NCBI GenBank assembly: GCA_022821725.1
Contig: JAJEDB010000089.1
Span: 4,074 to 68,073 of the forward strand
Length of the DNA stretch: 64,000 nucleotides
Direction: 5' to 3'
Origin: Candidatus Poribacteria bacterium
Lineage (GTDB): Bacteria > Poribacteria > WGA-4E > WGA-3G
The position numbers were made by a program, and so were the translations under genes. How positions within the stretch are numbered: position 1 is the stretch's first letter; the number at the start of each line of letters is the position of its first letter. This document shows positions 1-64,000 of the stretch, piece by piece. The notes beneath the pieces were generated by a model that worked only from the letters and a program-made list of their open reading frames with translations, ran no database searches and had not been told where the DNA came from.

Positions 1-1466
1 TACGAGAAGCACAGGGTCCCAAGATCTTCAACTACGGTCCATGTATCCATAAGTTTGACGCACAGGGTGTATTTGTCGCAAGTTATCCGATCCAAGATTT
101 GAGCCAACGGATAAAGCCTCTTGAAGCCGCTGCCCCTGGTTTGGACGCAGACGGTAATTATGCCCTGATTATTCCACAGGGAAATACGAAACGAGAATTC
201 TTATTAGCGATTGACCTTCACAACAATCTCTATGTTTGCGACAGAGATGTACCGAATAAACTTATTGTCAAACTCGATGCGAACGGCAAAACCGTTGCCC
301 GCTATTTCCTTGATCAACCCGGCGCAGGACACGTCGTGCAGCCCGCGGATATGGCAGTGGATAAAGTTGGGAATCTCTATGTTGTCGATGAAAAGGGGCA
401 TCGGGTACTGAAATACAGTGCCGATGGAAGGTTCGAGCGTGACTTTGGCAGGTATGGCGACGCAGCGGGGGAATTTCTCGCCCCTTTTCGGATAGCCGCA
501 TTGACGGACGGAACGCTCCTTGTCGCGGATACAGCGAAGTACTTAAAGGACTTCGCCTCCACGCTTCCGAAACGGCTTGACGATCCGACGCGACGCTACG
601 ATGGTTATACAAGACAGTTTCGCTATCGGCTGCGGCGCATCCAGCGGTTTACCACAGATGGCACCTACATACAGAAACTGCTTGTCCCGTTTCGACGAGA
701 AGTTGAGACAGATGTCGCACTCCACCTCAAAGGTATTGACGGACAGGGGAACCTTTACTATCTGAATCCAGCAGAATTGCGATTTCGGAAATACGCACCG
801 ACCACGTCATTGATATCTTCACTGTTTCAAACGGAACTCAAACTCCGGTATACACGCGACCTACACGACGTTGAAATCGACAACCAAGACGATCTGGACG
901 CAGATCTTTATACCAAGTCCGATTTTGATGAACAGATTATTCAGGATACGGCGTATGCAAATTTAATTTTTTCTTATGATCTCAATGAATCATACCGCAT
1001 CGCAGTATCAAATCGACTCACTTACGTCCGAATGACCGATACGAGTTATTACCGGGCACGGGATTTTGAAGACTTCCGCGGACGCTTCAATCAAGACGAT
1101 CGGGCAACTGAGAACACTTGGGACGATCGCATTCAGCTTGACTTTACATGGGTTCGGGATCACAGTCTCTACAATTATCGGGAAGTGCGGGCTTTTGCCT
1201 ACTTTAGCATCATCCGCCTCGATTTCATCAACGATGCCCTTGACAGTTTCAATTACCGCTTCTTTGACTTCAATGCGAATCTCTCCGACTGGGGGGCGGG
1301 AATACATTACGACTTCAGTCGCACGTTCCGCTTGAATTTTGAAATCACACATTTCTTCGGCAGGAACCGGTATACCTATATTGACGAAACGAATATTCTC
1401 TACGCCACAGGTTTTCAGGAAGGCGACCTGACCCGCGCAGTTCTGTTTATAAATGGGATCTTTTGA
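1..1466 (+). CDS. NHL-repeat beta-propeller protein fused to a C-terminal beta-barrel-like domain; 5'-partial, since the frame is open to the window start
   Basis: The frame is open from nt 3 with no stop. There are repeated hydrophobic-D/N-G motifs (YVCD, YVVDE, LLVAD) typical of NHL blades. The C-terminal ~200 aa has alternating aromatic/hydrophobic strands and ends in a terminal Phe (…FINGIF), as in outer-membrane beta-barrels. Confidence 0.55.
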   Translation, partial: REAQGPKIFNYGPCIHKFDAQGVFVASYPIQDLSQRIKPLEAAAPGLDADGNYALIIPQGNTKREFLLAIDLHNNLYVCDRDVPNKLIVKLDANGKTVARYFLDQPGAGHVVQPADMAVDKVGNLYVVDEKGHRVLKYSADGRFERDFGRYGDAAGEFLAPFRIAALTDGTLLVADTAKYLKDFASTLPKRLDDPTRRYDGYTRQFRYRLRRIQRFTTDGTYIQKLLVPFRREVETDVALHLKGIDGQGNLYYLNPAELRFRKYAPTTSLISSLFQTELKLRYTRDLHDVEIDNQDDLDADLYTKSDFDEQIIQDTAYANLIFSYDLNESYRIAVSNRLTYVRMTDTSYYRARDFEDFRGRFNQDDRATENTWDDRIQLDFTWVRDHSLYNYREVRAFAYFSIIRLDFINDALDSFNYRFFDFNANLSDWGAGIHYDFSRTFRLNFEITHFFGRNRYTYIDETNILYATGFQEGDLTRAVLFINGIF

Positions 1467-1487
1467 CGTAGGAAGGAGGTTTTACCC

Positions 1488-2150
1488 ATGCAGAAATACA
1501 CACTCTCACAGCTTACTGAAGAAACGATCAACGCACTTGTGACATTGAAAGAGCAAGCAGAAATATCTAACAGATGGAGCAATATGCAGGTCCCTCTCAC
1601 TTCGGAAGAGGGGACATGGCTTGAGAAGATAAAGTCTACTTTGCGCGAGCGCCAACTTGTACACATGAACGAAGCGACCCTTTGGGCGCGCGCTATATAT
1701 CCGCTGTTGATACTCGCCGAACAGAGACATGTTCAGGCATGGACAGGCGTGCCACTCCAAGCGACTTACCCGACCTTTGAACTCGAAGGCGAAGCCGATG
1801 GGGCACTTGCCCCTTCTGTTGGCGGGAAAATTCGCCCGCCCTATCTCATCGTACATGAGGCGAAGCGTGGGGTGGATGCCCCCGATCCACTGTATCAACT
1901 CTATGGCGAAATGCTTGCCGCCGCATGGCTCAATTGGCACAATACTCCCACCCTTGAACAGGAAATTTTTGGCTGTTACACCGTCAATGACACTTGGGCC
2001 TTCGTGCGTGGAGTCGTTAGCGACATTGACAGCGAAAGACCAACCTTTGACATTGAATTCGCACCTGTGTATAATGGTGTTTTACAAGCAGAACGTATCG
2101 TCGAGATACTAAAGTTTATTGTCGCTAAGCACGTAAACGTTCATACCTAA
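1488..2150 (+). CDS. hypothetical protein (220 aa)
   Basis: ATG is preceded by GGAAGGAGG at a 9-nt spacing. The codon usage is coherent. I recognise no family. Confidence 0.5.
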   Translation: MQKYTLSQLTEETINALVTLKEQAEISNRWSNMQVPLTSEEGTWLEKIKSTLRERQLVHMNEATLWARAIYPLLILAEQRHVQAWTGVPLQATYPTFELEGEADGALAPSVGGKIRPPYLIVHEAKRGVDAPDPLYQLYGEMLAAAWLNWHNTPTLEQEIFGCYTVNDTWAFVRGVVSDIDSERPTFDIEFAPVYNGVLQAERIVEILKFIVAKHVNVHT

Positions 2151-2164
2151 AAGGAGGAAGGACC

Positions 2165-3013
2165 ATGGCAACTTTTGGAACGGGTGATTATCAATACGAA
2201 GTCGTGGAAGGATGGGGGATGATTCCGCAACTTGGGCTCGTTTCCGGCGTCGCGTGTGATTCCAATGACAGCGTCTATGTCTATAATCGGAGTCCACAGC
2301 CGGCTATGCTCGTTTTTGAGGCGGATGGCACGTTCGTAACGGAATGGGGTCAGGATATTTTTCAGAAACCCCACGGTATCTGGATAAGCCCGGACGATGA
2401 AATCTATACCACAGACACCGTCGATCATACAGTGCGGAAATTTTCCCTTGATGGGGAGTTGTTAGAGACGTTCGGCACTGTCAACCAACCCGGAGCACCG
2501 GGAGGGCCTTTTAACGAACCGACGCGTGCTGTGCTTTCAACATCTGGGGAGATGTACGTCTCCGATGGCTATGGACAGTCGCGAGTGCACCGAATGACTG
2601 CCGATGGCGAGGTTATCGTCTCATGGGGGGCACCCGGCACGGGACCTGGAGAATTTAACCTCCCCCACGATGTTACGGTCGACCATAATGATCGCGTCTA
2701 TATTCTTGATCGTGGGAACCTTCGGTGCCAGATTTTTAACAACAACGGCGAATACTTGACGGAGTGGACAGACCTCCGTTCCCCGAACGATCTCTTCATT
2801 GATAGTGATAACATCATTCACATCGCTGAAGGTGGGCAGCGCATCAGTATCATGACGCTTGAGGGTGAAGTCATCGGACGGTGGGGCGAGAAGGGAGATG
2901 CCCCCGGACAGTTCAGTGATTCCCCACACGGCATCTGGATTGATTCAAACGGGAATATCTATGTCAGTGAAGTCGTCGCTGATAGACGTTTCCAGAAATT
3001 CGCAAGGATTTAA
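2165..3013 (+). CDS. NHL-repeat six-bladed beta-propeller protein
   Basis: RBS AAGGAGGAAGG. Repeated blades such as VYVYNRS, IYTTDT, MYVSDG, VYILDRG, IHIAEGG and IYVSEV are spaced about 45 aa apart, the classic NHL periodicity. Confidence 0.65.
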   Translation: MATFGTGDYQYEVVEGWGMIPQLGLVSGVACDSNDSVYVYNRSPQPAMLVFEADGTFVTEWGQDIFQKPHGIWISPDDEIYTTDTVDHTVRKFSLDGELLETFGTVNQPGAPGGPFNEPTRAVLSTSGEMYVSDGYGQSRVHRMTADGEVIVSWGAPGTGPGEFNLPHDVTVDHNDRVYILDRGNLRCQIFNNNGEYLTEWTDLRSPNDLFIDSDNIIHIAEGGQRISIMTLEGEVIGRWGEKGDAPGQFSDSPHGIWIDSNGNIYVSEVVADRRFQKFARI

Positions 3014-3016
3014 TAA

Positions 3017-4054
3017 GTGTTCAAGAAACTTTATCTCTATTTTCGCAGTGTAACTTGCAAGCGTGTATTGCAAGCGAGTATCATTTTTATCGGTGTTACG
3101 GCGTGCGCATTCGTTTTTGCTGATGAAGGGCATGAGCATTCAGGCGATCGGATAAAAGAGTTGATAAACCAACCGCTTACGCTGCAACTGGCAATTGTTG
3201 CCCTTGTTGTTTCGTTTGTGTTAGGGGGGCTGCACGCTTTAACACCGGGACACGGCAAAGCCATAGTGGCTGCCTACCTCGTCGGTTCTAAAGGTAGGGT
3301 CATTGATGCGGTGTTCCTTGGGCTTGTCGTTACCTTTACGCATACCTTCAGTGTTATAGCACTCGGCGTCGTCATGTTGGTAGCACAAGAGTTTGCACCG
3401 GAGGATATCGTTCCGTGGTTGAGCCTGTTCTCTGGCGCTTTGATTGTTGGGATTGGGGCGTGGCTGCTTGCCAGAAACATGAAGCAGTATTATAGCGGTG
3501 GCGCGCACAACCGCGGTCCTAATCATACGTCCGATCCGCACGACCATGATCACGGGCACTCACACGATCACGATCATTCACATGACCACGACCATCCGCA
3601 TACAGACGACCCCGATCACGGCCATGATCATTCACATGACCATTCGCATGATGATGACCCTGGACATTCAGATGACCACACGCATACACACACTCATGGG
3701 GGGCGGACGCATAGTCACGCACCTCCAGAGCGGACAGGTTTTTGGAGTTTACTATCGCTCGGTATCTCCGGGGGTATTGTGCCCTGCGTCGATGCGCTCA
3801 TCGGACTCCTATTCGCGATTAGTCTTGGTAAACTTGTATGGGGTCTAATTATCCTATGTGCCTTCTCATTAGGGCTTGCCGCTGTGTTGGTCGCTATCGG
3901 TATCCTGATGGTGATGGCAAAACCGGTGATTCAGCGGTTTACGGGCGAAGGCATTTGGCTACAACGCCTACCGATTATGAGCGCTGCCGTCGTCATTCTG
4001 CTCGGTGCAGTATTAGTGTTCAAGGCATTTAACACAATCGGCGTTCACATTTAA
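3017..4054 (+). CDS. NicO/RcnA-family nickel/cobalt efflux membrane protein with a His/Asp-rich cytoplasmic loop
   Basis: GTG start. There is a signal-like N-terminus. The HALTPGHGKA motif is the NicO signature (HAxxPGHGK). A 60-aa HDHDHGHSHDHDHSHDHDHPH loop is present, and the hydrophobic C-terminal half ends near a second G-rich motif. Confidence 0.6.
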   Translation: MFKKLYLYFRSVTCKRVLQASIIFIGVTACAFVFADEGHEHSGDRIKELINQPLTLQLAIVALVVSFVLGGLHALTPGHGKAIVAAYLVGSKGRVIDAVFLGLVVTFTHTFSVIALGVVMLVAQEFAPEDIVPWLSLFSGALIVGIGAWLLARNMKQYYSGGAHNRGPNHTSDPHDHDHGHSHDHDHSHDHDHPHTDDPDHGHDHSHDHSHDDDPGHSDDHTHTHTHGGRTHSHAPPERTGFWSLLSLGISGGIVPCVDALIGLLFAISLGKLVWGLIILCAFSLGLAAVLVAIGILMVMAKPVIQRFTGEGIWLQRLPIMSAAVVILLGAVLVFKAFNTIGVHI

Positions 4055-4101
4055 GATAGATATTGTGCAAGTTGTGTCGAAAAAAAGAGGAGATATCATC
4101 T

Positions 4102-4983
4102 ATGCTCAGCACTGTTGGAATATTAAGTCCCGGTGATATGGGGCACACTGTCGGGAATGTGCTTCGTCAAAACGGTTTGCGTGTTATCACCTGCCTGGAA
4201 GGAAGGAGTCAGCGCACCCGGCAGCTTGCTGAGAAAGCGGGCATTGTGGATGTCGCAACATATCCACAATTCGTCACTGAAGCCGATCTTATCCTCTCAA
4301 TCATGGTGCCTGCACAGGCGATGTCCGCAGCGTCTATCGTTGCAGAAACGCTGCAGCGGATCGACACACCCTTAGTCTATGCCGACTGCAATGCCATCGC
4401 ACCACAGACGGTTCGTCAATTGGGGAACCTCATCACCTCGGCGGGTGGAACGTTCGTGGATGCGTCCATTATCGGTCCACCGCCTCACACACCCGGAGCA
4501 ACGCGGTTCTACACATCGGGACCCGACCTTAACCTATTTTCAGAACTCAACAATCATGGGTTAGATATACGTGCAATTGGCGCAGAGATAGGATTCGCCT
4601 CAGCGATTAAGATGTGTTACGCCTCCTTAACCAAAGGATTGACAGCACTCTGCACCGAATTGCTCACAGCGGCATCCCTGTTAGGGGTTTCAGAAGCACT
4701 CACTGCGGAGTTTCAATTGAGCCAATCCGCACTCTTTGAAAGGATGGAAAAAGGACTCCCGAGCATGCCACCGAAAGCGCGACGTTGGATCGGTGAGATG
4801 GAAGAGATTTCAGCAACCTTCGCGCATGTCGGGTTGACACCGAATATCTTGACAGGCGCGGCGGACATGTATCGCTTCGTGGGTGACACGCATCTTGCGG
4901 ATCTCCCGCCTGAGGCACGGGACGAGTTTCCGACCTTGGCAGAACTGATTGAAATCTTGGCGGCGAACCTCAAATCGGAGTAG
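4102..4983 (+). CDS. NAD(P)-binding 6-phosphogluconate-dehydrogenase-like protein (DUF1932-type)
   Basis: ATG at 4102 is preceded by AAGAGGAG. N-terminal Rossmann GxxSPGDMG-like motif (VGILSPGDMGH). The helical C-terminal domain resembles 6PGDH NAD-binding-family proteins. The ORF-track start at 4063 lacks an RBS. Confidence 0.45.
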   Translation: MLSTVGILSPGDMGHTVGNVLRQNGLRVITCLEGRSQRTRQLAEKAGIVDVATYPQFVTEADLILSIMVPAQAMSAASIVAETLQRIDTPLVYADCNAIAPQTVRQLGNLITSAGGTFVDASIIGPPPHTPGATRFYTSGPDLNLFSELNNHGLDIRAIGAEIGFASAIKMCYASLTKGLTALCTELLTAASLLGVSEALTAEFQLSQSALFERMEKGLPSMPPKARRWIGEMEEISATFAHVGLTPNILTGAADMYRFVGDTHLADLPPEARDEFPTLAELIEILAANLKSE

Positions 4984-5050
4984 TGTTTCTTCGACTCAAA
5001 CACAAAGAACGTTAAAGTCCTAACTCACATTCCCTATCCGCAAGGTAAAA

Positions 5051-6898
5051 TTAAAGGTACCATTGCGCTTGCGCTTTGAAAAACTGGGCGTAGAGACCCT
5101 CTTTTGCCAGTAGCGTCTCATGGTCGCCATCCTCAATAATTGTTCCGTTATCAATTACAAGAATCCGATCACAGGTACGGACAGAGGAGAGACGGTGCGA
5201 AATTAACACCGATGTCCGTCCGGCACTCCGTTCAATAAATCGTTCATAGATCGCCTGTTCAGCGAGCGGATCGAGTGCAGCAGTCGGTTCATCGAGGACA
5301 ACGAGCCATGGGGTTTCCCGCATGAAACTCCTGGCTGTTGCCAAACGCTGCCATTCGCCACCAGAGAGATCGCGTCCGCCAAATGTGGGACCCAGTGTTG
5401 TTTCGTAACCTGCGGTGAGTCCTTCAACAACCGAAGCTGCGCCCCCCGCAATTGATGCCTCTTCCATGCGCTCGGGATGTTCTAAATCTCCAAAGATAAT
5501 GTTTTCACGGGCAGTGAGATGATAACTGGTGAAGTCCTGAAAAACCGCACTGCAATGCGTCAACCACGCTTGACGGTTCTCGTCGTTTAAGGAGACATCC
5601 CCTACGTGAATTGTGCCTGTCTGTGGACGGTAGAGTCCCAAAAGGACACGCGCCAGTGTCGTTTTTCCTGCCCCGTTGGGTCCTACCAGTGCGACGCGCT
5701 CCCCTTTTTTCAATGTCACGTTTATATGATTTAGCACAGGGACTTGCGTATTTGGATAGCGGAAGGAAACATTTTCTATCCGAAGATATGGAGGTTCTTC
5801 AGGGGTCCGGAATGAATTACCATAAGATTCCGAAGGGTGTCCGCCACCTGTTTTTGCTTTGATTGTGTCCGAGCCGCGATCTAAAAACGGGTATAAATCT
5901 CCTGATAAACGGCGCATCTCGTTTCCTATCCACTGAAAATGACTAACGACTTCGTTCCAGATACCATCCAATTGCACGAGGGCGGCGGCAGCAGCGATAT
6001 AGGTCCCTACCGTCAATCCACCCCGAAAAACTTCCAGCAATAAGAGAATGAGCGAGCAAGCGTATAATAAACCGCGGGCTATGTCGATCGCAAGATGTGC
6101 GAAGAATTTGCGTCGTTCAATTACCTGTTGTTCATCTATTAACGCCATCCATAAATTTCGCCAGCGTGTTATCCATAGGTCCTGCGCTTGGTATAACCGC
6201 ACTTCTTTGCCTGCCCCGCGATCCGTCAGAATTCCTTCTAATGCGTCTCGTTCTCGCCGCTGTGGTGTCTGTTCCACATCAAGATTGTAAGCACTGGCGG
6301 CAAAGCGTGAATCGCTCCACCAAGAAGCTAAACCTGTGACCATGGGGAGCAATGCCAGCAATGGATGATAACGCCAAAGCACAATACCGAGTGCAACGGC
6401 ACTGATTAATTGTTGGAGACTGTCAAAGATCCACCAGACAATCTCATCGAGTTCTATACCGGACATTGCGCGGGCTCGTGACAGCGCATTTTGAAATTCT
6501 GGGGTCTGGAATTCAGTTAACGCTATTGTATTGGATTTCCGAACGATACTCTCATTCATCCATGTCTCAATGTTTGCGCCGACGTGAAGACGCAGGGGTT
6601 CCCGTAAATGATCGACAAGGATACTCAGAATTTGTAAACCGATCAGTCCTATCAACCACGGAACGACTTGTTGCCACCAGCCAGCATCTCCTATCGCGGC
6701 GGTGATTGCATTGACTAAGTGTTCCGTCACAAAAAACTGACCGGCAGGCACCACACCGAGCAACAGCGTGAGCAGCAGGACACCCAAAAGTGCCAATGCC
6801 CCGTTCTGCCAAGTGATCGCAAAAGTTCGGATATAGGCGACGACGCTGTCTTTAACGACGGATCCCCATGTCTTCAATGTTTCTTTTACATTTCCCAT
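5051..6898 (-). CDS. ABC exporter, fused transmembrane and ATP-binding domains (MsbA/half-transporter type)
   Basis: Six-TM N-terminal half. Walker A GPNGAGKTT, signature LSGGEWQRLATAR, Walker B LVVLDEPTAALD, and an H-loop. The start is preceded by CCGCAAGGAATAATTAAAAA. Confidence 0.85.
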   Translation of the reverse strand: MGNVKETLKTWGSVVKDSVVAYIRTFAITWQNGALALLGVLLLTLLLGVVPAGQFFVTEHLVNAITAAIGDAGWWQQVVPWLIGLIGLQILSILVDHLREPLRLHVGANIETWMNESIVRKSNTIALTEFQTPEFQNALSRARAMSGIELDEIVWWIFDSLQQLISAVALGIVLWRYHPLLALLPMVTGLASWWSDSRFAASAYNLDVEQTPQRRERDALEGILTDRGAGKEVRLYQAQDLWITRWRNLWMALIDEQQVIERRKFFAHLAIDIARGLLYACSLILLLLEVFRGGLTVGTYIAAAAALVQLDGIWNEVVSHFQWIGNEMRRLSGDLYPFLDRGSDTIKAKTGGGHPSESYGNSFRTPEEPPYLRIENVSFRYPNTQVPVLNHINVTLKKGERVALVGPNGAGKTTLARVLLGLYRPQTGTIHVGDVSLNDENRQAWLTHCSAVFQDFTSYHLTARENIIFGDLEHPERMEEASIAGGAASVVEGLTAGYETTLGPTFGGRDLSGGEWQRLATARSFMRETPWLVVLDEPTAALDPLAEQAIYERFIERSAGRTSVLISHRLSSVRTCDRILVIDNGTIIEDGDHETLLAKEGLYAQFFKAQAQWYL

Positions 6899-7086
6899 TT
6901 TTTAATTATTCCTTGCGGTTCGATCAAGTCGGATTGGAAGTTTGAAATGCCTTTCCGTATATCTAGCAGAAACACCCTATCAAAAACCTTGCGTGTTTTT
7001 GCAATGTAATACAAGGAATGGATTTAGTCTATTCCCAGACTAAATCCGGTATTTTTCCGTATTGTTGCAGGCTGCGTCTTCAGTTT

Positions 7087-7332
7087 CCCGTAGGTTGGGT
7101 TGAGCAGAACCAAGAAACCCGATGTTGATTCTCCAAACACATTTAAGATCCTACATGGTCATATAAGTCACGGATATAGCGAAACCCAACGGCAGACCGC
7201 CATGTTTATGAGCCCCTCACAATAAGGGCGTTGGGTTTCACTCCATATTTCTGAAACAGAAGTTGTATGAACATACTGCGATTTTTCTGTGAACCCGTAG
7301 TCTCTGGTTCTACCCGTTCAACCCAACCTACG
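7087..7332. repeat. ~245-bp element bounded by ~26-nt imperfect inverted repeats with a nested inner stem-loop (MITE-like or structured RNA candidate)
   Basis: Outer arms CGTAGGTTGGGTTGAGCAGAACC (7089-7111) and GGTTCTACCCGTTCAACCCAACCTACG (7306-7332). Inner stem GAAACCCAACG (7181-7191) pairs with CGTTGGGTTTC (7229-7239). Confidence 0.45.
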
Positions 7333-7407
7333 ATAAATCTCCTTCTAAAATTGACACCTATGCTGTCGTTAGGGAATCGCACCTACCGGGGAATTGCGTA
7401 AGTTCTA

Positions 7408-9249
7408 TTACTGATACCAGTGTGCCTGTGCTCTAAAGAATTGGGCGTAGCGTCCATTTCTGGCAAGTAACGTTTCATGTGTGCCATCTTCAACAATACG
7501 TCCGGCATCCAAGACCAAAATACGATCAGCGAGACGGGCGGATCCAATTCGGTGTGAAATCAGGAACGTCATCCGACCTGCCGCGAGTTCAACAAACCGT
7601 TGGTAGAGTTCGACTTCAGCCTGTGGATCCAACGCGGCAGTTGGTTCATCAAGAACGAGGACTTGCGGATTGCGCGCCAAAGCCCGCGCAAGCGCGACTT
7701 TTTGCCATTCTCCGCCGGATAACTCGGCACCTTCGCCATCTTTACCGAGGGAAGGGTCCAGATAGGTATCCAATCCGTGTGGAAGCGTTTGAAAACGATC
7801 CGCGATGCCAACGGCATTGATGACATTCCAGAGGGTATCATCGTCAATATGGAGACCTGGCGGGCCCGGCACGAGTTCTTCCCGTACCGGTCGGCGGAAC
7901 CGCGTAAAATCTTGGAAAACCGCGGCACAGTTAAGGGCAATCTGTTCTGGCGCAATTGACTTCGCGTTCATACCGTCATAGCGGATTGTGCCGTCATTGG
8001 GCTGATAGAGACCGAGCAACAATTTGATGAGTGTCGATTTTCCTGCGCCGTTAACGCCTACGATACTCACGACTTCTCCGGGACGCACGTGAAAATTTAT
8101 ATCCTGTAGCACATCATCAGTTGCCTCCGGGTATCGGAAGCGTAAATTACGAACCTCTAATCCTTGCTGTAAGGGCTGCGGAAACGTCTCTGTTCCTACC
8201 TGTGTGCGCGCCTTTTCTGCGCGTTGTAGGAAGAAATGCAGGTCCCGAAGCAGGGGTAAATCCCTGAATATGTTTTGTATGCTTCCCAGCAATCCCTCCA
8301 TATTTCCCTGAAAGGTCGCCGCTGCACCGGTAAGCACAACGTAATCCCCGAGCGTGAGGTTCCCGTCTACAATACGTGCCGCGAGTATGCCGATCGCTAT
8401 CGCGTAGGCAACAATTTCGGCGACAGTTGTGCCGATGGAAGCCCGTATTTCTGTCCAAATCATTGAGACGGATTCTTTCCGCCATTTACGGTGGTTCGTT
8501 CGCCAGCGTCTAAAAAAGCGATCAAAGAGTCCGTAGAGTCTGACCTCCTGTCCAGATGATGAACCGAGGAGTAGACCGATCATGTAATCCATCATACGAC
8601 GGACAGGTGTAGTATGGTAATCGTAGATGTATTGCTTTTCGGCTGTTTTAACTTTGAACCACGCCGAAGGGATTGCGGGTAACACCACCACAAGCACGAG
8701 CAGCGGGTCCGCGATCCAGAGGAGAACACCGTATCCGACGAGGGTTACGCAGAGTTGTCCAATCTCTGTGAGAAACCGCAGAAAATTGGTGAGTCGATGA
8801 TCCAGCGCCTGTCGCGCCCGTTGTATCAGATCGTAGGTTTGTGGCTGATCGAAGAGGGCAAAGTCGATATATGTTGCGGCTTCAATCAAGGCATGCTGTT
8901 GATGAACTTTAATACGGTTCTGCATCTTCCATCGCAAGTAACCGTCATAAGTGCCAGTTATGTTTCTAAAAAGTGCCAAACCGACCAATGCGATCACCCA
9001 AGGGGCTGCGGTCTCTAAGCTGGGTTCCGCTTCCTGAGCCAGAATGGCTGTGATGAAGTTCACCAGCCCCCGGCTCGCCCAGAGGATACCAATTGGGATA
9101 AGTCCATGGATGAGTGTTAGGAGTGCTTGTGCGATGGCTCCGAATGGACTCACGTGCCACGCGACAAAGAAAAAACGGCGCAATGTCTTTAGGGCAGAGG
9201 GACGGGATTCTGATTCTGTGTTGGGGGGATGTGTATTGTTGCTATCCAT
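7408..9249 (-). CDS. ABC exporter, fused transmembrane and ATP-binding domains; likely the heterodimer partner of 5051-6898
   Basis: Walker A GVNGAGKST, signature LSGGEWQKVALAR, Walker B LVLDEPTAALD. Same orientation as the adjacent paralogue. Confidence 0.85.
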   Translation of the reverse strand: MDSNNTHPPNTESESRPSALKTLRRFFFVAWHVSPFGAIAQALLTLIHGLIPIGILWASRGLVNFITAILAQEAEPSLETAAPWVIALVGLALFRNITGTYDGYLRWKMQNRIKVHQQHALIEAATYIDFALFDQPQTYDLIQRARQALDHRLTNFLRFLTEIGQLCVTLVGYGVLLWIADPLLVLVVVLPAIPSAWFKVKTAEKQYIYDYHTTPVRRMMDYMIGLLLGSSSGQEVRLYGLFDRFFRRWRTNHRKWRKESVSMIWTEIRASIGTTVAEIVAYAIAIGILAARIVDGNLTLGDYVVLTGAAATFQGNMEGLLGSIQNIFRDLPLLRDLHFFLQRAEKARTQVGTETFPQPLQQGLEVRNLRFRYPEATDDVLQDINFHVRPGEVVSIVGVNGAGKSTLIKLLLGLYQPNDGTIRYDGMNAKSIAPEQIALNCAAVFQDFTRFRRPVREELVPGPPGLHIDDDTLWNVINAVGIADRFQTLPHGLDTYLDPSLGKDGEGAELSGGEWQKVALARALARNPQVLVLDEPTAALDPQAEVELYQRFVELAAGRMTFLISHRIGSARLADRILVLDAGRIVEDGTHETLLARNGRYAQFFRAQAHWYQ

Positions 9250-9261
9250 TTTTTTGCTCCA

Positions 9262-9299
9262 TTAAAAATAAAACCTACGGGGTTTAATCCGCAGGTTTT
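9262..9299 (-). terminator. Rho-independent terminator after sigma-fusion gene 1
   Basis: On the minus strand: AAAACCTGCGG-ATTAAACC-CCGTAGGTTTT, followed by TTTTATTTTTAAT. Confidence 0.5.
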
Positions 9300-9401
9300 A
9301 GAAAAAATCACTTAAAATTATCGGAACGAATTGTGTCCTACGAAAGCACTGGCACCAAATGCGTTTTCAAAACGCATCCGACGCCGGTTACGGAGCAGGT
9401 T

Positions 9402-12389
9402 CTATTCTCCTTCAAGCGAGATGTGCAATATTCCCCGATCTTCAGTAGCACTATAGAGTTTATTGTTAGCAATAGCGAGTGCATTGATTTCATCTGGCAC
9501 ATCTGAAGCAACCCGTTTCCATTGACGACGAGCGTCCAAATGATAGATGCCGGCATCGCCGATACCATAAACTTTCGTGCCCTCTACTGCAAATCTATCT
9601 ATAATAGTGTGTGCTCTCACGCTATTGGTGAGCACGTTCCAGTGTTCACCGGTTTGTGAACTCAAGACTCCAGCATCTGTTGACACATAGACGGTCGTTG
9701 CTGCAAAGGCTATCTCATTGAAGCAGGTAAAGCCAAGAGGCAGGTTTGGTGTGACGTCTCTCCAACTGTTCCCGCCATCAAGTGACTGAAACAACTTACC
9801 ATCTCGCTTGCCTACATAGACAGTTTCTCCTGAAACCGCTATCTTGAGTCCCTTTCTGGAGACACCATCAGACATGTGACTTGTATCTATCAATCCCGTA
9901 TTTATCCACTCTGGATCACCAAGTCTCCATTTGAACAGACTGCCTTTGTATTCCACGTAGAACACATCACGACTGACTGCAACCGTTTTGACTTCCACAT
10001 TTCCAGGAACAGGAGATGTCGTGATTGACGCATCGCCTTCTTTTGAGCTATCAGATGAGTGTTTTGTCTTTACCTTTGTGCCACTTGCCCACAATTCAGG
10101 AGATAACGTCCTATCATCAAAAGCAGGTATGCCTTGAATCGGACTGAGCGTATTACCATCTGTAGATAAGCGGAAAATTTTCAGGTTGTTGCCTTGACGT
10201 GCCACAAAATAAAGACGGTTGCCATCCACCATCAGTTTTGAATGAAAAAAGATATGGACGCGGGCATTGTTCTTATCTTTTTCTGACCATTCAAACTTAG
10301 TAGACTCTGCCCCAAAGCCCCCGTCAATCATAAGTTTTTTCCAAGACACACCTTCGTCGGTTGATTGATAAACCTCATAACCTGTATGCGCGTAGACTCT
10401 GTTGTTGAGGACAACCATATCCTTTAGGCGTGTGCCTGCCATCCCATCTACAAATAGGCCCCACGAGTTGCCACCGTCCGTTGTCCGAAAAATGCCGTAT
10501 GGACCCGTTTTGTAAAATGTCATCTCGTCCGCCACCACAGCTGGAAGCGTGTTGATCATGACCATATTCGTGTCTCCTGGCAGTTCTATCCAGGTTTGTC
10601 CGTTATCTGTTGAACGATATTCGTGCTTGACACTTGACGTGAAGAGTGTCTTACCAGCAGCCAAAACTGTTATGCCAGATGGTATCCCGTGATCATCAGA
10701 TTTATAACTCGGTGTTATTTCAGTCCACGATACCCCCAGGTCAGCTGAATGGAAAATCTTGAGTGCCTGCGACTCGACTTTTGGAACCATTTGTCCTGTT
10801 TTTATCGGCGTGAATCCCAACAGATTGGGACCGGTTCCAACATAGAGATTATTCTTAGACACTGTCAAGGAGTAGACGGCTCTTGCTGTCTCCACCGGCA
10901 ACTTCTTCCAAACACCTGAATCGAGACGATAGAGACCCCTCCCTGTACCCATAAATACTGTTTCTCCAACAGCAGCGACTGCGGAAATTAGCTCACCTGT
11001 CAATCCATTGTTAAGTGGATGCCATTGTGTTCCGCCGTCTATGGATCGGAAAACCCCTTCATCTCTAAGTGCCAGATACATCGTGATATGTGCTTGTGAA
11101 TTAGCATCTTGGGGTGTGCCTGTGATGATAAGTCCAACGGTGTGTCCCTTTGGGCGGGGACCCAGCGAATGCCATGACTCACCGCTATCAACCGAAGTGA
11201 ATATTTCATCCACAGAGGCGATATAGAGACGACCATTATGCTCTGCCATCGGCATTCGAGCGTTGCCAATAGGAACGTTGGCGTTGAGGCGCGTCCATTC
11301 GGTTGCGTCCGCGGCTAATCTGTATATTCCTGTGGGTGCGACAGTATAGACCGTTCCTCCAGAGGTAGCGAACATATCCTGTATACGTCCCCCTGGCGGG
11401 GAATTTCCCTGTGTCCACTGCGAGGAGGTCCCGAACTTAAGAGAATCCTCCAGCGCACTGGATTTCGTAACTGTTTCAGAGACCTGAATACCAGCACTGT
11501 TGCTTTTACCGGGGGCGGCAGCTCGGCCGAACTGATTTCGTATAGATGGCTTTGATACAATATCAAGCACGATGGGGGCATCGACAATTTCAATCGTGGG
11601 TTCGGATTCCGCCTCGAAACTATACGGCTTCTGAAATCTGGCAAGATACTGATTACTCACACCGAGCATAAAAATAACGAAAGCCACAGCGGTCCCGAAA
11701 GCCATCCACGGGATCAATGGCTTTCCAGTCGGAGCCGGTGTCGGCTGCATGTTAGCCACCTGTTCCATGATACGCTCGGTCACGTGGGCGGGGAATGGGA
11801 TGCTCCCGAGTGTTTCACTCACCAGAAGTTCCTCTCGTTGTTCCTGTAAACGTTTCCGTCCGCGGCGCAGTCGACTCTTAATTGTGTTCACCGACACCCC
11901 TAAGAGTTTCCCAATTTCCTTTGCTGTCATCTCTCCGAGAAAGTGGAGTGTTACCACTGTACGCTCACTCTCCGGTAGCTGCGCCAGGAGTTTTTTGACG
12001 AGTTCACGACGATGCTCGGTGACCTCCGTTTGTCGTTTTTCCGATACATAATGTGTGTAAGAGGATTCTTGGATTTCTTCCACGGGAGTGTCCTCCAATG
12101 AGTGCATCGCAAATTTGTTTTTGTTCTTTTCGAGCCATTTAAGACAGAGCCGACTGGCGATGACATACATCCATCCGGAAAACTGATTCGGATTCTTGAG
12201 TTGCGTGAGGTTCTTGTAGACTTGGAGGAAAGTGTCTTGGACAATCTCTTCAGCGATGTGAAAATCGCCAACTTTTCGCCACGCCAGTGCATGAATACCC
12301 TTTTGGTGCTTTCGGACTAAGGCATTGAATGCGGCGTCATCGCCGGACAAGATCCTACGAATCAGTTGAACATCGTCTTTTGTTTCCAT
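9402..12389 (-). CDS. Fusion protein: ECF sigma factor (sigma-70 regions 2 and 4), then a single TM helix, then a large BNR/Asp-box (SxDxGxTW) beta-propeller ectodomain
   Basis: The N-terminal 190 aa contain region 2 (FNALVRKH…DTFLQVY) and region 4 (ERTVVTLHFLGEMTAKEIGKLLGVSVNTIKSRLRRGRKRL). Hydrophobic segment LIPWMAFGTAVAFVIFMLGV. Then more than 10 repeats of S/TxDxGxSW (STDNGQTW, TTDGGNSW, STDEGVSW, SLDGGNSW…). Confidence 0.75.
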   Translation of the reverse strand: METKDDVQLIRRILSGDDAAFNALVRKHQKGIHALAWRKVGDFHIAEEIVQDTFLQVYKNLTQLKNPNQFSGWMYVIASRLCLKWLEKNKNKFAMHSLEDTPVEEIQESSYTHYVSEKRQTEVTEHRRELVKKLLAQLPESERTVVTLHFLGEMTAKEIGKLLGVSVNTIKSRLRRGRKRLQEQREELLVSETLGSIPFPAHVTERIMEQVANMQPTPAPTGKPLIPWMAFGTAVAFVIFMLGVSNQYLARFQKPYSFEAESEPTIEIVDAPIVLDIVSKPSIRNQFGRAAAPGKSNSAGIQVSETVTKSSALEDSLKFGTSSQWTQGNSPPGGRIQDMFATSGGTVYTVAPTGIYRLAADATEWTRLNANVPIGNARMPMAEHNGRLYIASVDEIFTSVDSGESWHSLGPRPKGHTVGLIITGTPQDANSQAHITMYLALRDEGVFRSIDGGTQWHPLNNGLTGELISAVAAVGETVFMGTGRGLYRLDSGVWKKLPVETARAVYSLTVSKNNLYVGTGPNLLGFTPIKTGQMVPKVESQALKIFHSADLGVSWTEITPSYKSDDHGIPSGITVLAAGKTLFTSSVKHEYRSTDNGQTWIELPGDTNMVMINTLPAVVADEMTFYKTGPYGIFRTTDGGNSWGLFVDGMAGTRLKDMVVLNNRVYAHTGYEVYQSTDEGVSWKKLMIDGGFGAESTKFEWSEKDKNNARVHIFFHSKLMVDGNRLYFVARQGNNLKIFRLSTDGNTLSPIQGIPAFDDRTLSPELWASGTKVKTKHSSDSSKEGDASITTSPVPGNVEVKTVAVSRDVFYVEYKGSLFKWRLGDPEWINTGLIDTSHMSDGVSRKGLKIAVSGETVYVGKRDGKLFQSLDGGNSWRDVTPNLPLGFTCFNEIAFAATTVYVSTDAGVLSSQTGEHWNVLTNSVRAHTIIDRFAVEGTKVYGIGDAGIYHLDARRQWKRVASDVPDEINALAIANNKLYSATEDRGILHISLEGE

Positions 12390-12421
12390 TAGAATACTCC
12401 CTGGTTATCAGATCCATTTAT

Positions 12422-12457
12422 AATTAAAGATACTATTTTGAAACCGAAAGGGTGCAT
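12422..12457 (-). promoter_or_regulatory. Candidate promoter (site 1 of a three-member family): ATGCACCCTT-N20-TTAATT, 33 nt upstream of the sigma-fusion-1 ATG
   Basis: The exact motif and exact 20-nt spacer are shared with sites at 15341-15376 and 22399-22434. A T-run lies upstream on the coding strand. Confidence 0.5.
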
Positions 12458-12739
12458 AACTTTGAAAAATAGCAGGAAATTGATCGCCTCTAAATTTATG
12501 ATACCAGAAATCCAGGGCGTTTTATAGTAAAATCCCAAAATATATGAACCGGTCTTCAATGAACAAAGTCCAACACCGCCGCTGGCAAAGATTGTATCCT
12601 CGCCCGATAATGTCCAAATAATTATGGACCTTACTATAAGCAAGGCTTACGCTAATTCCGCGCTTCTGTTGTTTGCTTAGATAGCATCCAGAGAAGCGTG
12701 TCCTGCGTAAGCCTCACAATATCGATGGAACAGAATATT

Positions 12740-13741
12740 TTAGTTGGACCCCTGCGGAGGAGCCGGTTCCTGTGAAGGCGTCGGTTTTTTGGGCGCGGTT
12801 AAAGTCTCTTGTATGTCCTCAATCTGCTTCCCAAGGTCTACAAGTTGTTGTAAATTCAACTCTTTTTTCGCACGTTCGAGTTGAGTCATGGCGCGTTCAA
12901 TTTGCGCTTTACTGTGTTGAATCTGAGCCTTGGCACGTTCAACCGCATCCTTACTGCGTTCGATGGCGAGTTTAGCGTTCTTTTTCCGCTGTTCAATCTG
13001 CGCTTTCGCATGTTTGAGTTGCTCTGTGCCGCGTTCGAGTTGTGCGTTAGCACGTTCGATCGCTTCTTTACTGCGTTCGATAGCAAGTTTGGCGTGCTCT
13101 TTACGCTGCTCAATCCGCACTTTAGCACGTTCAACAGTCTTCTTACCGCGTTCAATCTGTTCCACAGAGGCTTGGATCTTGGTGTGATCCTTTACCAACT
13201 TATCGATGTAAGCGGCTTTATAAGTTTCCCAATCATCCGTTGGTGGGATACCGAGGAATCCTGACTGCTGCAGATCTGGATTGTCTTCCAAGAGTGCCAA
13301 AGTGTAACGCTTCGACAACATGGATGCATACTCGAAAGAATCATCTATAGTGATGCCTTTATCCAGCAGGAGTTGAAGCCATTCCGCCCGTGGATACCTT
13401 GCATCTATCTCACTTATTGTGAAGGCACTGCTATAAGTCGTGGTTTTTGGACCTGTGAACTTACCGGACACACTCACGCTGGTCTTTGCCAAGCTCTGAT
13501 TGTAATCCGCATCTAACGCTTTCATCAATTCTTGCACATTTTGGGGACCGGTATACTTTTTATACACGGACGGTGCTTTTGCGTCGAGTTCAATGTGTTC
13601 ACGTAACTGCATATTCGACGCTCCAATTTCATGACCGTGTGCCGATAGATAGAGAGAGACACTCCAAAAAATGGCGAGTCCTAAAGTTGCAAAGAGTGTT
13701 AGTCTTGCCAGAGTTTTTCTCCCGTGAAAAATACTTTTCAT
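12740..13741 (-). CDS. Membrane-anchored or secreted coiled-coil protein with 11-residue tandem repeats (ERAKAQIE…/AIERSKEA…)
   Basis: RBS AAGGAG. N-terminal signal/anchor (LTLFATLGLAIFWSVSLYLSA). The C-terminal 120 aa consist of apolipoprotein-like 11-mer repeats encoded by 33-bp DNA tandem repeats. The Pro/Gln-rich tail is consistent with a flexible extended end. Confidence 0.6.
   Translation of the reverse strand: MKSIFHGRKTLARLTLFATLGLAIFWSVSLYLSAHGHEIGASNMQLREHIELDAKAPSVYKKYTGPQNVQELMKALDADYNQSLAKTSVSVSGKFTGPKTTTYSSAFTISEIDARYPRAEWLQLLLDKGITIDDSFEYASMLSKRYTLALLEDNPDLQQSGFLGIPPTDDWETYKAAYIDKLVKDHTKIQASVEQIERGKKTVERAKVRIEQRKEHAKLAIERSKEAIERANAQLERGTEQLKHAKAQIEQRKKNAKLAIERSKDAVERAKAQIQHSKAQIERAMTQLERAKKELNLQQLVDLGKQIEDIQETLTAPKKPTPSQEPAPPQGSN
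12880..13190. repeat. Intragenic ~33-bp imperfect tandem repeats (GCACGTTCAAYCG…CTTACTGCGTTCGAT…)
   Basis: All six frames stay open across this segment, which is why spurious overlapping ORFs 12881-13264, 12886-13155 and 12930-13187 appear. The 33-nt periodicity is visible by eye. Confidence 0.6.
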
Positions 13742-13879
13742 TTTTTTTCTCCTTCAGAGGCGTTATGTTGCCTCATGTTTGAAGTTTAACCTTTGACAAT
13801 CTGCGTCTGTATCCTAATGACGCGTTTAAACGCTGTGGGCAATTTGGCTGTTATTACGCCTTGTTATAAGTGCTTCGTA

Positions 13880-15292
13880 TTAAACATCGGAGCGGAAAAA
13901 TTTCAGAAACGCTACCGTTGTCAGTGCCACTGCAAAGAAACAGAGGAGTAGTACATCCGCCACCGATTGACGGAAGGTTTCTCCTAAGGTTGTCGTCTCC
14001 ACGCGAGGGGGTTGCGTGACTGTGACAGTATCCTCTGGTGTATATGTTCTTATAGAGATATGATCTTCGACTTTACTGAACAGATCCTCATCAAGGGCAT
14101 CATAATAGCGATCCGCCGCTTGGTAGTAACTATTTCTTTTTAGTTTCCCAGTCTCTGTTAGATTTGTAGCGAGATAGATGAGTGAGGCTGTCGGTGTGAT
14201 TCGGGAAAGGGTCTCACCGACCTGTTCTTGTCGTTGTGTTTCACGTTTATAATCCTGATCGAGTTTGTTAGCATAGTCTTGGAACTTCGATCGATATTCC
14301 GCTTCCAGAGGTTTCGTACATTCATCAACACGCTTCGCATTCTCCCCTGCTATAATTAGGTTTCCGTGCTCGTCCAGGGGCAACTCCATGATGACTTTCA
14401 TTTTTTTCTTGTCGATTTCAGCATTAAAATCGTCCCACATGGCTGTCTTTTCCATATAGACGCTCTGCAAAGTCCGTGTTGGGGCGATGAATTTCGCAGC
14501 GAGAAATCCAACGCGTGGCGTAATCAGCACAGCGAACACCCAGACAGTAAAGGCGACGATAAGTGCTGTTTTAGAATTATCTAAGTGGGTGGAAATTACG
14601 GTCCCAATCGCAAAAAATACCGCAATGTAGAGGAGTGAAACAAGCGTTAGCGTGAGCACTCGTGGAAAGATATCGGGTTCTCCTAAGGGAAACCCTTGCC
14701 AAACAAGCAGGAGTAAGCCGAACAGCAACGACACTAAAAACGGAACGACAAACACTACGTACCCACCAATTAATTTGCTCCATAAAAAGAGGTCGCGCGG
14801 GAGGGAGTTTGCCAAGGTAATCCGAAGCGTGCCTGCCTCTCTTTCTCCAGCAACGGCATCAAACGTAAACAGGAGTGCCAACAGACTGAAAACTGTTCCG
14901 ACGATAAAGAGAAAGTCGAGGTGTCCCAGCAGATAGGAGAGGGATGCCGAGACCAATGCCGGTGGCCCCTGTGTAATTCCATTGCGGGTCATCCCAAGAT
15001 AACTTGGAAGTGCCTCTCCTAATCCGTTTGCAAAGACACTTAAAGGTGTCGGTTTGAGAAATAGTTTAGATACCTCAATCTCCGGTTCCAGTGGTGTTTT
15101 CGGGTTCATTGTGGTTTCCTCGATATTCGTCAGTTTAGCGGCTTCCTGATAGTCAACGAGGTTCTGATTATACTTTCGATAGTTGATAGAGAGTGTAAGT
15201 GGTATGAGCAAAAGACACATCAGAAGTAGCGCGACGAACCGGACGCTTAAGAGATGATGCTGAATCTCTTTTTGAATCAATGTCATTAACAT
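13880..15292 (-). CDS. ABC-2 family transporter permease with a large intervening soluble domain
   Basis: RBS AAAGGAG. FDAVAGEREAGTLRITLANSLPRD is the conserved ABC-2 permease motif. There are six or more TM segments. No cognate ATPase gene is adjacent. Confidence 0.6.
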   Translation of the reverse strand: MLMTLIQKEIQHHLLSVRFVALLLMCLLLIPLTLSINYRKYNQNLVDYQEAAKLTNIEETTMNPKTPLEPEIEVSKLFLKPTPLSVFANGLGEALPSYLGMTRNGITQGPPALVSASLSYLLGHLDFLFIVGTVFSLLALLFTFDAVAGEREAGTLRITLANSLPRDLFLWSKLIGGYVVFVVPFLVSLLFGLLLLVWQGFPLGEPDIFPRVLTLTLVSLLYIAVFFAIGTVISTHLDNSKTALIVAFTVWVFAVLITPRVGFLAAKFIAPTRTLQSVYMEKTAMWDDFNAEIDKKKMKVIMELPLDEHGNLIIAGENAKRVDECTKPLEAEYRSKFQDYANKLDQDYKRETQRQEQVGETLSRITPTASLIYLATNLTETGKLKRNSYYQAADRYYDALDEDLFSKVEDHISIRTYTPEDTVTVTQPPRVETTTLGETFRQSVADVLLLCFFAVALTTVAFLKFFRSDV

Positions 15293-15340
15293 TTGGATTC
15301 TCCTTTCATTTTTCCGTGGAGGGGTATATGCCCGCTTTTA

Positions 15341-15376
15341 CAATTAATGATACAGGTTTGCGCCGAAAAGGGTGCA
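15341..15376 (-). promoter_or_regulatory. Candidate promoter (site 2): ATGCACCCTT-N20-TTAATT upstream of the ABC-2 permease
   Basis: Identical motif and spacing to 12422-12457, about 50 nt upstream of ATG 15292. Confidence 0.5.
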
Positions 15377-15599
15377 TAAAACAAAAAAATCTGGATTTTT
15401 ATCGGTAGGGGTTGATGACGGAGTGGTTTTGGAGAGGCGGGGTTAGAAAACCTACCAGTGATGGGAAGGATTATTGTTTGAACGTCAGGTTGTAGGCGAT
15501 TTTATTCAGCTGATTCTTGGGATTCAGGTTCTGGATGTGTGTGTATCCATTCTTGGAAGGTTGCTAAATCTTGAAAAAAAGAGCGTTTAAGTAAGCATA

Positions 15600-18059
15600 T
15601 CAAAATTCATAGATGAGTCCGACAGAAAAGGTAAAGCCAAGCTGAGGGATCTCCAAAGACTCATTGATTTCAAAACCGAGTTCGTCCGAGTCCTCCTCCA
15701 GTTCCAACGTTTCAAGTTCCCCAAGAAGTCTATCAGCCAAACGGAATCTTATTTTATTTTTCCGATTATAGACATTCAAAATTTCGGTATATGCCGTCAC
15801 AGGGAGGCCCCACAAAGTCCTTTTCTCACTAAAACGGAGATCCAAGCGGTGATAAGACGGAAATTCTGTCGGAAAAATCGCGCCTGCGACATCAGAAATG
15901 AGTGAGTGCATCCCTGCCGTTACAGGATCCTGAACCGTAATAAGATTGTTTAACGGCACTGCAGTGGTGCCACTGGCGTATTGCCACTTCGCCCCAATTT
16001 CTCTTTTTGTCGTAGGACTATAGTTGGCAACAATACTCACCACATGGGTGTTATCAAAAAGGAACGGTTTGTAAACGTCGTCCGGTGTCTCACGTCGTTC
16101 AGCATGGGTATAAGCATAAGACATCCATCCGAAAAACTTTTCGCTCACGCGGTGCCGCAGAAACATCTCCGCACCACTCACAAATCCTGTCCCTTGATTG
16201 AGATATGCGCTTGCAACCGCTGTATCCGAGTCATCAAAAAGTGCATCAATGTTGATGGATCTCGTGACTAATTTCTGCATGTCTTTGTAATAGAGCGCGA
16301 ATTTGAGTTCCGTTTGGGCGGACAATTCATGTTCCAATTCCATGATGTAATGCTCGGTTAGACTCGGTTTTAGGTCTCGGTTTCCATCCGCCTTTAGCAC
16401 TTGGTATGCCAAGGGACTCCGTTCATATCTACCGTAGGCAAACCGGAGCGTAGAGGTCGTTGGCAGTGTGAAACTCAGACTGCCGCGAGGTTGGATTGAT
16501 AGTTCATCTGTCAGATTGAGATAGTCGAACCGCACACCCAAGGCAATAGATAAAGGGGAGAGCAGATCATAGCGAGCCTGAAGGTACCCCTCGGCGCGCC
16601 GAAATGGGTAATTAAATTCGTCAAGCTTCTGTATCCATGACGGTTCTTCATCAAAATCTATGTTCTCCACAGAAGATGTATGTGTATAGCTTTTAGATGG
16701 ACTGAAAGCGAGAAGGAAGCCGGGTTCCAATTGAAGTTTCGGTGTTAATTTGTAGGACACGTCTTCGCGAAGGGTATACGTGGGTGTGTTGATCTTTAAG
16801 TTGTAGATGGATCCTTCACGCTCAGTCTTGCTGTCTTGACTTGAGGTGCCGCCGAAGTGGATATTGAGAAAATTGTGGGAACGCGTCAGGGAAAGATGGG
16901 ACGTGAGTTTATCTGTGAAATCGGAGCGTAGATGAATGCCTTCCGCTTCAAACCCGTTTTTGAAATAGGCGAAAACATCATCTGCTTCTTGGGTTTCTTC
17001 TGATCCAACACCGGAGAAGTCAAAGTGATCTGCCGCGCCTAAGCCGTTGAGCGTGAGATGGTGCTTTGGCGTAAGTTGATAGGTAAATTTGAGTTGATAG
17101 TCCGACCATGTAGGGAGGGTCCAATCGAAGAAAAGCCCAAGAATGAGGTTATGGATAGTGAATCGTCCGGCGATAGAGGCGTAGCCTTTGTCTCCGATTT
17201 TGGTTTCGAGAAACCCAGAGGGCGATATAATGTTCAGGTCGAGTGCGCCTGCCCACCGCTTTTCCAACCGTTCGCGCGAACGGATGTCAATAACTGATTG
17301 TGAATCTAACCCGAATTCGGCACCGTATCCACCGGCATAGATATGAATGTCCTCAATACTATGTGAGTTAATCGTTGAAAAAAGTCCGGCATAGTGAAAC
17401 GGATAACCGAGGGGGGTCCTGTCGAAATAGAGGAGCGTCTCCCCGGGCGGACTCCCCCGAATATAGAGGATCCCGAAGATATCGTTGGGGATACCGATGC
17501 CTGGCAGCGTCGTGAGTCCCTTAAGCGCATCACGTCCAGTCCCAGGGATCCGTATCAGTTCGCTGCCGCGAATTTCCTTGCGGCTCACCGTCGGGGGTAG
17601 CCGTTGTCCCTCTACAAAAATGGGTTCAAGCCGTGTTGCTGCCTCCGGACTATCGGGGATTTCGACAAACGTTCCTTCTGTATTGATGGAAAATCGCCTG
17701 CGGAGCGTCTCCCCTGCGCGAATTTCAATTGGAATTTCTGTGGATGTATTGTGAGTTGGATGGAAGATGGACAGTGTATATGCTCCGACGGGAATTTCAA
17801 TGAACCGAAATGCGCCATCTTTATCTGTTTTTTGAGACTGATCGGTTTCAACGATGCGGACCTCTGTTTCAACCAAGGGAACATTAATATCGCGTTGGTA
17901 GAGGGTGCCTTCTATATCACCTGTGCGTGGAAAGATTCGCTGATAGATGCTTCTTTTCGTTTTTGGGGATGTATCTTCTTTAGCATTGTCCGTTTCAGCG
18001 GAAACAGAAAACGGTATCATGAGCATAACACACAGAACAGCATATAAGCAAAATCTCAT
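15600..18059 (-). CDS. Outer-membrane beta-barrel protein, TonB-dependent-receptor-like, with an N-terminal carboxypeptidase-regulatory-like (CarbD) domain
   Basis: Signal peptide MRFCLYAVLCVMLMIPFSVSA. The CarbD-like stretch is GTLYQRD…VRIVETDQS…FRFIEIPVGAYTLSI. The sequence is long with beta-strand alternation and ends in a C-terminal aromatic, …GLIYEF. Confidence 0.6.
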   Translation of the reverse strand: MRFCLYAVLCVMLMIPFSVSAETDNAKEDTSPKTKRSIYQRIFPRTGDIEGTLYQRDINVPLVETEVRIVETDQSQKTDKDGAFRFIEIPVGAYTLSIFHPTHNTSTEIPIEIRAGETLRRRFSINTEGTFVEIPDSPEAATRLEPIFVEGQRLPPTVSRKEIRGSELIRIPGTGRDALKGLTTLPGIGIPNDIFGILYIRGSPPGETLLYFDRTPLGYPFHYAGLFSTINSHSIEDIHIYAGGYGAEFGLDSQSVIDIRSRERLEKRWAGALDLNIISPSGFLETKIGDKGYASIAGRFTIHNLILGLFFDWTLPTWSDYQLKFTYQLTPKHHLTLNGLGAADHFDFSGVGSEETQEADDVFAYFKNGFEAEGIHLRSDFTDKLTSHLSLTRSHNFLNIHFGGTSSQDSKTEREGSIYNLKINTPTYTLREDVSYKLTPKLQLEPGFLLAFSPSKSYTHTSSVENIDFDEEPSWIQKLDEFNYPFRRAEGYLQARYDLLSPLSIALGVRFDYLNLTDELSIQPRGSLSFTLPTTSTLRFAYGRYERSPLAYQVLKADGNRDLKPSLTEHYIMELEHELSAQTELKFALYYKDMQKLVTRSINIDALFDDSDTAVASAYLNQGTGFVSGAEMFLRHRVSEKFFGWMSYAYTHAERRETPDDVYKPFLFDNTHVVSIVANYSPTTKREIGAKWQYASGTTAVPLNNLITVQDPVTAGMHSLISDVAGAIFPTEFPSYHRLDLRFSEKRTLWGLPVTAYTEILNVYNRKNKIRFRLADRLLGELETLELEEDSDELGFEINESLEIPQLGFTFSVGLIYEF

Positions 18060-18373
18060 AAAAAGGTTTGGACCTCCACTTGGAACCTGAATTGCAGACT
18101 GTAACGCTCAATTAGACGTTCCAGTTGACACAGAGATCGCGTTAATCAACAGTCCGCAAAACAGCCAAGCCTATGACGAATCTTTAATAGGATTTACGCA
18201 ATTTTCCCATAAAACGCCACATATTGTGCTATTGGCGAGGTTAGGAGGGAAATCCGCAGAAATACCCTATCAAAGACCCCCAGCAAAAACACCTCGCCAG
18301 CAAGGAAGCTGCGTAAGTCCTGTTTAATTTCAACAACGGCTCGGCTGTAATGGTGAAATGGAATATCTTTCTC

Positions 18374-19168
18374 CTATGGATTCTGTGGATTTTGTTGAAA
18401 AAAAACGCCTTCAGTCCATCTCAGAAACACATCAGTATTCGTGAAATTATTGAGGATTTCTGCGGTTAGCGCAGGGTTGTGCACGGCGAGCCATAAAAGT
18501 CCATCATCTTTTCCGTGCTGCTCAAACTGTTCCTGTATGAAAAGCGCGTCCCTCTTTTCGGTTTCAGTTACGAAATGTTCAAGGGCAGGAAAGAATTCTG
18601 TTACTTGCTCTTTGTTTGGTATATGTATTTCCATCCAAGCCTTTATAGGTGCTTCATCAAGGACTGATAGTTTTTTTTCGAGCACAGCCAATATCGCCTT
18701 GAGAACGTTTTCGTCGTTTCCATCATGTATCATCTGATACAGCATCACGTTTGCACAGCGATACTCCAAAGTTAGCTGATGAACGATCGCTATGTCTTCT
18801 TCGTTGGATTTCCCGATAGATTCCTTCAAAAAGGGTTTGTATCTTTCCGGGTCAGGCTTTGCTACGTCGAGGTAGTCTGCTAACGTTTTAAACGGTTTTG
18901 CCGTCCGATATTCTTGGGTAAGAAAATCCACATACGTTTTAGAAGCTGTCACCTTACCCATGATGGTGAAATCTCCATCAAAAATGGGTTTCGGAAACAA
19001 CACCTTTAGTTTCGCAAACGTGTCTTCCGGTGTAGGTTTGGGGGGTATAGGTTCGGCAATAAGTTTTTCGACAGACGTTGTGTCAGTGTCGGGGTCTTCA
19101 GAGCATCCCAACAATTGAAAAGCAATCACAAAAAGCATAAAGACTGTGAAACGTAAAGAATGCTGCAT
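18374..19168 (-). CDS. Lipoprotein, hypothetical
   Basis: Signal peptide with lipobox FQLLGC|SEDPD. No recognisable domain. Confidence 0.5.
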   Translation of the reverse strand: MQHSLRFTVFMLFVIAFQLLGCSEDPDTDTTSVEKLIAEPIPPKPTPEDTFAKLKVLFPKPIFDGDFTIMGKVTASKTYVDFLTQEYRTAKPFKTLADYLDVAKPDPERYKPFLKESIGKSNEEDIAIVHQLTLEYRCANVMLYQMIHDGNDENVLKAILAVLEKKLSVLDEAPIKAWMEIHIPNKEQVTEFFPALEHFVTETEKRDALFIQEQFEQHGKDDGLLWLAVHNPALTAEILNNFTNTDVFLRWTEGVFFQQNPQNP

Positions 19169-19254
19169 TGTTTGTCCTTTTCGTGTTATCGGTGATAGGC
19201 GTTCGATGCCGTATGGACAGGCACGGATACCTGATTGGGGTGTTGATGTTGTGT

Positions 19255-19313
19255 AACATCAATAGTTTTCTTCTTCAAGCGAGACCTGAAACATCCCGCG
19301 CTTTTCCGTCACA
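19255..19313. repeat. ~60-bp duplicated fragment of the 3' end of sigma-fusion gene 2 (second copy 19386-19444, inside the gene)
   Basis: AACATCAATAGTTTTCTTCTTCAAGCGAGACCTGAAACATCCCGCGCTTTTC[C/T]GT is present twice, 131 bp apart. Confidence 0.7.
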
Positions 19314-19389
19314 ACGATGAATTACAAAAACAAGTTTACATCGTGTAGGGGTGTCCCTTGTGGGTGCCTGCAGCCTTAAATCTATAACA

Positions 19390-22335
19390 TCAATAGTTTT
19401 CTTCTTCAAGCGAGACCTGAAACATCCCGCGCTTTTCTGTTACAGCGTAGAGTGTGTCGCCGTTAATAACGAGAGAAATCACCCGACCTGGCACTTCTGG
19501 CGAGATTTTTTTCCAGGCACCGCGACGATTCAATTGATAGGCACCTTCATTGCCGGCACCGTAGACCCTGGTGCCGGATACAGCAATTCGATCCATAACG
19601 GTATGGCTCCCGGTTTTATCGGTGAGCGCTCGCCAATGCTCACCCGTTTCTGAGGTCAAGACCCCTGTGTCTGTCGCGACATACACTGTGGGTCCCGCGA
19701 AGACGATCGCTTTAAAGTGCTTGAAGCGCAGCGGCAGGTTTGCAGTTAGGTCTTTCCATGTGTTGCCACTATCAAACGATTGCAGGAGGTGTCCATCACG
19801 TTTTCCGACATAGACGGTTTCCCCTGAAACAGCAAGTGTGATACTTTTCTGGTTCTCTTTCACAGCATCGTCATCATTATCAGGGAGCTGGGTTTTATCT
19901 ATCAAGCCGGTGTTGAACCATTCTGGTTCACCGCGTTTCCAGCGGAAAAGCCGTCTCTTATATTCTGTGTAAAATGTCTCGCCGCTCACTGCGAACGCTG
20001 CAGAGAATTTGTCGAGTAGCCGGGTTGTATCTGCCAGACCCATCATGTCCATTATGGAGAGATTTCCACCGAAGGTAGTAGGTCCCTGAATAGGTATGAA
20101 CACGTCGCCATTCGCAGAGAGCCGAAAAAGGCGAACTTCATTTTGCGCGTCGAATGCTGCTGAGATACCGTAAAGCACACCCTCAGAGATCGCCAATTTT
20201 GCGGAAATCAAGATATCCGTAGGTGGGGTTAGGTCTGACGGCTCTAACGCAAGTTCTGCGGAATTCACAAGAAGCGTTTTCCAGGACTTCCCGTTATCAG
20301 CCGATTTGGCGATACCTAAGCCGGTATTTGCGTAGAGTGCGTTTTTGAATGTTACCAAGTCAAACACTTTAGTGCCGACCATCCCTTTCGTGAACGGGTG
20401 CCACGACTGCCCGCCATCCGTTGAACGGATCAGCCCGTCGCGAACTCCAACTTTGAGAAATGTGTTTTTATCCACTGTTAATGTAGGGAACATACTGAGT
20501 GTCACCGAATTCATCATCGCATTCATATCAGATGTGTCAAACCCTGAGTCTGTCCATGTTTTCCCGCCATCCGTTGAGCGGAACGTGGTGACACCTAAGG
20601 CCAATAACGTCTCTCCAGCCGCCAAGACTTTAACACCCGGTGACATTTTCATTGTGAACGAAGTGCTTTTCGGTGTTAGTTCCGTCCATGTATCCCCCAA
20701 GTCGGTTGAGTGGAAGATCTCCCATGAACTTCGGGTGTCGCTGCTCATCACTTGTCCTATGTATGCTCCCATTCCCTCAGGAGTGTTTAATTGAGAAAGA
20801 TCGGGACCTGTTCCAACATAGAGGTTGTTTTCATAAACTGCCAAGGAGTGGATGGCTTTAGTGGTATCGACCGGCAATTTTTCCCACATCCCTGCGCGCG
20901 AGCGGTAGAGTCCGTGGTTCATGCCTGCAAACACACTGTTTTCGATGGCAGTAAATGTGAGAATGTGAGTGTTTTCGCTGAGTATCCCATCGTTCATTGG
21001 CATCCACTGTTTACCGGCATCTTCGGATCGGAAAATCTGATTCTCAAGGGCGAGATATAGACCTGCGTCCGTTATTGCGAGTCCGATAGCATTTCCTTTT
21101 GGACGCGGACCCAGCGACTCCCATGTTTCGCCGCTATCGGTTGAAGCCCACACTTTATCAGTGGATACAAGGTAGAGGGTGCCGTTTCGTTCTGCCATGG
21201 GTTTCCAGTTGGAGTCTGCCGGAGCCTCTGGCGGCAATGGACTAACGTATGTCCATACAGATGCATTTGGTGTTAATCTATAGATACCCGCCGGTGAAGC
21301 GGTATAGATATCTCCTGTGGAGCTGAGGAGTAACCCCGATACATGTCCACCTTCTGGACCGTTTGCTTGTATCCACTGCTGTTTTGTTGATGGACGTGTC
21401 TCCTTCTCTATCTGCGCAGCGGCGAGCACAACAGGCTCCGAAACTTGTGGACCGGCCCCTCTACTTTTGCCAGTGGTATCAAAGCGTCCGGCTTGGTTCC
21501 GTAAATCGGGTTTTGCCTGTATATCAAGGACAATGGGGGCATCGATGATTTCAACGGTGGTTTCTGATCTGGCGTTCAGGTTATACGGTTTCTGAAAGTG
21601 GGCGAGGTATTGCGACCCGGCACCCATTATTAAAAAGATAAAGATGGCTGTTGCGGCGGAGATTGCCCAAGGTATTAAGGGTTTGCTGTTCGTAGGCGTT
21701 ACCGGCTTTAGGTTGGCAACTTGCTTTACAATGTTTTCGGTAAAAGTGACAGGTAAATCTACACTGCCAAGGGTTTCCCCCACGATGTCATCCTCCTGCT
21801 TTAAACGGTTGCGTGCGCGTTGGAGACGGCTTTTAACTGTATTTGGGGACACGCCTAAAAATTCACTAATCGCTTTATATGTCATTTCTCCAAGATAGTG
21901 AAGTGTCACAACTGTGCGTTCGCTCTCCGGCAGTTTCTCTAAGAGACTTCTGATGTGCCTTTGCCGGTGTTCGGCAGAGGCTTCCTCACGTTGTTCGTCT
22001 TCGTAGTGACGGTAGGAAGATTCTTCAATCTCCTCTCCACTGGTGGTTTCCAAGGATTCCATTGATGGTTTCTGCTTTCGATGCCAGTCAATACAGAGTC
22101 GATCGGCGATGACATAGAGCCATCCAGCGAACTGATTCGGATTCTTTAACGTCGAGAGTTTCTGGTATGCTTTAAGGAAGGTATCCTGTGTGAGTTCCTC
22201 GGCGGTATGGAAGTCGTCAACCTTCCGCCATGCAAGGGCGTGGACGCTTTTTTGGTATTTTTTTACCAGTCTGGTAAAGGCGTTTTCGTCCCCTGTCAGG
22301 AATTGATTGACCAGTTGTGCGTCTTCGTTTTTCAT
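19390..22335 (-). CDS. Second ECF sigma factor–TM helix–BNR/Asp-box propeller fusion (paralogue of 9402-12389)
   Basis: Region 2 (FTRLVKKYQKSVHALAWRKVDDFHTAEELTQDTFLKAY) and region 4 (ERTVVTLHYLGEMTYKAISEFLGVSPNTVKSRLQRARNRL). TM segment LIPWAISAATAIFIFLIMGAGS. Repeated STDGGKTW, STDLGDTW and SFDSGNTW. The C-terminal 150 aa are about 70% identical to gene 1. Confidence 0.75.
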   Translation of the reverse strand: MKNEDAQLVNQFLTGDENAFTRLVKKYQKSVHALAWRKVDDFHTAEELTQDTFLKAYQKLSTLKNPNQFAGWLYVIADRLCIDWHRKQKPSMESLETTSGEEIEESSYRHYEDEQREEASAEHRQRHIRSLLEKLPESERTVVTLHYLGEMTYKAISEFLGVSPNTVKSRLQRARNRLKQEDDIVGETLGSVDLPVTFTENIVKQVANLKPVTPTNSKPLIPWAISAATAIFIFLIMGAGSQYLAHFQKPYNLNARSETTVEIIDAPIVLDIQAKPDLRNQAGRFDTTGKSRGAGPQVSEPVVLAAAQIEKETRPSTKQQWIQANGPEGGHVSGLLLSSTGDIYTASPAGIYRLTPNASVWTYVSPLPPEAPADSNWKPMAERNGTLYLVSTDKVWASTDSGETWESLGPRPKGNAIGLAITDAGLYLALENQIFRSEDAGKQWMPMNDGILSENTHILTFTAIENSVFAGMNHGLYRSRAGMWEKLPVDTTKAIHSLAVYENNLYVGTGPDLSQLNTPEGMGAYIGQVMSSDTRSSWEIFHSTDLGDTWTELTPKSTSFTMKMSPGVKVLAAGETLLALGVTTFRSTDGGKTWTDSGFDTSDMNAMMNSVTLSMFPTLTVDKNTFLKVGVRDGLIRSTDGGQSWHPFTKGMVGTKVFDLVTFKNALYANTGLGIAKSADNGKSWKTLLVNSAELALEPSDLTPPTDILISAKLAISEGVLYGISAAFDAQNEVRLFRLSANGDVFIPIQGPTTFGGNLSIMDMMGLADTTRLLDKFSAAFAVSGETFYTEYKRRLFRWKRGEPEWFNTGLIDKTQLPDNDDDAVKENQKSITLAVSGETVYVGKRDGHLLQSFDSGNTWKDLTANLPLRFKHFKAIVFAGPTVYVATDTGVLTSETGEHWRALTDKTGSHTVMDRIAVSGTRVYGAGNEGAYQLNRRGAWKKISPEVPGRVISLVINGDTLYAVTEKRGMFQVSLEEENY

Positions 22336-22398
22336 CGAATGTCTCCAGGAACTTAAGAGTGAGCGTTTTTAACGCGCGACTATTGGACTGCTGTCACT

Positions 22399-22434
22399 AA
22401 TTAATGACGAGATTTAAAGAGCAGAAGGGTGCAT
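22399..22434 (-). promoter_or_regulatory. Candidate promoter (site 3): ATGCACCCTT-N20-TTAATT upstream of sigma-fusion 2
   Basis: Identical motif and spacing to 12422-12457 and 15341-15376, about 65 nt upstream of ATG 22335. Confidence 0.5.
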
Positions 22435-22707
22435 GACGAGAAAAAATTAGAGAAATTATATCATAACTATACTAAAATGTTTTTCTTGATATGGTGAGAT
22501 ATGGAATTTACGGGTTGTTTTTGGTGGGCATTCCTGTGTTTTTGACATTGAACTCACGTTTTAACGTAAATTTATAATTGGCGAGATCAAATTTTTCAAC
22601 AGAACGCGAATCAGCCAAACCTATAAGAAATTCTTCAATTCCCATAATGGCTTGGCTGTAATTATGAAAGGAATTTTTTCTTAGTTTACTTCCGTGTTTA
22701 AACAGGG

Positions 22708-23145
22708 TTAATCTTTTTGCAGCCAGAGGGTTAGCATCATAGCACCTGCTCCGATGAGAGTCATGCTCGGGTAATACCACCATAGGAACCGATTGCGTTT
22801 TTTCTTAATGGCATTCCTTTTCTTTTGGATCCTCACAATCGCTCTATTTCCTTTTTCACGGGAGGCAAGATCGTTGTTAACCAACATCCAACGTTGAACG
22901 AACAACTCATCTTCATTGAGTTTGTGGATTTCTGCTTGCCATTCATCCAACGGCGTTAGCCAGCGTCCAAAGGAGGTAACGCCCATTACAACGAGCGTTG
23001 GGAGTCCAATGAGAGGGTTGCTTTTTTCGCGAGTGAAGGAATCATTTGTTTCCTTGGTAGGTGTGGCGATTGATATATCCGCCAATAGGATACCAAATAT
23101 TAACGGACAGATAAGGGTTAAGCGCGACGCAAAGGGTAAGGTCAT
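22708..23145 (-). CDS. Small membrane protein, hypothetical
   Basis: ATG at 23145 is preceded by TAGGAGAGAAATC. There are two or three TM segments and a basic KKKRNRF loop. The longer ORF-track start at 23199 lacks an RBS. Confidence 0.45.
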   Translation of the reverse strand: MTLPFASRLTLICPLIFGILLADISIATPTKETNDSFTREKSNPLIGLPTLVVMGVTSFGRWLTPLDEWQAEIHKLNEDELFVQRWMLVNNDLASREKGNRAIVRIQKKRNAIKKKRNRFLWWYYPSMTLIGAGAMMLTLWLQKD

Positions 23146-23341
23146 GATTTCTCTCCTATGCTTTAGGGAAAAAAATACGGTTGATCCATTCCAGAACACA
23201 GTAGGACTGCCAAGTTATCTGGTGAAAATCGCATCGTCTTTTTTGTTGGATTCCGAGGTAAGTTGCTTCAGAAAAAGAGGGGTGATTTATTCATAAAATC
23301 ACTTGACATAACTGAGAAAAATCAGTATATTAAAGCACATC

Positions 23342-23983
23342 ATGAAACTCTTATCTATAAACGTCTCAAAACCGAAGCCTATTCAATACGGCGGTAAAAC
23401 GGTCCAGACAGGGATTTTCAAAGAACCCGTGTCAGGCACCGTCATGCTCAGAGAGAAGAACATCGACGGTGATGGACAAGGCGATCTGCGGGTCCATGGG
23501 GGCACCTATAAAGCCATCTACGGCTATCCGTTTGAACATTACACCCACTGGCAGCAGGCGTTGCAAAGAGGCGACTTGACCTACGGGCAGTTCGGCGAGA
23601 ATCTCACGGTTGAAGGCCTGCTGGAAACGTCAGTTTATATCGGTGATGTCTTTCAGATAGGGTCAACGGTGAAATTACAGATTACGCAACCGCGCGTGCC
23701 GTGCTTCAAGCTTGCGTATAAGATGGGACTGCCGGAGTTCCCGAAGCAGTTTTTAGAGAGTCGACGCGTTGGCTTCTATTTTCGAGTGCTTGAAGAAGGC
23801 GAAATCGCGGCTGGCGATGCAATTACACGCATTGAAGTTGCATCGGCGTCGATGAGCGTTACAGAAATACTCAACCTACGCTATTTTGATAGGGACAACC
23901 GCGAGAAAATCGCACGCGCCAGAAAACTACCTGCCCTCTCGCCGAGTTGGAAAAGGGATTTTACAAAAATTTTATCAAAATGA
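23342..23983 (+). CDS. MOSC-domain protein (YiiM-like)
   Basis: It has the MOSC beta-barrel core, GDLRVHGG…[12 protein letters not shown]…QPRVPCFKL, with a conserved Cys. Confidence 0.65.
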
Positions 23984-24711
23984 ATATTTTTAAGGCAACA
24001 ACCAAACGCGAAGCGAGCGAAGCAGCAGCACACCTCGCCAGTAGAAAACTTCGAGAGGCATTGGATGCGAATGGACATGCCCGTTTCATCGTTGCAACGG
24101 GGGCGTCTCAATTTGATTTCCTTGCCGCATTGACTGCTGATAAAACGATTGATTGGGACAACACAACGATGTTCCATCTCGACGAGTACATCGGCATTCC
24201 TGAGACACATCCCGCCAGTTTTCGCAAGTATCTGCGAGAACGTCTTGTGGACATCGCTCATCCCGGAACCGTCCATTTCCTAGACGGTGAAGCAGGCGAA
24301 CCGCAAGCCGAATGTGATCGACTCAATCGAATTATCTCGCAACATCAGATTGACGTGGCGTTCGTCGGTATCGGTGAGAATGGACATCTCGCTTTTAACG
24401 ATCCACCGGCGGATTTTGAGACAGAAGATCCGTATATCTTGGTGGAATTAGATGAGGCATGCCGGCTGCAACAGGTCGGCGAAGGCTGGTTTGCTGGGAT
24501 TGATGACGTGCCGACCCAAGCGATTTCAATGTCCATTCGCCAAATCGTGAAGGCGAAAGCGATTGTTTGCACTGTGCCGGATGAACGAAAGGCGGAGGCA
24601 GTGCGGAATTGCTTGCACGGCGAGATAACGCCAATGCACCCTGCTTCGATTTTACAGACGCATCCAGATTGTGCGGTATTTCTGGATGCGGGGTCGGCAT
24701 CGTTGTTGTAG
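23980..24711 (+). CDS. Glucosamine-6-phosphate deaminase / 6-phosphogluconolactonase family (NagB/Pgl)
   Basis: Its ATG overlaps the upstream stop (ATGA). Motifs FHLDEYIGI and [14 protein letters not shown] are diagnostic of the family. Confidence 0.7.
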
Positions 24712-24727
24712 AAAATGGAGGGTGTGG

Positions 24728-25777
24728 ATGCAAAATGCAATTAGAGTTGGGATCATTGGTGTCGGTGGGACAATCGGCAGCACGACCGCTATTCTCGCTG
24801 CAGAGCCGAACGTAGAACTCGTCGCTTTGGCAGACCCGGATCCGACCCGTAGGAAACGGGTCTTGGACGGGATTAAAGGGGTCCGCGTTTTCGATGATTA
24901 TCGGCAGATGTTCGACGCATGCGAGTTAGATGCAGTCTGCATTGGACTTCCGACGTGGATGCATGCCTCCGTCTCGCAGGAAGCGTTGGAACTTGGATTG
25001 CATGTACTCTGTGAAAAACCACCATCAAACGATGCAGCGGAGTTAATACCGGTCACGCAGCTTGCCGCAACCAAAGGTCTTGTTTATATGTTTGTCCGTC
25101 AATCGCGGTTCACGTCTCAGTTGATGGAGGGACGTAGGCTTGTGCAGGCTGGGGAACTCGGTGACGTGTATTACGCGGAAACCCGATGGATACGCACGCG
25201 GTGGTGTTCTGCACGCGGATGGCGGCACGACAAAGCAAAAGGTGGTGGGGTCCTGCTGGATCTCGGTATTCACGCCATTGATAACGTCTGGTTTATGATG
25301 GGCAATCCGCGTCCCACAGAGGTCATGGCTGGCATGTATTGCACTTTTTCCGACCTCGCGCCGCCTGAACAAATTTACACTGCAGACGATGCAGCGTGCG
25401 GGTTTGTGCGGTTTGAGAATGGATGCACCTTGCATTTTGCTGTTGCGTTTTCGATGAATACCACAAATCGACAGGCACCAGCAAAGGGAAGCGATCTGGT
25501 CAAAAGCGAGACGCAGGAGTTTCAACTTTACGGGACGAAGGCAGGACTCGAAAGCGGGAAGCTGCTCGTTGGGACACCGGACGGTGTTAAGGTCAAACCC
25601 ATAAAAGCACCCCCACAGAAGACGAATGAGGTAACGCTTCAGGCGCGAGAATTCATTCGGGCGATTCGGGAAGGTGATGAACCCCTTAATTCGGGTTCGC
25701 AGGCAGTAATGCTGATGCAAATGCTTGATGGAGCAATGAAATCCAGTGAAATCGGCAGTGCCGTTGCAATTTTTTAA
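24728..25777 (+). CDS. Gfo/Idh/MocA-family NAD(P)-dependent oxidoreductase
   Basis: GGAGGG RBS at an 8-nt spacing. N-terminal Rossmann IRVGIIGVGGTIGS. The family EKP motif is at LCEKPPS. Confidence 0.75.
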   Translation: MQNAIRVGIIGVGGTIGSTTAILAAEPNVELVALADPDPTRRKRVLDGIKGVRVFDDYRQMFDACELDAVCIGLPTWMHASVSQEALELGLHVLCEKPPSNDAAELIPVTQLAATKGLVYMFVRQSRFTSQLMEGRRLVQAGELGDVYYAETRWIRTRWCSARGWRHDKAKGGGVLLDLGIHAIDNVWFMMGNPRPTEVMAGMYCTFSDLAPPEQIYTADDAACGFVRFENGCTLHFAVAFSMNTTNRQAPAKGSDLVKSETQEFQLYGTKAGLESGKLLVGTPDGVKVKPIKAPPQKTNEVTLQAREFIRAIREGDEPLNSGSQAVMLMQMLDGAMKSSEIGSAVAIF

Positions 25778-25943
25778 TTTTCCTTGCGGTTAAAGGACGG
25801 TCGTTTTATCCTTCCAGTGCGTTTCTCAAATCCGCCTGCGTGTTTTTGATAGGGTATTTCTGCGTATTGTTGCAGGCTAAGGTTTTGGTTGTATGTTTCA
25901 AATGCGAAACCAACGGACGCAGTATCCCAGGAGTATAAAAAAA

Positions 25944-26846
25944 ATGTCTACGCAACGCAATTCGGAAACACCCCAACAGAACGGGCTCACACCTCAACAG
26001 AAACAGCAATTTCACGACGACGGTTTTCTGTTCGTCCGAAACGTGCTGCCAGATGAGGCACTTCAGCCGTTGATTGATGAGTTAGCACAGTTGGTTGATG
26101 ACGGGACGCAAGCGGCAATCAAACACGGAATCCTTGACCCGTCGGATACGTATGATGACGCGTCGTTTGAAACGAGATTGGCGCGGGTCTCGAATGCTTG
26201 TTCCGATCCGAATTGGATTTGGAGCACCTATTTCAGAGACCAGAAAATCCGGACCGCTGGGATGTTCACACTCAGGACGGCACCTACACTCCTTGATGTC
26301 GTTGGCTCTCTCATCGGTGAGGAAATCTTCGCGCATCCGCAATTTAATTACCGTGCCAAATTGCCGGATCAAGCGATTACTGTCATCCCTTGGCATCAAG
26401 ATTTAGCGTATCTCATTCCTGAAGAGGCGGGTGATACGTTGGTTGTGAACGTTTGGCTTTCACTCATTCGGGCAACGGAAGAGAATGGATGTATGCAAGT
26501 CATCCGAGGCTCGCACCGCTATAATCTGATTGCCCACAACTACCAAGATCAGACCCCGGGACATACGGGGGGTAGAGGTATCAGCGATGCAGAGTTGCCG
26601 CCGGGTGACGTCGTTACTGCCGAACTTGAGGCAGGAGATGTTTTGCTGACGAGTGAGCGAGTTGTCCACCGTGGACTTCCGAACCGTTCCGATACAGTCC
26701 GTTGGAGTGTCGATACACGCTATAGCCAAATCGGGTTGCCAACGGGTCGCGAAAATGTTCCTGGATTTATCGCTCGGAGCCGGTTAAATCCTGAGCGTAT
26801 CACCAAGTCTCACCACGACTGGAATCAGCAGTTCGATCCGAGTTAA
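25944..26846 (+). CDS. Phytanoyl-CoA dioxygenase (PhyH) family Fe(II)/2-oxoglutarate oxygenase
   Basis: AGGAG RBS. FHDDGFLFVRNVL; His-x-Asp at WHQDLAY; a distal His in RVVHRG. Confidence 0.65.
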   Translation: MSTQRNSETPQQNGLTPQQKQQFHDDGFLFVRNVLPDEALQPLIDELAQLVDDGTQAAIKHGILDPSDTYDDASFETRLARVSNACSDPNWIWSTYFRDQKIRTAGMFTLRTAPTLLDVVGSLIGEEIFAHPQFNYRAKLPDQAITVIPWHQDLAYLIPEEAGDTLVVNVWLSLIRATEENGCMQVIRGSHRYNLIAHNYQDQTPGHTGGRGISDAELPPGDVVTAELEAGDVLLTSERVVHRGLPNRSDTVRWSVDTRYSQIGLPTGRENVPGFIARSRLNPERITKSHHDWNQQFDPS

Positions 26847-27871
26847 GCATCCCCAAACTTTTTCTTGAACAGAGAAACTGTATCGTGGTCGGGATGATTT
26901 GGGAGTTCAGCGGGTGCCTCCCATTCTTCGGGGACATCCGTTAATTTCACAGGTTTGCCCTCGTTTTCCAGAACCGATTTCCAACCTGCCAGGAAGACGT
27001 TCGTCTTGTGTAAAATCTGATCAAACGTCTGTAGCATCTCGTTGTGGAGCGCCATGTTCTGGAACGCCCAAATCGTCGGCACCCAGATCTCTGTTTTGTC
27101 ATACGGATAGCCGGTGCCGGTATGGATTCTGAAATTCTCACCGCCATAGGCTTCCTGTGTGTGAATTTGCACCGTTCCCCATGAACCGCTCACTTGATGG
27201 AGCGTCCCGTAGAATTGACGACCCTCGCTATCAACATGTTCGAAGGTCAGAACACCGGGCGGACTGTGCCAACTATCGGCTTGATACGCCACGGATACGA
27301 CCGGGTTTCCCGCCTCCGCAACCGCCTTGCAAACCATGTAAAGTCCATGGATGCCGTGGGTGGGATAGTCGTCGAACGAATTGGTCGCCGTGTAGCAGAT
27401 GATTTGCTTATCGTTTGCCCAGGCCTTGGCGCGTGAGATGGCATCGTTGTGCTCATGACTCGATGGTGCAAGGAGCGTCGCGCCGTGTTTTTGCGCGAGT
27501 GCAATCATTTGCTGTGCCTTCGCAAGGGAGTTCGTAAACGGACGATTGATGAGGTTCGGCAAACCGGCTTCGAGATACGGTTCATGGAGGATGTGGTTCC
27601 AGGGGTGATTATAGTAGCCACCGGAGATCACACCGTCTACCTTCCCCAACATATCGTCAAAATTCTTGACGACTTCGCAACCGTAAGGTTCAGCAACCGC
27701 TTTCGCCTTTTCGTATTCGATATCCCAACAGTGAGTGATCCGCATCCCCGTAAAAGGTGTATCTTTCTCACCGGGGCGCGGGTTGATATGCGGTGCCCAC
27801 AACGGCATGTGTGAATACGAGTCTACGTTCAGAAATCCGACACGGAAAGGTTCAGCGTTAGGTGCTTGCAT
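26843..27871 (-). CDS. Hypothetical protein, possibly a divergent Rossmann-fold oxidoreductase-like protein
   Basis: Strong RBS AAAAAGGAGG. N-terminal FRVGFLNVDSYSHMPLW. It is co-directional and tightly spaced with the Gfo/Idh/MocA gene upstream. No firm motif. Confidence 0.4.
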   Translation of the reverse strand: MQAPNAEPFRVGFLNVDSYSHMPLWAPHINPRPGEKDTPFTGMRITHCWDIEYEKAKAVAEPYGCEVVKNFDDMLGKVDGVISGGYYNHPWNHILHEPYLEAGLPNLINRPFTNSLAKAQQMIALAQKHGATLLAPSSHEHNDAISRAKAWANDKQIICYTATNSFDDYPTHGIHGLYMVCKAVAEAGNPVVSVAYQADSWHSPPGVLTFEHVDSEGRQFYGTLHQVSGSWGTVQIHTQEAYGGENFRIHTGTGYPYDKTEIWVPTIWAFQNMALHNEMLQTFDQILHKTNVFLAGWKSVLENEGKPVKLTDVPEEWEAPAELPNHPDHDTVSLFKKKFGDA

Positions 27872-27974
27872 GACTACCTCCTTTTTATTGGTTTTCAGTT
27901 GTCGGTTCGGATTTTCTCAAAAATCCTTTCGGTTGTCGGTAACAAGAGACCTTTGTTAAACGAATGCCTCTTGT

Positions 27975-28002
27975 CCGATAACCGATAACCGATAACCGAT
28001 AA
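27975..28002. repeat. Heptanucleotide microsatellite (CCGATAA)x4
   Basis: A direct read of the sequence, in the intergenic region between two minus-strand genes. Confidence 0.8.
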
Positions 28003-28006
28003 CTAT

Positions 28007-29167
28007 TTACATTGAAACCCACGTTGAGCCGTTTTCACAAGACTCAACCGCCTTGTAGATGAACTGCATACCCCGCAACCCATCATAGACTGTCGGAAAA
28101 TCATAGTCTTCGGTTTGCATGGGATCGCCGTCAATGTATTGCCGAATGGCTTCGACAACACCGACGTAAATTGTTGCAAACGCTTCCAGATACCCTTCGG
28201 GATGCCCTGTCGGGATACGGGCACCTGCTGCCGCGGCTTCGGAGAGATAGCCCTGACCGCGGGTCAGCGTTTGTCTCGGTTCACCATAACGATAAAGTTC
28301 AAGATAGTTCGGATTCTCCTGAGCCCATTTCACCGCGCCCTGTTCGGCGTAGACGCGGAGTGTGAGTCCATTTTCTTCACCGGTGGCGACCTGACTAATG
28401 CTTAAAACACCTTTACCACCACCTTTGAAACGGAGCAAGGCGTTGACATCCTCATCCAGTACTCTGTCGGGAAGGAAAGTGCTCTTATCAGCACACAGTT
28501 CAACGATCGGGTCGCCAGTAACGTATTCAAGCAGGTTCACGCAGTGTGTGCCGACATCCCCCATCGTGCCGCCGATCCCGGATTGCGCCGGATCGACACG
28601 CCACGCGGCTTGTTTCTGACCGAGTTTCTCGTGCGGGACCATCAGGAAGTCTTGGAGGTATTCGACGATGACCTTGCGAATTTGTCCCATGGAGCCTTCA
28701 GCGAACAACGCTCGCGCATGCCGTACGAGGGGATGCCCCGTGTAATTGTGTGTCAATGCAAAAACAAGTCCCGAATCCTCAACCAGTTTCACAAGTGCCT
28801 CGGCTTCATCGAGACTGTAGGTCATCGGTTTATCGCAAACAATGTGGAAACCCGCATCCAGAAACGTCTTTGCGATCTCAAAGTGGGAGATGTTCGGTGT
28901 GACGATGCTCACAAAGTCAATGCGTTCATTTTCGGGGCGCGCGGCTTCGGCTTCCGCCATCTCTGCATAACTATTGTAGCAACGGTCTGAATCGAGATAC
29001 AACTCAGCACCGGTGGTTCTTGTGTTCTCCGGGTCGCGTGAGAAACACCCGGCGACGACTTCAATCTGCTGATCGAGTGTGGCAGCGATTCGATGGACCC
29101 CACCAATAAACGCACCCTGCCCGCCACCGACCATACCCATTCGTAATTTCCGATTCCAAGATTCCAT
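28007..29167 (-). CDS. Gfo/Idh/MocA-family oxidoreductase
   Basis: LRMGMVGGGQGAFIGGVHR Rossmann motif; EKP-type motif VCDKPMT; C-terminal alpha/beta domain. Confidence 0.75.
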   Translation of the reverse strand: MESWNRKLRMGMVGGGQGAFIGGVHRIAATLDQQIEVVAGCFSRDPENTRTTGAELYLDSDRCYNSYAEMAEAEAARPENERIDFVSIVTPNISHFEIAKTFLDAGFHIVCDKPMTYSLDEAEALVKLVEDSGLVFALTHNYTGHPLVRHARALFAEGSMGQIRKVIVEYLQDFLMVPHEKLGQKQAAWRVDPAQSGIGGTMGDVGTHCVNLLEYVTGDPIVELCADKSTFLPDRVLDEDVNALLRFKGGGKGVLSISQVATGEENGLTLRVYAEQGAVKWAQENPNYLELYRYGEPRQTLTRGQGYLSEAAAAGARIPTGHPEGYLEAFATIYVGVVEAIRQYIDGDPMQTEDYDFPTVYDGLRGMQFIYKAVESCENGSTWVSM

Positions 29168-29208
29168 AGGGTCTTACTCCAATTCAGTTGTTGCAATTGA
29201 CGATGTCA

Positions 29209-30258
29209 TCAATTTAATCCAAGGATATCCCGATTCCGCGCAGTGTCGGTTTCTCCGCCTGCAAAGTCATCAAAGGCGACATTGGTCGTTTCGATGATAT
29301 GTTTAGCGATAAACGGTGCGCCCTCTGCCGCGCCTTGCTCTGGACTTTTAACACAACATTCCCATTCCAGGACCGCCCAGCTGTCGTAACCCGCTTCGGT
29401 CAGGAGTGTGAACACCTGTGTGAAATCCACTTGCCCATCACCAAGTGAACGGAACCTGCCAGCACGTCCAGCCCATGATTGATAACCGCCGTAAACCCCA
29501 ACCCGACCTGTTGGACGGAATTCAGCATCTTTAACGTGGAATCCTTTGATGCGTTCGCTGTAAAGTCGGATAAAGTCGATATAGTCGAGCTGTTGAAGGA
29601 GAAAATGGCTTGGGTCGTAGTTGAGGCAGGCGGCGGAATGGTTGTCGGTGTAATCCAAGAACATCTCGTAAGTCGCGCCATCGTAAATGTCCGAACCCGG
29701 ATGGAGTTCGTAGGCGAAGACCTGACCGTTATCGCGTGCCAGATCCAGGAGGGGTCGCCAACGTGCGGCGAGTTCTTTGAACGCCTCTTCAATAATTCCA
29801 TCGGGACGCTGGGGCCACGGGTAGATGGTATGCCACGCGAAGCCACCTGAAAGCACAGGAATGACATCCAGTCCCATATTCACCGAGGCGTGGATACATT
29901 TCGTTAATTCGTCTGTTGCCCATGCTGTTCTTTCAGGACCTCGTAAGCCGGGCGGATGGAACGCCTCAAACATAACTTCATACGCGGGATGCACAGCCAA
30001 GACCTGTCCAGCGAGATAACCGGCGACCTCTGTCGCTTCAAGTCCCATCTCGTTGAGTGTCCCCTTGAATTCATCGCAATAGGTTTTGGATTCAGCGGCT
30101 TTTCCGATGTCAATGACACGATCATCCCAATTCGGGATTTGGACGCCTTTGTACCCCAAGCCTGCAACCCATTTCCCGATATTTTCCATCGTGTCGTATG
30201 GTGCCTCGTCCCGCATGAATTGGGCGAGGAAGATAGCTGGACCTTTGATTTTAGGCAT
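29209..30258 (-). CDS. Sugar phosphate isomerase/epimerase (xylose-isomerase-like TIM barrel)
   Basis: Typical length and a YELHPGSDI metal-binding motif. The RBS is weak, so the start is uncertain. Confidence 0.6.
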   Translation of the reverse strand: MPKIKGPAIFLAQFMRDEAPYDTMENIGKWVAGLGYKGVQIPNWDDRVIDIGKAAESKTYCDEFKGTLNEMGLEATEVAGYLAGQVLAVHPAYEVMFEAFHPPGLRGPERTAWATDELTKCIHASVNMGLDVIPVLSGGFAWHTIYPWPQRPDGIIEEAFKELAARWRPLLDLARDNGQVFAYELHPGSDIYDGATYEMFLDYTDNHSAACLNYDPSHFLLQQLDYIDFIRLYSERIKGFHVKDAEFRPTGRVGVYGGYQSWAGRAGRFRSLGDGQVDFTQVFTLLTEAGYDSWAVLEWECCVKSPEQGAAEGAPFIAKHIIETTNVAFDDFAGGETDTARNRDILGLN

Positions 30259-30555
30259 TCTTCCTGTTGCTCCTGTCTTTGTATGTAATTCCTAACAATA
30301 TAAGAGGTGTGAGTGTTGTTATTAAGTACGCCATTCAGTTTCAAATCGGCGAAAAATAATTACCAAAAGTTCGCAAACTTTGGGTATAATATATAATAGT
30401 TCCTATGATATGTCAATAGTTGTAGTCATCAGTTCTCGGTGATCGATTGCAAGAGATTTATGATTTCATTAATACCCGTCTTGTAAGGGCTGGGTTACCC
30501 AGTCCCTACCGATATATAACCGACAACTGACAACTAATTAGCGAAAGGAAAAAGA

Positions 30556-31401
30556 GTGGAACAACCTATCTATGGATTGACGGTTCGCGGGGTAACGAAA
30601 CATTTCCATCGGACCAAGCGAACGAACGATAAACCGCGTTTTCATCAAAAACTTCAGCATATATTCAGGCGCGAGAAGGAAATCATCCGCGCAGTTGATG
30701 ACATCTCTTTAGAGGTAAACATCGGGGAAATCTACGGTATTCTCGGCGCGAATGGTTCAGGAAAGTCGACGCTAATTCGTCTCATTTCGACGCTGCTCCT
30801 GCCCGATGCTGGGAGCATTCAGGTCTTCGGAGACGACGTGGTGACAAATAGTCTGAAGGTTCGACAGGTGATGAACCGCGTCTCTGTTGAGGCTTCTTTC
30901 TTTAAACGTCTCTCTTCAGAAGAGAACCTGATTTACGCTGCCCGCCTCTACGGTATCCCCGCTCCCGAAGCCGAACGAAAATCAAAACAGATTTTGGAAA
31001 GACTCGGTTTTGATGCAGACCGGATGAACGAGGAGATGGAGCATCTCTCGCGCGGCATGCAACAGAAGGTTGCCATCGCACGTGCCTTACTCACCGCTCC
31101 CATGCTTCTCCTGCTCGATGAACCCACGACAGGACTCGATCCGAAATCTAAGCGCGATGTGCAAGCTTTTATTGAGGAGATCCGTCAAGAACGGAACGCT
31201 GTCATAGTGCTAACGACGCACGATATGGCGGAGGCAGAGCGGTTGTGCGACAAGATAGCGATTATTGATAAGGGACGATTTATCGCAGAAGGAACGGTAG
31301 AAGAACTCATCGCGAATGCCCCATCACAAAACGGGGTGCCAGCGACGTTGGAGGACGTGTTTATCGCCCTAACGGGTAAAGGGATTGAGGAGGAAGACTA
31401 A
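30556..31401 (+). CDS. ABC transporter ATP-binding protein
   Basis: GTG start. Walker A GANGSGKST; signature LSRGMQQKVAIARAL; Walker B LLLLDEPTTGLD. Confidence 0.85.
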   Translation: MEQPIYGLTVRGVTKHFHRTKRTNDKPRFHQKLQHIFRREKEIIRAVDDISLEVNIGEIYGILGANGSGKSTLIRLISTLLLPDAGSIQVFGDDVVTNSLKVRQVMNRVSVEASFFKRLSSEENLIYAARLYGIPAPEAERKSKQILERLGFDADRMNEEMEHLSRGMQQKVAIARALLTAPMLLLLDEPTTGLDPKSKRDVQAFIEEIRQERNAVIVLTTHDMAEAERLCDKIAIIDKGRFIAEGTVEELIANAPSQNGVPATLEDVFIALTGKGIEEED

Positions 31402-31405
31402 AGTT

Positions 31406-32212
31406 ATGCTGAATCTTGTCCGGGAAACAATTGTCTCCTACGCGTTCATTGAACGGAACTTCAATCTGTTAAAGCGGTATCTGAGCTGGGAAATCCTCTT
31501 TTTCAGTTATTCCATCGTCAATGCGCTAACAATCGGCTTGATTATGGTAGGGCGTGGCAGCAGTGAAGATGTGCTTTATCTGGTCATTGGTGCATTAATC
31601 TGGGGGTTTCTCTCCGTTATGATGCGTGAGGTAAGCGATGCGATTACATGGGAGCGGTGGGAAGGGACGATTGAATATACCTTTATGGCTCCGATTTATC
31701 GCATCACACATCTTGTGGGTTCATGTCTATTTGCGATTCTGTATGGGTTGCTTCGGACGGCTTTGGTTTTGGCGATAATGCCCCTCTTTTTTGGAGAACA
31801 CATTGACTTAAGCAATGCGAATTGGTTAACACTCGTGGTCACGGTTCTTATTTCCAGTCTCTCTTTCATTGGGATCGGTCTGATGGCGGCGATCTTTCCA
31901 CTGCTCTCACCGGAGAAGGGACAAGCCGCAACGGGTATTATTCAGTCGATGTTACTTTTGGTCTCCGGTATCTACTATGAAATTGAGGTATTACCGACGT
32001 GGCTTCAACCGATTTCCCAAATTTCGCCTGCCACGTATACACTCAGATCAATTCGTGCAGCGATGCTTGAGAACGCGTCCGTTGAGAGCCAGATTGGCAA
32101 TTTGTCTTTACTACTTGTCATTGGAGTCCTACTCATCCCACTTGGATTTTGGGTTTTCCATTTGGGTGAAAAATACGCCAAACGCGTCGGCAGACTTAAA
32201 AGAAGTGGTTAA
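31406..32212 (+). CDS. ABC-2 type transporter permease
   Basis: ATG follows GAGGAGGAAG at a 9-nt spacing, immediately after the ATPase stop. Six TM segments. Confidence 0.7.
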   Translation: MLNLVRETIVSYAFIERNFNLLKRYLSWEILFFSYSIVNALTIGLIMVGRGSSEDVLYLVIGALIWGFLSVMMREVSDAITWERWEGTIEYTFMAPIYRITHLVGSCLFAILYGLLRTALVLAIMPLFFGEHIDLSNANWLTLVVTVLISSLSFIGIGLMAAIFPLLSPEKGQAATGIIQSMLLLVSGIYYEIEVLPTWLQPISQISPATYTLRSIRAAMLENASVESQIGNLSLLLVIGVLLIPLGFWVFHLGEKYAKRVGRLKRSG

Positions 32213-32339
32213 AACTGAATTGGGTTCACTCACTTCATAGCCTCAAATTCCGGAGCCCGTAATGTAATGGAGGGCGGGTTTAAGGAACGCACGGGATAAG
32301 TAGGGCGCACGCTGTTTAACCGCAAGGAATAATTAAAAT

Positions 32340-35300
32340 ATGTCAGGATATTATAGATTTCCAACAGTTGGTCAAGATACCATTGTTTTTGTCTGTGAAG
32401 ATGATTTGTGGAGTGTTCCAACCGAAGGTGGAATTGCGCGGCGACTCACGTCAAATCTCGGTGCGACGAGTTCTCCACGCTTGTCCCCGGATGGTGAATT
32501 GCTCGCGTTCACGGGACGTGAAGAAGGTCCGTCAGAGGTATATGTGATGCCTGCCCTCGGCGGCGAAGCGAAGCGACTCACTTATCAGGGAAGCAACGCT
32601 GCTATCGTCGACTGGGATGCCGATAGTAAGACGATTCTCTATTCCAGTAATGCGGGGTTGGCATTTGATCCGTGGATATGGAAAATCTGTGCGGACGGAG
32701 GCGAACCGCAACGTTTATCCTATGGTCCTGCGAACCATATTGATTTCAGCAGTGATGGCGGCGTTGTTCTCGGTAGATTGACCCGGGAACCCGCGCGCTG
32801 GAAACGCTACCGCGGCGGCACTGCAGGACAAATCTGGATTGATCCCGAAGGGGATGGACAATTTCAACCGCTCGCGCCCGTAGATAGCAATTTCACGACA
32901 CCGATGTGGATCGGTGGACGTATCTATTTTATTTCTGACCATCAGGGTGTTGGCAATATCTATTCCTGCCTCCCTACGGGTGAAGACATTCAACGCCATA
33001 CACATCAGGATACCTATTACTGTCGTTCCGCGCAGACAGACGGCACGCGTATCGTCTACCACGCCGGTGCCGATCTGTTTGTTTATGAAATTGGGAACGA
33101 CACTGAAACCCGTGTTGATGTCGAATTTCGAAGCCCGCGCATCCAGCGGCAGCGAAAGTTCGTCAGTCCATCATATTACCTACAAGATTATGCCCCGACC
33201 CCGGACGGTCACGCATTGGCAGTGACGGTTCGAGGGAAACCCTTTACGATGGCGAATTGGGAAGGCGCAGTGCTCCAACACGGCGAGCGCACCGGAACAC
33301 GCTATCGCTTTACGGAGTGGCTCAATGACGGGAAACGTCTTGTGACGCTCTCCGATGCTGAGGGTGAAGAGGCACTCGAAATCCATACACGTGATGGGAG
33401 TGCTGCGGTTCTTCGGCTTGACACGCTTGACATCGGACATGTTCGGCAACTCGCGGTCGCTCCGCAAACCGAAGGCGATAAGAAGGATCAGCTGCTGCTT
33501 ATCAATAATCGTCTTGAACTTTTACACATTGATTTAGAGACACAAGAGATGCGGGTCCTGGATAAAGGGCATTATCAGAATATCCGAGATGTCGCCTGGT
33601 CCCCTGATGGTAAATGGTGTGCGTATAGTTTTGCATCTACGGAAACCACCCGCTCCATCAAACTCTGTGAGATTGAGACGGGTGAGACGTGGTTCGTTAC
33701 GGATCCAGAATTCAACGATTTCGGTCCGGCGTGGGATCCGGAGGGGAAGTATCTCTATTTTCTCTCCTATCGCGAGTTCAATCCCGTCTACGATGCACTC
33801 CACTTCGATCTTGGGTTTCCCACGGCAATGCGTCCGTTGCTGGTGACTTTGCAAAAGACCTTGGGCAACCCGTTCATCCCTGAACCCCGTCCGCTTGAGG
33901 AGGAGAAGGAAGATAAAGATGAAGAAGAGAAGGAACAGGATGGCGAGGATCAGGCATCTGATGAGAAATCTGAGCAGAAGCCAGAGAAACGCATCACGAT
34001 AGATCTGGAAGGTATCACGCAGCGCGTCGTCGCCTTCCCGTATCCGCACGGACGTTATGGGCAGATCGCTGGTATTGAAGGCAAAGCACTTTTCACGGCG
34101 TTTCCGGTCCAAGATACACCCCCAGACGATGATGAGGACAGCAGACCGAGAGGCGTGCTTCATGCCTACGACTTCAAAGAGCAGAAAAAGGAGAGACTGG
34201 TCGCCGGCATTAATGATTTTCAACTTTCGCGTGATGCGAAAACGCTTGTCTATTCCACTGGAAATCGGTTGCGCGTTCTCAAGGCAGGCAAAAAGGCTGA
34301 AGGCGATTCCAAGTCTGGGAGTCGGGGCGGTCCGAGCCGACAGACGGGTTGGATTGACCTGAGTCGTGTCAAAGCCTCCGTCGTTCCGACGGCTGAGTGG
34401 CATCAGATGTATCGGGAGGCGTGGCGACTTCAGCGGGATTACTTCTGGACGGAGGATATGTCGGATGTGAATTGGGAGCATGTGTATCAACGGTATCTAC
34501 CGCTCCTTGAACGGATCGCAACGCGCGGTGAATTTTCGGATTTGATGTGGGAGATGCAGGGGGAACTCGGCACTTCACATGCGTATGAAATGGGTGGGGA
34601 CTATCGGAGTTCACCGAATTATGCGCAAGGATTTCTCGGTGCGGATTTTGCTTACGATGCGGAAAGCAATGGGTATCGCATCACGCACATCCCGCGCGGC
34701 GACGGCTGGGAGTCAACAAAGGATTCCCCACTGAATGCCCCTGGCATTAATGTCCGAGAAGGCGATATTCTGCTTGCTATTGCCGGACAGCGTGTCAGCG
34801 AAACAGTTTCGCCGGGTGAACTGCTCGTGAGTCTCGCGAATCAGGAGGTTCAAGCGATCTTCCGAAACGCAAACGACGGTGAGGAACGCGTCGTCACACT
34901 CAAAGTGCTGCAAAGTGAAAGCCAGCTTCGGTATCGCGAATGGGTCTCCAAAAAGCGGCGGTATGTCCATGAAAAAACGGAGGGTCAAGTCGGGTATGTG
35001 CATATTCCTGATATGGGACGCCGTGGGTATGCGGAGTTTCACCGCGGGTTTCTCGCTGAGGTGAGTTATCCCGGTCTGTTGGTTGATGTCCGCTACAATG
35101 GGGGTGGACATGTTTCGCAACTGCTTTTAGAGAAGTTATCTCGCCGTCGGATTGGGTATGACGTTCCACGGTGGGGCACACCGCATCCATATCCAGATGC
35201 CTCTGTTTTGGGTCCGATGGTGGCTGTCACGAACGAGAACGCGGGTTCCGATGGCGATATTTTCTCGCACTGTTTCAAGTTGATGGAGTTGGGATTACTC

Positions 35301-35606
35301 ATCGGCAAACGGACATGGGGTGGCGTTATCGGCATCTCACCGCATCAGGCGTTCGTGGATAGGGGTGGCACAACGCAACCGGAGTATTCGTTCTGGTTCG
35401 TTGATGTTGGCTGGAGCGTCGAGAACTACGGGACGGATCCGGATATAGAGGTGGACTATCGTCCACAAGATTATGCGACAGAGGGCGACCCGCAGCTGGA
35501 CCGCGCAATAGAAGAACTCCTCCGGCAGATGGAGGAGAATCCGCCCGAAGTTCCCGATTTCGGTGAACGTCCGCGTTTGACATTGCCTACACTCCCGAAA
35601 GCGTGA
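32340..35606 (+). CDS. Tricorn protease homologue (TolB-like beta-propellers + PDZ + S41 peptidase)
   Basis: 1088 aa. N-terminal FPTVGQDTIVFVCEDDLWSVP and repeated TolB-like blades. C-terminal S41 region with GSDGD and IGKRTWGGV. There is an acidic insert, EEEKEDKDEEEKEQDGEDQASDEKSEQKPEK. Confidence 0.75.
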   Translation: MSGYYRFPTVGQDTIVFVCEDDLWSVPTEGGIARRLTSNLGATSSPRLSPDGELLAFTGREEGPSEVYVMPALGGEAKRLTYQGSNAAIVDWDADSKTILYSSNAGLAFDPWIWKICADGGEPQRLSYGPANHIDFSSDGGVVLGRLTREPARWKRYRGGTAGQIWIDPEGDGQFQPLAPVDSNFTTPMWIGGRIYFISDHQGVGNIYSCLPTGEDIQRHTHQDTYYCRSAQTDGTRIVYHAGADLFVYEIGNDTETRVDVEFRSPRIQRQRKFVSPSYYLQDYAPTPDGHALAVTVRGKPFTMANWEGAVLQHGERTGTRYRFTEWLNDGKRLVTLSDAEGEEALEIHTRDGSAAVLRLDTLDIGHVRQLAVAPQTEGDKKDQLLLINNRLELLHIDLETQEMRVLDKGHYQNIRDVAWSPDGKWCAYSFASTETTRSIKLCEIETGETWFVTDPEFNDFGPAWDPEGKYLYFLSYREFNPVYDALHFDLGFPTAMRPLLVTLQKTLGNPFIPEPRPLEEEKEDKDEEEKEQDGEDQASDEKSEQKPEKRITIDLEGITQRVVAFPYPHGRYGQIAGIEGKALFTAFPVQDTPPDDDEDSRPRGVLHAYDFKEQKKERLVAGINDFQLSRDAKTLVYSTGNRLRVLKAGKKAEGDSKSGSRGGPSRQTGWIDLSRVKASVVPTAEWHQMYREAWRLQRDYFWTEDMSDVNWEHVYQRYLPLLERIATRGEFSDLMWEMQGELGTSHAYEMGGDYRSSPNYAQGFLGADFAYDAESNGYRITHIPRGDGWESTKDSPLNAPGINVREGDILLAIAGQRVSETVSPGELLVSLANQEVQAIFRNANDGEERVVTLKVLQSESQLRYREWVSKKRRYVHEKTEGQVGYVHIPDMGRRGYAEFHRGFLAEVSYPGLLVDVRYNGGGHVSQLLLEKLSRRRIGYDVPRWGTPHPYPDASVLGPMVAVTNENAGSDGDIFSHCFKLMELGLLIGKRTWGGVIGISPHQAFVDRGGTTQPEYSFWFVDVGWSVENYGTDPDIEVDYRPQDYATEGDPQLDRAIEELLRQMEENPPEVPDFGERPRLTLPTLPKA

Positions 35607-35633
35607 TATGATATGTGTAAACGATAATCAACA

Positions 35634-35972
35634 ATGCGACAGATACATCCAAGAGAACTACAATTCTACCAGACCCCAAACGGGCGAGAACCTTTTACCG
35701 AATGGTTTGAATCAATTCAGAATCAGGAGACGCACGACAGAATTCAAAAGCGGCTTGACCGACTGTCCCTTGGCAATTTTGGCGATTGTAGAACTGTTGG
35801 TGGTGGAGTTTTTGAACTCCGTATTCATTTCGGAGCAGGCTATCGTGTTTATTTTGGAGAAGTGGATAACACAATTGTACTTTTGCTGTGTGGTGGTGAT
35901 AAATCATCGCAGACACGGGATATTGAACGCGCAAAAAACTATTGGTTAGAATACAAGGAGACACAACAATGA
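35634..35972 (+). CDS. Type II toxin, HigB/RelE-superfamily 'addiction module killer' protein
   Basis: 112 aa. GGGVFELRIHFGAGYRVYF is typical of the phage Gp49-like/HigB killer family. Its stop overlaps the start of the next gene. Confidence 0.65.
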   Translation: MRQIHPRELQFYQTPNGREPFTEWFESIQNQETHDRIQKRLDRLSLGNFGDCRTVGGGVFELRIHFGAGYRVYFGEVDNTIVLLLCGGDKSSQTRDIERAKNYWLEYKETQQ

Positions 35973-36376
35973 GAAAACTGAGAACATGGCGCGCATATCT
36001 AACTGAACGGTTTGCTGCTAATCCAGAAGAGGCAATTCGGTATCTCAAATTCTCATTTGAAGAATACCAAGTTGATCGTGACACACCTTTACTGCTGCTG
36101 GCATTGCGGACCGTCGTAGAATCACAGGGCGGGATTTCCGTACTCGCCAAGAAAACCGGGATCGCCCCGGAACCTCTCTCCGATACTCTGTCCAGCGACG
36201 AAGCACCACGGATTGATACGTTCAGTGCCATCCTCAACGGGTTAGGATGCCGGTTTTTGATTGAACCCATAGCAGACACAGATCACGGTTTTAAACCCGA
36301 TCGCGAAGAAGGAACAAACGTAAACACGGCTGTGGAGAAAGGCGTAGAACAAGTAGTTGAACCGCACCTGTCTTGA
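35969..36376 (+). CDS. HigA-like antitoxin (addiction module antidote, HTH)
   Basis: ATGA overlap with the toxin. The pattern EEAIRYLKFSFEE…LALRTVVESQGGISVLAKKTGI matches the antidote family that pairs with the killer protein. Confidence 0.6.
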   Translation: MRKLRTWRAYLTERFAANPEEAIRYLKFSFEEYQVDRDTPLLLLALRTVVESQGGISVLAKKTGIAPEPLSDTLSSDEAPRIDTFSAILNGLGCRFLIEPIADTDHGFKPDREEGTNVNTAVEKGVEQVVEPHLS

Positions 36377-36471
36377 TTTAAGCCGATAGTTCAAGTAATT
36401 TTTTTCCTTGATATCTCTTGATGGAATCTCTCAGAAATGTATCTTTGTTTGAGAAGAAAGACCATAAAAAC

Positions 36472-37674
36472 ATGCGTATACTTTGTGCGAACGTAGGGAG
36501 TACCTCGTTCAAATACCAAATTATTGATATGGAGACCACGACCTCTCTCGTTAAGGGAGGCGTGGACCGTATCGGTAATTCACCATCTGCCTTCACACAT
36601 GCGGTGCCCGGGAAGCCGTCCCGCGAAGGCGAAATTGAGGCGCCGACACATACTGCCGCTATTGCGCACGCCATGGATCTAATCACCGATGCCGAAGTTG
36701 GATGCTTGGAAGACTTGGGGCAATTGGACGGGGTCGGGTTCAAAACGATTCTTGCCCGAGGTTACTGGCGTTCCGCCCGGATTACCGAAGCTGTGATAAC
36801 CGCGCTGGAGACCTCTACACCGCTCGCACCGATGCATAACCCCGCTTATATCGCCTCCATCCGTGCCTTTCAGGCGTTGCTTCCCACAACCCCGCTCGTC
36901 GCAGTCTTTGAGACGTGGTTCCATCAAACAATTCCGGACTACGCCGCTGAATTCGGTGTGCCTCGCTTCTGGGTGGAACAGCACGACATCCGTCGTTACG
37001 GCTACCATGGGGCTTCACACCGATACATATCTGAACGCGTGCCGCAGCTGCTCGGACGGGAAACAGGGGACGGGTTACGCATTATCTCTTGCCATCTCGG
37101 TGGAAGTTCATCTCTCTGCGCTATCAAAGACGGAGAATCTATGGATACGTCCATGGGCACATCTACACAATACGGGATGATTCAGTCTACCCGTTGTGGC
37201 GAGTTAGACGCGTTTGCAGTGCTGTATATGATCGACAAAGAGGGATTCTCTACGGATGAAATTCGTCGTCAATTGGTTGAAGATTCCGGCTTGAAAGGGA
37301 TCTCCGGCACGAGCGGTGATATGCGTGATATAGAGGCTGCGATTGAGATAGGAAACGATGATGCCCGACTGGCATTGGAGACCTACGTTTACGGTGTAAA
37401 AAAATATATCGGTGCGTATATTGCTGCGCTTGGTGGCGTGGATGTGATCGCTTTTGCTGGGGGTATCGGAGAGAAAAGTCCCATCACGCGAGCAAAGATC
37501 TGTGAGGGACTTGAATGGTGCGGTATCTATTTAGATGCCGTAAAGAATGCGCAATTGACAGGCGAAGTCGATCTCTCAGCGGCTAACAGTCGCGCCAAAA
37601 TTCTGGTTGTTGCTACGAATGAAGAATTGATCGTTTCACGTGAGACGGCGCGGGTTCTCAAAGCGGGCACTTGA
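36472..37674 (+). CDS. Acetate/propionate kinase family (ASKHA) enzyme
   Basis: N-terminal MRILCANVGSTSFKYQII phosphate-1 motif; HLGGSSS phosphate-2; GTSGDMRDIE adenosine motif. Confidence 0.65.
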   Translation: MRILCANVGSTSFKYQIIDMETTTSLVKGGVDRIGNSPSAFTHAVPGKPSREGEIEAPTHTAAIAHAMDLITDAEVGCLEDLGQLDGVGFKTILARGYWRSARITEAVITALETSTPLAPMHNPAYIASIRAFQALLPTTPLVAVFETWFHQTIPDYAAEFGVPRFWVEQHDIRRYGYHGASHRYISERVPQLLGRETGDGLRIISCHLGGSSSLCAIKDGESMDTSMGTSTQYGMIQSTRCGELDAFAVLYMIDKEGFSTDEIRRQLVEDSGLKGISGTSGDMRDIEAAIEIGNDDARLALETYVYGVKKYIGAYIAALGGVDVIAFAGGIGEKSPITRAKICEGLEWCGIYLDAVKNAQLTGEVDLSAANSRAKILVVATNEELIVSRETARVLKAGT

Positions 37675-37681
37675 AGATTGT

Positions 37682-38476
37682 TCACATCAAGTATTCTCGT
37701 TCCCGGAAAATTCGGATGGCGAGCCACAGCAGCACGACTGTCAGTATAAAGATTACCAGAAGTGCCACCCACGCGGATAGCGGTGAGGTTCCTAAGACTG
37801 CATTGAAATCGCTTCGAGGGAGTTTATAACGGGGAAATAGCGTAAAAAGATAGTGTGATATAGAGAGTCTCTTGATTCCCGTTGCCATAATTGGCGCTGT
37901 GGTGATACTTTCCCACCCCATCAAATAGAGCAGTCCCCACAGGACTGGATTTTTGAATTTAGCTGCCAGCAGTGCAGCGAGTGCCCCGTAAATTAACAAT
38001 GCCAATGCCATTGAAGCGGTGTAACGTAGGCTCATCCCCAACTGGAAAAGCACACCGTTCTGTAGTTTTGGGTGTGTTATCATAATGCCGGTCAGAATCA
38101 GATGAGATGTTGCAATAAGCGTAACAGTTCCAACAAGATACGCGGCGAATTTGCTAAGGAGAATCATTGATCTGTGGAGCGGGCGCATCTGAAGATACAT
38201 CAAACCTTTTCCGTCGATCTCATCTGAGATGATTGCGGTGCCGTAGAAAATTGCGGATAGGTTCACCAAGAGTCCATAAAGTGCCAACGTTATCTGTGGG
38301 ATGAATCGGTTGACACTTCCACCCCCTCGTGCCATGAACCTAAATGCGAGTGCTATGGCAAGTGATAGCAAACATCCAAGCAGAATCAGGACGGTTCGTT
38401 TACTCCAAAACATTTGACGGAGCGTCACTTTAAAGAGTGCGAAATAGGCGGGGAACGATTTTGTGTTGAGAGACAT
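37682..38476 (-). CDS. Polytopic membrane protein, ABC-2-like permease candidate
   Basis: Six TM segments and the general ABC-2 architecture. No adjacent ATPase. Confidence 0.45.
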   Translation of the reverse strand: MSLNTKSFPAYFALFKVTLRQMFWSKRTVLILLGCLLSLAIALAFRFMARGGGSVNRFIPQITLALYGLLVNLSAIFYGTAIISDEIDGKGLMYLQMRPLHRSMILLSKFAAYLVGTVTLIATSHLILTGIMITHPKLQNGVLFQLGMSLRYTASMALALLIYGALAALLAAKFKNPVLWGLLYLMGWESITTAPIMATGIKRLSISHYLFTLFPRYKLPRSDFNAVLGTSPLSAWVALLVIFILTVVLLWLAIRIFREREYLM

Positions 38477-38738
38477 TTATCACCTTTCAGTCGATGAGAA
38501 TCTTAGATAATACTAACATTAATTTTGAGGTTTCGCAAGTTTTCTTTCGGATCACAGGTGTTAATTAGCAACCATTAGCAGTCAACAACAGTTGGGATTC
38601 GGGGATCTCTCCTACAGGGATACTGCTGATGGAACCTGAAAACTGAATGCCTTTCTGGCGATAGCAAACTTTTCTTGCATTCCGTTTATGCCTGTGTTAT
38701 CCTATTTACACAGAAACAGGTAATAGGGGAACAAAACT

Positions 38739-39545
38739 ATGAAATTGGGTTTATGCACCATTGCCTTTCAGGAGAAACCGCTGGAAGAGGTCATCGATAT
38801 AGCGGCAGACTACGGCTTTGACGGCATCGAAATTTGGGGAAAGCCGCCCCATCTGCCAGCGGACTATGACGAAAATTACGTCAAAAACGTTAGGGACATG
38901 GCGCACCAGAAGGGATTGTCGATTTCAGCGTTCGGTTCTTATGTGGAACCGTTAATGGACCTACACCAGCAACATTTCGAGGAAGCCTTCCAGATCGCGC
39001 ATGAATTAGGCACAGATCTCGTCAGAATTTGGTCTGGCGGTGGTCCCTCCAAATCCATCGCGCCTTCTGATAAACGCCTGATTCTCTTCCGATTGGTAAG
39101 CCTTGCCCAGTGGGCAAATTTCCGAAATATTCGACTTGGACTCGAAATGCACAATAACCATCTCACCGACAATGTCGCCAGCATCTTGGAGGCGATTGGA
39201 GGGGTGGGCGTGCCTTCACTGCGAACTTACTATCAACCCCTTTCACGTTCAGATGCCGACGAACCACATACTGCCGCTGAAAAACTCGCTGAACATATCG
39301 TAAACGTCCACGCTCAAAATTTTGACGAAACTGGAAAAGGATGTCCCATCGCAGACGGTGTAGTGGATTATACCCGGATCGTTGAAACGCTGAACACTGC
39401 GGGATACGATGGATACTTAGAGGTAGAATTCGTCCACGGCGATAACAAATTGGAAGCCCTTCAACGCGATCGCGACTACCTTGCGAGTTTAATTAACACC
39501 ACAAATGGGGAAATGCTGAAGGATCTCAACATCGAACCCGTCTAA
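38739..39545 (+). CDS. Sugar phosphate isomerase/epimerase (xylose-isomerase-like TIM barrel)
   Basis: MKLGLCTIAF…DGIEIWG is the characteristic N-terminus. The LEVEFVHGDN region fits the metal-binding His site. Confidence 0.65.
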   Translation: MKLGLCTIAFQEKPLEEVIDIAADYGFDGIEIWGKPPHLPADYDENYVKNVRDMAHQKGLSISAFGSYVEPLMDLHQQHFEEAFQIAHELGTDLVRIWSGGGPSKSIAPSDKRLILFRLVSLAQWANFRNIRLGLEMHNNHLTDNVASILEAIGGVGVPSLRTYYQPLSRSDADEPHTAAEKLAEHIVNVHAQNFDETGKGCPIADGVVDYTRIVETLNTAGYDGYLEVEFVHGDNKLEALQRDRDYLASLINTTNGEMLKDLNIEPV

Positions 39546-39588
39546 AATTGATATAAATGTGTCTTAAAAAATAGAAACGGGGATCCGT

Positions 39589-40245
39589 ATGCGGTTAGAA
39601 GTTGGCATCATCGCACTGGTAGAAGAGGTCTTCGGAATACCCGCAGAACGCCGGACCCAATTTGATTGGCTTCGTAATAAACCACGATCCAAAGATTTTG
39701 GTGAGCATTACGATACCGTGATGGCACTCTATGCCGGATTAGACGGGGACTGGCAACGCACAACGGCGAAAGCCGACGGTTACCTAATTCCCGACGCCTA
39801 TTTCCCGGAACCGTACCACTTTATCTTTGAATTTGACGAACTTCAACATTTTACACACTATCGAGAGCAGACCCTCGGGTTCTACCCAGCGGACATCCCG
39901 CTCGCCTATGAACCGCAGAAATACCGTCAGTTTTGCCGACAACACCACGTGGCAGCACTCGCAAAAGGACCGGATCGGTTTCGGCGACACACAGCGGATT
40001 TTCCATACGTCAACGGTCGCGCCGCACAACGCGCTTTTTTCGATACGTTTCGGGACTGGCTACCCCCTCTGCACGGTCTCAATCCAACCGTGAGGTTAGC
40101 CGAATTTGAAGTATCATCTATTCTCAATGGACAATTAACAGGAGATGCCGCAAGGACCTATATGGAACGTTTATTGTGCGAACGCCTTAAAATAGCTTCA
40201 ACCGCTACAAAAAACACAAAAGGTAGGATAAACACAACTACATGA
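39589..40245 (+). CDS. hypothetical protein (218 aa)
   Basis: Coherent ORF, translationally coupled (ATGA) to the downstream PLP enzyme. No recognised motif. Confidence 0.45.
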   Translation: MRLEVGIIALVEEVFGIPAERRTQFDWLRNKPRSKDFGEHYDTVMALYAGLDGDWQRTTAKADGYLIPDAYFPEPYHFIFEFDELQHFTHYREQTLGFYPADIPLAYEPQKYRQFCRQHHVAALAKGPDRFRRHTADFPYVNGRAAQRAFFDTFRDWLPPLHGLNPTVRLAEFEVSSILNGQLTGDAARTYMERLLCERLKIASTATKNTKGRINTTT

Positions 40246-41171
40246 GCAAGCGAAAGCCTGAAAAGGTGAATCTTTCAGAATATCCACTGCTTCAGATAAT
40301 AGGACAAACACCGCTCGCTAAAATAGACCTTTTTGCAAACGAGTTACCGAACGTTGACATCTACGCGAAGGTGGAAACCTATAACCCCGGCGGCTCGATT
40401 AAAGATCGACCGGTCTTAAGGATGCTCACTGAGGCGATTGCCTCGGGAGAACTCACACGCGAAAAAGTTATCCTCGATTCCAGCTCCGGCAATGCAGGGA
40501 TTGCTTACGCGATGATAGGTGCCACACTCGGCTACAAAGTCGAACTCGTGATCCCGGACAACGCCAGCGAAGAACGAAAAAAACGGATCCATTCACACGG
40601 GGCAGACATTATCTATACGGATGCTATCCTCGGTTACGATGAAGCCCTCCGAGAAGTCGATCGGCGTTATGAAGCGGATCCTGAGCGGTATTTCTTCAAA
40701 TCGCAATACGAAAACGACAACAACTGGCGCGCCCATTATGAAACAACGGGTGTCGAAATTTGGAACCAGACAGGCGGAAAAGTCACACACTTTGTCGCAG
40801 GTGTAGGCACTGGTGGGACCATCACGGGTGCCGGCAGGCGGCTTAAAAGTTATAATCCCGATATCCAAGTCTGTTCTATTTCACCAGAGGCGTTCCCGGG
40901 TATCGAAGGACTCAAACCGCTCGGACATCCAGACGACATCGTTCCAGAAATCTTGGATGAATCCGTGATCGATTGCCGGATTCCTGCGACCATTGAAAAT
41001 GCGCACGAGATGTGCAGTCGACTCGCACGACGGGGATGGTTCGTCGGACAATCCTCGGGTGGCTATCTCTACGGCGCGTATAAAGTCGCTCAACAAATTC
41101 AGGAAGGTGTTATCGTCACGGTGTTTAATGATTTGGGAGAACGCTATTTCAGTACAAGATTATGGGATTAA
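40242..41171 (+). CDS. Cysteine synthase family PLP-dependent enzyme (CysK/CysM-like)
   Basis: PLP-lysine motif NPGGSIKDRPV; glycine-rich loop GVGTGGTITG; SSGNAG segment. Confidence 0.7.
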   Translation: MSKRKPEKVNLSEYPLLQIIGQTPLAKIDLFANELPNVDIYAKVETYNPGGSIKDRPVLRMLTEAIASGELTREKVILDSSSGNAGIAYAMIGATLGYKVELVIPDNASEERKKRIHSHGADIIYTDAILGYDEALREVDRRYEADPERYFFKSQYENDNNWRAHYETTGVEIWNQTGGKVTHFVAGVGTGGTITGAGRRLKSYNPDIQVCSISPEAFPGIEGLKPLGHPDDIVPEILDESVIDCRIPATIENAHEMCSRLARRGWFVGQSSGGYLYGAYKVAQQIQEGVIVTVFNDLGERYFSTRLWD

Positions 41172-41202
41172 TTTTTAATAGTTCGCAAGGAAAATTATAG
41201 AT

Positions 41203-42453
41203 ATGGAAACAACCGTTATTCCGTTTCGAGGTTTACGCTACAACGCGACTCAGGTGGAAAGCATTGAGAACGTTATCGCCCCTCCCTACGATGTCATCAA
41301 ATCCGATGAGCGGGGCGCTTTAGAGGCACGCCACCCCGCCAATATCATTCGTTTAATCTTAAGCCAACCGCAAGACAATGATACTGACCACGAAAACCAG
41401 TACACTCGTGCCGCTGTCCGCATGAAGCAGTGGATTTCAGATGGCACGCTCGTCAGAGACACAACACCCCGTTATTACATCTATGACCAATCCTTCAATG
41501 CCCCTGACGGAAAAAACTATACACGCCGTGCATTAATAGCACTCGTGAAACTCGAGCCCTTTGAAAATCGGGTGGTCCTACCGCACGAAAAAACACACGC
41601 CGGACCGAAGGCGGACCGACTCAATCTCATGCGGGAATGTCACGCCAATCTCAGCCCGATCTTCCTCCTCTATGCCGACCCCGCAGCGGATATTGAACAG
41701 ATACTGGAGGATTTCACGGATAAAAATCAGCCTCAGATTGACTGTCCTGAAACCTTTGGAAGCACGCACCGACTCTGGTGTTTAGACGACACAGAACGCA
41801 ATCGTGAGATTCAGGCTCTTTTCTCAACAAAACCGCTCCTGATCGCCGATGGACATCATCGTTATGAAACCGCTCTCGCTTTCCGAGCTGAAATGGCGCA
41901 GCAGACATCAAACGGTTACGGCTACATGATGGTGAACCTCGTCAGAATGGAATCACCGGGGTTGGCGGTCTTAGCAATCCATAGACTCCTGTCTAACCTC
42001 ACTGCAGATCGGATCACACACGCTATCGCGAAACTGCCAGAGGCGTTTGAGGTTCATGAAATTGATACACAGGCAGCTCTCATGGCACAATTGGATACGA
42101 TGAGAGGGAAATCCCCCGCAGTTGGCATGTACACAGCAGACGACACCTACCGTCTGTTGATTCCGCATTCAACGTCCACTAACCCACTGGATGTAACGCT
42201 TGTTCAAGAAACCCTCATCAAAAATCTATTTCAGATTGAAACACTGGCGGAACACATCAGTTACACCGCATACACAGATGATGCCGTTGCACACGTGAAA
42301 GAAGGCACAGACAGGGTCGCACTTCTGATGAACCCAACCCCCGTTGAACAGGTCTTAGATGTGGCTATGGCAGGATCCACAATGCCACAGAAATCCACCT
42401 ACTTCTATCCGAAGATGGCAACAGGGTTGGTCTTAAATTTGTTGAATGAATAA
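41203..42453 (+). CDS. DUF1015-family conserved protein
   Basis: IADGHHRYETALAFR and the N-terminal FRGLRY…APPYDVI are the family hallmarks. It is preceded by CGCAAGGAAAATTATAGAT-ATG. Confidence 0.55.
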   Translation: METTVIPFRGLRYNATQVESIENVIAPPYDVIKSDERGALEARHPANIIRLILSQPQDNDTDHENQYTRAAVRMKQWISDGTLVRDTTPRYYIYDQSFNAPDGKNYTRRALIALVKLEPFENRVVLPHEKTHAGPKADRLNLMRECHANLSPIFLLYADPAADIEQILEDFTDKNQPQIDCPETFGSTHRLWCLDDTERNREIQALFSTKPLLIADGHHRYETALAFRAEMAQQTSNGYGYMMVNLVRMESPGLAVLAIHRLLSNLTADRITHAIAKLPEAFEVHEIDTQAALMAQLDTMRGKSPAVGMYTADDTYRLLIPHSTSTNPLDVTLVQETLIKNLFQIETLAEHISYTAYTDDAVAHVKEGTDRVALLMNPTPVEQVLDVAMAGSTMPQKSTYFYPKMATGLVLNLLNE

Positions 42454-42539
42454 TCCGATAAATCTTTGTAGGGCCTGCTGTCAATAAGGGCGTTGAAATT
42501 TTCAAACCCCGTTCATCGAACTGCAAGGAAAATTAAAAA

Positions 42540-43580
42540 ATGTATTATGAACAGGAACGAGATACATTAGCATTTTCGCATCAATTATATGCGGAGACCC
42601 CGCGTCAACTCGCATTCCAGGCGACGAGCATTACAGAGGCAGAAGCCTGGCAGCGCGAACTCCGGGCAAAACTTATCGAATTAGTTGGTGGTTTTCCGCA
42701 GGAAGCCTGCGACCTACAGCCCCAAGTTCTGGATTCTTGCGAATTTCCGACCTATTTCCGCGAGACGGTGGAGTTTCAGAGTCGTCCACACGCCAATATT
42801 TTCGGATATTTCCTTTCTCCGAAGCCTCTCGACAGTTCGACCCCGAACCCAACGATCCTCTGCTTAGCAGGGCACGGGCGCGGTGTAGACGATATTGTCG
42901 GCATCGAGGAAGATGGCACCCTGCGATCAGAATATGGCGGTTATCAGAACGACTTCGCGCTCCAATGCGTAGCAAACGGGTACACCGTGCTTGCCATTGA
43001 ACAATTCGGATTTGGCCACCGACGGGATCCGATTGCGCATGAGAAGGGTGGTGGGAGTTCTTCATGTCAACCGAGTGCCGGTGCTGCGCTCCTCTTAGGC
43101 CATACGATGGTAGGATGGCGGGTTTACGATGCGATGCGCGCCCTTGACTATCTGGTAACGCGCCCGGAGGTCGATACGAACCGCATCGGCGTGATGGGAA
43201 TATCTGGTGGTGGCACAACGACCTTCTTCACTGCCGCAATTGATGAACGTGTCAAGGCAGCCATTGTGAGCGGTTACTTCAACACGTTTCGGGACAGTAT
43301 CCTGAGCCTCAGCCATTGTATAGACAATTATATACCAAATGTGCTACAATATGCGGAAATGTACGACATCGCAGGGTTGATCGCACCGCGCGCCCTGTTC
43401 GTTGAATCCGGTACGGAAGACACGATCTTTCCGATTGAAGCCACCCGCTTTGCGGTTAACGCCGCAAACGCAATTTACAAATGCTTCGATGCTGAAGACA
43501 AATTAGGTCTTGAGGTATTTGAGGCAGGACATAGTTTCCATGGTGTTGGCGCATTTGAATTTCTTAAACAGGTGCTATAA
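42540..43580 (+). CDS. Alpha/beta hydrolase (acetyl esterase/dienelactone hydrolase-like)
   Basis: Nucleophile elbow GISGGG. C-terminal acid and His region (ESGTEDTIFP, AGHSFHG). Confidence 0.6.
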   Translation: MYYEQERDTLAFSHQLYAETPRQLAFQATSITEAEAWQRELRAKLIELVGGFPQEACDLQPQVLDSCEFPTYFRETVEFQSRPHANIFGYFLSPKPLDSSTPNPTILCLAGHGRGVDDIVGIEEDGTLRSEYGGYQNDFALQCVANGYTVLAIEQFGFGHRRDPIAHEKGGGSSSCQPSAGAALLLGHTMVGWRVYDAMRALDYLVTRPEVDTNRIGVMGISGGGTTTFFTAAIDERVKAAIVSGYFNTFRDSILSLSHCIDNYIPNVLQYAEMYDIAGLIAPRALFVESGTEDTIFPIEATRFAVNAANAIYKCFDAEDKLGLEVFEAGHSFHGVGAFEFLKQVL

Positions 43581-43594
43581 ACAAGGAGAATAGA

Positions 43595-44389
43595 GTGGCA
43601 ATTGAACTGTTTTCAATCGGCACGGAGTTAGTACTTGGTCAGATTCAGGACACCAATGCTCACTGGATTGCACAGCAAATCCTCCAGATTGGTGGCGAAC
43701 TGAGGCGAGTCACAATGCTACGCGACGACCGCGAGGAGATGTCCGAGGCATTGGATTCGGCAATAGAACGGGAAACATCGCTTATTCTTACAACAGGGGG
43801 TCTTGGACCTACACCCGACGATATGACCGTTGATGTGGTGTCTTCACTCATCGGCACGACCTCTGTAGTGAACGAAGAAACCGTCGCCGAATATCGGAGA
43901 CGCCGAGGGATATCAGAGAACGATGTCATCAATGAAGCCTTGATGAAAATGGCGACTGTACCGGAAACGGCTGTCGTCTTGCAGAACCCTGCCGGATGGG
44001 CGCCCTGTATCAGCGTGGCACACAAGTCTTCTACCATCATGATGATGCCCGGTCCACCGCGCGAGATGAAGGCAATTTTTGAAACCCATATTCAACCCCT
44101 GATCGCAGAACGTTACCGGGCAGAAATTACAACGACGCGGGTGCACGTCAATATGTTTGAAGCCGAAGTTTCGCCACTGATGCAGAAAGTGATGGAACGC
44201 TACCCAGATGTCTATCTAAAGGCGTATGTCGCTCTCCGCGAAGCGGATGGTGACAAAATGCCAGTCGATCTTGTTTCAACAAGCACGGACAAAGCGGATG
44301 CCGAAACGCAATTGGAACTCGCTACGTCTTACTTCCAAGAACTTGTTGTTGAAGCAGGCAAATTTTTTAGTTTCGAAAACGAATCATAA
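43595..44389 (+). CDS. CinA-like molybdopterin-binding (MoCF) domain protein
   Basis: GTG start after [36 protein letters not shown]…[15 protein letters not shown] is the CinA N-terminal domain signature. There is no PncC-type C-terminal domain. Confidence 0.6.
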
Positions 44390-44427
44390 ACGGACACTGA
44401 CAGTCCGTAAAAAGGAGATTTATACTG

Positions 44428-44789
44428 TGAATCGCAGACCTTCAGGAAATTCAAGGAGACCGCAGACGCGGCGGTCTAACCAGAAACGGAAGCCAAAACC
44501 TAAGAAACGACGAGATGCCGATGCCAAATTGGATACTGAAGTCCAACCGGAAGGCGAAGAGCAAACCTCCTCCTCTAAAAAGGATAAAATAGAGGTGGAA
44601 GGCACGGTTGTGGAACCTTTACCCAACGCGATGTTTCGCGTGGAATTGGAAAATAAGCATCAGATTCTCGCACATATTTCCGGCAGAATGCGGAAATTCT
44701 TCATCAAAATTTTGCCCGGTGATAAGGTGACTGTAGAACTCTCGCCTTACGATCTGACAAGGGGTCGTATTACCTACCGGAAAAAGTAG
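44428..44789 (+). CDS. infA: Translation initiation factor IF-1 with an ~50-aa basic N-terminal extension
   Basis: The C-terminal 70 aa, [68 protein letters not shown], are canonical IF-1. GTG at 44428 has an AAGGAG RBS. The ORF-track ATG at 44226 lies inside the upstream gene. Confidence 0.7.
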
Positions 44790-44914
44790 TTTCCAAATAG
44801 ACTCGTAGGCGCGGTTTTTCCGCCGCGCATCGGTCATCAATTTTCGTAAGTCTGAACACCCCAAACCATGCTCTATTTACAAAACTGATTTTATCACGCT
44901 TTGGGATATTCATA

Positions 44915-45730
44915 ATGAAACCTGCCGGATTAATTCACGCCACTCTCGCCGCTGAAAAGGAAACAGCCCGACTCTTGGAGGCTATTGAAGCGAAACAGAG
45001 GCAGGTAGAAGAACTTACAATAGCAATCGAGACGCTGAGATCAGAAGTTGACGTATTTGAGAGACGCTACAACGCTCATATCAGCCGCTACTACCTCGAA
45101 CTCGATACAGTTGAACTCGAAATGAAGGAGTATCGCCTTCGTCTACAGCTGCGTCGAGAAAACGTAAACGAAGAAGAGATAGAAGCGCGGGTCGAATCGT
45201 GTTTCAGGGCAAGCCGCGCACGCGTTGACGCTTATGAAGCAGTAAATGAAGCAGAACCAACGCCTCCAGCGGATAAACTCCCTGATGCCAAAGCGAAGCA
45301 TTTACAAGACCTCTACCGCAAACTCGCCAAACGGTATCATCCAGACAAAACCATAGACACCGAGGAATCGAAACGACGCGAACAACTCATGCCGCTCATT
45401 AACCGTGCCTATAACGAACACGATCTTGAGACTTTAGAGCGGTTAAGCCTCGGTGAAACAGAACTACACGTCCCTGAAAAAACAGTGATTGAGAAGCGAA
45501 AAGCGTTACAAACGGAACTGCGACAGCTGAACCGAGTCGCGAGTCAATTGGGATTTGAGATAAACCGACTCAAGACGGGCCGCACCTATCAACTGAAACA
45601 ACAGGTAGAAACCGCCAAAAGAACGGGGACAGATCTCCTTACGACCCTTGCCAAAGATTTAGAGCGAAAAATCAAAGCAAGCCGGGGGCAACTCGCACGC
45701 CTCATGAATATGTGGCACCGTGCGCAATGA
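44915..45730 (+). CDS. J-domain-like protein with an N-terminal coiled coil
   Basis: YRKLAKRYHPDK HPD motif in a helical context. The N-terminal half has heptad-rich stretches. Confidence 0.5.
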   Translation: MKPAGLIHATLAAEKETARLLEAIEAKQRQVEELTIAIETLRSEVDVFERRYNAHISRYYLELDTVELEMKEYRLRLQLRRENVNEEEIEARVESCFRASRARVDAYEAVNEAEPTPPADKLPDAKAKHLQDLYRKLAKRYHPDKTIDTEESKRREQLMPLINRAYNEHDLETLERLSLGETELHVPEKTVIEKRKALQTELRQLNRVASQLGFEINRLKTGRTYQLKQQVETAKRTGTDLLTTLAKDLERKIKASRGQLARLMNMWHRAQ

Positions 45731-45734
45731 AGGA

Positions 45735-45847
45735 TTTTTAATTTTACCTTGCGGGAGAACGACGCGAGTTTAGATTTTGATGTACCTTCCTTTTTTAATT
45801 TTACCTTGCGGAAGAACGACGCGAGTTTAGATTTTAATGTGCCTTCC
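45735..45847. repeat. Two tandem ~56-bp direct repeats; each unit contains TTAATTTTACCTTGCGG
   Basis: TTTTAATTTTACCTTGCGG[GA]AGAACGACGCGAGTTTAGATTTT[GA]ATGT[AG]CCTTCC is present twice, head to tail. Confidence 0.8.
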
Positions 45848-45909
45848 TAAGTACCCGCCTGCGCCGCTGTTGCAGGCTGCGGTTTTGATGCGAATTGAAG
45901 GAAAGAATT

Positions 45910-46644
45910 ATGCAACTGAAAGATAAAGTCGTTATTATCACGGGTGGTGGGCGCGGCATCGGCAGAGCCATCGCTATCGCTTACGCCGCTGAAGGCGCAC
46001 GGATTGTCATTGCGGCGCGAAGTACCGAACAACTTAACGAAGTCGCCAAAGAAATAACCGAGCAGGGCGGAGAAGTCCGCACCGTGCCAACCGACTTGCG
46101 CCACCAGACAGACGTGGAGAACCTCGTTCAACAAACCGTCAACACGTTCGGTCGAATAGACATTCTCGTCAACAATGCCGGTATCAATCCGCGAGGTCCG
46201 TTCTTGGATAGCACAGACGCGGAGTGGGAACAGGGATGGCAGATTAACGTCATGGGTGTCGTGCGTTGCTGCCGTGCCGTGTTGCCGATCATGAAACAGC
46301 AGGGAAGTGGAAACATTATTAACGTCGGGTCCGGTATGGGACAGGTGGGCCGGTCAAACCTCAGCGTCTACTGTGCTTCCAAAGCGGCATTGCATGGGCT
46401 GACCCAATCCATTGCTGAAGAGGTCTGGGAGGACGGCATCATCGCGAACGTTCTCATCCCCGGTCCCGTGAGAACGGAACTCTCAAAACCCGCGTGGGAG
46501 GATTCGGATACCTTCAGGGCAGAAAGCGACCCGTGGAAAGAACCCGAGCAGGTCGTGGCATCGGCACTGTTTCTCGCAGCGCAGCCGCCTGATAGTGGCA
46601 TGACAGGTCAGATTCTGAGCATCATGCGTCGCAACAGTCCGTAA
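45910..46644 (+). CDS. SDR-family oxidoreductase
   Basis: TGGGRGIGRAIA Rossmann motif; NNAG; catalytic YCASKAA; PG motif. Confidence 0.8.
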   Translation: MQLKDKVVIITGGGRGIGRAIAIAYAAEGARIVIAARSTEQLNEVAKEITEQGGEVRTVPTDLRHQTDVENLVQQTVNTFGRIDILVNNAGINPRGPFLDSTDAEWEQGWQINVMGVVRCCRAVLPIMKQQGSGNIINVGSGMGQVGRSNLSVYCASKAALHGLTQSIAEEVWEDGIIANVLIPGPVRTELSKPAWEDSDTFRAESDPWKEPEQVVASALFLAAQPPDSGMTGQILSIMRRNSP

Positions 46645-46670
46645 GCGACAGGCACTAAATACCACATTTT

Positions 46671-47723
46671 TTACAAGGGAAACGTGACGCGCCGTCCCTC
46701 TTGCGCCGAGCGGTATGCCCCTAAAATCATCTCCACCGCAACCCGCCCATCTTCCACTGTGACATCGGATTCCGTTCCGTTCTTCAAGCAGTCGATAAAG
46801 GGACGCGGCACCCCACCAATCCGTTCGCCGTGCCCGTCCGGAATTGGGATCCCCAAATCGTTCCATGCGGGTTCCTCTCGCGTATACAACTTAAGTGCGA
46901 CAGCATCTGCAGGGCGCGGGATATTGCATGAAGGGGCATCGCCGTAATTCTGAATGACCACGCCTTCATCGCCATAGATTTCCGTGGTATTCTCTCCGGC
47001 GAGAGTCACAGATGTATTCAGCAGAATCGCCATCTCACCCCCTGCAAACCGATAGACAGCCAAGCCTGTGTCATCGGGTGCGACATCCGTCAAGATATTA
47101 TCAATTTCGGCGATGACACTCGTCGGTTTCCCGAGCATCCAGTGGATAAAATCGGTTGCGTGAGAGGCATCGTCCATGAACATGCCCATGTTCTTCTCCG
47201 GATCGATGTGCCAACGGCTGGGTCCCGTCACGAAGGCTTCACTAAACAACGCATTGATACAGTGTCGGCGGCGCAGCACACCGATCTTACCCAGAACACC
47301 GCTGTCAATGATCTCTTTCATTGCGATGTTTGCTGGATCGCGCCGCATCTGATGACCCATCATAAATTTTACACCCGTTTTCTCGACGATCTCGGCAATC
47401 CGATCGCAATCTTCCAAGGTGAGAGCCATCGGCTTTTGGCAGAGGATGTCCTTTCCTTCCGAGGCGGCTGCCACCACCATTTCTGCATGTCGATTCGTTT
47501 CAGATGTCACGATAACGGCGTGAATCTCGGGGTGGTTGGTAATATCTTCAAGGTGCGGTGAGTAACGCATGCCGTATTGCGTTGCCGCGGCTTCTCCGCG
47601 CTCAACGTTATCGTCCCAACACGCAACGAGTTCAACATCGTCAAACGCCTGCATCTGGTTGCAGTATGCGTTGGCGTGTCCGTGTGCAAAACTGATGATG
47701 CCGATACCAATTTTCGTGTTCAT
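46671..47723 (-). CDS. Gfo/Idh/MocA-family oxidoreductase
   Basis: KIGIGIISFAHGHANAY N-terminus; CQKPMALT EKP-type motif. Confidence 0.7.
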   Translation of the reverse strand: MNTKIGIGIISFAHGHANAYCNQMQAFDDVELVACWDDNVERGEAAATQYGMRYSPHLEDITNHPEIHAVIVTSETNRHAEMVVAAASEGKDILCQKPMALTLEDCDRIAEIVEKTGVKFMMGHQMRRDPANIAMKEIIDSGVLGKIGVLRRRHCINALFSEAFVTGPSRWHIDPEKNMGMFMDDASHATDFIHWMLGKPTSVIAEIDNILTDVAPDDTGLAVYRFAGGEMAILLNTSVTLAGENTTEIYGDEGVVIQNYGDAPSCNIPRPADAVALKLYTREEPAWNDLGIPIPDGHGERIGGVPRPFIDCLKNGTESDVTVEDGRVAVEMILGAYRSAQEGRRVTFPL

Positions 47724-47726
47724 ATA

Positions 47727-48224
47727 TTAATTTATCCAATCTACAAGTGCTTGTTGTGAATCTATTTCTGGATTAAAAATTTGCAATCCCTCTGTGCGTG
47801 CGGCTCTAAGAAGGCGTTGATCTGAGGCAACAAGGACCAATGTATCGTCTGTGCTGCGGAGTTCTGCTGCAATGTTCAATGCAGAACGCAAAACCATTGC
47901 ATCAACACTGTTGAGCGAATGCGTTTCAATTAAATCCATTGAGTCCCAAACAAGTGAATCGGTAACCGAAATCTTTCTGAAGTTGGACTGATTATTAATG
48001 ACCTCACGCCTTAAGTGCATGACAGCCCTTTCAAACTGATGATCAGTGATACGGCCGTCGTTTCGTTTGCGGACACAGATCCAAAAGACTTCCATTGCGC
48101 CAATTGTCAAGCACGATAAACGCGCCAGAGGCACATTGCGAAAAAGAAAGAGCATTTTATCACTACCAGATTCGCGGGTATATCTTTTAACAAGCGCGCT
48201 CGCATCAAGATAGAAATAGTACAA
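47727..48224 (-). CDS. PIN-domain ribonuclease (VapC-like toxin)
   Basis: N-terminal YLDASALVKRY acidic motif. LVLVASDQRLLRAA fits the distal PIN Asp motif. It is immediately preceded by a small gene. Confidence 0.6.
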   Translation of the reverse strand: MYYFYLDASALVKRYTRESGSDKMLFLFRNVPLARLSCLTIGAMEVFWICVRKRNDGRITDHQFERAVMHLRREVINNQSNFRKISVTDSLVWDSMDLIETHSLNSVDAMVLRSALNIAAELRSTDDTLVLVASDQRLLRAARTEGLQIFNPEIDSQQALVDWIN

Positions 48225-48226
48225 GA

Positions 48227-48574
48227 TTACTTCTCCCGCTCTGCGATAATTGCGCGACTAAACTCATTATCCTCAGCACGAATACCGTGTTGTCTCATAC
48301 TTTCATGAAGATCCTCAATAGAACCCGGATCAAAATCAGGCGGAATTCCCATCTTTTCAAATATTCTGTCCAGAGCTTCCTGAGCACGATGAGCATCCTG
48401 CTTGTCGTTTTTTAGGGTTTCAGCTCCCTTCAGCGCGGAGGCAGTTTCGCGGTCTTTCGGAACATCTAGCTCCATTTGCTCAACAATCTCAGAAAGCTTC
48501 TGATTTACCTCGGTCATTATTTTCTCCAACCGATCTAAACGTTGGGCAATGGTTTCGAGTGTGTCTTTTTCCAT
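48227..48574 (-). CDS. Small coiled-coil protein, candidate antitoxin partner of the PIN toxin (atypical)
   Basis: Its stop is 3 nt from the PIN start. 115 aa, helical. No classic AbrB/RHH/Phd motif. Confidence 0.4.
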   Translation of the reverse strand: MEKDTLETIAQRLDRLEKIMTEVNQKLSEIVEQMELDVPKDRETASALKGAETLKNDKQDAHRAQEALDRIFEKMGIPPDFDPGSIEDLHESMRQHGIRAEDNEFSRAIIAEREK

Positions 48575-48713
48575 TGTAAAGCCCTCCTGTATCTTTCCCG
48601 AGATGGCACAAACTCATACGTTTATGCTACAAAGAATTATCTTTTGTCCTTACATCGAACTCGTATTATGTAGGATACCACATTAATCAGTGGATGTCAC
48701 GTCAAGATCCGAA

Positions 48714-50366
48714 TCACTTCTCTAAAACGATCCGAACCTCCGTATCCATACCGCGCTCGCTAACACTCATTTCAGCGGTAATCGGACCGAGGGACTCCAG
48801 CGGAAATAGGTTTTCTGTGATATGTCGTGTCACTATCGGGTCCAATTTCTGTCCTGAAAGCGATAGAAGGACGGTTACGATCGGAAGGAAACGTTTCAAT
48901 TCCGGCACGAACAACTTCGGTTGAACGAACGCTTGAGTGCCACTTGCATCCGCGGAGAATGCTATATCCTCCAAGACAGGGCTGTTACCTGTTGTCGTAT
49001 CAACCACAGACTTCAAGCCCGATAGTGTTGTCCCCAAAACGAAATAGTCGTCAATGAGTGCGTATCCACCCGTAACGGCTAATAGGAAATTGAGACGGAG
49101 CTGCACGGGTTGCAGTGTGATACCCTTGTAATCCTGCGGTCCAAGGTATTCGAGCGGTTTGCCAGCAATTGCGGGCTTTCCTTGCTTCACGATTCCCAAA
49201 ATCTCGTTTAGGACATCGGGAACCTTCACATGCGCCAGCAAAACCAGCGCAGGCACAACCGACACTTCACCGGGATCAGGAGCAACCAACAAGACGGTTA
49301 AGTCCGCACCCAAAATCTCGGAGAGATCTATATCTCCAAAGAGCGCTTGCATCTGTTTCAGAATAGGAAGCGAAGCGACAAAGGCAGTGCGTTCGGGAAA
49401 ATCAAGGAACGGTTTTGCGTTGTCCGCAGTCGGCAGATGAGAAGGGTTGATGGCAACACCGTTTCGGAACCGATGTCGTGACACAATCACGCCGTCTTCA
49501 TATCGGTTGCTGAACGTCCAAGCTCCTGAATCCCCAAACCATCCCAAAATCTGTTTGACAAACACATCAGAACGCATACTATCGAACAAGGGAGTAAACT
49601 GCTGCACATCTACATACCCAGTATTTTTGTCCGTATTATAATCGTCCTGTATATCCACCGCCATGGGATGCGCAGCGAGAAATCCTTGACTTTTCGGATC
49701 AGTTTTAGTTTCAGAAAGCTCGGTATAGAGGTCGAGCGTCTCAGCCAATAACAACGGGTCGAGGGTTAAAATACCAATTCTGCCGATGAAGGTATAACTA
49801 AAATTGCGTGGATACCCTATGATGGTATTAATCGTGAATCCGCTGTAATCGGTTTGAATTCGCTCGTATTTTGGGTTGATCGCATCCGTTGCTGTAATCG
49901 CTTCAATACTCAATTTCTCCTGCGCACCCACTGCAGAAATAAGCAGAAACGAGAGCTCTCCTTCACGCCGATACAGGGCAAGAATGGCTTCCTCCCCAAA
50001 ATAACCCGTGATCGTCTTCAGGTCGAGTCTGCCGCCCATCTCGTATTCCCAGAGCTGCTTCTGATAGACGAGTTGTTTCCACCATCGCTGCTTCTGAATT
50101 TCAGCGAGAATCGGCATCTTAGCCGTCTGTTTTCCGAATTCACTGCGATTGAAAGTTTCCACCACGCCTTTCAATTCCTTGAGTGTCAAATAACAGATCG
50201 GAGACCTGGGGAGTAGCGTGATAAGATGCTGTTCCGGTTCCCACAGCGCGGTCCGGTGATAGATAATGGATAGCAAAATGATAACCCCAATAAGAACGAT
50301 TAGGCTGACGAAAACGATTCTTTTAATTTTTCCTTGTGGGTTGGTCAGGGAAATTAGAACTTTCAT
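48714..50366 (-). CDS. Hypothetical membrane-anchored protein (N-terminal TM, large soluble domain)
   Basis: 550 aa with a single N-terminal hydrophobic helix, VFVSLIVLIGVIILLSIIY. The start is uncertain because the leader motif CCACAAGGAAAAATTAAAAG lies inside the annotated N-terminus. Confidence 0.45.
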   Translation of the reverse strand: MKVLISLTNPQGKIKRIVFVSLIVLIGVIILLSIIYHRTALWEPEQHLITLLPRSPICYLTLKELKGVVETFNRSEFGKQTAKMPILAEIQKQRWWKQLVYQKQLWEYEMGGRLDLKTITGYFGEEAILALYRREGELSFLLISAVGAQEKLSIEAITATDAINPKYERIQTDYSGFTINTIIGYPRNFSYTFIGRIGILTLDPLLLAETLDLYTELSETKTDPKSQGFLAAHPMAVDIQDDYNTDKNTGYVDVQQFTPLFDSMRSDVFVKQILGWFGDSGAWTFSNRYEDGVIVSRHRFRNGVAINPSHLPTADNAKPFLDFPERTAFVASLPILKQMQALFGDIDLSEILGADLTVLLVAPDPGEVSVVPALVLLAHVKVPDVLNEILGIVKQGKPAIAGKPLEYLGPQDYKGITLQPVQLRLNFLLAVTGGYALIDDYFVLGTTLSGLKSVVDTTTGNSPVLEDIAFSADASGTQAFVQPKLFVPELKRFLPIVTVLLSLSGQKLDPIVTRHITENLFPLESLGPITAEMSVSERGMDTEVRIVLEK

Positions 50367-50628
50367 GTGCCTTTACATATATCTGAAAAAATGCCCAAGC
50401 AAAAACGCCTCCGCTACGCTTACGGGCTACGGGAGAGAGTACCCCAAGTGCTCATAATTTAAAAACTGTCATTTGATTATAGCACACCCGGTTTCGGTAA
50501 ACAATCAAATTGACGAGAGATTCAGTGTGCGTCTGAAGCGCGATTGTAGTCTGTCCAGCCGCAGCCGTAAAAAACTTGCCTGAAGCCGAAAAATGATGTA
50601 AAATATTAAAGTTATCTTATGAAAGAGG

Positions 50629-52515
50629 GTGAACACCGTTCCGACCAAAGATCTCAGAATTCGGCCATTCACTATTTTCCTTATCTGCGTGTTAGTGCCT
50701 GCCAACTGTTGGTGGGTGTCCGCCTCCATTATCCGTGGCGGTGGGAGTCCAACGCAGGTTTCACTTTTCTATAACGCCGTTATCACCATTTTAATCCTAC
50801 TCGGCATCGGCGTCCTTTTACGCCGTTTGCATCACACGCTCGCGCTGAACCGCGCTGAATTGCTCGTCATCTACACTTGCATTTCAGTAGGGGCGGGGCT
50901 TGCAGGCGTGGACCGATTCCTTGTCCTCATGCCGATTATCGGGCACGCGCACTGGTTCGCAACACCGGAGAACGACTGGGCAAACCTGTTCCATCTACAC
51001 GTCCCAGACTGGTTGGCTGTCAGCGACAAACGTGTGCTTGAGGGATACTACCACGGGTTCGCGAGTATCTATGAATCGCGTTACTTGACGGCATGGCTCC
51101 CCGCGATCTTATGGTGGACCCTCTTTCTGGTCGCTATCCACCTCGTAATGCTCTGCCTCAGCCTGCTTTTTCGGAAGCAGTGGGTCGAATCAGAGCGACT
51201 CAGTTACCCCATCATCCAATTGCCCTTTGAGATGACGACACGCACCCGGAATTTCTTCCGTTCCCCCTGGATGTGGCTCGGACTTTCGATCGGTGTCTCC
51301 ATCGACATCATCAATGGGTTAAACTTCCTGTTCCCTGTGGTCCCGAGTCTCGGTGGGAAACTATACGATTTGCGAAAGATTTTCACAGAGCGTCCGTGGA
51401 ACGGTATCGGTTGGAGTCCGCTGGGTGTCTTCCCCTTCGGCGTAGGACTTTCGTTTTTTATACCGTTGGATCTCTCCTTTTCGTGTTGGGCATTTTGGTT
51501 AATCTGGCGGGCGGAACGGTTGTTAGGGGTTATCGCTGGATGGCGAGGACTGCCGCGTTTCCCTTACGAAGCCGAACAGTCTCACGGTGCATACTTGGGA
51601 CTGTGTGTGGTGGCGATATGGATGAGTCGACGCTATTTGAAGGGTGTTTTACATCAACTTGTGTCCCCAAAATCAGACGAACCCATTTCATACCGTCTGA
51701 TCGTTCTCGGATTTCTCAGTGCATCGGGGTTTATCGTCGGATTCTGCCTCAAGATGGGGATGAGCTTCTGGATCATTATGGTCTACTTCGCCATCTGGTT
51801 CGCGATTGCGATGGCGATTACGCGTTTACGCGCGGAACTCGGTTCACCGGTGCATGACTTGCACTTCATTGGGCCCGATGAAATGTTGCCCCGCTTAATG
51901 GGGATTCGCCGATTGGGAGCAGTGAACTTAACAGGGTTCGCTTACCTCTATTGTTTGAACCGCGCCCATCGTTCACATGCCATGCCACATCAACTTGAAG
52001 GCTTTAAACTGGCGGAGGGTGCCAACATTCCGCTGCGACGGTTTGCGATTCTGATGATGCTGGCTTCCGCCCTGGGCGCGCTCGGTTCATTCTGGGCATA
52101 TCTGTCAATGTATTACTCGGAGGGCGGTTTCGCAGGATTCGGACGAGAATCCTTTAATCGGTTAGAAACATGGCTCACCTACGCCGCGCCGCCGGATATC
52201 CCTGCGATTGGTTTCGCATCTTTCGGCTTCGTCTTGACGCTACTCCTCGCTGCAATGCGGATGCGATTCATCTGGTGGAATTTACACCCGGTCGGCTATG
52301 CCATCTCTGGGAGTTGGGCAATTAACCCGATGGTCGGTTCTATTTTTGTGGGATGGCTGCTGAAATGGCTCGTGCTTAAATATGGGGGCCTCCACCTGCA
52401 TCGGAAAGCCGTCCCGTTTTTCCTCGGTATTGTGCTCGGTGAGTTCGTGATTGGCTCCTTCTGGAGTCTTCTCGCTGTTACACTTGATAAACCGATGTAT
52501 CGTTTCCTATTTTAG
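50629..52515 (+). CDS. Polytopic membrane protein of unknown function (about 14 TM segments), paralogue of 58293-60269
   Basis: Blocks shared with the paralogue: ATPENDWANLFHLHVPDW / ATAENEWITLFHQHLPDW; RKQWVESERLSYPIIQLPFEM / RKQWVEHERFTFPIVQLPQEM; LHPVGYAISGSW / LHPIGALLITSY. Confidence 0.6.
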   Translation: MNTVPTKDLRIRPFTIFLICVLVPANCWWVSASIIRGGGSPTQVSLFYNAVITILILLGIGVLLRRLHHTLALNRAELLVIYTCISVGAGLAGVDRFLVLMPIIGHAHWFATPENDWANLFHLHVPDWLAVSDKRVLEGYYHGFASIYESRYLTAWLPAILWWTLFLVAIHLVMLCLSLLFRKQWVESERLSYPIIQLPFEMTTRTRNFFRSPWMWLGLSIGVSIDIINGLNFLFPVVPSLGGKLYDLRKIFTERPWNGIGWSPLGVFPFGVGLSFFIPLDLSFSCWAFWLIWRAERLLGVIAGWRGLPRFPYEAEQSHGAYLGLCVVAIWMSRRYLKGVLHQLVSPKSDEPISYRLIVLGFLSASGFIVGFCLKMGMSFWIIMVYFAIWFAIAMAITRLRAELGSPVHDLHFIGPDEMLPRLMGIRRLGAVNLTGFAYLYCLNRAHRSHAMPHQLEGFKLAEGANIPLRRFAILMMLASALGALGSFWAYLSMYYSEGGFAGFGRESFNRLETWLTYAAPPDIPAIGFASFGFVLTLLLAAMRMRFIWWNLHPVGYAISGSWAINPMVGSIFVGWLLKWLVLKYGGLHLHRKAVPFFLGIVLGEFVIGSFWSLLAVTLDKPMYRFLF

Positions 52516-52702
52516 TGGCTATCGGAAACTGTCGGTGGTCCGTCACACATTAAAAAGGCGTTGTTATTTTTTCTGTTTATGGTATAATGTTAAAAACGCA
52601 ATATCTTGCAGGACTTACGCAAGGCGCAATGAATTGCGCTACTACGAACCTACGCTTCCTTTGGAAAACATATATTTGCGAGGTATATCTGTTTGTAGTG
52701 AT

Positions 52703-53417
52703 GCGATTTATCGCATCTCTGCGTAAGTCCTATCTTGGAAGAAAACGAGTGGAATTGCAGCAGAAAGCAGAACTTATATCAGAAGCACTGGAAGATTTAT
52801 TCGGCGTACCGACCCGCGAAGGCGCAGGAGACGTGTTAGAATGCCTTATCCTGACAATCCTGTCGCAAAATACAACAGATGTGAGTCGCGACAAGGGATA
52901 CATCGTGCTGAAAGATCGGTTTCCAACGTGGGAGGACGTCCTACACGCCGATGCTAAAGCGATAGAGGCAGCAATAAGGATTGTTGGACTCGGAGAACAG
53001 AAAAGCCGGACGATTAAAAACTTCCTGACTTGGCTCAAAGCCGAACATGGGGAACTCTCACTGGAATTCATGCACAGTATGGAAACAGAGGAAGCCTTAG
53101 CGTTCCTGTGTCAACACAAAGGTATCGGTATCAAAACCGCATCCGTTACCCTCTCCTTCGCGTGCGGTCGCGAGGTCTTCCCAGTTGATACACACATCCT
53201 GCGAATTTCTAAACGCCTCGGCCTGATTCCACCGAATTGCAGCGCAGAGAAGGCACATCAACTCTTACCGCCGATTGTGCCGAAGCAGAAGGCGTATCCG
53301 TTCCATATAAATCTTATTTACTTCGGTAGAAAAATCTGTGATGCCCGAAAACCGTTATGCGAACGGTGCCCATTGACAGAACACTGCCTCTACTTTAGAG
53401 AGAACGCACAAACGTAG
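52703..53417 (+). CDS. Endonuclease III-like HhH-GPD DNA glycosylase with a 4Fe-4S cluster
   Basis: HhH GIGIKTASVTL, catalytic VDTHILRI, and C-x6-C-x2-C-x5-C (CDARKPLCERCPLTEHC). The start is chosen at M 52703, just before the helical N-terminal domain; the ORF-track start 52587 is also possible. Confidence 0.65.
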
Positions 53418-53447
53418 GCAGCACTTCCCTGTATCGGAGGGAACATA

Positions 53448-55556
53448 ATGTTTAATTGGAGAAATTTGTCGTGGAAACATCTATTTGTAGTGCTGCTGTT
53501 ACTACACATCCTTCCGCTCTGGATCTTTGCATATTTTCCTTCGCAAGACGGTGCCAGTCATGTTTACAACGGTCTGGTGCTAAAGGAGTATGGGAAACAC
53601 GAAAACTACCAGATGCGGAACGCATGGGAACTGAATCTAACGATCTTCCCGAACTGGCTGTCTCACATCTGTTTGTTAGCATTCCTCTACGTGTTCCCAC
53701 CTGTCATCGCTGAGAAGGTACTGCTTACAATCGCGATAGGCATGGTTCCGATCGCTTTCTTCTACTTCTTTAATGCCGTCCACAAAGATGAGAAAGGGAA
53801 CCCCCCTGTATACGCCTGGCTCGGTTTCCCTTTCGCCTATAACTACCTTCTCTACATGGGGTTTTATAACTTCCAATTGAGCATCTCGTTTTTCTTTTTC
53901 AGTTTCGGGTTCTGGTGGAAGCACAAAGACGACATGCAGGTAAGGTATTTGGTGTGGCTCTACGTTTTGTTACTGCTTACCTATCTGTCGCACATTGCCT
54001 CTTATGGTCTCGTTGTGTTGGGTATCTCGGTCGCGGGCTGTTGCCTATCGGGGGCACCGGCGCTAACCGCAGCGTGGCGAACGCGTGATGAAGGATTCAC
54101 GGCACTGTTGCAAAAACTTGTCCTCAGCCTTAAACCTGTCTTTCGTTTTCTGCTTTACATGGTGCCGATGTATTTTGTGCTGTTAGACTATTACCTACAA
54201 AGCACAAAACAACATCAACAAGGGAACCATCGCGGTATGGAATGGGTTTGGGAGTATTTTTGGGGTGTTAAATCGATCGTCTATTTCACCGACTGGCATG
54301 TTACGGCGAATTATTTTCTTCTCGCCGTATTAGGCATAGCGGTTATCATCTCCATCGGTTACCGAATTCACCGAAAGGAGTGGATAAAACGGACGGATGC
54401 GTTTCTGCTCATTGCGTTCCTGCTTACTTATATGTTCGTTAGGGCACCGTGGAGTTACGGACCGGGCGGATGGATCAACGATAGGATTCACCTCTATATT
54501 CTCCCGATGTTCGCAGCAGCCCTAATCCCGAATATGAATAAAATCCTTCGTTACGCTGTCGTAGCGGGTCTTGTCTTTTTTAGCTTACTCCATTTCGGTA
54601 GGACGGCGTATGATCATGCCCGGATAGCACCGGAGATTGCGGAATTGGTGTCGGGCACACACCTTATAGAACCGCATACAACGTATCAGATGCGGTCGAT
54701 GGAGGACGGTTGGCACAAATCTGAGGCTTTAGGGAGGGTTAAATATGTCACACCCTTTGTCCACCACATGGCACTCTACGGCGTATACGCAGAGGATGTG
54801 GCACATTTGGCAAATTACGAAGCCGAATTCAATTACTTCCCGGTAAACCGGAACGATGAGAACGCGCCTGACGATTATCTGGATCTCTGGTACCACAAAG
54901 CATCCGCAGACTATATAGTGGCATGGTATCCGCCCGATACGCCTGAATTTTGGGCATATACCGCCGATTACGACATCATCCACGAGACGAAACATCTCCA
55001 ACTTTATCGGAAAAAGCGAGCAGATGGACCGATACTTGAAATGTGGAACAAGACAGAAGCAGGGAACTTGATAATTCACTTCGACATGCAACCCAACGGC
55101 AGCGCAGCCGCCTTAGACCATCACGCTATCGGACCTGATACGGAATACGAGAGCGGTAAATTCGGATGGAATACACGCTCGCCCCACGAAGGCTATCGCG
55201 TCTACAGAAGGACGACAGCACTCGCGCAGGACGGTGTTTGGGGTCAGAGAGATGCTGCATTCAAAATCGACTTACCCAATGGCACCTATCGCGTTACCAA
55301 CACTTTCCAAGCAAGAGAAGACGCAACACATGCCATTAACCTATTCGCAAATGGAACCCAAGCCCTTAAGGACTTTACAATATCAGACGATGATGGAGTA
55401 CTTCAACATACCTATACAGTAGAAGCCACAGACGGCTACCTCACCCAAGTCATTTTTTCACCCAAAGACCGGGTGCGTCATGAAGATGATTGGGAAAACA
55501 AAAACCATTTTTGGATTTGGAACGGCTGCACAGTCGAACAAATACAATCAAAATAA
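53448..55556 (+). CDS. Large polytopic membrane protein with a C-terminal soluble domain (GT-C-like or unknown)
   Basis: About 11 TM segments in the first 400 aa, then a ~300-aa hydrophilic domain. No motif recognised. Confidence 0.45.
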   Translation: MFNWRNLSWKHLFVVLLLLHILPLWIFAYFPSQDGASHVYNGLVLKEYGKHENYQMRNAWELNLTIFPNWLSHICLLAFLYVFPPVIAEKVLLTIAIGMVPIAFFYFFNAVHKDEKGNPPVYAWLGFPFAYNYLLYMGFYNFQLSISFFFFSFGFWWKHKDDMQVRYLVWLYVLLLLTYLSHIASYGLVVLGISVAGCCLSGAPALTAAWRTRDEGFTALLQKLVLSLKPVFRFLLYMVPMYFVLLDYYLQSTKQHQQGNHRGMEWVWEYFWGVKSIVYFTDWHVTANYFLLAVLGIAVIISIGYRIHRKEWIKRTDAFLLIAFLLTYMFVRAPWSYGPGGWINDRIHLYILPMFAAALIPNMNKILRYAVVAGLVFFSLLHFGRTAYDHARIAPEIAELVSGTHLIEPHTTYQMRSMEDGWHKSEALGRVKYVTPFVHHMALYGVYAEDVAHLANYEAEFNYFPVNRNDENAPDDYLDLWYHKASADYIVAWYPPDTPEFWAYTADYDIIHETKHLQLYRKKRADGPILEMWNKTEAGNLIIHFDMQPNGSAAALDHHAIGPDTEYESGKFGWNTRSPHEGYRVYRRTTALAQDGVWGQRDAAFKIDLPNGTYRVTNTFQAREDATHAINLFANGTQALKDFTISDDDGVLQHTYTVEATDGYLTQVIFSPKDRVRHEDDWENKNHFWIWNGCTVEQIQSK

Positions 55557-55652
55557 CGCATAATTTACGCAAATCCGTGTATTTGCTGGCGAGGTTTCTT
55601 GGGAAAGCCCTATCATAAACACCTTGCCGATAAAAAAAGGAGAATTGATTGA

Positions 55653-56846
55653 ATGATTAAACCACATGGAGCCGAAACCTTAAACCCGCTTTACGTTTCG
55701 GATGATACAGAACGTGCTGAACTCACCAAAGAAGCAGAGCAACTTCCGTCTGTCCTGATCTCGTCAGGTGCCGCCGCATCAGCCGTTATGCTCGCGTCAG
55801 GTTACTTTACACCGCTCACGGGGTATATGAACATCGCTGAAGCGACAAGTGTGGCAACGGATATGAAACTGTCGAACGGACTTTTCTGGCCCGTCCCCGT
55901 GATGAACATCGTTCCATCGGAGCGGCTTACGGATGCCGTAAAGAACGCCGATAGAATTGCGCTACGCGATCCGAACGTCGAAGGCAATCCGCCGATTGCT
56001 GTTATGAAGGTTTCGGCAATCGAGACACTCTCAACAAAACAGAAACAACTCCTCATTGAAAAGACCTTTGGAACGACTGACCCTGAGCATCCAGGTGTCC
56101 CCGCTTATGCCAACGTCGGCGACAACGTTCTCTCGGGTCCAATTGAAGTCCTGAACTATTCCTATTTCCGCGAGGATTTCCCCGATACATTCCGCACTGC
56201 GGTTGAGATTCGCGAGGACATCGCTGTGCGCGGATGGAACACCGTCGTCGCTTTCCAGACACGGAATCCGATGCACCGTGCCCATGAGGGACTCTGCAAA
56301 ATCGCACAAGAGGCAGTCAATGCTGATGGTATTCTAATTCATATGCTTCTCGGTAAGCTAAAGCCTGGGGACATTCCCGCTACTGTTCGTGATGCTTGCA
56401 TCCGGACGATGGTGGAACACTATTTCCCCGAAAATACCGTCTCTATTACGGGTTACGGGTTCGATATGCTCTATGCTGGACCGAGAGAGGCGCTCCTCCA
56501 TGCCGTTTTCCGTCAGAATTGCGGTGCGTCGCACTTCATCGTCGGCCGCGACCATGCCGGCGCAGGCGACTACTACGGTGCCTTCGATGCACAGGAGATT
56601 TTCGACACAATCCCTGAAGACGCACTCGAAATCGGTATCTTCCGTGGTGATTTCACCGTATGGAGCAAAAAGCGCAAGGCAATCATCATGATGAGCGACT
56701 ACCCGCACGATCCAGACGATTATTTCGAGATCTCTGGGACAAAATTGCGTGAGATGCTCGCCGCTGGCGAACCACTCCCACCAGAAATTTCACGACCCGA
56801 AGTCGCGGAGATCCTGACGGCGTATTATCAGTCAGAAGCAAACTAA
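55653..56846 (+). CDS. sat: Sulfate adenylyltransferase (ATP sulfurylase)
   Basis: Signature QTRNPMHRAHE and GRDHAG. Correct length. No APS-kinase domain. Confidence 0.8.
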   Translation: MIKPHGAETLNPLYVSDDTERAELTKEAEQLPSVLISSGAAASAVMLASGYFTPLTGYMNIAEATSVATDMKLSNGLFWPVPVMNIVPSERLTDAVKNADRIALRDPNVEGNPPIAVMKVSAIETLSTKQKQLLIEKTFGTTDPEHPGVPAYANVGDNVLSGPIEVLNYSYFREDFPDTFRTAVEIREDIAVRGWNTVVAFQTRNPMHRAHEGLCKIAQEAVNADGILIHMLLGKLKPGDIPATVRDACIRTMVEHYFPENTVSITGYGFDMLYAGPREALLHAVFRQNCGASHFIVGRDHAGAGDYYGAFDAQEIFDTIPEDALEIGIFRGDFTVWSKKRKAIIMMSDYPHDPDDYFEISGTKLREMLAAGEPLPPEISRPEVAEILTAYYQSEAN

Positions 56847-56855
56847 TATAGCACC

Positions 56856-58079
56856 GTGGAAGCGATTCAATATACCAAAAGCATCCCGCGTTATCTGGCG
56901 ATGCGCTATCTTGGGAAACGGTGGCGAAGTCTTTATACGTCTCCGTTCTCTTGCACGCGTCTCGTTGATATCCCGGAGCCACAACTGCCAACGCCTGAAT
57001 GGGTTAAGGTTAGAACTCGACTCAGCGGTATTTGTGGCTCCGATCTGGCGACAATCACGGCGAAAGGGAGTCCCTACTTCTCGCCATTCACGTCAACACC
57101 TTTCGTATTAGGGCATGAAATCGTCGGTGAAGTCGCGGAGATAGGTGATGCAGTGGAAGGATTCTCTGTCGGTACACGGGTAGTCATTGAACCGGCACTG
57201 TCGTGTCCAGTGAGAGGGATTTCACCGCCGTGTCACCAATGCCGAAACCAACGCTTCGCCAACTGCGAAAATATCACAAAAGGCGACATCTCTGGAGGGG
57301 TTCAAACGGGTTATTGCCGCGATACAGGGGGTGGATGGAGCCAATATGTTCTGGCGCATCAGTCGCAACTCCATTCCGTCCCTGATGCTATTTCGGACGA
57401 AACCGCAGTGCTGCTTGAACCTTTTGCATGCGCGCTACACGGCGTTCTGAAAATTCCGTCCGACCGGACAGCAACTCTCTGTATCATTGGGGGTGGCACG
57501 ATTGGACTGCTCACCGTGGCGGCACTTCGGATCCTTGGACACCGAAACCGAATCATCATCTTCGCTAAATATCCGCATCAACAGCGATTGGCGAGCGAAC
57601 TCGGCGCGGACGACGTGTTATCACCGAATAGCAGTCGATATGCCGCGTTCTGTGAACTCACAGGCGCGACATCGTATCAACCGGAGTTGGGACAACAGGT
57701 CTTGCTGGGGGGTGTGGACGTTACCTTCGATTGTATCGGCTCGAGCGTTACCATAGACGACGCGCTCCGTTTTACCCGTGCGGGGGGTGAAGTCATCTTG
57801 GTCGGTATGCCGGGAATCCCCAAAAACGTTGACTGGACTTCGATTTGGTATAAACAGTTACGCGTAACGGGTGCCTATACCTACGGACTTGAAACGCATA
57901 ACGACGAACAGATTCATACCTTCACACTCGGTATGCGTCTTCTTCAAAAGATGGAGGCACATTTGCGTCCACTGGTAAGCACGCTTTTTCCACTGCTGGA
58001 TTACAAACGTGCTATCCAGACTGCTCTGAATACAGGCAAGACAGCCACAGTGAAAACCGCTTTTGACTTACGGGACTAA
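56856..58079 (+). CDS. Zinc-dependent alcohol dehydrogenase family (MDR), polyol/threonine dehydrogenase-like
   Basis: GICGSDL; GHEIVGEV; structural-zinc Cys cluster CPVRGISPPCHQCRNQRFANC; Rossmann GGGTIG. Confidence 0.75.
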   Translation: MEAIQYTKSIPRYLAMRYLGKRWRSLYTSPFSCTRLVDIPEPQLPTPEWVKVRTRLSGICGSDLATITAKGSPYFSPFTSTPFVLGHEIVGEVAEIGDAVEGFSVGTRVVIEPALSCPVRGISPPCHQCRNQRFANCENITKGDISGGVQTGYCRDTGGGWSQYVLAHQSQLHSVPDAISDETAVLLEPFACALHGVLKIPSDRTATLCIIGGGTIGLLTVAALRILGHRNRIIIFAKYPHQQRLASELGADDVLSPNSSRYAAFCELTGATSYQPELGQQVLLGGVDVTFDCIGSSVTIDDALRFTRAGGEVILVGMPGIPKNVDWTSIWYKQLRVTGAYTYGLETHNDEQIHTFTLGMRLLQKMEAHLRPLVSTLFPLLDYKRAIQTALNTGKTATVKTAFDLRD

Positions 58080-58109
58080 TTTCACTACGAAACGTGAACA
58101 TCTCACAAC

Positions 58110-58186
58110 AGACATAGCACTCCGCTGGAGTGCGTATTTGTTTGTATGCCCTTTCTATAGACATATCACTCCGCTGGAGTGTCGGA
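58110..58186. promoter_or_regulatory. Two direct copies of a 22-nt unit containing the hairpin/palindrome CACTCC-GCT-GGAGTG, upstream of membrane protein 58293-60269
   Basis: ACATAGCACTCCGCTGGAGTGCG and ACATATCACTCCGCTGGAGTGTCGG lie about 50 bp apart, which looks like an operator pair. Confidence 0.4.
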
Positions 58187-58292
58187 ACCTATCCGCTATA
58201 AATCCGAATAGGCGTGATACATCCCGTCGGATTTCTCTAATTTTTACGTTAAACTCACATTACTATAAACAACTGACCGATACATACTTTCT

Positions 58293-60269
58293 ATGACACC
58301 TCCTGCCGCGTATCATTCCCAGAACCTGCCGCAAACCGCCTATCCTGCTCACACTGGACTCACACTGCGAAGCGTCCTCATCGGTATGGGAGCCGTGGTA
58401 TGCCAATGCTTCGCTACCCCCTATAATGATTTCCACGTCGGTGGCACGTATCTCGCAGGAAATCACTTGCCGATCGCCGTCGTCTTCGTAATGCTGGTTT
58501 TCGTCCTCAGCGTCAATGTGCTCCTGAAAAGATTGAAACGCGGTATTGAACTACAAGGCAGTGAACTCCTCATCATTTGGGGGATGATGATAGTCGCCTC
58601 GGGTATCCCTTCCTCGGGGTTGATGCGATACCTCGTTCCCCTCGCTGTCAGTCCAGTCTACTTCGCAACCGCGGAAAACGAGTGGATCACCCTCTTTCAT
58701 CAGCACCTCCCAGATTGGATGGTTGTGAAAGATCCGAAAGCGGTTTTCTATTTTTATGAACAATTACCCGAGGGCGATTCGATCCCGTGGCGGGCATGGT
58801 TAAAGCCTATTGTCGGGTGGAGTGCGTTTGTCCTCATTTTTTATTTCGTTACCATCTGCTGGACAGTGCTTCTCCGCAAGCAGTGGGTAGAACACGAACG
58901 TTTCACATTTCCGATTGTTCAATTGCCGCAGGAGATGTTGCAATCCCCTTCAGGGGGTGCACTTCTGAATCGGTTCTTCACATCGCGGCTGATGTGGTTC
59001 GGTTTCACGCTGCCACTCATATTGCACGGGTTGCGGGGACTGCACTCTTACTTCCCAGCCTTCCCGAGGCCGCCCCTCGATTTCCCGATTGCTCAATTCT
59101 TCACCGAAAAACCGCTATCCGCGTTGGGATGGTGGCCCACGGTGCACCTGTTTATCTACCCTTCCATCGTTGCCATCGTCTATCTGCTGACCCTTGAAAT
59201 CTCGTTTAGTTTCTGGTTCTTCTTCCTGCTCGGAAAGATGGAGACGGTGCTTATCTACGCAACAGGTTCGAAAGTGAATCAGTGGAACTTCCACCAGAAT
59301 CAACAGATGGGTGCGCTGCTCGTCTTTATCGGATTTATCCTCTTTATCGGGAAACGGCACTTCGGACGGGCATTCGCTACTATTTTCGGGAAACGGGTAA
59401 GCGATGATACCAACGAACCGCTACCTTATGTTTGGGCGGTCGGTGGTTTAATCGTAGGGGTTCTACTGCTTACACTGATATGTCGCCTGGCGGGGATGAG
59501 TGTGTGGGTGGCACTCGTTATGCTCGGGATTTTCCTCGCTATAACGACAGTCGGAACGTGGATGGTTGCAAATGGTGGCTTACTGTTTATCATCTATTCT
59601 TTCCTACCGGGTGAATTCCTGATTACGTTGTTCGGCAGTTCCCGTGTGAACGCCCCGAGTTGGACCTTGATCGCTTATGAACGGGTCTTGATGTTCGATA
59701 TGCGGGAGATTCTGATGCCGGGTGTGATGAACAACTTCAAACTCGCGGAACCGCTACGTCTCAAGCAGCGTCCGTTCCTGCTTGCGATGGGGATCGCAAT
59801 CGTTTTAGCGATGGGTGTCTCCTACTATACGTCCTTAGACCTCGCTTATACGCACGGCGCGGTGAACCTGCAACACTGGACCTATATGATCTCCACAACC
59901 GTCCCCTTCACCCGACTCACGAGCATCCTCCAAAACCCGACAGGTATTGAATTGGAACGGCTCGGTTCGTTCATCTTCGGGGGTGCCACGATGTTCGGGA
60001 TGCTCTGGATGCGACATCACTATCTGTGGTGGAAACTTCACCCAATCGGTGCGCTCTTGATAACCAGTTACGCGTCCTTCTGTTTTTGGGGTTCCTTCTT
60101 CATCGGGTGGCTGTTCAAATACACCGTCCTGAAGTTTGGCGGCGTTACCCTCTATCGTAAACTCCGTCCCTTTGTATTAGGGATCGTATTAGGCGAGTGT
60201 TTCATCGGCGGCATATGGATTGTCGTTGGGCTTTTTACGGGCATTGGGTATCGCTTGTTGCCGGGCTAA
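58293..60269 (+). CDS. Polytopic membrane protein of unknown function, paralogue of 50629-52515
   Basis: See the shared blocks above. 658 aa, about 14 TM segments. Confidence 0.6.
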   Translation: MTPPAAYHSQNLPQTAYPAHTGLTLRSVLIGMGAVVCQCFATPYNDFHVGGTYLAGNHLPIAVVFVMLVFVLSVNVLLKRLKRGIELQGSELLIIWGMMIVASGIPSSGLMRYLVPLAVSPVYFATAENEWITLFHQHLPDWMVVKDPKAVFYFYEQLPEGDSIPWRAWLKPIVGWSAFVLIFYFVTICWTVLLRKQWVEHERFTFPIVQLPQEMLQSPSGGALLNRFFTSRLMWFGFTLPLILHGLRGLHSYFPAFPRPPLDFPIAQFFTEKPLSALGWWPTVHLFIYPSIVAIVYLLTLEISFSFWFFFLLGKMETVLIYATGSKVNQWNFHQNQQMGALLVFIGFILFIGKRHFGRAFATIFGKRVSDDTNEPLPYVWAVGGLIVGVLLLTLICRLAGMSVWVALVMLGIFLAITTVGTWMVANGGLLFIIYSFLPGEFLITLFGSSRVNAPSWTLIAYERVLMFDMREILMPGVMNNFKLAEPLRLKQRPFLLAMGIAIVLAMGVSYYTSLDLAYTHGAVNLQHWTYMISTTVPFTRLTSILQNPTGIELERLGSFIFGGATMFGMLWMRHHYLWWKLHPIGALLITSYASFCFWGSFFIGWLFKYTVLKFGGVTLYRKLRPFVLGIVLGECFIGGIWIVVGLFTGIGYRLLPG

Positions 60270-60438
60270 ATGGTAAATTTCCATACAAAGATTTGCCCTC
60301 TTACTAAAAACTATGTTAAAATAAATATAAGTTTCAACCGTTATCCAAAGAATTTTTAATGCCCTTTGGGATTATAAATAGAAAGACTTTTACTCAACTC
60401 CTTCGCTAATTGTCGGACCTTAGATTTGGAGGGAAAAG

Positions 60439-61935
60439 ATGGCAAAAAAGAAAAAGCGCCAGAAAAAATCACAACAGAAAAATTACTCTAAGATTTCGGC
60501 GCACAAACGCCAAGGCAAAAAATTAATTCCACCTTTAGTTGATAACTTCGATTTTACCAATTCTTCGTGGATAGATGACCGCTTGCCTGAAATGCTCTGG
60601 GCGATTCTTCTTGTGACACACCTACCCCGAGAAGACGCACTAAATGTATTCCGAAAGGTTGCTAAATACATTGAAGACCTACCAAGCGAAGACAAATTTT
60701 ATGATGTCACACACACAGGGCTTTCAAAACTATCGTCTGAACGTCTAGATGATGTGCTGGCAATTATTACCGATCAGCAGGAGCAAAAGGAAGTCTTAGC
60801 TTCCCTTTTGTTACTTGATGAACTTCCGGGACAAGAAGCTTGGGCAAAAGCATTGAATGTTGATAGGATCGACGATGATTGGAACCTCCTGATGGAGTCG
60901 GTAGGACATACTCTTTGGCATCAAACTCAGGAATCAACTGATTGTCGATGGCTGAAAGTGCTTTGCCGGATGATGGCTGGAAAATTGCAAATTGCTTTTG
61001 AAAATCCTGAAGATAGCAGACAACGAGTTAACGAAATCCTATACTATCCCGACTGTGGCGATCCAAGTCACGTCAGAGCTTCAATTCGAGCCACTGAAAT
61101 TACACCGGCCCCTTTGTCATCAAATCAGACTGGATGGGCAGCAAAGTTTTGGAGTGAGTGTTTAGCCAAAACTCCCTGCTTTCCTATCAATACGAACTTC
61201 CCCAGCAGGGAAATTTTGACAGGCACAACACGGGAACGTTTGAGTAAAGTATACAATCTTTTGATTGAACATACGCATCACACACGAACAACCAGTGGTG
61301 TTGACGCGCGGCACGATGCTGTTTTCGGGTTAGGGCTGTACAGTCTCAGCCTACTTCAAGAATTACTGCAAGTTGGAAGTTGCAACTCAATTAGTAGCAG
61401 AACAACCCTGAGGACAATCGCAGAGAGTTTTATCACTTTAGCCTACCTCGCTAAAAAGGACGACGCTGAACTTTGGCAAAAATATCGTGTGTATGGCACA
61501 GGTCAGGTAAAAAAGGTGTTTTTAAAGCTGGACGATTCACAAACCGAAATCCCTCATTTTGTTGATCTCACCACCTTAGAACAGTTAGCAAATGAGGATA
61601 TGTGGCAGGAATTCCAGACTATTGACCTCGGACACTGGGCTGACACGAACTTACGAAAAATGAGTGAAGAAGTAGGCGTGAAAGATGTTTATGATCGCTT
61701 TAACGATTGGACAGCTACATTTTCTCACGGGCATTGGCCCGCTATTCGTGATGCAGTTTTTGATACCTGCGGGAATCCGTTACACCGGTTACACCGTATC
61801 CCGCGTCAATCACCACGCGCATTACCAGATGTAGTTCCGGATGCGTGCCAATTAGTTGACCAAATCTTGGAAATTGTATCGCAGCTCTATCCTCATTTCC
61901 AAGATAGGGTTACTCTTGAAGAGAGGCACCTATAG
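60439..61935 (+). CDS. Hypothetical protein (498 aa) with a Lys-rich N-terminus, in an AT-rich island
   Basis: AGGGAAAAG ahead of the ATG. MAKKKKRQKKSQQK N-terminus. No TM segment and no Walker motif. Local GC content is clearly lower than in the rest of the window. Confidence 0.5.
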   Translation: MAKKKKRQKKSQQKNYSKISAHKRQGKKLIPPLVDNFDFTNSSWIDDRLPEMLWAILLVTHLPREDALNVFRKVAKYIEDLPSEDKFYDVTHTGLSKLSSERLDDVLAIITDQQEQKEVLASLLLLDELPGQEAWAKALNVDRIDDDWNLLMESVGHTLWHQTQESTDCRWLKVLCRMMAGKLQIAFENPEDSRQRVNEILYYPDCGDPSHVRASIRATEITPAPLSSNQTGWAAKFWSECLAKTPCFPINTNFPSREILTGTTRERLSKVYNLLIEHTHHTRTTSGVDARHDAVFGLGLYSLSLLQELLQVGSCNSISSRTTLRTIAESFITLAYLAKKDDAELWQKYRVYGTGQVKKVFLKLDDSQTEIPHFVDLTTLEQLANEDMWQEFQTIDLGHWADTNLRKMSEEVGVKDVYDRFNDWTATFSHGHWPAIRDAVFDTCGNPLHRLHRIPRQSPRALPDVVPDACQLVDQILEIVSQLYPHFQDRVTLEERHL

Positions 61936-61990
61936 TCAGTGAATTTTGTAATTATTTAGATGTAGCAAATATCAGAACAAAGGTTTTATT

Positions 61991-62530
61991 ATGATAAAAA
62001 ATACGATACTGCTAGTATCAGATGAAGCGATGCCGAAAGATCTCTATAACAAGGTACCCAGTCGTTTGCTATCTCTATTTACATCCCCAGTTATTAAGGG
62101 GAACGATATTGTCTATCCTACTTTTGTTGGAGAGGATGCCCAAATTGAGAACATCGGTGAATTTAGCCGTCCAATTCCAAGTTGTACTGCATTCGCGTTC
62201 CGAGCGGACTGGCAAGAAACCAATACTGAACTTGAAATAGCATACGTTAAGATGAATGATAAAACTGAAACGGCGGTGTCGTTAATTGGTATGTATTCCG
62301 AATGTTCACAGAAATATCCTTACCCTATCAAAAGTATATTTGATGGGAAATTTTGGGAAAAATTACCTATGATGACACATGAAACATTCCGTTTTTATCT
62401 TGAGAATTTGGGAATGTATGTTACAATGCTGGCAATACCCCATTTAGCGGATAAATATAATACGAAAATCGGATTGTCTTGCCATGGATTTAAAGAATGG
62501 TGTTCAATAATGGATTCGCATCTTCCCTAG
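61991..62530 (+). CDS. Hypothetical protein (179 aa)
   Basis: Coherent ORF in the same AT-rich island. No motif recognised. Confidence 0.4.
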   Translation: MIKNTILLVSDEAMPKDLYNKVPSRLLSLFTSPVIKGNDIVYPTFVGEDAQIENIGEFSRPIPSCTAFAFRADWQETNTELEIAYVKMNDKTETAVSLIGMYSECSQKYPYPIKSIFDGKFWEKLPMMTHETFRFYLENLGMYVTMLAIPHLADKYNTKIGLSCHGFKEWCSIMDSHLP

Positions 62531-62569
62531 CACCATCTACCCTTTTGCCTTAAGTTGACAGGATTCCCA

Positions 62570-64000
62570 ATGAACAAACTTTACTTCGGTGACAACTTAG
62601 AAATTCTACGTGAAATGCCAGATGAATGCGTTCATCTGATATGCACCGATCCGCCCTTCAACAGCGGACGCGACTACAATACATTCCTAGGTGACTCCCT
62701 TGCACAGAAAAAAGCGTTTACCGATACATGGACGTGGGACACCGCTGCACAAGATGCCCGTGCCGACATCGAACAACGGGCATTTTCCAGCGATACCTAC
62801 AAGGCATTGGATACCTGTCTGAAGGGTTATGATTTAGTCCTACAAAACGCGGTCTCCGGCAACAAAGGCGCGATGCGCGCATACCTTGCTTTTATGGGGC
62901 CCCGCCTCGCTGAGATGCACCGTATACTTACACCAAATGGCAGTATATACTTGCACTGCGACCCGACTGCTTCACACTATCTCAAAGGCATGATGGATGC
63001 TATCTGGGATCAGGAAAACCATAGTAAGAATGAATCTTTTCGGAATGAAATCGTGTGGTCATATCGTCGTTGGCCTGCAAAACATCCGAATTTTCAGCGA
63101 ATGCACGACGTTATCTTGCGTTATGCTAAAGGCACAAATGTAACTTGGAATCAACTATACGAACCAAGACCGGCATCAACCCTCAAAAGATTTGGGAGTA
63201 AGAAAATCAAGAGTGCCTTCGCGCAAGATGGGAAACGCATACCTTCTGAGATGATGAGTGAAGAATCCGAAGGAGTACCCCTCAGGGATGTGTGGGAAAT
63301 AAGTGTAATTGCCCCATCTGCCAAGGAACGCCTCGGTTACCCCACACAGAAACCGCTCGCCCTTTATGAACGCATGATAAAAGCCTCCAGCAATGAAGGC
63401 GATATTGTATTGGATCCGTTCTGTGGTTGCGGGACAACTATTGATGCCGCACATACCCTTAATCGACAGTGGATGGGTATAGACATTACAATCCTCGCTT
63501 TGGATCCGATGCGACAACGGTTGACAGACCGACATGGATTAGAGCCTTCCGTTGACTACCAAATCGAAGGCTATCCCACCAACATGCAGGAAGTCCGCAG
63601 ACTTCTAAAAGATGGCGATAGACGGAAATATCACGACTTTTCCAATTGGGCAGTGACGAGGCTGGGACTCAGACCAACGAAAGACGTTGGGGATGGCGGT
63701 CTTGATGGTGTTGGTCAAGTTACTTTATGGAATCCGCAGGTCATGAAAGAAACGGAGGCACGTATTCTCGCTGAAGTCAAAACTGGCAAACCGACGATCA
63801 CCCAAGTTCGTGCCTTCTGCCGTGTGATGGATAAAAACAACGCCGAAGTTGGTATTTTTATTACTCTTGAACCCGTAACCGCGAGCATGCGGCAAGAGGC
63901 ACAGGATATGGGCCGTTTTGAGCACAACCACCAAACCTATCCCCGCCTCCAATTCTGGCAGATAGATGATGAATACTTCAACAACCCAGATATTATCAAC
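62570..64000 (+). CDS. DNA methyltransferase (beta-class N6A/N4C, DPPF…FxGxG order) fused to a C-terminal Mrr-like PD-(D/E)xK nuclease domain; 3'-partial
   Basis: I translated the frame by hand: it is open from ATG 62570 to the window end (477 codons) and is absent from the ORF track because it has no stop. Motif IV is CTDPPFNS. Motif I is VLDPFCGCGTT, preceded by the PTQKP region. The C-terminal part has VGDGGLDGVGQV…AEVKTGKP, resembling Mrr catalytic GDGGIDG…ExK. Confidence 0.65.
   Translation, partial: MNKLYFGDNLEILREMPDECVHLICTDPPFNSGRDYNTFLGDSLAQKKAFTDTWTWDTAAQDARADIEQRAFSSDTYKALDTCLKGYDLVLQNAVSGNKGAMRAYLAFMGPRLAEMHRILTPNGSIYLHCDPTASHYLKGMMDAIWDQENHSKNESFRNEIVWSYRRWPAKHPNFQRMHDVILRYAKGTNVTWNQLYEPRPASTLKRFGSKKIKSAFAQDGKRIPSEMMSEESEGVPLRDVWEISVIAPSAKERLGYPTQKPLALYERMIKASSNEGDIVLDPFCGCGTTIDAAHTLNRQWMGIDITILALDPMRQRLTDRHGLEPSVDYQIEGYPTNMQEVRRLLKDGDRRKYHDFSNWAVTRLGLRPTKDVGDGGLDGVGQVTLWNPQVMKETEARILAEVKTGKPTITQVRAFCRVMDKNNAEVGIFITLEPVTASMRQEAQDMGRFEHNHQTYPRLQFWQIDDEYFNNPDIIN

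Follow-up and report, generated by a model that had tools for sequence, protein, structure and literature searches.

Two paralogous genes, A and B, were located on the minus strand of the window (the entire 64 kb stretch of DNA that was analysed), together with the neighbouring genes, promoter motifs and terminator-like hairpin listed in Table 1. The source genome is that of a sponge symbiont belonging to the Poribacteria. Both ORFs are uninterrupted, with no frameshift or stop splitting the sigma part from the propeller part, in agreement with the initial annotation of A and B as single chains that each carry a sigma factor, a membrane tether and a periplasmic BNR-type sensor. Along each chain an ECF sigma module, which lies in the predicted cytoplasm, is followed by a linker of ~35 aa, one TM helix, a juxtamembrane segment and a 14-blade ectodomain. 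An origin of the fusion in misassembly or a frameshift is ruled out by 102 distinct full-length fusion genes from 78 independent loci. We regard A and B as ECF sigma factors tethered to the membrane within a single polypeptide. Since the sigma module, tether and sensor share one polypeptide, the sigma factor has to be released or to act at the membrane, as had been argued before.

Table 1 Positions of the genes, domains and sequence elements in the window
Feature	Positions	Strand	Remarks
Terminator-like hairpin after gene A	9269-9300	-	12 bp stem, then T-run
Gene A	9402-12389	-	995 aa; paralogue of B with the same architecture
A ectodomain	9405-11417	-	Double propeller with seven Asp-boxes, placed by alignment to modelled B
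A TM helix	11652-11717	-	aa ~225-246; sole hydrophobic segment of the protein
A sigma-4 domain	11841-12005	-	aa 129-183; PF08281, 63.5 bits
A sigma-2 domain	12120-12320	-	aa 24-90; PF04542, 45.8 bits
Motif upstream of A	12419-12469	-	ATGCACCCTT-N15-TATCTTTAATTATA; PWM score 66.0
333-aa membrane-anchored or secreted protein	12740-13741	-	N-terminal hydrophobic segment; C-terminal repeats AKxxIERxK
ABC-2 family permease	13880-15292	-	470 aa; PF12679 (ABC2_membrane_2), 107 bits; motif upstream
Motif upstream of the ABC-2 permease gene	15339-15389	-	PWM score 56.3
TonB-dependent-receptor-like barrel	15600-18059	-	819 aa; PF00593 (TonB_dep_Rec), 61.6 bits; CarboxypepD_reg N-domain
264-aa predicted lipoprotein	18374-19168	-	Lipobox LLGC; neighbour of B-type fusions
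Gene B	19390-22335	-	981 aa; single-chain ECF sigma/TM/GH74-like double-propeller protein
B ectodomain	19402-21348	-	aa 330-978; 14 four-stranded blades modelled as two 7-bladed propellers, GH74-like
B juxtamembrane segment	21451-21597	-	aa 247-295; FQKPY..SE.T.EI(I/V)DAP.V..KP..NQ.G
B TM helix	21613-21678	-	aa ~220-241; sole segment >1.6, preceded by conserved KPLxPW
B cytoplasmic linker helix	21712-21756	-	LPVTFTENIVKQVAN; family consensus LPxxLTENIMxxI
B sigma-4 domain	21796-21954	-	aa 128-180; PF08281, 65.7 bits; PF04545, 45.5 bits
B sigma-2 domain	22069-22269	-	aa 23-89; PF04542, 55.4 bits
Motif upstream of B	22396-22446	-	TTTTTT..ATGCACCCTT-N15-CGTCATTAATTAGT; PWM score 55.6
145-aa small protein	22708-23145	-	Two hydrophobic segments; upstream of B

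Domain organization of A and B

The complete ECF sigma module (regions 2 and 4) first attributed to each protein was recovered above cutoff with the Pfam models Sigma70_r2 (cutoff 24 bits) and Sigma70_r4_2 (cutoff 25.7 bits) and with NCBIfam TIGR02937 (sigma70-ECF; 97 and 111 bits in A and B, respectively, over residues ~20-184; cutoff 43), which places A and B among the ECF (group 4) sigma-70 proteins. The best relatives of the module in the PDB are SigW, SigH-type and RpoE structures, with Bacillus subtilis SigW (PDB entry 5wuq, E = 3.7e-29) as the best solved relative for B. In the AF2 model of B the sigma domain and the linker are of low confidence.

The linker contains an amphipathic helix that is conserved in 43 diverse family members and is helical, at low confidence, at residues 198-207 of the model of B. 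In B it shows motif-level likeness to the last helix before the TM segment of RsiW (APADFTANVMAKL); RsiW is the partner of SigW and a textbook substrate of regulated proteolysis. No anti-sigma domain was detected in residues 181-325 or in 25 linker/TM segments using Pfam at E values of up to 10, or in a profile search of the PDB; the only PDB match, to the Notch3 TM peptide (E = 0.003), was treated as compositional chance. Class I anti-sigma domains (ASD/ZAS) have four helices, span ~80-90 aa and in many cases carry an H-x3-C-x2-C zinc motif; they do not fit the spacing of only ~35 aa between sigma-4 and the TM helix. A zinc-finger motif is absent from A and B, which contain two Cys residues and one, respectively, none of them in the linker.

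The single hydrophobic helix expected for each protein was confirmed by the Kyte-Doolittle method (19-residue segment, threshold 1.6), which gave exactly one segment in A and one in B. Residues P219, P222 and G238 of the TM region of B are invariant in the family alignment. The juxtamembrane segment is kept across the 50%-identity family clusters and in a subfamily of ~910 aa; in B it is predicted to be unstructured (pLDDT < 50 in the AF2 model) and is a candidate cleavage or docking site. The sigma, linker and TM motifs are likewise conserved across the clusters. The conserved C-terminal tail was considered as a protease signal and rejected, its conservation being that of the last propeller strand.

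The ectodomain of B was modelled with pLDDT values of mostly 80-90. Its 14 blades and the results of Foldseek both correspond to the tandem 7-bladed propellers of GH74. The best Foldseek matches were GH74 xyloglucanases (E = 1e-20 to 1e-16, TM(target) ~0.58) at an identity of 15-17%, and the periplasmic tandem-propeller sensors of the Bacteroides hybrid two-component systems (HTCS) BT4663, BT4673 and BT3049 were also found (E = 1e-18 to 1e-15, TM ~0.3). Profile-level sequence matches were obtained to GH74 (E = 1e-20) and to BT4673 (E = 4e-8). The GH74 catalytic Asp was identified as the residue differing between PDB entries 2cn2 and 2cn3, and the comparison covers this position, in the N-terminal loop, out of the two that are catalytic in GH74. 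Here R(T/A)D(I/V)GG of GH74 aligns with AASxxG (TASPAG in B, TVAPTG in A); none of 12 diverse members has Asp or Glu in the loop. As modelled and aligned, the ectodomain is a GH74-like tandem 7+7-blade propeller without the N-terminal catalytic Asp.

Seven Asp-boxes (S/T-x-D-x-G-x-x-W) were counted in each of A and B, and Pfam gave matches to DUF6242 (above cutoff in both) and to Sortilin-Vps10 (41 and 47 bits against a cutoff of 33, over short repeat stretches only). The BNR/Asp-box repeats reported initially are thus present; the term 'BNR propeller' holds as to type and gives way to the sharper GH74-like identity described above. A Sortilin/VPS10 domain (a 10-bladed propeller plus 10CC modules) was rejected because the model has 2 × 7 blades and the proteins contain just one or two Cys residues. 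There was no Pfam match to WD40 in A or B, the matches being to Asp-box/BNR-type families.

Family size and relation of A to B

At least 561 relatives of the fusion proteins were found in species-representative genomes. A 90%-identity protein database gave >6700 family matches, with 189 clusters at 50% identity (E < 1e-30). The best 76 loci all derive from Candidatus Poribacteria (76/76) and tandem arrays are frequent.

The C-terminal 150 residues of A and B, for which an identity of ~70% had been given, are 53.6% identical, with a peak of ~62% in one 50-residue block. The reported divergence of the mid-propeller regions was borne out (33-39% identity). Overall, A and B share 46% identity, while each has closer orthologues in related loci: those of A are 89% (L034) and 77% (L049) identical and those of B, from other Poribacteria, 92-86% (L003, L004, L001 and L005). 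The split between A and B therefore predates these species, and the proposal of a recent duplication has to be dropped.

The broader class, in which an ECF sigma factor carries a transmembrane regulatory extension, is already known (IutY, ECF52/53, planctomycete ECF-WD40). No description of this type of sensor on an ECF sigma factor was found in the literature searched, in line with the initial annotation, and the fusion proteins apparently constitute a large undescribed family of one-protein envelope sensors.

Promoter motif and neighbouring genes

An ECF-type promoter motif, T-run/ATGCACCCTT/N15/YRTCWTTAAT (also written ATGCAMCYTT-N15-YRTC), was recognized. The pattern TGCACCCTT has three exact matches in the window, one each in front of A, B and the gene for the ABC-2 permease, and a PWM scan of the window gave only these three. 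ECF promoters are conserved and usually autoregulated, with an AAC-type -35 and a CGT-type -10 element; the TGCAMC (-35) and CGTC (-10) blocks of the motif resemble such classical promoters. The same motif lies upstream of the B orthologues. An element identical to that of A is found at the end of locus L001, downstream of the homologue of the 333-aa protein gene, where the A orthologue would be expected. Sigma-70-type promoters were not enriched in the promoter scan (30 found versus 22.7 expected).

In 1.1 Mb of related loci the PWM gave 123 matches, 77 before fusion genes, 12 before ABC-2 permeases and 26 before other genes; these loci were selected around fusion genes, and the enrichment near such genes is therefore partly built in. 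Ten of the other genes were scanned and include PD40, WD40/dockerin, 3-keto-disaccharide-hydrolase-like and glycosyltransferase genes, with three of the ten giving no Pfam match. The motif varies between subfamilies (CGTC, TATC, TGTC and CATC; ACCCTT, AACCTT and ACCCAT). This distribution argues for autoregulation plus a small regulon of predicted envelope or secreted proteins.

The motif might instead be read by another sigma factor or regulator, or be an inherited leader element, in which case autoregulation and the regulon would be wrong and the architecture would stand. A nearly identical motif before paralogues that are only 45% identical would be unexpected if each sigma factor had its own specificity. 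However, the motif is found in front of non-homologous genes as well (ABC-2 permease, PD40, WD40 and glycosyltransferase), its geometry fits ECF rather than sigma-70 promoters, subfamily-specific variants exist, and the upstream regions of A and B have in common just the -35-like and -10-like blocks, always N15 apart, with flanks that differ. We consider this alternative unlikely and retain autoregulation with a small regulon as the preferred reading.

The genes between A and B are those originally described: a repeat-array protein (333 aa), an ABC-2 permease, a TonB-like barrel and a lipoprotein. The idea that they form one output module is supported in part, namely for the permease, which carries the motif and occurs in 16 of the 78 loci, mostly directly upstream of a fusion gene and chiefly of the A type; it is a candidate regulon member. 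The 333-aa protein (no family match above cutoff in Pfam or NCBIfam) is conserved together with the permease in eight loci and its gene is probably co-transcribed with it. The idea fails for the barrel (six of 78 loci) and the lipoprotein (ten loci, with close homologues of 67-87% identity only in five B-type loci); the motif is absent from both genes in the window, and they are neighbours with no evident link to the fusion family. The barrel gave a Plug match below cutoff and none to a signalling domain. With that domain and the motif both missing and co-location rare, FecIRA-like signalling through it was rejected. The 145-aa protein recurs beside fusion genes in six of the 78 related loci.

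No site-1 or site-2 protease gene was found in the window. A tricorn/S41 protease at 32340-35606 was rejected as a partner, with no detectable link. In L001 the B orthologue overlaps at its stop with the start of a 675-aa lipoprotein that has weak SpoIVB/S55 motifs. This lipoprotein was rejected as a general site-1 protease partner, since the window does not contain it and it occurs in only six of the 78 loci.

Proposed mechanism and related systems

In the mechanism that we favour, and consider reasonably probable, ligand sensing by the propeller leads to regulated proteolysis, which frees the sigma domain for its own and regulon promoters. The propeller would bind an extracellular ligand, of which a glycan is the most plausible, and would not hydrolyse it. 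The membrane tether, perhaps with the linker helix as a residual anti-sigma element, would withhold the sigma domain from RNA polymerase; ligand binding would bring about a site-1 cut in or near the juxtamembrane segment, followed by an intramembrane site-2 cut. The freed domain would then act at its own promoter (positive autoregulation) and at the promoters of the permease and secreted proteins. Having many diverged paralogues in one genome would allow different ligands to be read through parallel channels.

The sigma factor could also work while anchored, without proteolysis, if a ligand-driven change in conformation or oligomeric state freed sigma-2/sigma-4 and membrane-proximal DNA were transcribed in a ToxR/CadC-like manner. 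In favour of this, the stretch that joins sigma-4 to the membrane is conserved though short, neither an anti-sigma domain in the linker nor a linked protease was found, and the targets adjoin the sigma genes, as membrane-proximal action would suggest. Against this, ~35 residues to the bilayer would leave little room for a holoenzyme of ~400 kDa, IutY (the only fused sigma/anti-sigma protein studied experimentally) is released by proteolysis, and the Pro and Gly residues of the TM helix and the conserved, predicted-disordered juxtamembrane segment would be typical of intramembrane-proteolysis substrates; action in the anchored state is accordingly judged improbable. It is very doubtful that A and B are chiefly catabolic enzymes whose ectodomain works as a membrane-anchored glycoside hydrolase of the GH74 type, with the sigma factor coupling enzyme abundance or turnover to transcription: GH74 enzymes are nearest both among solved structures and in sequence, but at the low identity noted above, all 12 diverse members lack an acidic residue in the N-terminal catalytic loop and in the HTCS proteins of Bacteroides a tandem β-propeller senses glycans without catalysis.

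Release by proteolysis, the preferred mechanism, has its model in IutY (Pseudomonas putida, ECF243), which like A and B has its ECF sigma factor at the N terminus of one polypeptide, ahead of a single TM helix and a domain in the periplasm, and for which activation by regulated proteolysis (Prc and RseP) was shown experimentally. IutY has a FecR-type anti-sigma/periplasmic domain and receives its signal from a TonB-dependent siderophore receptor, whereas A and B gave no match to FecR or to an anti-sigma domain and carry a 650-aa GH74-like double propeller, and the neighbouring barrel has neither the signalling domain nor the motif; A and B are thus not of the IutY or FecI-FecR type. The actinobacterial ECF52, ECF53 and ECF48 proteins (e.g. 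SCO4117) share the transmembrane C-terminal extension, which in their case comprises a zinc-finger anti-sigma domain, one or more TM helices and an extracytoplasmic carbohydrate-binding domain as a putative glycan-binding module, with proteolytic activation predicted. Unlike these, A and B have no zinc finger, a much shorter linker, and a different sensor fold and phylum.

In Clostridium thermocellum, paralogous SigI/RsgI sigma/anti-sigma channels sense polysaccharides through extracellular carbohydrate-binding or glycosidase-like modules and act by proteolytic release; in contrast to A and B, two separate proteins are involved and the sigma factor is of the SigI type rather than ECF. Planctomycetes are grouped with the PVC superphylum. 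Their ECF sigma factors associated with WD40 repeats (Jogler et al. 2012, as cited in PMC8567305) are likewise associated with β-propeller repeats and have expanded into many paralogues; A and B differ from them in their BNR/Asp-box, GH74-like, 2 × 7-blade propeller, for which WD40 gave no Pfam match. The Bacteroides HTCS proteins (BT4663, a heparin sensor, BT4673 and BT3049) share an extracytoplasmic tandem propeller, theirs being a glycan sensor, and differ in their output (histidine kinase, receiver and AraC module) and in a fold overlap below that of GH74. The GH74 xyloglucanases (PDB entries 2cn2, 7kn8 and 5fkr) share the two 7-bladed propellers with Asp-boxes, whereas in A and B the N-terminal catalytic Asp loop is replaced and the domain is preceded by a TM helix and a sigma factor on the same chain.

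For sigma-factor biology, the fusions form a large natural set of one-chain ECF proteins without a recognizable anti-sigma domain, and bear on two questions: whether tethering is enough to silence a sigma factor, and how cross-talk between dozens of near-identical promoters is avoided. The very similar motif before most paralogues raises the second question, and another sigma factor may read the motif. A sigma domain with its own sensor and a predicted cognate promoter is a potential orthogonal switch for synthetic biology. HMM-based CAZyme counts of GH74 may include non-catalytic sensors and should be read with caution.

Tentatively, the family may represent a Poribacteria-wide, unclassified and apparently multicopy ECF group in which the anti-sigma factor is reduced to a helix and an anchor, with a catalytically dead GH74 glycosidase as sensor. 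If this is true, much of the 'GH74 abundance' cited for the degradation of sponge-matrix glycans by Poribacteria would count signal receptors. The fusion proteins are candidate receptors for host or particle glycans in sponge symbiosis and, were the above to hold, would be a major way in which the symbiont reads them.

Genes A and B and their surroundings

A and B belong to a region of eight co-directional genes, all on the minus strand. Both open reading frames are uninterrupted, so that sigma module and propeller lie in a single chain, as the initial annotation had stated. Matches to Sigma70_r2 and Sigma70_r4_2 were far over the curated cutoffs in both proteins, and the NCBIfam ECF superfamily model TIGR02937 scored 97 (A) and 111 bits (B) against a cutoff of 43, which bears out the assignment of sigma regions 2 and 4. 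Among proteins of solved structure, the sigma module is most closely related to Bacillus subtilis SigW (E 3.7e-29). Each protein contains one strongly hydrophobic segment (A, residues ~225-246; B, ~220-241) and seven Asp-boxes. The genes between them were likewise as first read: a 333-aa repeat-rich protein, an ABC2_membrane_2 permease, a CarboxypepD_reg/TonB-barrel protein and a lipoprotein.

End to end, A and B are 46% identical (sigma module 59%, juxtamembrane segment 55%, mid-propeller 33-39%, last 150 aa 54%); the value of ~70% previously given for the last 150 aa was therefore too high. Orthologues of A are 89 and 77% identical to it and those of B 92-86%. Because each gene thus has its own orthologues, the split between A and B is judged from these identities to be old, and the recent duplication proposed earlier was abandoned.

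Other features are collected in the table. A terminator-like hairpin lies 3' of A, and the exporter pair directly downstream of A lies beyond it; this pair is kept beside A orthologues (loci L034 and L049) and is present in locus L002 too. The last 18 codons and stop codon of B recur 131 nt downstream, between B and the lipoprotein gene, as part of a direct repeat. The 92% orthologous locus L003 has the same repeat scar, and L001 and L004 have a single copy of the 63-nt sequence and an extra gene at that position.

Features of the window
Feature	Position	Strand	Description
NHL-repeat propeller proteins	99-1466; 2165-3013		
ABC exporter half-transporter pair	5051-6898; 7408-9249	-	
Gene A	9402-12389	-	995 aa
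Motif upstream of A	12419-12469		
Motif upstream of ABC-2 permease gene	15339-15389		
Direct repeat	19254-19316; 19385-19447		63 nt, 95% identity
Gene B	19390-22335	-	981 aa
Motif upstream of B	22396-22446		
145-aa protein	22708-23145	-	Two hydrophobic segments, no family match; beside fusion genes in 6/78 related loci
Dense sugar-metabolism-type gene set	23342-31000; 46671-47723		Five GFO_IDH_MocA oxidoreductases, two xylose-isomerase-like TIM barrels, glucosamine-6-phosphate-isomerase-like gene, PhyH gene
Tricorn-type protease	32340-35606	+	1088 aa; PD40 propellers, Tricorn_C1, PDZ, Peptidase_S41
Paralogous large membrane proteins	50629-52515; 58293-60269	+	DUF6785 and DUF6784 (~500 bits each)

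Ectodomain, membrane helix and family

A model of B was calculated with AlphaFold2 from a 40-sequence alignment. Residues ~330-978 were confident (pLDDT mostly 80-90), the sigma module was of moderate confidence only and residues 182-317 were of low confidence. In the model the ectodomain has 14 four-stranded blades forming two seven-bladed propellers. GH74 xyloglucanases headed the Foldseek matches in the PDB (E 1e-20 to 1e-16; TM ~0.58 on target), which also included the periplasmic tandem-propeller sensors BT4673, BT4663 (a heparin sensor) and BT3049 of Bacteroides hybrid two-component systems. With the first-propeller profile, E values were 1e-20 for GH74 chains and 4e-8 for BT4673. The modelled fold is GH74-like. 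The loop R(T/A)D(I/V)GG of GH74, the catalytic Asp of which is changed in the mutant entry 2cn3 relative to the wild-type 2cn2, pairs in the profile alignments with AASxxG (B, TASPAG; A, TVAPTG), and an acidic residue in this loop was found in none of 12 diverse family members. Judged on this N-terminal Asp loop, the ectodomain is very likely not a GH74 enzyme.

Only ~35 residues separate sigma region 4 from the membrane. Across 43 members taken from clusters at 50% identity, a linker helix LPxxLTENIMxxI, KPLxPW at the entry of the TM helix, a Gly within this helix and an extracytoplasmic segment FQxPYSLxAxSExTxExVDAPxV..KP..NQxG are conserved. Pfam and PDB profile searches found no anti-sigma domain in the linker and membrane region. 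In sequence and in placement relative to the TM helix, the linker helix is similar to RsiW's final cytoplasmic helix (APADFTANVMAKL), a likeness carrying no statistical support that we treat as a lead. The best PDB match of the TM profile from the linker alignment was 8os0 (E 0.003), the Notch3 TM peptide, which is a substrate of intramembrane proteolysis; it was taken as a compositional coincidence.

More than 6700 database proteins matched the fusion protein. The best 120 were all full-length (64-100% identity), and those with names were all from Candidatus Poribacteria, with no annotation beyond 'sigma-70 family RNA polymerase sigma factor' or 'hypothetical protein'. Searching with the ectodomain alone against all 50%-identity representatives gave 189 clusters at E <1e-30; since most of the best matches are 950-1045 aa long and align from residue ~250, the sigma/propeller fusion is, by sequence length and match position, the dominant architecture. 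Species-representative genomes contained at least 561 relatives; the best 76 loci were all from Poribacteria, and several share chromosomes at distant positions. The 78 fetched loci carry 102 distinct full-length fusion genes, two or three of them in 21 loci. The linker, TM and juxtamembrane motifs are shared by a second subfamily of ~910-aa proteins, likewise found as a tandem pair. Rare variants lack the sigma module and begin at the linker helix (P0147, P0140), join sigma module to propeller without a TM helix (P0246) or carry a ~190-aa insertion behind the sigma module (P0222); these may result from gene splitting or wrongly called starts, or be true cytoplasmic forms.

Putative promoter motif and candidate regulon

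The regions upstream of A and B have in common a T-run followed by ATGCACCCTT, N15 and (C/T)(G/A)TC(A/T)TTAAT, and the same element precedes the ABC-2 permease gene. The window contains just three copies of TGCACCCTT, one at each of these sites, and a weight matrix derived from related loci picked out the same three sites and no others on the two strands of the 64 kb. In sequence and spacing, the -35 (TGCAMC) and -10 (CGTC) blocks are like classical ECF promoters and unlike sigma-70 promoters. A merely duplicated leader sequence is an unlikely explanation, because the motif precedes non-homologous genes and the two blocks alone are conserved between A and B.

Of the 123 matrix sites in 1.1 Mb (window and loci), 77 precede fusion genes, 12 precede ABC-2 permease genes and 26 lie ahead of other genes, an enrichment partly built in since the loci were chosen around fusion genes. 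Ten of the other genes were scanned: two encode PD40/TolB-like propellers, one a WD40 protein with dockerin, two proteins like 3-keto-disaccharide hydrolases and one a group-1 glycosyltransferase; one had only a sub-threshold DUF3108-like match and three had no Pfam match. The ABC-2 permease occurs in 16 of the 78 loci, mostly directly upstream of a fusion gene (mainly A-type), and is accompanied by the 333-aa protein in eight. The TonB-like barrel (six loci) and the lipoprotein (ten) have no motif upstream of their genes in the window.

Proposed mechanism and relation to known systems

The best-supported reading is that A and B are one-chain sigma/anti-sigma systems that sense a ligand and release their sigma domain by proteolysis. 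The propeller would sense an extracytoplasmic ligand, probably a glycan, and the tethered sigma domain would be inactive; once freed by regulated proteolysis it would switch on its own promoter and a small envelope/secretion regulon. As precedents, proteolytic activation of such fused proteins has been demonstrated experimentally for IutY and is predicted for ECF48/52/53. The main rival is a sigma factor that acts at the membrane without cleavage; no protease gene linked to the fusions was found within the 64-kb window. For proteolytic release, a possible, non-universal site-1 protease candidate on sequence grounds is a 675-aa predicted lipoprotein (L001:12946-14973; also L004, L002, L018, L019 and L069), the gene for which is absent from the window. 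It has weak SpoIVB/Peptidase_S55 similarity (E 0.002-0.006) and motifs GMSGSP and GTVT..FIAFGHP, and its start overlaps the stop of the B orthologue. No link was found between the tricorn-type protease of the window and the sigma fusions.

Known C-terminal extensions of ECF sigma factors comprise SnoaL, TPR and Cys-rich domains, zinc-finger/TM/carbohydrate-binding arrangements and multi-TM segments (reviews; 2021 ECF reclassification), and in Planctomycetes WD40 repeat domains are already known in association with ECF sigma factors. No description of an ECF sigma/TM/BNR propeller arrangement was found in the ECF, BNR or Poribacteria literature searched. Since WGA-3G, one of the single-cell genomes in which GH74 genes of Poribacteria were counted, encodes a fusion gene (L038), it is plausible that part of that GH74 count represents these sensors.

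Follow-up and report, generated by a model that had tools for sequence, protein, structure and literature searches.

Central to the locus described here is a short spaced motif, ATGCACCCTT-N20-TTAATT, which stands ahead of two genes for sigma factors fused to membrane-bound sensors and ahead of the gene for an ABC-2 permease. Which protein reads this motif, and does it bind the three genes into a single circuit? The original prediction was an autoregulated ECF promoter, or alternatively an operator, defining a small regulon. It is now very probable, judging from sequence comparisons, that the three sites are the cores of ECF-sigma-dependent promoters read by the adjacent membrane-anchored sigma-sensor fusions; the start sites and the dependence on sigma in vivo we infer.

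Three spaced sites and the genes they precede

An exact search of the whole window, that is the 64-kb stretch of DNA analysed here, returns ATGCACCCTT-N20-TTAATT exactly three times and always on the minus strand (Table 1), as had been claimed. The coordinates first given hold for the outer two sites, and the second site, placed at 15341-15376, was one base off and lies at 15342-15377. The 10-mer ATGCACCCTT by itself occurs in the same three places and nowhere else in the window, and a position-weight-matrix scan of the 64 kb detects no fourth site and no weaker copies. Chance had been discounted in the original prediction, and rightly so, as none of 100 dinucleotide-preserving shuffles contains any match against three in the real sequence. 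The T-run said to precede every site is seen at all three. The distance from the end of the site to the ATG is 32 nt for sigma-fusion 1 (12389), 49 nt for the ABC-2 permease (15292) and 63 nt for sigma-fusion 2 (22335), so that the 33-69 nt first stated was approximately right. The N20 had been taken for unrelated sequence; its length of 20 holds, but it includes an A-tract and a -10-like block, both conserved, the latter being GTATC at two of the sites and CGTC at the other.

In sigma-fusion 1, ECF sigma regions 2 and 4 occupy residues 1-187, followed by a short linker, a membrane helix at about residues 229-251, a conserved periplasmic juxtamembrane segment and a double beta-propeller at residues 330-995. 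Sigma-fusion 2 is a paralogue of the same architecture, 46% identical over the full length. The sigma domains consist of Pfam Sigma70_r2 and Sigma70_r4_2 within residues 1-187, with neither region 1.1 nor region 3, and match the NCBIfam model TIGR02937 (sigma70-ECF) at 1e-27 and 5e-32. The best PDB sequence match of sigma-fusion 1 is SigW (5wuq, 5e-23), and RpoE and SigE are among its further PDB matches. The AF2 model of sigma-fusion 1 is usable for the ectodomain, which Foldseek relates to GH74 enzymes and Bacteroides HTCS sensors; its sigma and linker part is of low confidence and uninformative as to whether the linker masks the sigma domain. About 40 residues separate sigma region 4 from the membrane helix, and Pfam and NCBIfam detect no anti-sigma domain (zf-HC2, RskA or FecR-like) between them; Pfam identifies no protease, cleavage site or anti-sigma domain. 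The periplasmic juxtamembrane segment at residues 247-281 is nearly invariant and is a candidate processing or regulatory site. A terminator-like hairpin lies after sigma-fusion 1 at 9300-9269.

The permease operon probably continues with the gene behind it, which encodes a 333-aa protein and would be co-transcribed with the permease gene. In the related loci L001-L005, the permease gene is syntenic with the sigma-fusion gene and is followed by an unannotated gene of about 300 aa. In related loci, this promoter is shared by 13 ABC-2 permease genes, and in every one its -10 is of the ATC type (GTATC, GGATC or AGATC).

Table 1. Coordinates of the genes and of the putative promoters with their elements (positions of the window)
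Feature	Coordinates	Strand	Length	Basis or elements
Sigma-fusion 1	9402..12389	-	995 aa	Pfam, NCBIfam, PDB match, AF2, Foldseek
333-aa protein	12740..13741	-	333 aa	No Pfam family, weak coiled-coil-like match
ABC2_membrane_2 permease	13880..15292	-	470 aa	Pfam PF12679, 1e-30; first gene after the middle promoter
Sigma-fusion 2	19390..22335	-	981 aa	Pfam and comparison with sigma-fusion 1
Sigma-fusion 1 promoter	12414..12469	-		Motif 12422-12457; T-tract 12469-12465; -35 TGCACC 12456-12451, then C, TTT 12449-12447; A-tract 12439-12436; -10 GTATC 12433-12429; TTAAT 12427-12423; predicted start TATAA 12422-12418
ABC-2 permease operon promoter	15334..15389	-		Motif 15342-15377; T-tract 15389-15383; -35 TGCACC 15376-15371; -10 GTATC 15353-15349; TTAAT 15347-15343; predicted start region 15342-15338
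Sigma-fusion 2 promoter	22391..22446	-		Motif 22399-22434; T-tract 22446-22441; -35 TGCACC 22433-22428; -10 CGTC 22409-22406 (positions 24-28 TCGTC, 22410-22406); TTAAT 22404-22400; predicted start region 22399-22395

Anatomy and spread of the element

The motif is the core of an oriented element of about 55 bp. With the T of TGCACC as position 1, the element comprises a UP-element-like upstream T-tract (positions -12 to -7), a -35 element TGCACC(C) in which G2 to C6 are equivalent to GGAAC, a -35-proximal TTT (8-10), a spacer A-tract (18-21), a -10 element [G/C]T[A/G]TC or CGTC with the ECF hallmark GTC/ATC as its final three bases (26-28), and an AT-rich TTAAT block (30-34). Transcription is predicted to start within TATAA at positions 35-39. 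The -10 is thus not the TTAATT of the original motif but the GTATC/CGTC block immediately before it.

The spacing, TGCACC followed by N16 to yGTR and N19 to GTC, is invariant in the 96 distinct Poribacteria sites among the matches listed. The 19 nt from the C of the -35 to GTC exceed the E. coli sigma-E numbering by one, and ECF spacers of 14-18 bp have been reported (PMC5758882, PMC7776599). GTC or ATC is found in all sites, its TC having been forced by the search pattern; the G or A at position 26 was unforced and accounts for 90 of the 96 among the matches listed. The -35 in the clade of the window is CAC/ACC and not the canonical AAC, and sister clades have GCAAC or GTAAC. Strong conservation continues downstream of the -10 for a further ~15 bp (TTAAT-TATAAAAGG), beyond what a simple -35/-10 model holds, and a second factor could act there.

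Two other classes of promoter were considered and rejected. A sigma-70 reading with TTAATT or the downstream TATAAA as the -10 finds no conserved -35 at 16-18 bp, and a scan for TTGACA-N17-TATAAT-like hexamers gives no pair at the three sites and a total for the region equal to that of shuffles. A sigma-54 reading (TGGCAC-N5-TTGC, with GG at -24 and GC at -12) fails since TGCACC does not fit and the sequence 10 nt further downstream has no conserved GC.

Relatives at 65-89% protein identity keep both blocks at orthologous positions while the spacer drifts, and sites orthologous to the sigma-fusion 1 promoter are conserved in L002, L003, L005, L020, L052, L123 and others. A 16-base core scanned over 185,579 species genomes yielded at least 117 stretches; among the matches listed, 74 bear the label Poribacteria, and a further three, on contigs that have no label, show the full extended motif. 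The 96 distinct Poribacteria sites, among the matches listed, carry about 28 bits at positions outside the search pattern, and the 40 other matches listed carry no information at the unspecified or flanking positions. Further, a scan on the unspecified positions only recovered additional sites with near-consensus cores, which, together with the bare flanks of the 40 non-Poribacteria matches, rules out an artefact of the search pattern.

The loci of the relatives were read as 8-23-kb pieces. Open frames of 150 codons or more cover 85% of the bases, yet 86 of the 99 sites among the matches listed fall outside them; 32 of the 40 chance matches listed lie inside open frames. The many intragenic sites genome-wide that would speak against the original prediction are not seen among the matches listed. 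Of the 85 evaluable sites among these matches, 83 are directed at a downstream gene on their own strand, and no site runs against the genes on both sides. The first downstream gene belongs to the sigma family at 28 of about 95 sites and the second at about 10 more (among the matches listed); about 40% of the sampled sites stand ahead of sigma-family genes, which are far commoner there than anything else. When loci are instead gathered by sigma homology, 45 of 74 have a sense-strand upstream match of at least 10 bits, against 0 of 74 on the antisense strand (maximum 6.5). The downstream genes as a whole are strongly skewed, in favour of the ECF family, of ABC-2 permeases and of proteins of the envelope or surface, and the sigma-fusion family itself, which numbers more than 6,000 members, has many paralogues per genome, tandem arrays included. 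The small regulon originally proposed thus gives way to a phylum-wide promoter class, present ahead of many envelope and surface-protein genes, of which the three sites are not a private set.

The many copies per genome with extended similarity, together with the transposase genes that adjoin some of them (L003, L109), could also be seen as signs of a dispersed repeat (a miniature mobile or REP-like element) or of a conserved structured 5' leader RNA. However, conservation breaks off abruptly at -12 and +43, the spacer inside the element varies, terminal repeats are absent, and the copies are orthologously placed across species. Most of what is conserved comes before the predicted start, the covariation described below is with a protein and not within the sequence, and there is no match to an Rfam family, a search of 5000-24000 at E <= 1 having given nothing relevant. 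Such an origin is very improbable.

Sigma residues and promoter bases

Further insight comes from 79 loci gathered by sigma homology alone, where every sigma clade goes with a particular variant of the motif. The bases that differ between variants covary with four residues of the sigma, the counterparts of N84, R171, S172 and F175 in E. coli RpoE, which correspond to motif positions 24-26, 6, 3 and 5, respectively. In RpoE, it has been established experimentally that these residues specify promoter positions -13 and -12 (N84), -31 (R171), -34 (S172) and -32 (F175) (Todor et al. 2020, PMC7776599). In raw counts that ignore shared ancestry, Lys or Arg at residue 84 goes with GTATC (20/20) and Thr, Ala or Ser with GCGTC (20/20), while Asn goes with GTGTC or GGTC and Asp with [A/T/C]CGTC or AGTC. 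Counted in the same way, again with shared ancestry ignored, residue 171 pairs Lys with C at motif position 6 and Thr, Asn or Ser with G (5/5); residue 172 pairs Ser with C and Ile or Leu with T (2/2); and residue 175 pairs Arg with C in about 42 of 48 and Ser, Gln or His mostly with A. The four residue positions of the published code (PMC7776599) therefore covary with the corresponding promoter positions among the Poribacteria paralogues as well; the particular pairings may differ, and Arg175, as an example, goes with C here and with T in that study.

Within the window, sigma-fusion 1 has Lys84 and GTATC in its own promoter, and sigma-fusion 2 has Asp84 and CGTC. The clade of sigma-fusion 2 (L023, L140, L141, L143, L153) carries [AT]CGTCA[TC]TAAT upstream. 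The original prediction had joined both sensors to the permease in one regulon; the three sites share the -35, but by its -10 subtype the permease operon belongs with sigma-fusion 1. Since the two -10 subtypes match the two sigmas separately, the operon probably answers, on the strength of these base patterns, to sigma-fusion 1 only and not to sigma-fusion 2.

The orientation of the motif across the phylum, its association with sigma genes and the covariation with sigma residues, together with its location ahead of the sigma's own gene and its conservation, support an autoregulated ECF promoter. Could the element rather be an operator, through which a separate repressor or activator coordinates the three operons? 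Its length of about 55 bp and the conserved TTAAT-TATAAAAGG block, superfluous to an ECF model, would be in keeping with this. However, the element shows neither dyad nor direct-repeat symmetry, the sequence and spacing of its two main blocks are of the ECF type, and its orientation relative to the downstream gene is strict. Moreover, its variable bases covary with sigma residues at established DNA-contact positions, a pattern that a third-party regulator would not give. The operator half of the original proposal is thus not supported, and we consider it unlikely.

The phylum-wide occurrence of the motif ahead of many functionally different genes might equally suit a general housekeeping promoter, in which the primary sigma of Poribacteria reads an unusual consensus, like the Bacteroidota -33/-7, that merely precedes these genes. 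Yet the motif is present in 3 of about 45 intergenic regions of the window with no weaker copies, and no TTGACA/TATAAT-like pair is found at the sites. The skew of the downstream genes, and motif variants that follow ECF clades and ECF specificity residues, likewise leave a housekeeping promoter with little credibility.

A possible circuit and its relation to known systems

If the three sites are indeed ECF promoters, they would be read by RNA polymerase bound to the sigma domain of the membrane-anchored fusion encoded alongside. Sigma-fusion 1, with Lys at the position of RpoE Asn84, would act on its own promoter and on that of the ABC-2 permease operon, both GTATC, and sigma-fusion 2, with Asp at this position, on its own CGTC promoter. 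As each fusion would read its own promoter, each sensor would amplify itself once activated, and the common -35 would leave room for some cross-talk. To act, a membrane-tethered sigma has either to be set free or to work at the membrane.

Among solved structures, the sigma domain is closest to SigW, whose promoter class in B. subtilis reads tGAAACnTTTt...CGTA/CGTC and has its T-tract between -30 and -26 (Gaballa et al. 2017, PMC5758882). As with SigW, SigV, SigM and SigX (PMC5758882), the Poribacteria promoters are bipartite, with TG-N-A-N-C at the -35 and a T-tract one base later (here TGCACC-C-TTT), have 16 nt from the -35 to a yGT[A/G] -10, lie directly upstream of the sigma's own gene and tell paralogous sigmas apart by -10 subtypes (CGTA-like versus CGTC). 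They differ in a -35 of TGCACC instead of TGAAAC, in a -10 extended to GTATC/GTGTC and in the conserved stretch of about 15 bp downstream; the sigma, moreover, is fused to a helix and an ectodomain of about 650 aa, whereas SigW has a separate anti-sigma factor.

Fusions of a sigma factor to a sensor/anti-sigma are known in IutY of Pseudomonas putida (ECF243), SCO4117 of Streptomyces coelicolor (ECF52) and ECF48/53 (PMC8999054). As in IutY and the ECF52 fusions, one polypeptide starts with an ECF sigma and continues through one membrane helix into an extracytoplasmic domain that binds ligand, with no separate anti-sigma gene adjoining. In contrast to them, the Poribacteria proteins have no Pfam zinc-finger or other anti-sigma domain before the helix, their modelled ectodomain is a GH74-like double beta-propeller, and the family is expanded. 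By analogy with these fusions, activation would come about by signal-dependent release of the sigma domain from the membrane, plausibly through regulated intramembrane proteolysis as in IutY/ECF52 (PMC8999054). The double-propeller ectodomain may sense a glycan-like ligand.

ECF autoregulation is an ordinary self-activating switch of bacteria, and its mechanism is textbook; what is new here is an undescribed and greatly expanded gene family of uncultivated sponge symbionts. Literature searches turned up no report on ECF sigma factors in Poribacteria and nothing relevant on BNR-fused ECFs, and Poribacteria are absent from the main text of the ECF reclassification paper. The element would thus provide a first promoter motif and predicted regulon for this phylum. 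It also offers a compact set, with a sigma domain of about 190 aa, a promoter of about 55 bp and -10 variants (GTATC, GTGTC and CGTC) that go with Lys, Asn, Asp or Thr at residue 84, and such sigma/promoter pairs could serve as orthogonal switches. Membrane-anchored propeller sensors would be linked in this way to ABC-2 exporters and to many surface and repeat proteins thought to mediate host interaction. It is tempting, if speculative, to go further and envisage in Poribacteria a very large family of one-component ECF sigma sensors, forming partly orthogonal self-amplifying pairs with a promoter code diversified at the canonical specificity positions. Its targets would be envelope, transport and 'eukaryote-like' surface proteins, and the start-site block would be an extra shared layer of control. 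Were this true, the family would be the main route for these sponge symbionts to sense the host matrix, with the propeller possibly a glycan sensor.

Double-propeller domains of Bacteroides sense glycan fragments. The Bacteroides hybrid two-component sensors BT4663 and BT4673 and the GH74 xyloglucanases share with the modelled Poribacteria ectodomain the tandem seven-bladed propellers (Foldseek E 1e-16 to 4e-22), at a sequence identity of 10-16%. The output module differs, being a sigma factor in Poribacteria and a kinase with an AraC-type regulator in the Bacteroides sensors.

Distribution and placement of the motif

The original prediction proposed that ATGCACCCTT-N20-TTAATT marks an autoregulated ECF promoter or small regulon. 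As claimed, the pattern has exactly three matches in the window, all on the minus strand and each with a T-run ahead of it (none in 100 dinucleotide-preserving shuffles); the first and third sites lie where they had been placed, while the second is displaced by one base and is corrected in the table. The 10-mer ATGCACCCTT by itself has no further copy in the window, and scanning all 64 kb for more motif sites gave none besides the three. Two genes that lack a motif copy, one TonB-dependent-like and one an unannotated gene of 264 aa (15600-19168, minus strand), separate sigma-fusion 2 from the permease promoter. The promoter is present at related TonB-dependent-like genes of other genomes (loci L007 and L104).

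Features of the two sigma-fusion genes, their probable promoters and neighbouring genes
Feature	Coordinates	Strand	Remark
Motif site 1	12422-12457	-	ends 32 nt before start codon of the 995-aa protein gene
Motif site 2	15342-15377	-	ends 49 nt before start codon of the ABC2_membrane_2 permease gene
Motif site 3	22399-22434	-	ends 63 nt before start codon of the 981-aa protein gene
Predicted start regions	12422-12418, 15342-15338, 22399-22395	-	C28 taken as about -10
Post-10 block	12414-12428, 15334-15348, 22391-22405	-	conservation
Sigma-fusion 1	9402-12389	-	995 aa
ABC2_membrane_2 permease	13880-15292	-	470 aa
Sigma-fusion 2	19390-22335	-	981 aa
Periplasmic segment, aa 247-281 of sigma-fusion 1	11548-11652	-	same segment in sigma-fusion 2
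Double beta-propeller ectodomain, aa 330-995 of sigma-fusion 1	9402-11402	-	AlphaFold model
ABC exporter genes downstream of sigma-fusion 1	7408-9249, 5051-6898		position past hairpin 9269-9300

Searching TGCACCCTT-N17-TC-N-TTAAT against one genome per species (185,579 species) returned at least 117 matching stretches; among the matches listed, 74 are labelled Poribacteria, 3 are contigs that have no label but carry the extended motif in full, and the other 40 are scattered among unrelated taxa. The 96 distinct Poribacteria sites among these matches hold about 28 bits at positions outside the search pattern, namely (counting the T of TGCACC as 1) a T-tract at -12 to -7, TTA right before the core, T10, an A-tract at 18-21, G24-T25-R26, and TATARAAGG after TTAAT; the 40 listed non-Poribacteria matches hold zero information there. 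A scan restricted to the unspecified positions recovered additional Poribacteria sites with cores near consensus, so the core was not produced by the query itself. Among the matches listed, 86 of 99 Poribacteria sites are entirely clear of open frames of 150 codons or more, even though such frames hold 85% of the bases; 32 of the 40 chance matches fall inside them. Further, 83 of the 85 evaluable listed sites face a downstream gene on their own strand, and at no site do both neighbours run the opposite way, so the many intragenic sites named beforehand as evidence against a promoter were not what was found.

The same element emerges when the motif is ignored. For 79 metagenome loci gathered by homology to the sigma-fusion (29-86% identity), a sense-strand match of at least 10 bits was present at 45 of the 74 with usable upstream sequence (antisense, 0/74), and most of the remaining loci carry a recognisable variant 20-70 nt ahead of the start codon. 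On clustering of the sigma domains, every clade has its own variant: TGCACCC...GT[AG]TC[TA]TTAAT for the fusion-1 clade, TGCA[CT]C[CT]...[AT]CGTCA[TC]TAAT for the fusion-2 clade, and TGCAACC, TGTAACC, TGAGAC or TGCACCA, with GCGTCACTATA, for the others.

Among the matches listed, the first downstream gene is of the sigma family at 28 of about 95 sites, with the sigma gene second at about 10 more, and is an ABC-2 permease at 13. Other first genes encode ABC ATPases and MacB-like, TonB-dependent-like, LamG, DUF1080, PD40, WD40, Kelch, FG-GAP, TPR-protease, Reg_prop-SpoIIE, patatin and TIR proteins. Such a profile is that of an autoregulated envelope or surface regulon, not of a housekeeping promoter.

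Promoter geometry and probable recognition

ECF promoters of B. subtilis follow tGAAACnTTTt...CGTA/CGTC, with a -35-proximal T-tract (PMC5758882), and the window element is alike, having TGCACC-C-TTT, then 16 nt, then yGT[A/G]. GTC or ATC occupies motif positions 26-28; the -35 C and the GTC stand one base further apart in the Poribacteria element than in sigma-E. With C28 set at about -10, transcription is predicted to start within TATAA, and the T-tract would occupy the usual UP-element region, at about -45 to -50. Conservation of the clade-specific post-10 block, W-TTAAT-TATARAAGG, equals that of the -35 and -10, also at non-sigma target promoters. It is not accounted for by the ECF -35/-10 model; contacts that the holoenzyme makes at the start site, or a second factor, may lie behind it.

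The sigma domain was aligned to RpoE, and window K84, K171, S172 and R175 correspond to RpoE N84, R171, S172 and F175. Experiments have established that these four RpoE positions set the bases at -13/-12 (84), -31 (171), -34 (172) and -32 (175) (PMC7776599, Todor et al.). Counted raw among Poribacteria paralogues, with relatedness by shared ancestry included, K or R at residue 84 accompanies GTATC (20/20), N accompanies GTGTC or GGTC, D accompanies [A/T/C]CGTC or AGTC, and T, A or S accompanies GCGTC (20/20). Similarly, K171 pairs with C at motif position 6 and T, N or S with G (5/5); S172 pairs with C3 and I or L with T3 (2/2); R175 pairs with C5 (about 42/48) and S, Q or H mostly with A5. 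Because the covarying pairs, in these raw counts of ancestry-linked paralogues, are the established contact pairs, each sigma probably reads the promoter ahead of its own gene, and the covariation would otherwise be hard to explain. Together with the placement of the sites and the motif-blind test, the covariation supports the proposed autoregulated ECF promoter, in refined form.

The promoter of sigma-fusion 1 (RLCLKW) contains AGTATC and that of sigma-fusion 2 (RLCIDW) contains CTCGTC. Given the TGTATC in its promoter and the ATC type of 13/13 permease promoters at related loci, the permease operon is most likely under sigma-fusion 1.

The sigma-fusion proteins and a proposed circuit

Across their full length the two proteins share 46% identity. 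In both, ECF sigma regions 2 and 4 (Pfam, TIGR02937) come first, and after them a short linker, a single hydrophobic helix at about aa 229-251, a periplasmic segment and a BNR/Sortilin-like region; no anti-sigma domain was detected in either. Among solved structures, B. subtilis SigW is closest to the sigma domain (5e-23) and E. coli RpoE comes next. The juxtamembrane periplasmic segment, QYLARFQKPYSFEAxSEPTIEIVDAPIVLDIxxKP, hardly varies among paralogues otherwise 31-80% identical and is a candidate processing or regulatory site. An AlphaFold model of sigma-fusion 1 (32 homologues) is confident over the double beta-propeller and of low confidence over the sigma and linker part. The propeller model resembles GH74 xyloglucanases (Foldseek, E down to 4e-22) and also the periplasmic domains with which Bacteroides hybrid two-component systems sense glycans, likenesses that hint at a carbohydrate ligand.

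The membrane-tethered sigma presumably stays silent until a signal received by the propeller sets it free, by analogy with IutY and ECF52 proteins (PMC8999054); the released domain would then bind core polymerase and transcribe its own gene and targets. No protease or cleavage site for this release was identified. The two sensors would constitute separate self-amplifying loops, with some cross-talk possible since the -35 is common to both. The mechanism, ECF autoregulation, is of an already known kind; the sigma family and promoter code appear undescribed within the literature searched.

Arrangement of related loci

Past the end of sigma-fusion 1, and ahead of the ABC exporter genes that follow it, lies a terminator-like hairpin (12-bp stem, then a T-run; 9300-9269, minus strand), which points to a monocistronic sigma-fusion 1 and a separate transcription unit for the exporter genes. 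Among 8,000 candidates scored, at least 6,791 are sigma-fusion homologues at E <= 1e-10, and the named ones are from Candidatus Poribacteria. At five orthologous loci (65-89% protein identity) the gene order ABC-2 permease, ~300-aa gene, sigma-fusion is preserved, and the motif is retained ahead of both the permease and the sigma gene with a spacer that has diverged in sequence; at some loci a PD40 or DUF1080-type gene sits between motif and sigma gene.

The ABC-2 permease of the window has no adjacent ATPase gene; elsewhere, some promoter copies precede ABC ATPase genes (L031, L055, L065, L095). The permease and the ~300-aa unannotated protein are tandemly duplicated beside the sigma-fusion gene in L002 (4610-9570), L003 (5854-9690) and L005 (15019-19627), with a promoter copy at each of the two permease genes in L003. 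In L003 a DDE transposase gene (4668-5854) separates an ABC-2 permease gene from its promoter copy, and in L109 another (about 6507-7714) lies immediately 3' of a promoter copy; both look like insertions uncoupling the promoter from its gene. Head-to-tail arrays of two or three sigma-fusion paralogues (L155, L158, L162, L187, L198) carry a clade-specific promoter variant for each, and one 552-kb metagenome contig, Ga0209543_1000003, holds at least seven paralogues.

What the first reader, a model, noticed from the sequence alone, without database searches (positions are those of the whole stretch)
60270..64000. AT-rich island with two unknown proteins followed by a methyltransferase–Mrr-like nuclease fusion: candidate novel restriction or defence module
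Composition shifts abruptly to AT-rich immediately after the stop of the 658-aa membrane protein and stays so to the window end, suggesting horizontal acquisition. The island encodes a 498-aa protein with a poly-Lys N-terminus and no recognisable domain, then a 179-aa unknown. Next comes a beta-class amino-methyltransferase (DPPF then FxGxG order) whose C-terminus carries GDGGLDG…EVK, resembling the Mrr catalytic PD-(D/E)xK core. A methyltransferase fused to an Mrr-type nuclease domain, with two co-oriented unknown genes, could be an unusual single-chain restriction-modification system. It could also be a methylation-coupled defence system whose specificity or effector functions sit in the two unknowns.
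Basis: partly seen in the sequence, partly recalled or inferred. Interest (0 to 1): 0.7.

Follow-up and report, generated by a model that had tools for sequence, protein, structure and literature searches.

The report
Defence hotspot: orphan DitA plus methylase–nuclease
The end of this Poribacteria contig is a variable anti-phage "hotspot" holding two separable parts, a relative of the Aditi defence protein DitA with an unknown small partner and a DNA methyltransferase fused to an Mrr-type nuclease domain; both belong to gene families already in the databases, so this is not one new three-gene system.

Summary
The three ORFs are real. They are 498 aa, 179 aa, and a methyltransferase that runs off the window and is 508 aa when complete. 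The low-GC signal is real, but it covers only the spacer and the first two genes; the methyltransferase has background GC.

The 498-aa protein is not domain-less. It is a full-length homologue of DitA of the Aditi anti-phage system (PADLOC 1e-70; Pfam DUF5677). Aditi's second gene, DitB, is absent. The 179-aa protein is an unrelated family of 82 detected members.

The third gene is a beta-class, probably N6-adenine, methyltransferase with a C-terminal Mrr/MspJI-like PD-(D/E)xK domain whose D…ExK core is conserved. It belongs to a very large, uncharacterised family annotated as "site-specific DNA-methyltransferase". In sister genomes it sits at the same site, once as four tandem copies. These copies have near-identical constant parts and a central target-recognition segment only 14–31% identical.

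Close relatives carry DitA+179-aa without the methylase, or the methylase without them. The locus is therefore a mosaic defence hotspot made of two modules.

The methylase–nuclease most likely acts as a self-contained single-chain restriction–modification enzyme; this is inferred, not shown. I rate it a new variant of known kinds, of moderate interest.

The parts
60270..60438 (.). AT-rich spacer (31% GC) between the DUF6785 membrane gene and the DitA-like gene. It is the left edge of the variable hotspot. A sigma-70-like match lies at about 60293-60322 and a GGAGGG ribosome-binding site before the ATG.
   Evidence: Homology to sister genomes L086/L087/L088 stops at 60265-60272.
60439..61935 (+). 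DitA-like protein, 498 aa. It is a homologue of DitA of the Aditi anti-phage system, with a DUF5677 domain at residues 309-438 and a basic N-terminus.
   Evidence: PADLOC DitA 1.1e-70, residues 15-488 on model positions 2-476 of 486. Pfam DUF5677 4e-14. BLASTP to the verified S. kuerlensis DitA: 25% identity, E 4e-27. 973 homologues.
61991..62530 (+). 179-aa protein of unknown fold, called 'P2' here. It is a narrow family (82 proteins, all at least 54% identical) and is not DitB.
   Evidence: No Pfam, PADLOC, NCBIfam or PHROGs match. hhalign against DitB gives probability 0.1%. The AlphaFold model has pLDDT of only 53.
60423..62516 (+). The DitA-like + P2 cassette as delimited by DNA homology to L002, L082 and L089.
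   Evidence: blastn blocks.
62570..64000 (+). Beta-class DNA methyltransferase fused to an Mrr-like nuclease domain. It is 508 aa when complete, with its stop codon at about window-equivalent 64094-64096.
   Evidence: Module edges are 62567-64102 by homology to L086-L089.
62648..62659 (+). Methyltransferase motif IV, DPPF. The D-P-P-aromatic form is typical of N6-adenine enzymes.
   Evidence: D, P and P are invariant in 123 of 123 diverse family members. The link from DPPF to m6A rests on textbook knowledge and was not tested.
63050..63319 (+). Central hypervariable segment (residues 161-250). This is the position of the target-recognition domain in beta-class methyltransferases.
   Evidence: Identity between the different TRD types (the copies of L087 against each other and against the window gene) is 14-31% here, against 86-99% in the flanking parts.
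63419..63433 (+). Methyltransferase motif I, FCGCG (the AdoMet-binding FxGxG).
63545..64000 (+). Mrr/MspJI-like PD-(D/E)xK nuclease-fold domain. It contains GDGGLDG (63689-63709; D375, D379) and EVK (63773-63781; E402, K404).
   Evidence: Pfam Mrr_cat 5.5e-6 and NA-iREase1 7.7e-7. AlphaFold pLDDT 90.6. Foldseek top hits are MspJI 4f0p (E 5e-5) and AspBHI 4oc8 (E 7e-5). Conservation in 123 representatives: D375 114, D379 118, K404 111.

Best explanation
The stretch is the left part of a hypervariable defence-gene hotspot. In this Candidatus Poribacteria lineage the hotspot lies downstream of the DUF6785/DUF6784 membrane-protein gene; in the sister genomes where the right flank is visible it is a LarA (Lar_N) gene. 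The stretch holds two independent cassettes.

(A) A recently acquired, low-GC cassette encodes an orphan DitA-like protein (Aditi family, DUF5677) and a lineage-restricted 179-aa protein. It most likely acts as an Aditi-like anti-phage unit. The canonical partner DitB is missing, and the 179-aa protein may or may not stand in for it. The molecular mechanism of Aditi is itself unknown.

(B) A resident, background-GC gene encodes a single polypeptide with three parts. The first is a beta-class, probably N6-adenine, DNA methyltransferase. The second is an exchangeable central target-recognition segment. The third is a C-terminal Mrr/MspJI-type PD-(D/E)xK nuclease domain.

For (B) I propose the following mechanism. 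The methyltransferase part reads a short DNA motif set by the central segment and methylates the host's copies of it. On unmethylated foreign DNA, bound molecules bring their nuclease domains together and cut. That would make the gene a self-contained single-chain restriction-modification enzyme.

Shown here: the domain architecture, the conserved catalytic motifs, the nuclease fold, the modular exchange of the central segment, and the modular presence or absence of each cassette.

Inferred: methylation specificity, nuclease activity, and anti-phage function.
For: Identity of the parts: DitA-like; methylase plus Mrr-like fold and motifs.

Hotspot and modularity, with DUF6785 as the left flank:
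- Window: DitA-like, P2, methylase.
- L097: two TIR genes, DitA-like, P2, methylase, 196-aa ORF.
- L082 and L002: DitA-like, P2, then a convergent DUF5677 protein, GmrSD/HNH and an EcoRI-type methylase. No methylase-Mrr gene.
- L088: FRG-TPR protein, then methylase-Mrr.
- L086: one copy of the methylase-Mrr gene. L087: four tandem copies.
- blastn homology blocks break at or within a few bases of the gene boundaries: 60265-72, 60423, 62516, 62567-70 and 64098-64103.

Composition: the spacer, DitA-like gene and P2 are 31-44% GC. The methylase is 47.9%, against 48.8% background.

Rarity: the 90%-identity clusters of the DitA-like protein and P2 have 3 and 2 members. The flanking housekeeping genes have 163-165.

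Diversification typical of restriction specificity: between copies carrying different TRD types, the central segment is 14-31% identical, against 86-99% in the rest. The Mrr domain is 96-99% identical within one genome. The same TRD type is shared across genomes.

Plasmid-borne homologues in Mesorhizobium, Microbacterium and Megaera have no separate annotated nuclease gene beside them.

Defence context of DitA-like genes elsewhere: Avs2, Type IIG, PglXI, HmaB-like and HsdM neighbours.
Against: - No experiment shows methylation, cleavage or phage protection for any gene here.
- Pfam scores the C-terminal domain slightly better against NA-iREase1, a family described as an inactive nuclease (29.5 bits), than against Mrr_cat (26.9 bits).
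- The middle residue of the catalytic triad varies across the wider family: Q in 57, S in 49 and E in 12 of 123 representatives.
- The trio DitA-like/P2/methylase recurs on three contigs with short gaps, and in L089 P2 overlaps the methylase start by 4 bp. Functional coupling is therefore not excluded.
- All trio contigs are close relatives (87-93% identity), so their recurrence may simply reflect shared descent.
- P2 also occurs without a DitA-like gene: in five of the nine contexts fetched by a P2 homologue (window contig included), it lies next to FRG-domain genes or alone. Its link to the DitA-like gene is therefore loose.
Confidence: 0.6

Rival explanations
1. The three genes form one integrated, methylation-coupled defence system. 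The DitA-like protein and/or P2 would act as sensor, regulator or effector, working with the methylase-nuclease.
For: - The genes are co-oriented, with gaps of 55 and 39 bp. In L089, P2 overlaps the methylase start by 4 bp.
- The trio is seen in the window, L089 and L097.
- In other phyla, DitA-like genes overlap or abut methyltransferase-containing defence genes. Examples are PglXI in L007, an HmaB-like gene in L051, Type IIG in L029, a DrmMI-like gene in L027 and HsdM in L017.
- DNA methylase families are the commonest Pfam hit among 78 immediate neighbours.
Against: - Each part exists without the others at the same locus in close relatives.
- In L089 the DitA-like gene is frameshifted while P2 and the methylase are intact.
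- GC content differs between the two parts.
- Only about 8-10 of the 78 DitA-like neighbours are methylase or specificity genes. Many of the others that Pfam identifies are housekeeping genes.
- None of the 80 genome loci with a DitA-like gene carries the methylase-Mrr family. Only two weak N6_N4 methylase hits were found.
Confidence: 0.15
2. The 508-aa protein is only a solitary (orphan) methyltransferase. Its Mrr-like domain would be catalytically dead and serve for DNA binding or oligomerisation. The gene would then protect DNA from other restriction systems, or have an epigenetic role, rather than restrict.
For: - The best Pfam match of the C-terminal domain is to a family named 'inactive restriction endonuclease' (NA-iREase1, 7.7e-7).
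- Position 402 is Q or S in most relatives.
- Plasmid homologues sit among toxin-antitoxin and partition genes, as orphan plasmid methylases often do.
- All public annotations call it just 'site-specific DNA-methyltransferase'.
Against: - D375, D379, G380 and K404 are kept in 90-99% of 123 representatives at about 40-57% identity.
- Q-x-K is the active form of the motif in MspJI, as stated in the review PMC12707154. That S-x-K occurs in some active PD-(D/E)xK enzymes is from memory.
- The closest solved folds are active nucleases, MspJI and AspBHI.
- Tandem arrays with swapped recognition segments inside a defence hotspot are what restriction specificity genes do. From general knowledge, regulatory orphan methylases do not behave this way.
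Confidence: 0.25

Closest known systems
Aditi anti-phage system (DitA+DitB; Millman et al. 2022, bioRxiv 10.1101/2022.05.11.491447)
   Same: The 498-aa protein is a full-length homologue of DitA. It is similar in size (498 against 483 aa) and sits in a defence-island context.
   Different: There is no DitB. The verified DitB is 372 aa; here the downstream gene is an unrelated 179-aa protein. The protein is only 25% identical to the verified DitA. None of 80 genome loci fetched as relatives of this DitA-like protein has a DitB.
Type III restriction-modification Mod subunits (e.g. EcoP15I Mod) and beta-class Type II methylases (M.RsrI)
   Same: The motif order is beta-class. The N- and C-terminal methylase parts are conserved around an exchangeable central recognition segment. 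PADLOC matches are MTase_II at 1.6e-60 and MTase_III at 4e-29. PDB matches are M.RsrI at 1e-16 and EcoP15I Mod at 1e-7.
   Different: There is no Res helicase-nuclease partner. Instead a nuclease-fold domain is fused directly to the C-terminus of the methylase.
Single-chain Type IIC/IIG restriction-modification enzymes (e.g. BpuSI)
   Same: Nuclease-fold and methyltransferase domains lie in one polypeptide. The gene stands alone. The logic proposed here is the same.
   Different: For RM.BpuSI the nuclease is N-terminal and the recognition and methylation domains are C-terminal (abstract of PMC3185434). That these enzymes use a gamma-class methylase, and that MmeI and Eco57I share this plan, is from memory. 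Here the methylase is beta-class, the recognition segment is internal and the nuclease is C-terminal and Mrr/MspJI-like.
Mrr / MspJI-family Type IV modification-dependent nucleases
   Same: The C-terminal catalytic domain has the same fold and the same D...(Q/E)xK motif. The best structural matches are MspJI and AspBHI. There is a weak PADLOC match to mREase_IV.
   Different: Those enzymes carry an N-terminal reader of modified bases (an SRA-like domain in MspJI, per PMC12707154; a winged helix in Mrr, from memory) and cut modified DNA. Here the N-terminal part is a complete methyltransferase.

Membership tests
Aditi defence system | DitA homologue | tested here: met
   PADLOC DitA model at 1.1e-70 over the full length. 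BLASTP to the verified DitA gives E 4e-27.
Aditi defence system | Adjacent DitB homologue (about 360-372 aa) | tested here: not met
   P2 has no PADLOC hit even at E<=10. BLASTP gives E>0.6. hhalign gives probability 0.1%. tblastn of two DitB sequences finds nothing in the whole window.
Aditi defence system | Protection against phage | not testable with these tools
   This needs cloning and plaque assays.
Beta-class N6/N4 DNA methyltransferase (Pfam PF01555) | Motif IV (D/S)PP(Y/F) N-terminal to motif I FxGxG, and a Pfam match above the cut-off | tested here: met
   DPPF at residues 27-30 and FCGCG at 284-288. PF01555 scores 160.8 bits against a cut-off of 26.7. The protein aligns to M.RsrI.
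Mrr-like PD-(D/E)xK nuclease domain (Pfam PF04471) | Pfam match above the gathering score | tested here: met
   26.9 bits against a cut-off of 21. NA-iREase1 also matches, at 29.5 bits against 27.
Mrr-like PD-(D/E)xK nuclease domain (Pfam PF04471) | Catalytic D...(D/E/Q)xK residues present and conserved | tested here: met
   D375, E402 and K404 are invariant in 32 close homologues. Among 123 diverse representatives, D375 is kept in 114, D379 in 118 and K404 in 111. Position 402 is Q, S or E.
Mrr-like PD-(D/E)xK nuclease domain (Pfam PF04471) | Restriction-endonuclease fold | tested here: met
   The AlphaFold model has pLDDT 90.6. Foldseek top hits are MspJI and AspBHI, E 5e-5 to 7e-5, probability 1.0.
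Mrr-like PD-(D/E)xK nuclease domain (Pfam PF04471) | DNA cleavage activity | not testable with these tools
   This needs a biochemical assay.
Type III restriction-modification | Res subunit (SF2 helicase plus nuclease) encoded next to Mod | tested here: not met
   The neighbours are P2 upstream and a 196-aa ORF with no Pfam family downstream. No helicase gene lies beside the methylase in L086-L089 or L097.
Type IIG single-chain restriction-modification (BpuSI-like) | N-terminal nuclease, then gamma-class methylase, then C-terminal recognition domain | tested here: not met
   The order here is beta-class methylase with an internal variable segment, then a C-terminal nuclease-fold domain. The best 25 PADLOC hits are MTase_II or MTase_III, not REase_MTase_IIG.
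Type IV modification-dependent nuclease (Mrr/MspJI) | N-terminal modified-base reader domain (SRA or winged helix) | tested here: not met
   The N-terminal 320 residues are a methyltransferase.

The most novel reading that the evidence does not exclude
The beta-class methylase-Mrr fusions could be an unrecognised class of single-polypeptide restriction-modification enzymes. They would combine a Type III-Mod-like methylase with an MspJI-like C-terminal nuclease and no motor subunit. They would diversify specificity by exchanging a central recognition cassette between tandem paralogues. Orphan DitA-like proteins, with variable small partners such as P2, could be accessory modules that plug into such methylase-based systems.
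Probability: 0.25. Interest if true: 0.65.

Novelty: new variant of a known kind. Interest (0 to 1): 0.45.

Why it matters
Three points follow if the reading holds.
- Aditi-type DitA proteins would be far more widespread than the two-gene Aditi definition captures. Here 973 homologues were detected, and none of the 80 genome loci fetched with this DitA-like protein contained a DitB. From memory, tools that require both genes would miss them.
- A very common gene annotated only as "DNA methyltransferase" may in fact be a complete restriction-modification enzyme of an undescribed layout. That would change how methylomes and defence inventories are read, especially for sponge symbionts.
- The Poribacteria site gives a natural series of cassette combinations. 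This series could guide experiments on how defence hotspots are assembled.

Tried and rejected
- **P2 as a diverged DitB: rejected.** PADLOC, BLASTP, jackhmmer and hhalign were all negative.
- **Fold of P2: unresolved.** The AlphaFold model on 45 sequences reached only pLDDT 53, so I did not run a fold search. Profile searches of PDB, Pfam, NCBIfam and PHROGs found nothing.
- **DitA-like profile against PDB:** nothing.
- **A conserved partner for DitA-like genes:** all-against-all BLAST of neighbours across 80 genome loci found none.
- **Flanking repeats or attachment sites around the cassettes:** only short chance-level repeats.
- **Non-coding RNAs in 58000-64000:** none.
- **Promoter and terminator scan:** promoter-like matches were at chance level and terminator-like matches only modestly above it (10 against 4.7 ± 2.1); neither clarified the operon structure.
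- **Literature on the methylase-Mrr fusion, DUF5677 and the Aditi mechanism:** nothing mechanistic.
- **Type III, Type IIG and Type IV membership:** each rejected on a defining feature (see the membership table).
Full report
**Observation.**
- A 658-aa DUF6785/DUF6784 membrane protein ends at 60269.
- It is followed by ORFs of 498 aa (60439-61935) and 179 aa (61991-62530), and by an ORF from 62570 that is still open at 64000.
- A public contig (L001) is identical to window 59984-64000 over 4,017 bases and runs 1,260 bases further. It shows the third protein is 508 aa, ending 32 codons past the window. About 500 bp of spacer and a 196-aa ORF follow.

**Composition.**
- The 3.7-kb stretch is 43.7% GC, lower than every other window of that size in the 64 kb (mean 49.1%, sd 1.7%).
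- The dip is confined to the spacer (31%), the 498-aa gene (44%) and the 179-aa gene (38%).
- The methyltransferase is 47.9%, against 48.8% for the whole window.
- Exact-sequence look-ups place the window on a 94,134-bp NCBI contig. Its housekeeping proteins share 90%-identity clusters with Candidatus Poribacteria proteins.

**The 498-aa protein.**
- It is not domain-less. It matches Pfam DUF5677 (4e-14) and the PADLOC model for DitA at 1.1e-70 along its whole length.
- DitA is one of the two proteins of Aditi, an anti-phage system verified from Saccharibacillus kuerlensis. Its authors found no known domain in either protein.
- Their supplementary table gives DitA as 483 aa and DitB as 372 aa, with DitB listed after DitA.
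- The window protein aligns to that DitA at 25% identity over about 400 residues, E 4e-27.
- It has 973 detectable homologues.

**The 179-aa protein (P2).**
- It has no match in Pfam, PADLOC (even at E<=10), NCBIfam, PHROGs or PDB.
- It shows no similarity to DitB by BLASTP, jackhmmer or profile comparison. No DitB-like sequence exists anywhere in the window.
- Its family is narrow: 82 proteins, all at least 54% identical.
- The AlphaFold model was too poor to use (pLDDT 53).
- P2 is not a fixed partner of the DitA-like gene. The P2 copies sampled at 81-84% identity follow one (window, L002, L082, L089, L097, plus matching contig lengths).
- Homologues at 54-74% identity lack it:
  - In L093 and L096, P2 is followed at 27 bp by an FRG-domain protein.
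  - In L094 and L095 it stands alone.
  - In L084 it sits in a mobile element.
  - In L083 it lies beside an XPB-type helicase.

**DitA-like genes elsewhere.**
- I fetched 80 genome loci from many phyla, 36-79% identical to the window protein. None has a DitB and only one (L002) has P2. No neighbour family is conserved.
- Six of the eight largest adjacent co-oriented neighbours hit PADLOC defence models. They are Avs2, a Type IIG enzyme, PglXI, an HmaB-like methylase, a DrmMI-like protein and HsdM. Several overlap or abut the DitA-like gene.
- Among 78 immediate neighbours, DNA-methylase and specificity families are the commonest Pfam hits. They account for only about 8-10 cases, and many of the others that Pfam identifies are housekeeping genes.
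- The orphan DitA-like protein therefore looks like a self-standing defence-island gene.

**The third protein: methyltransferase part.**
- It is a beta-class methyltransferase (PF01555, 6.5e-47), with DPPF before FCGCG. M.RsrI is the best solved relative, and there is a weaker match to EcoP15I Mod.
- The D-P-P-aromatic form of motif IV points to N6-adenine. This rests on textbook knowledge and was not tested.

**The third protein: nuclease-fold part.**
- Residues about 326-508 match Mrr_cat and NA-iREase1, both above their cut-offs.
- A model of this domain is confident (pLDDT 90.6). Its best structural matches are the catalytic domains of the Mrr-like enzymes MspJI and AspBHI (E 5e-5 to 7e-5, probability 1.0).
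- D375, E402 and K404 are invariant in 32 close homologues.
- In 123 representatives at about 40-57% identity, D375 is kept in 114, D379 in 118, G380 in 122 and K404 in 111. Position 402 is Q, S or E. Q-x-K is the active form of the motif in MspJI (review PMC12707154).

**How common the fusion is.**
- 2,662 relatives at E<1e-30 were found among the 50%-identity cluster representatives. Most of the best 150 are 450-600 aa and span both domains.
- Plasmid copies in Mesorhizobium, Microbacterium and Megaera are annotated simply as DNA methyltransferases. No separate annotated nuclease gene lies beside them.
- I found no paper describing the fusion.

**Genomic context in sister genomes.** In the sister genomes fetched, the variable stretch begins right after the DUF6785 gene. 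In L082 and L086-L088 it ends at a Lar_N gene.
- L097: two TIR genes, DitA-like, P2, methylase-Mrr, 196-aa ORF.
- L089: three TIR genes, a frameshifted DitA-like gene, P2, methylase-Mrr.
- L082 and L002: DitA-like, P2 (split by an IS in L082), a convergent DUF5677-only protein, GmrSD/HNH and an EcoRI-type methylase. There is no methylase-Mrr gene.
- L088: a T5orf172 protein and an FRG-TPR protein, then methylase-Mrr.
- L086: one methylase-Mrr copy.
- L087: four tandem methylase-Mrr copies, each with a small ORF upstream (immediately so for three of the four).
- DNA homology to the window breaks at or within a few bases of the gene boundaries: 60265-72, 60423, 62516, 62567-70 and 64098-64103.

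**Mosaic structure of the methylase copies.**
- Among the copies, residues 1-160 are 86-96% identical and residues 251-325 are 87-99% identical.
- The Mrr domain is 96-99% identical within one genome.
- Residues 161-250, where beta-class enzymes carry their target-recognition domain, are only 14-31% identical between different types.
- The window's type recurs in L086, L087 (fourth copy), L088 and L089 at 81-96%.

**Interpretation.** The region is a defence hotspot carrying two separable modules.
- *Module A* (60423-62516) is a low-GC, rare cassette: an orphan DitA-like protein plus P2. It fails the two-gene definition of Aditi, but its main protein is a clear DitA homologue. Its mechanism is as unknown as Aditi's.
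- *Module B* (62567 to about 64102) is a resident gene. Its architecture, conserved catalytic residues, solitary occurrence, tandem amplification and recognition-segment swapping are best explained by a self-contained restriction-modification enzyme.
- In this model the methylase part supplies sequence recognition and self-protection, and the Mrr-like domain supplies cleavage.
- The model works like Type IIC/IIG enzymes. Module B is not a member of that group, nor of Type III or Type IV, each of which fails on a defining feature (see the membership table).

**Rivals.**
- An integrated three-gene system: confidence 0.15.
- A plain orphan methylase with a dead nuclease-like domain: confidence 0.25.

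**Verdict.** The finding is a new variant of known kinds, not a categorically new system. Its main value lies in two leads:
- orphan DitA-like genes that occur without a DitB;
- an abundant, uncharacterised methylase-nuclease architecture.

Noticed in passing
L087 1131-9527 (sister genome, 5.5-Mb contig): Four tandem methylase-Mrr paralogues (505-520 aa). Each has a 68-88-aa ORF upstream, immediately so for three of the four. These small ORFs are 71-91% identical to each other and differ in the number of GRAE/GKAE repeats. They are unrelated to P2 and have no Pfam family.
   Followed up: partly
L093 6001-7821; L096 6001-7887; L088 6329-8008: P2 homologues are followed at 27 bp by FRG-domain proteins. 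In L088 an FRG-TPR protein overlaps the start of the methylase-Mrr gene. FRG proteins may be another interchangeable cassette of the same hotspot system.
   Followed up: partly
L082 8622-9566 (-); L002 2689-3663 (-): A second, shorter DUF5677-only protein (314-324 aa) lies convergent to P2. GmrSD_N+HNH and an EcoRI-type methylase follow it.
   Followed up: partly
L089 4608-6105: The DitA-like gene is split into 375-aa and 139-aa ORFs (a frameshift) while P2 and the methylase-Mrr gene are intact. This could be decay of one module, or a sequencing error at 3x coverage.
   Followed up: no
Proteins P0179, P0187, P0193, P0197: Some DitA-like homologues carry an N-terminal SEC-C metal-binding motif (PF02810), where the window protein has its lysine-rich N-terminus.
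   Followed up: no
L007 7490-10201; L051 7468-10482; L027 2-3520; L029 2776-5910; L061/62/69/73: In other phyla, DitA-like genes overlap or abut PglXI, HmaB-like, DrmMI-like and Type IIG methylase genes. In five Pseudomonas genomes they lie next to a homologous 1,516-1,667-aa protein. The L061 copy was tested and is Avs2.
   Followed up: partly
L001 4621-5211 (about 620 bp beyond the window end); also L097 8963-9553: A conserved 196-aa ORF with a lipoprotein-like signal (LTVGC) follows the methylase. It has no Pfam family.
   Followed up: no
window 12001-16000, 18001-19000, 22001-23000: Other 1-kb stretches of 42-46% GC occur elsewhere in the window. They were not examined.
   Followed up: no
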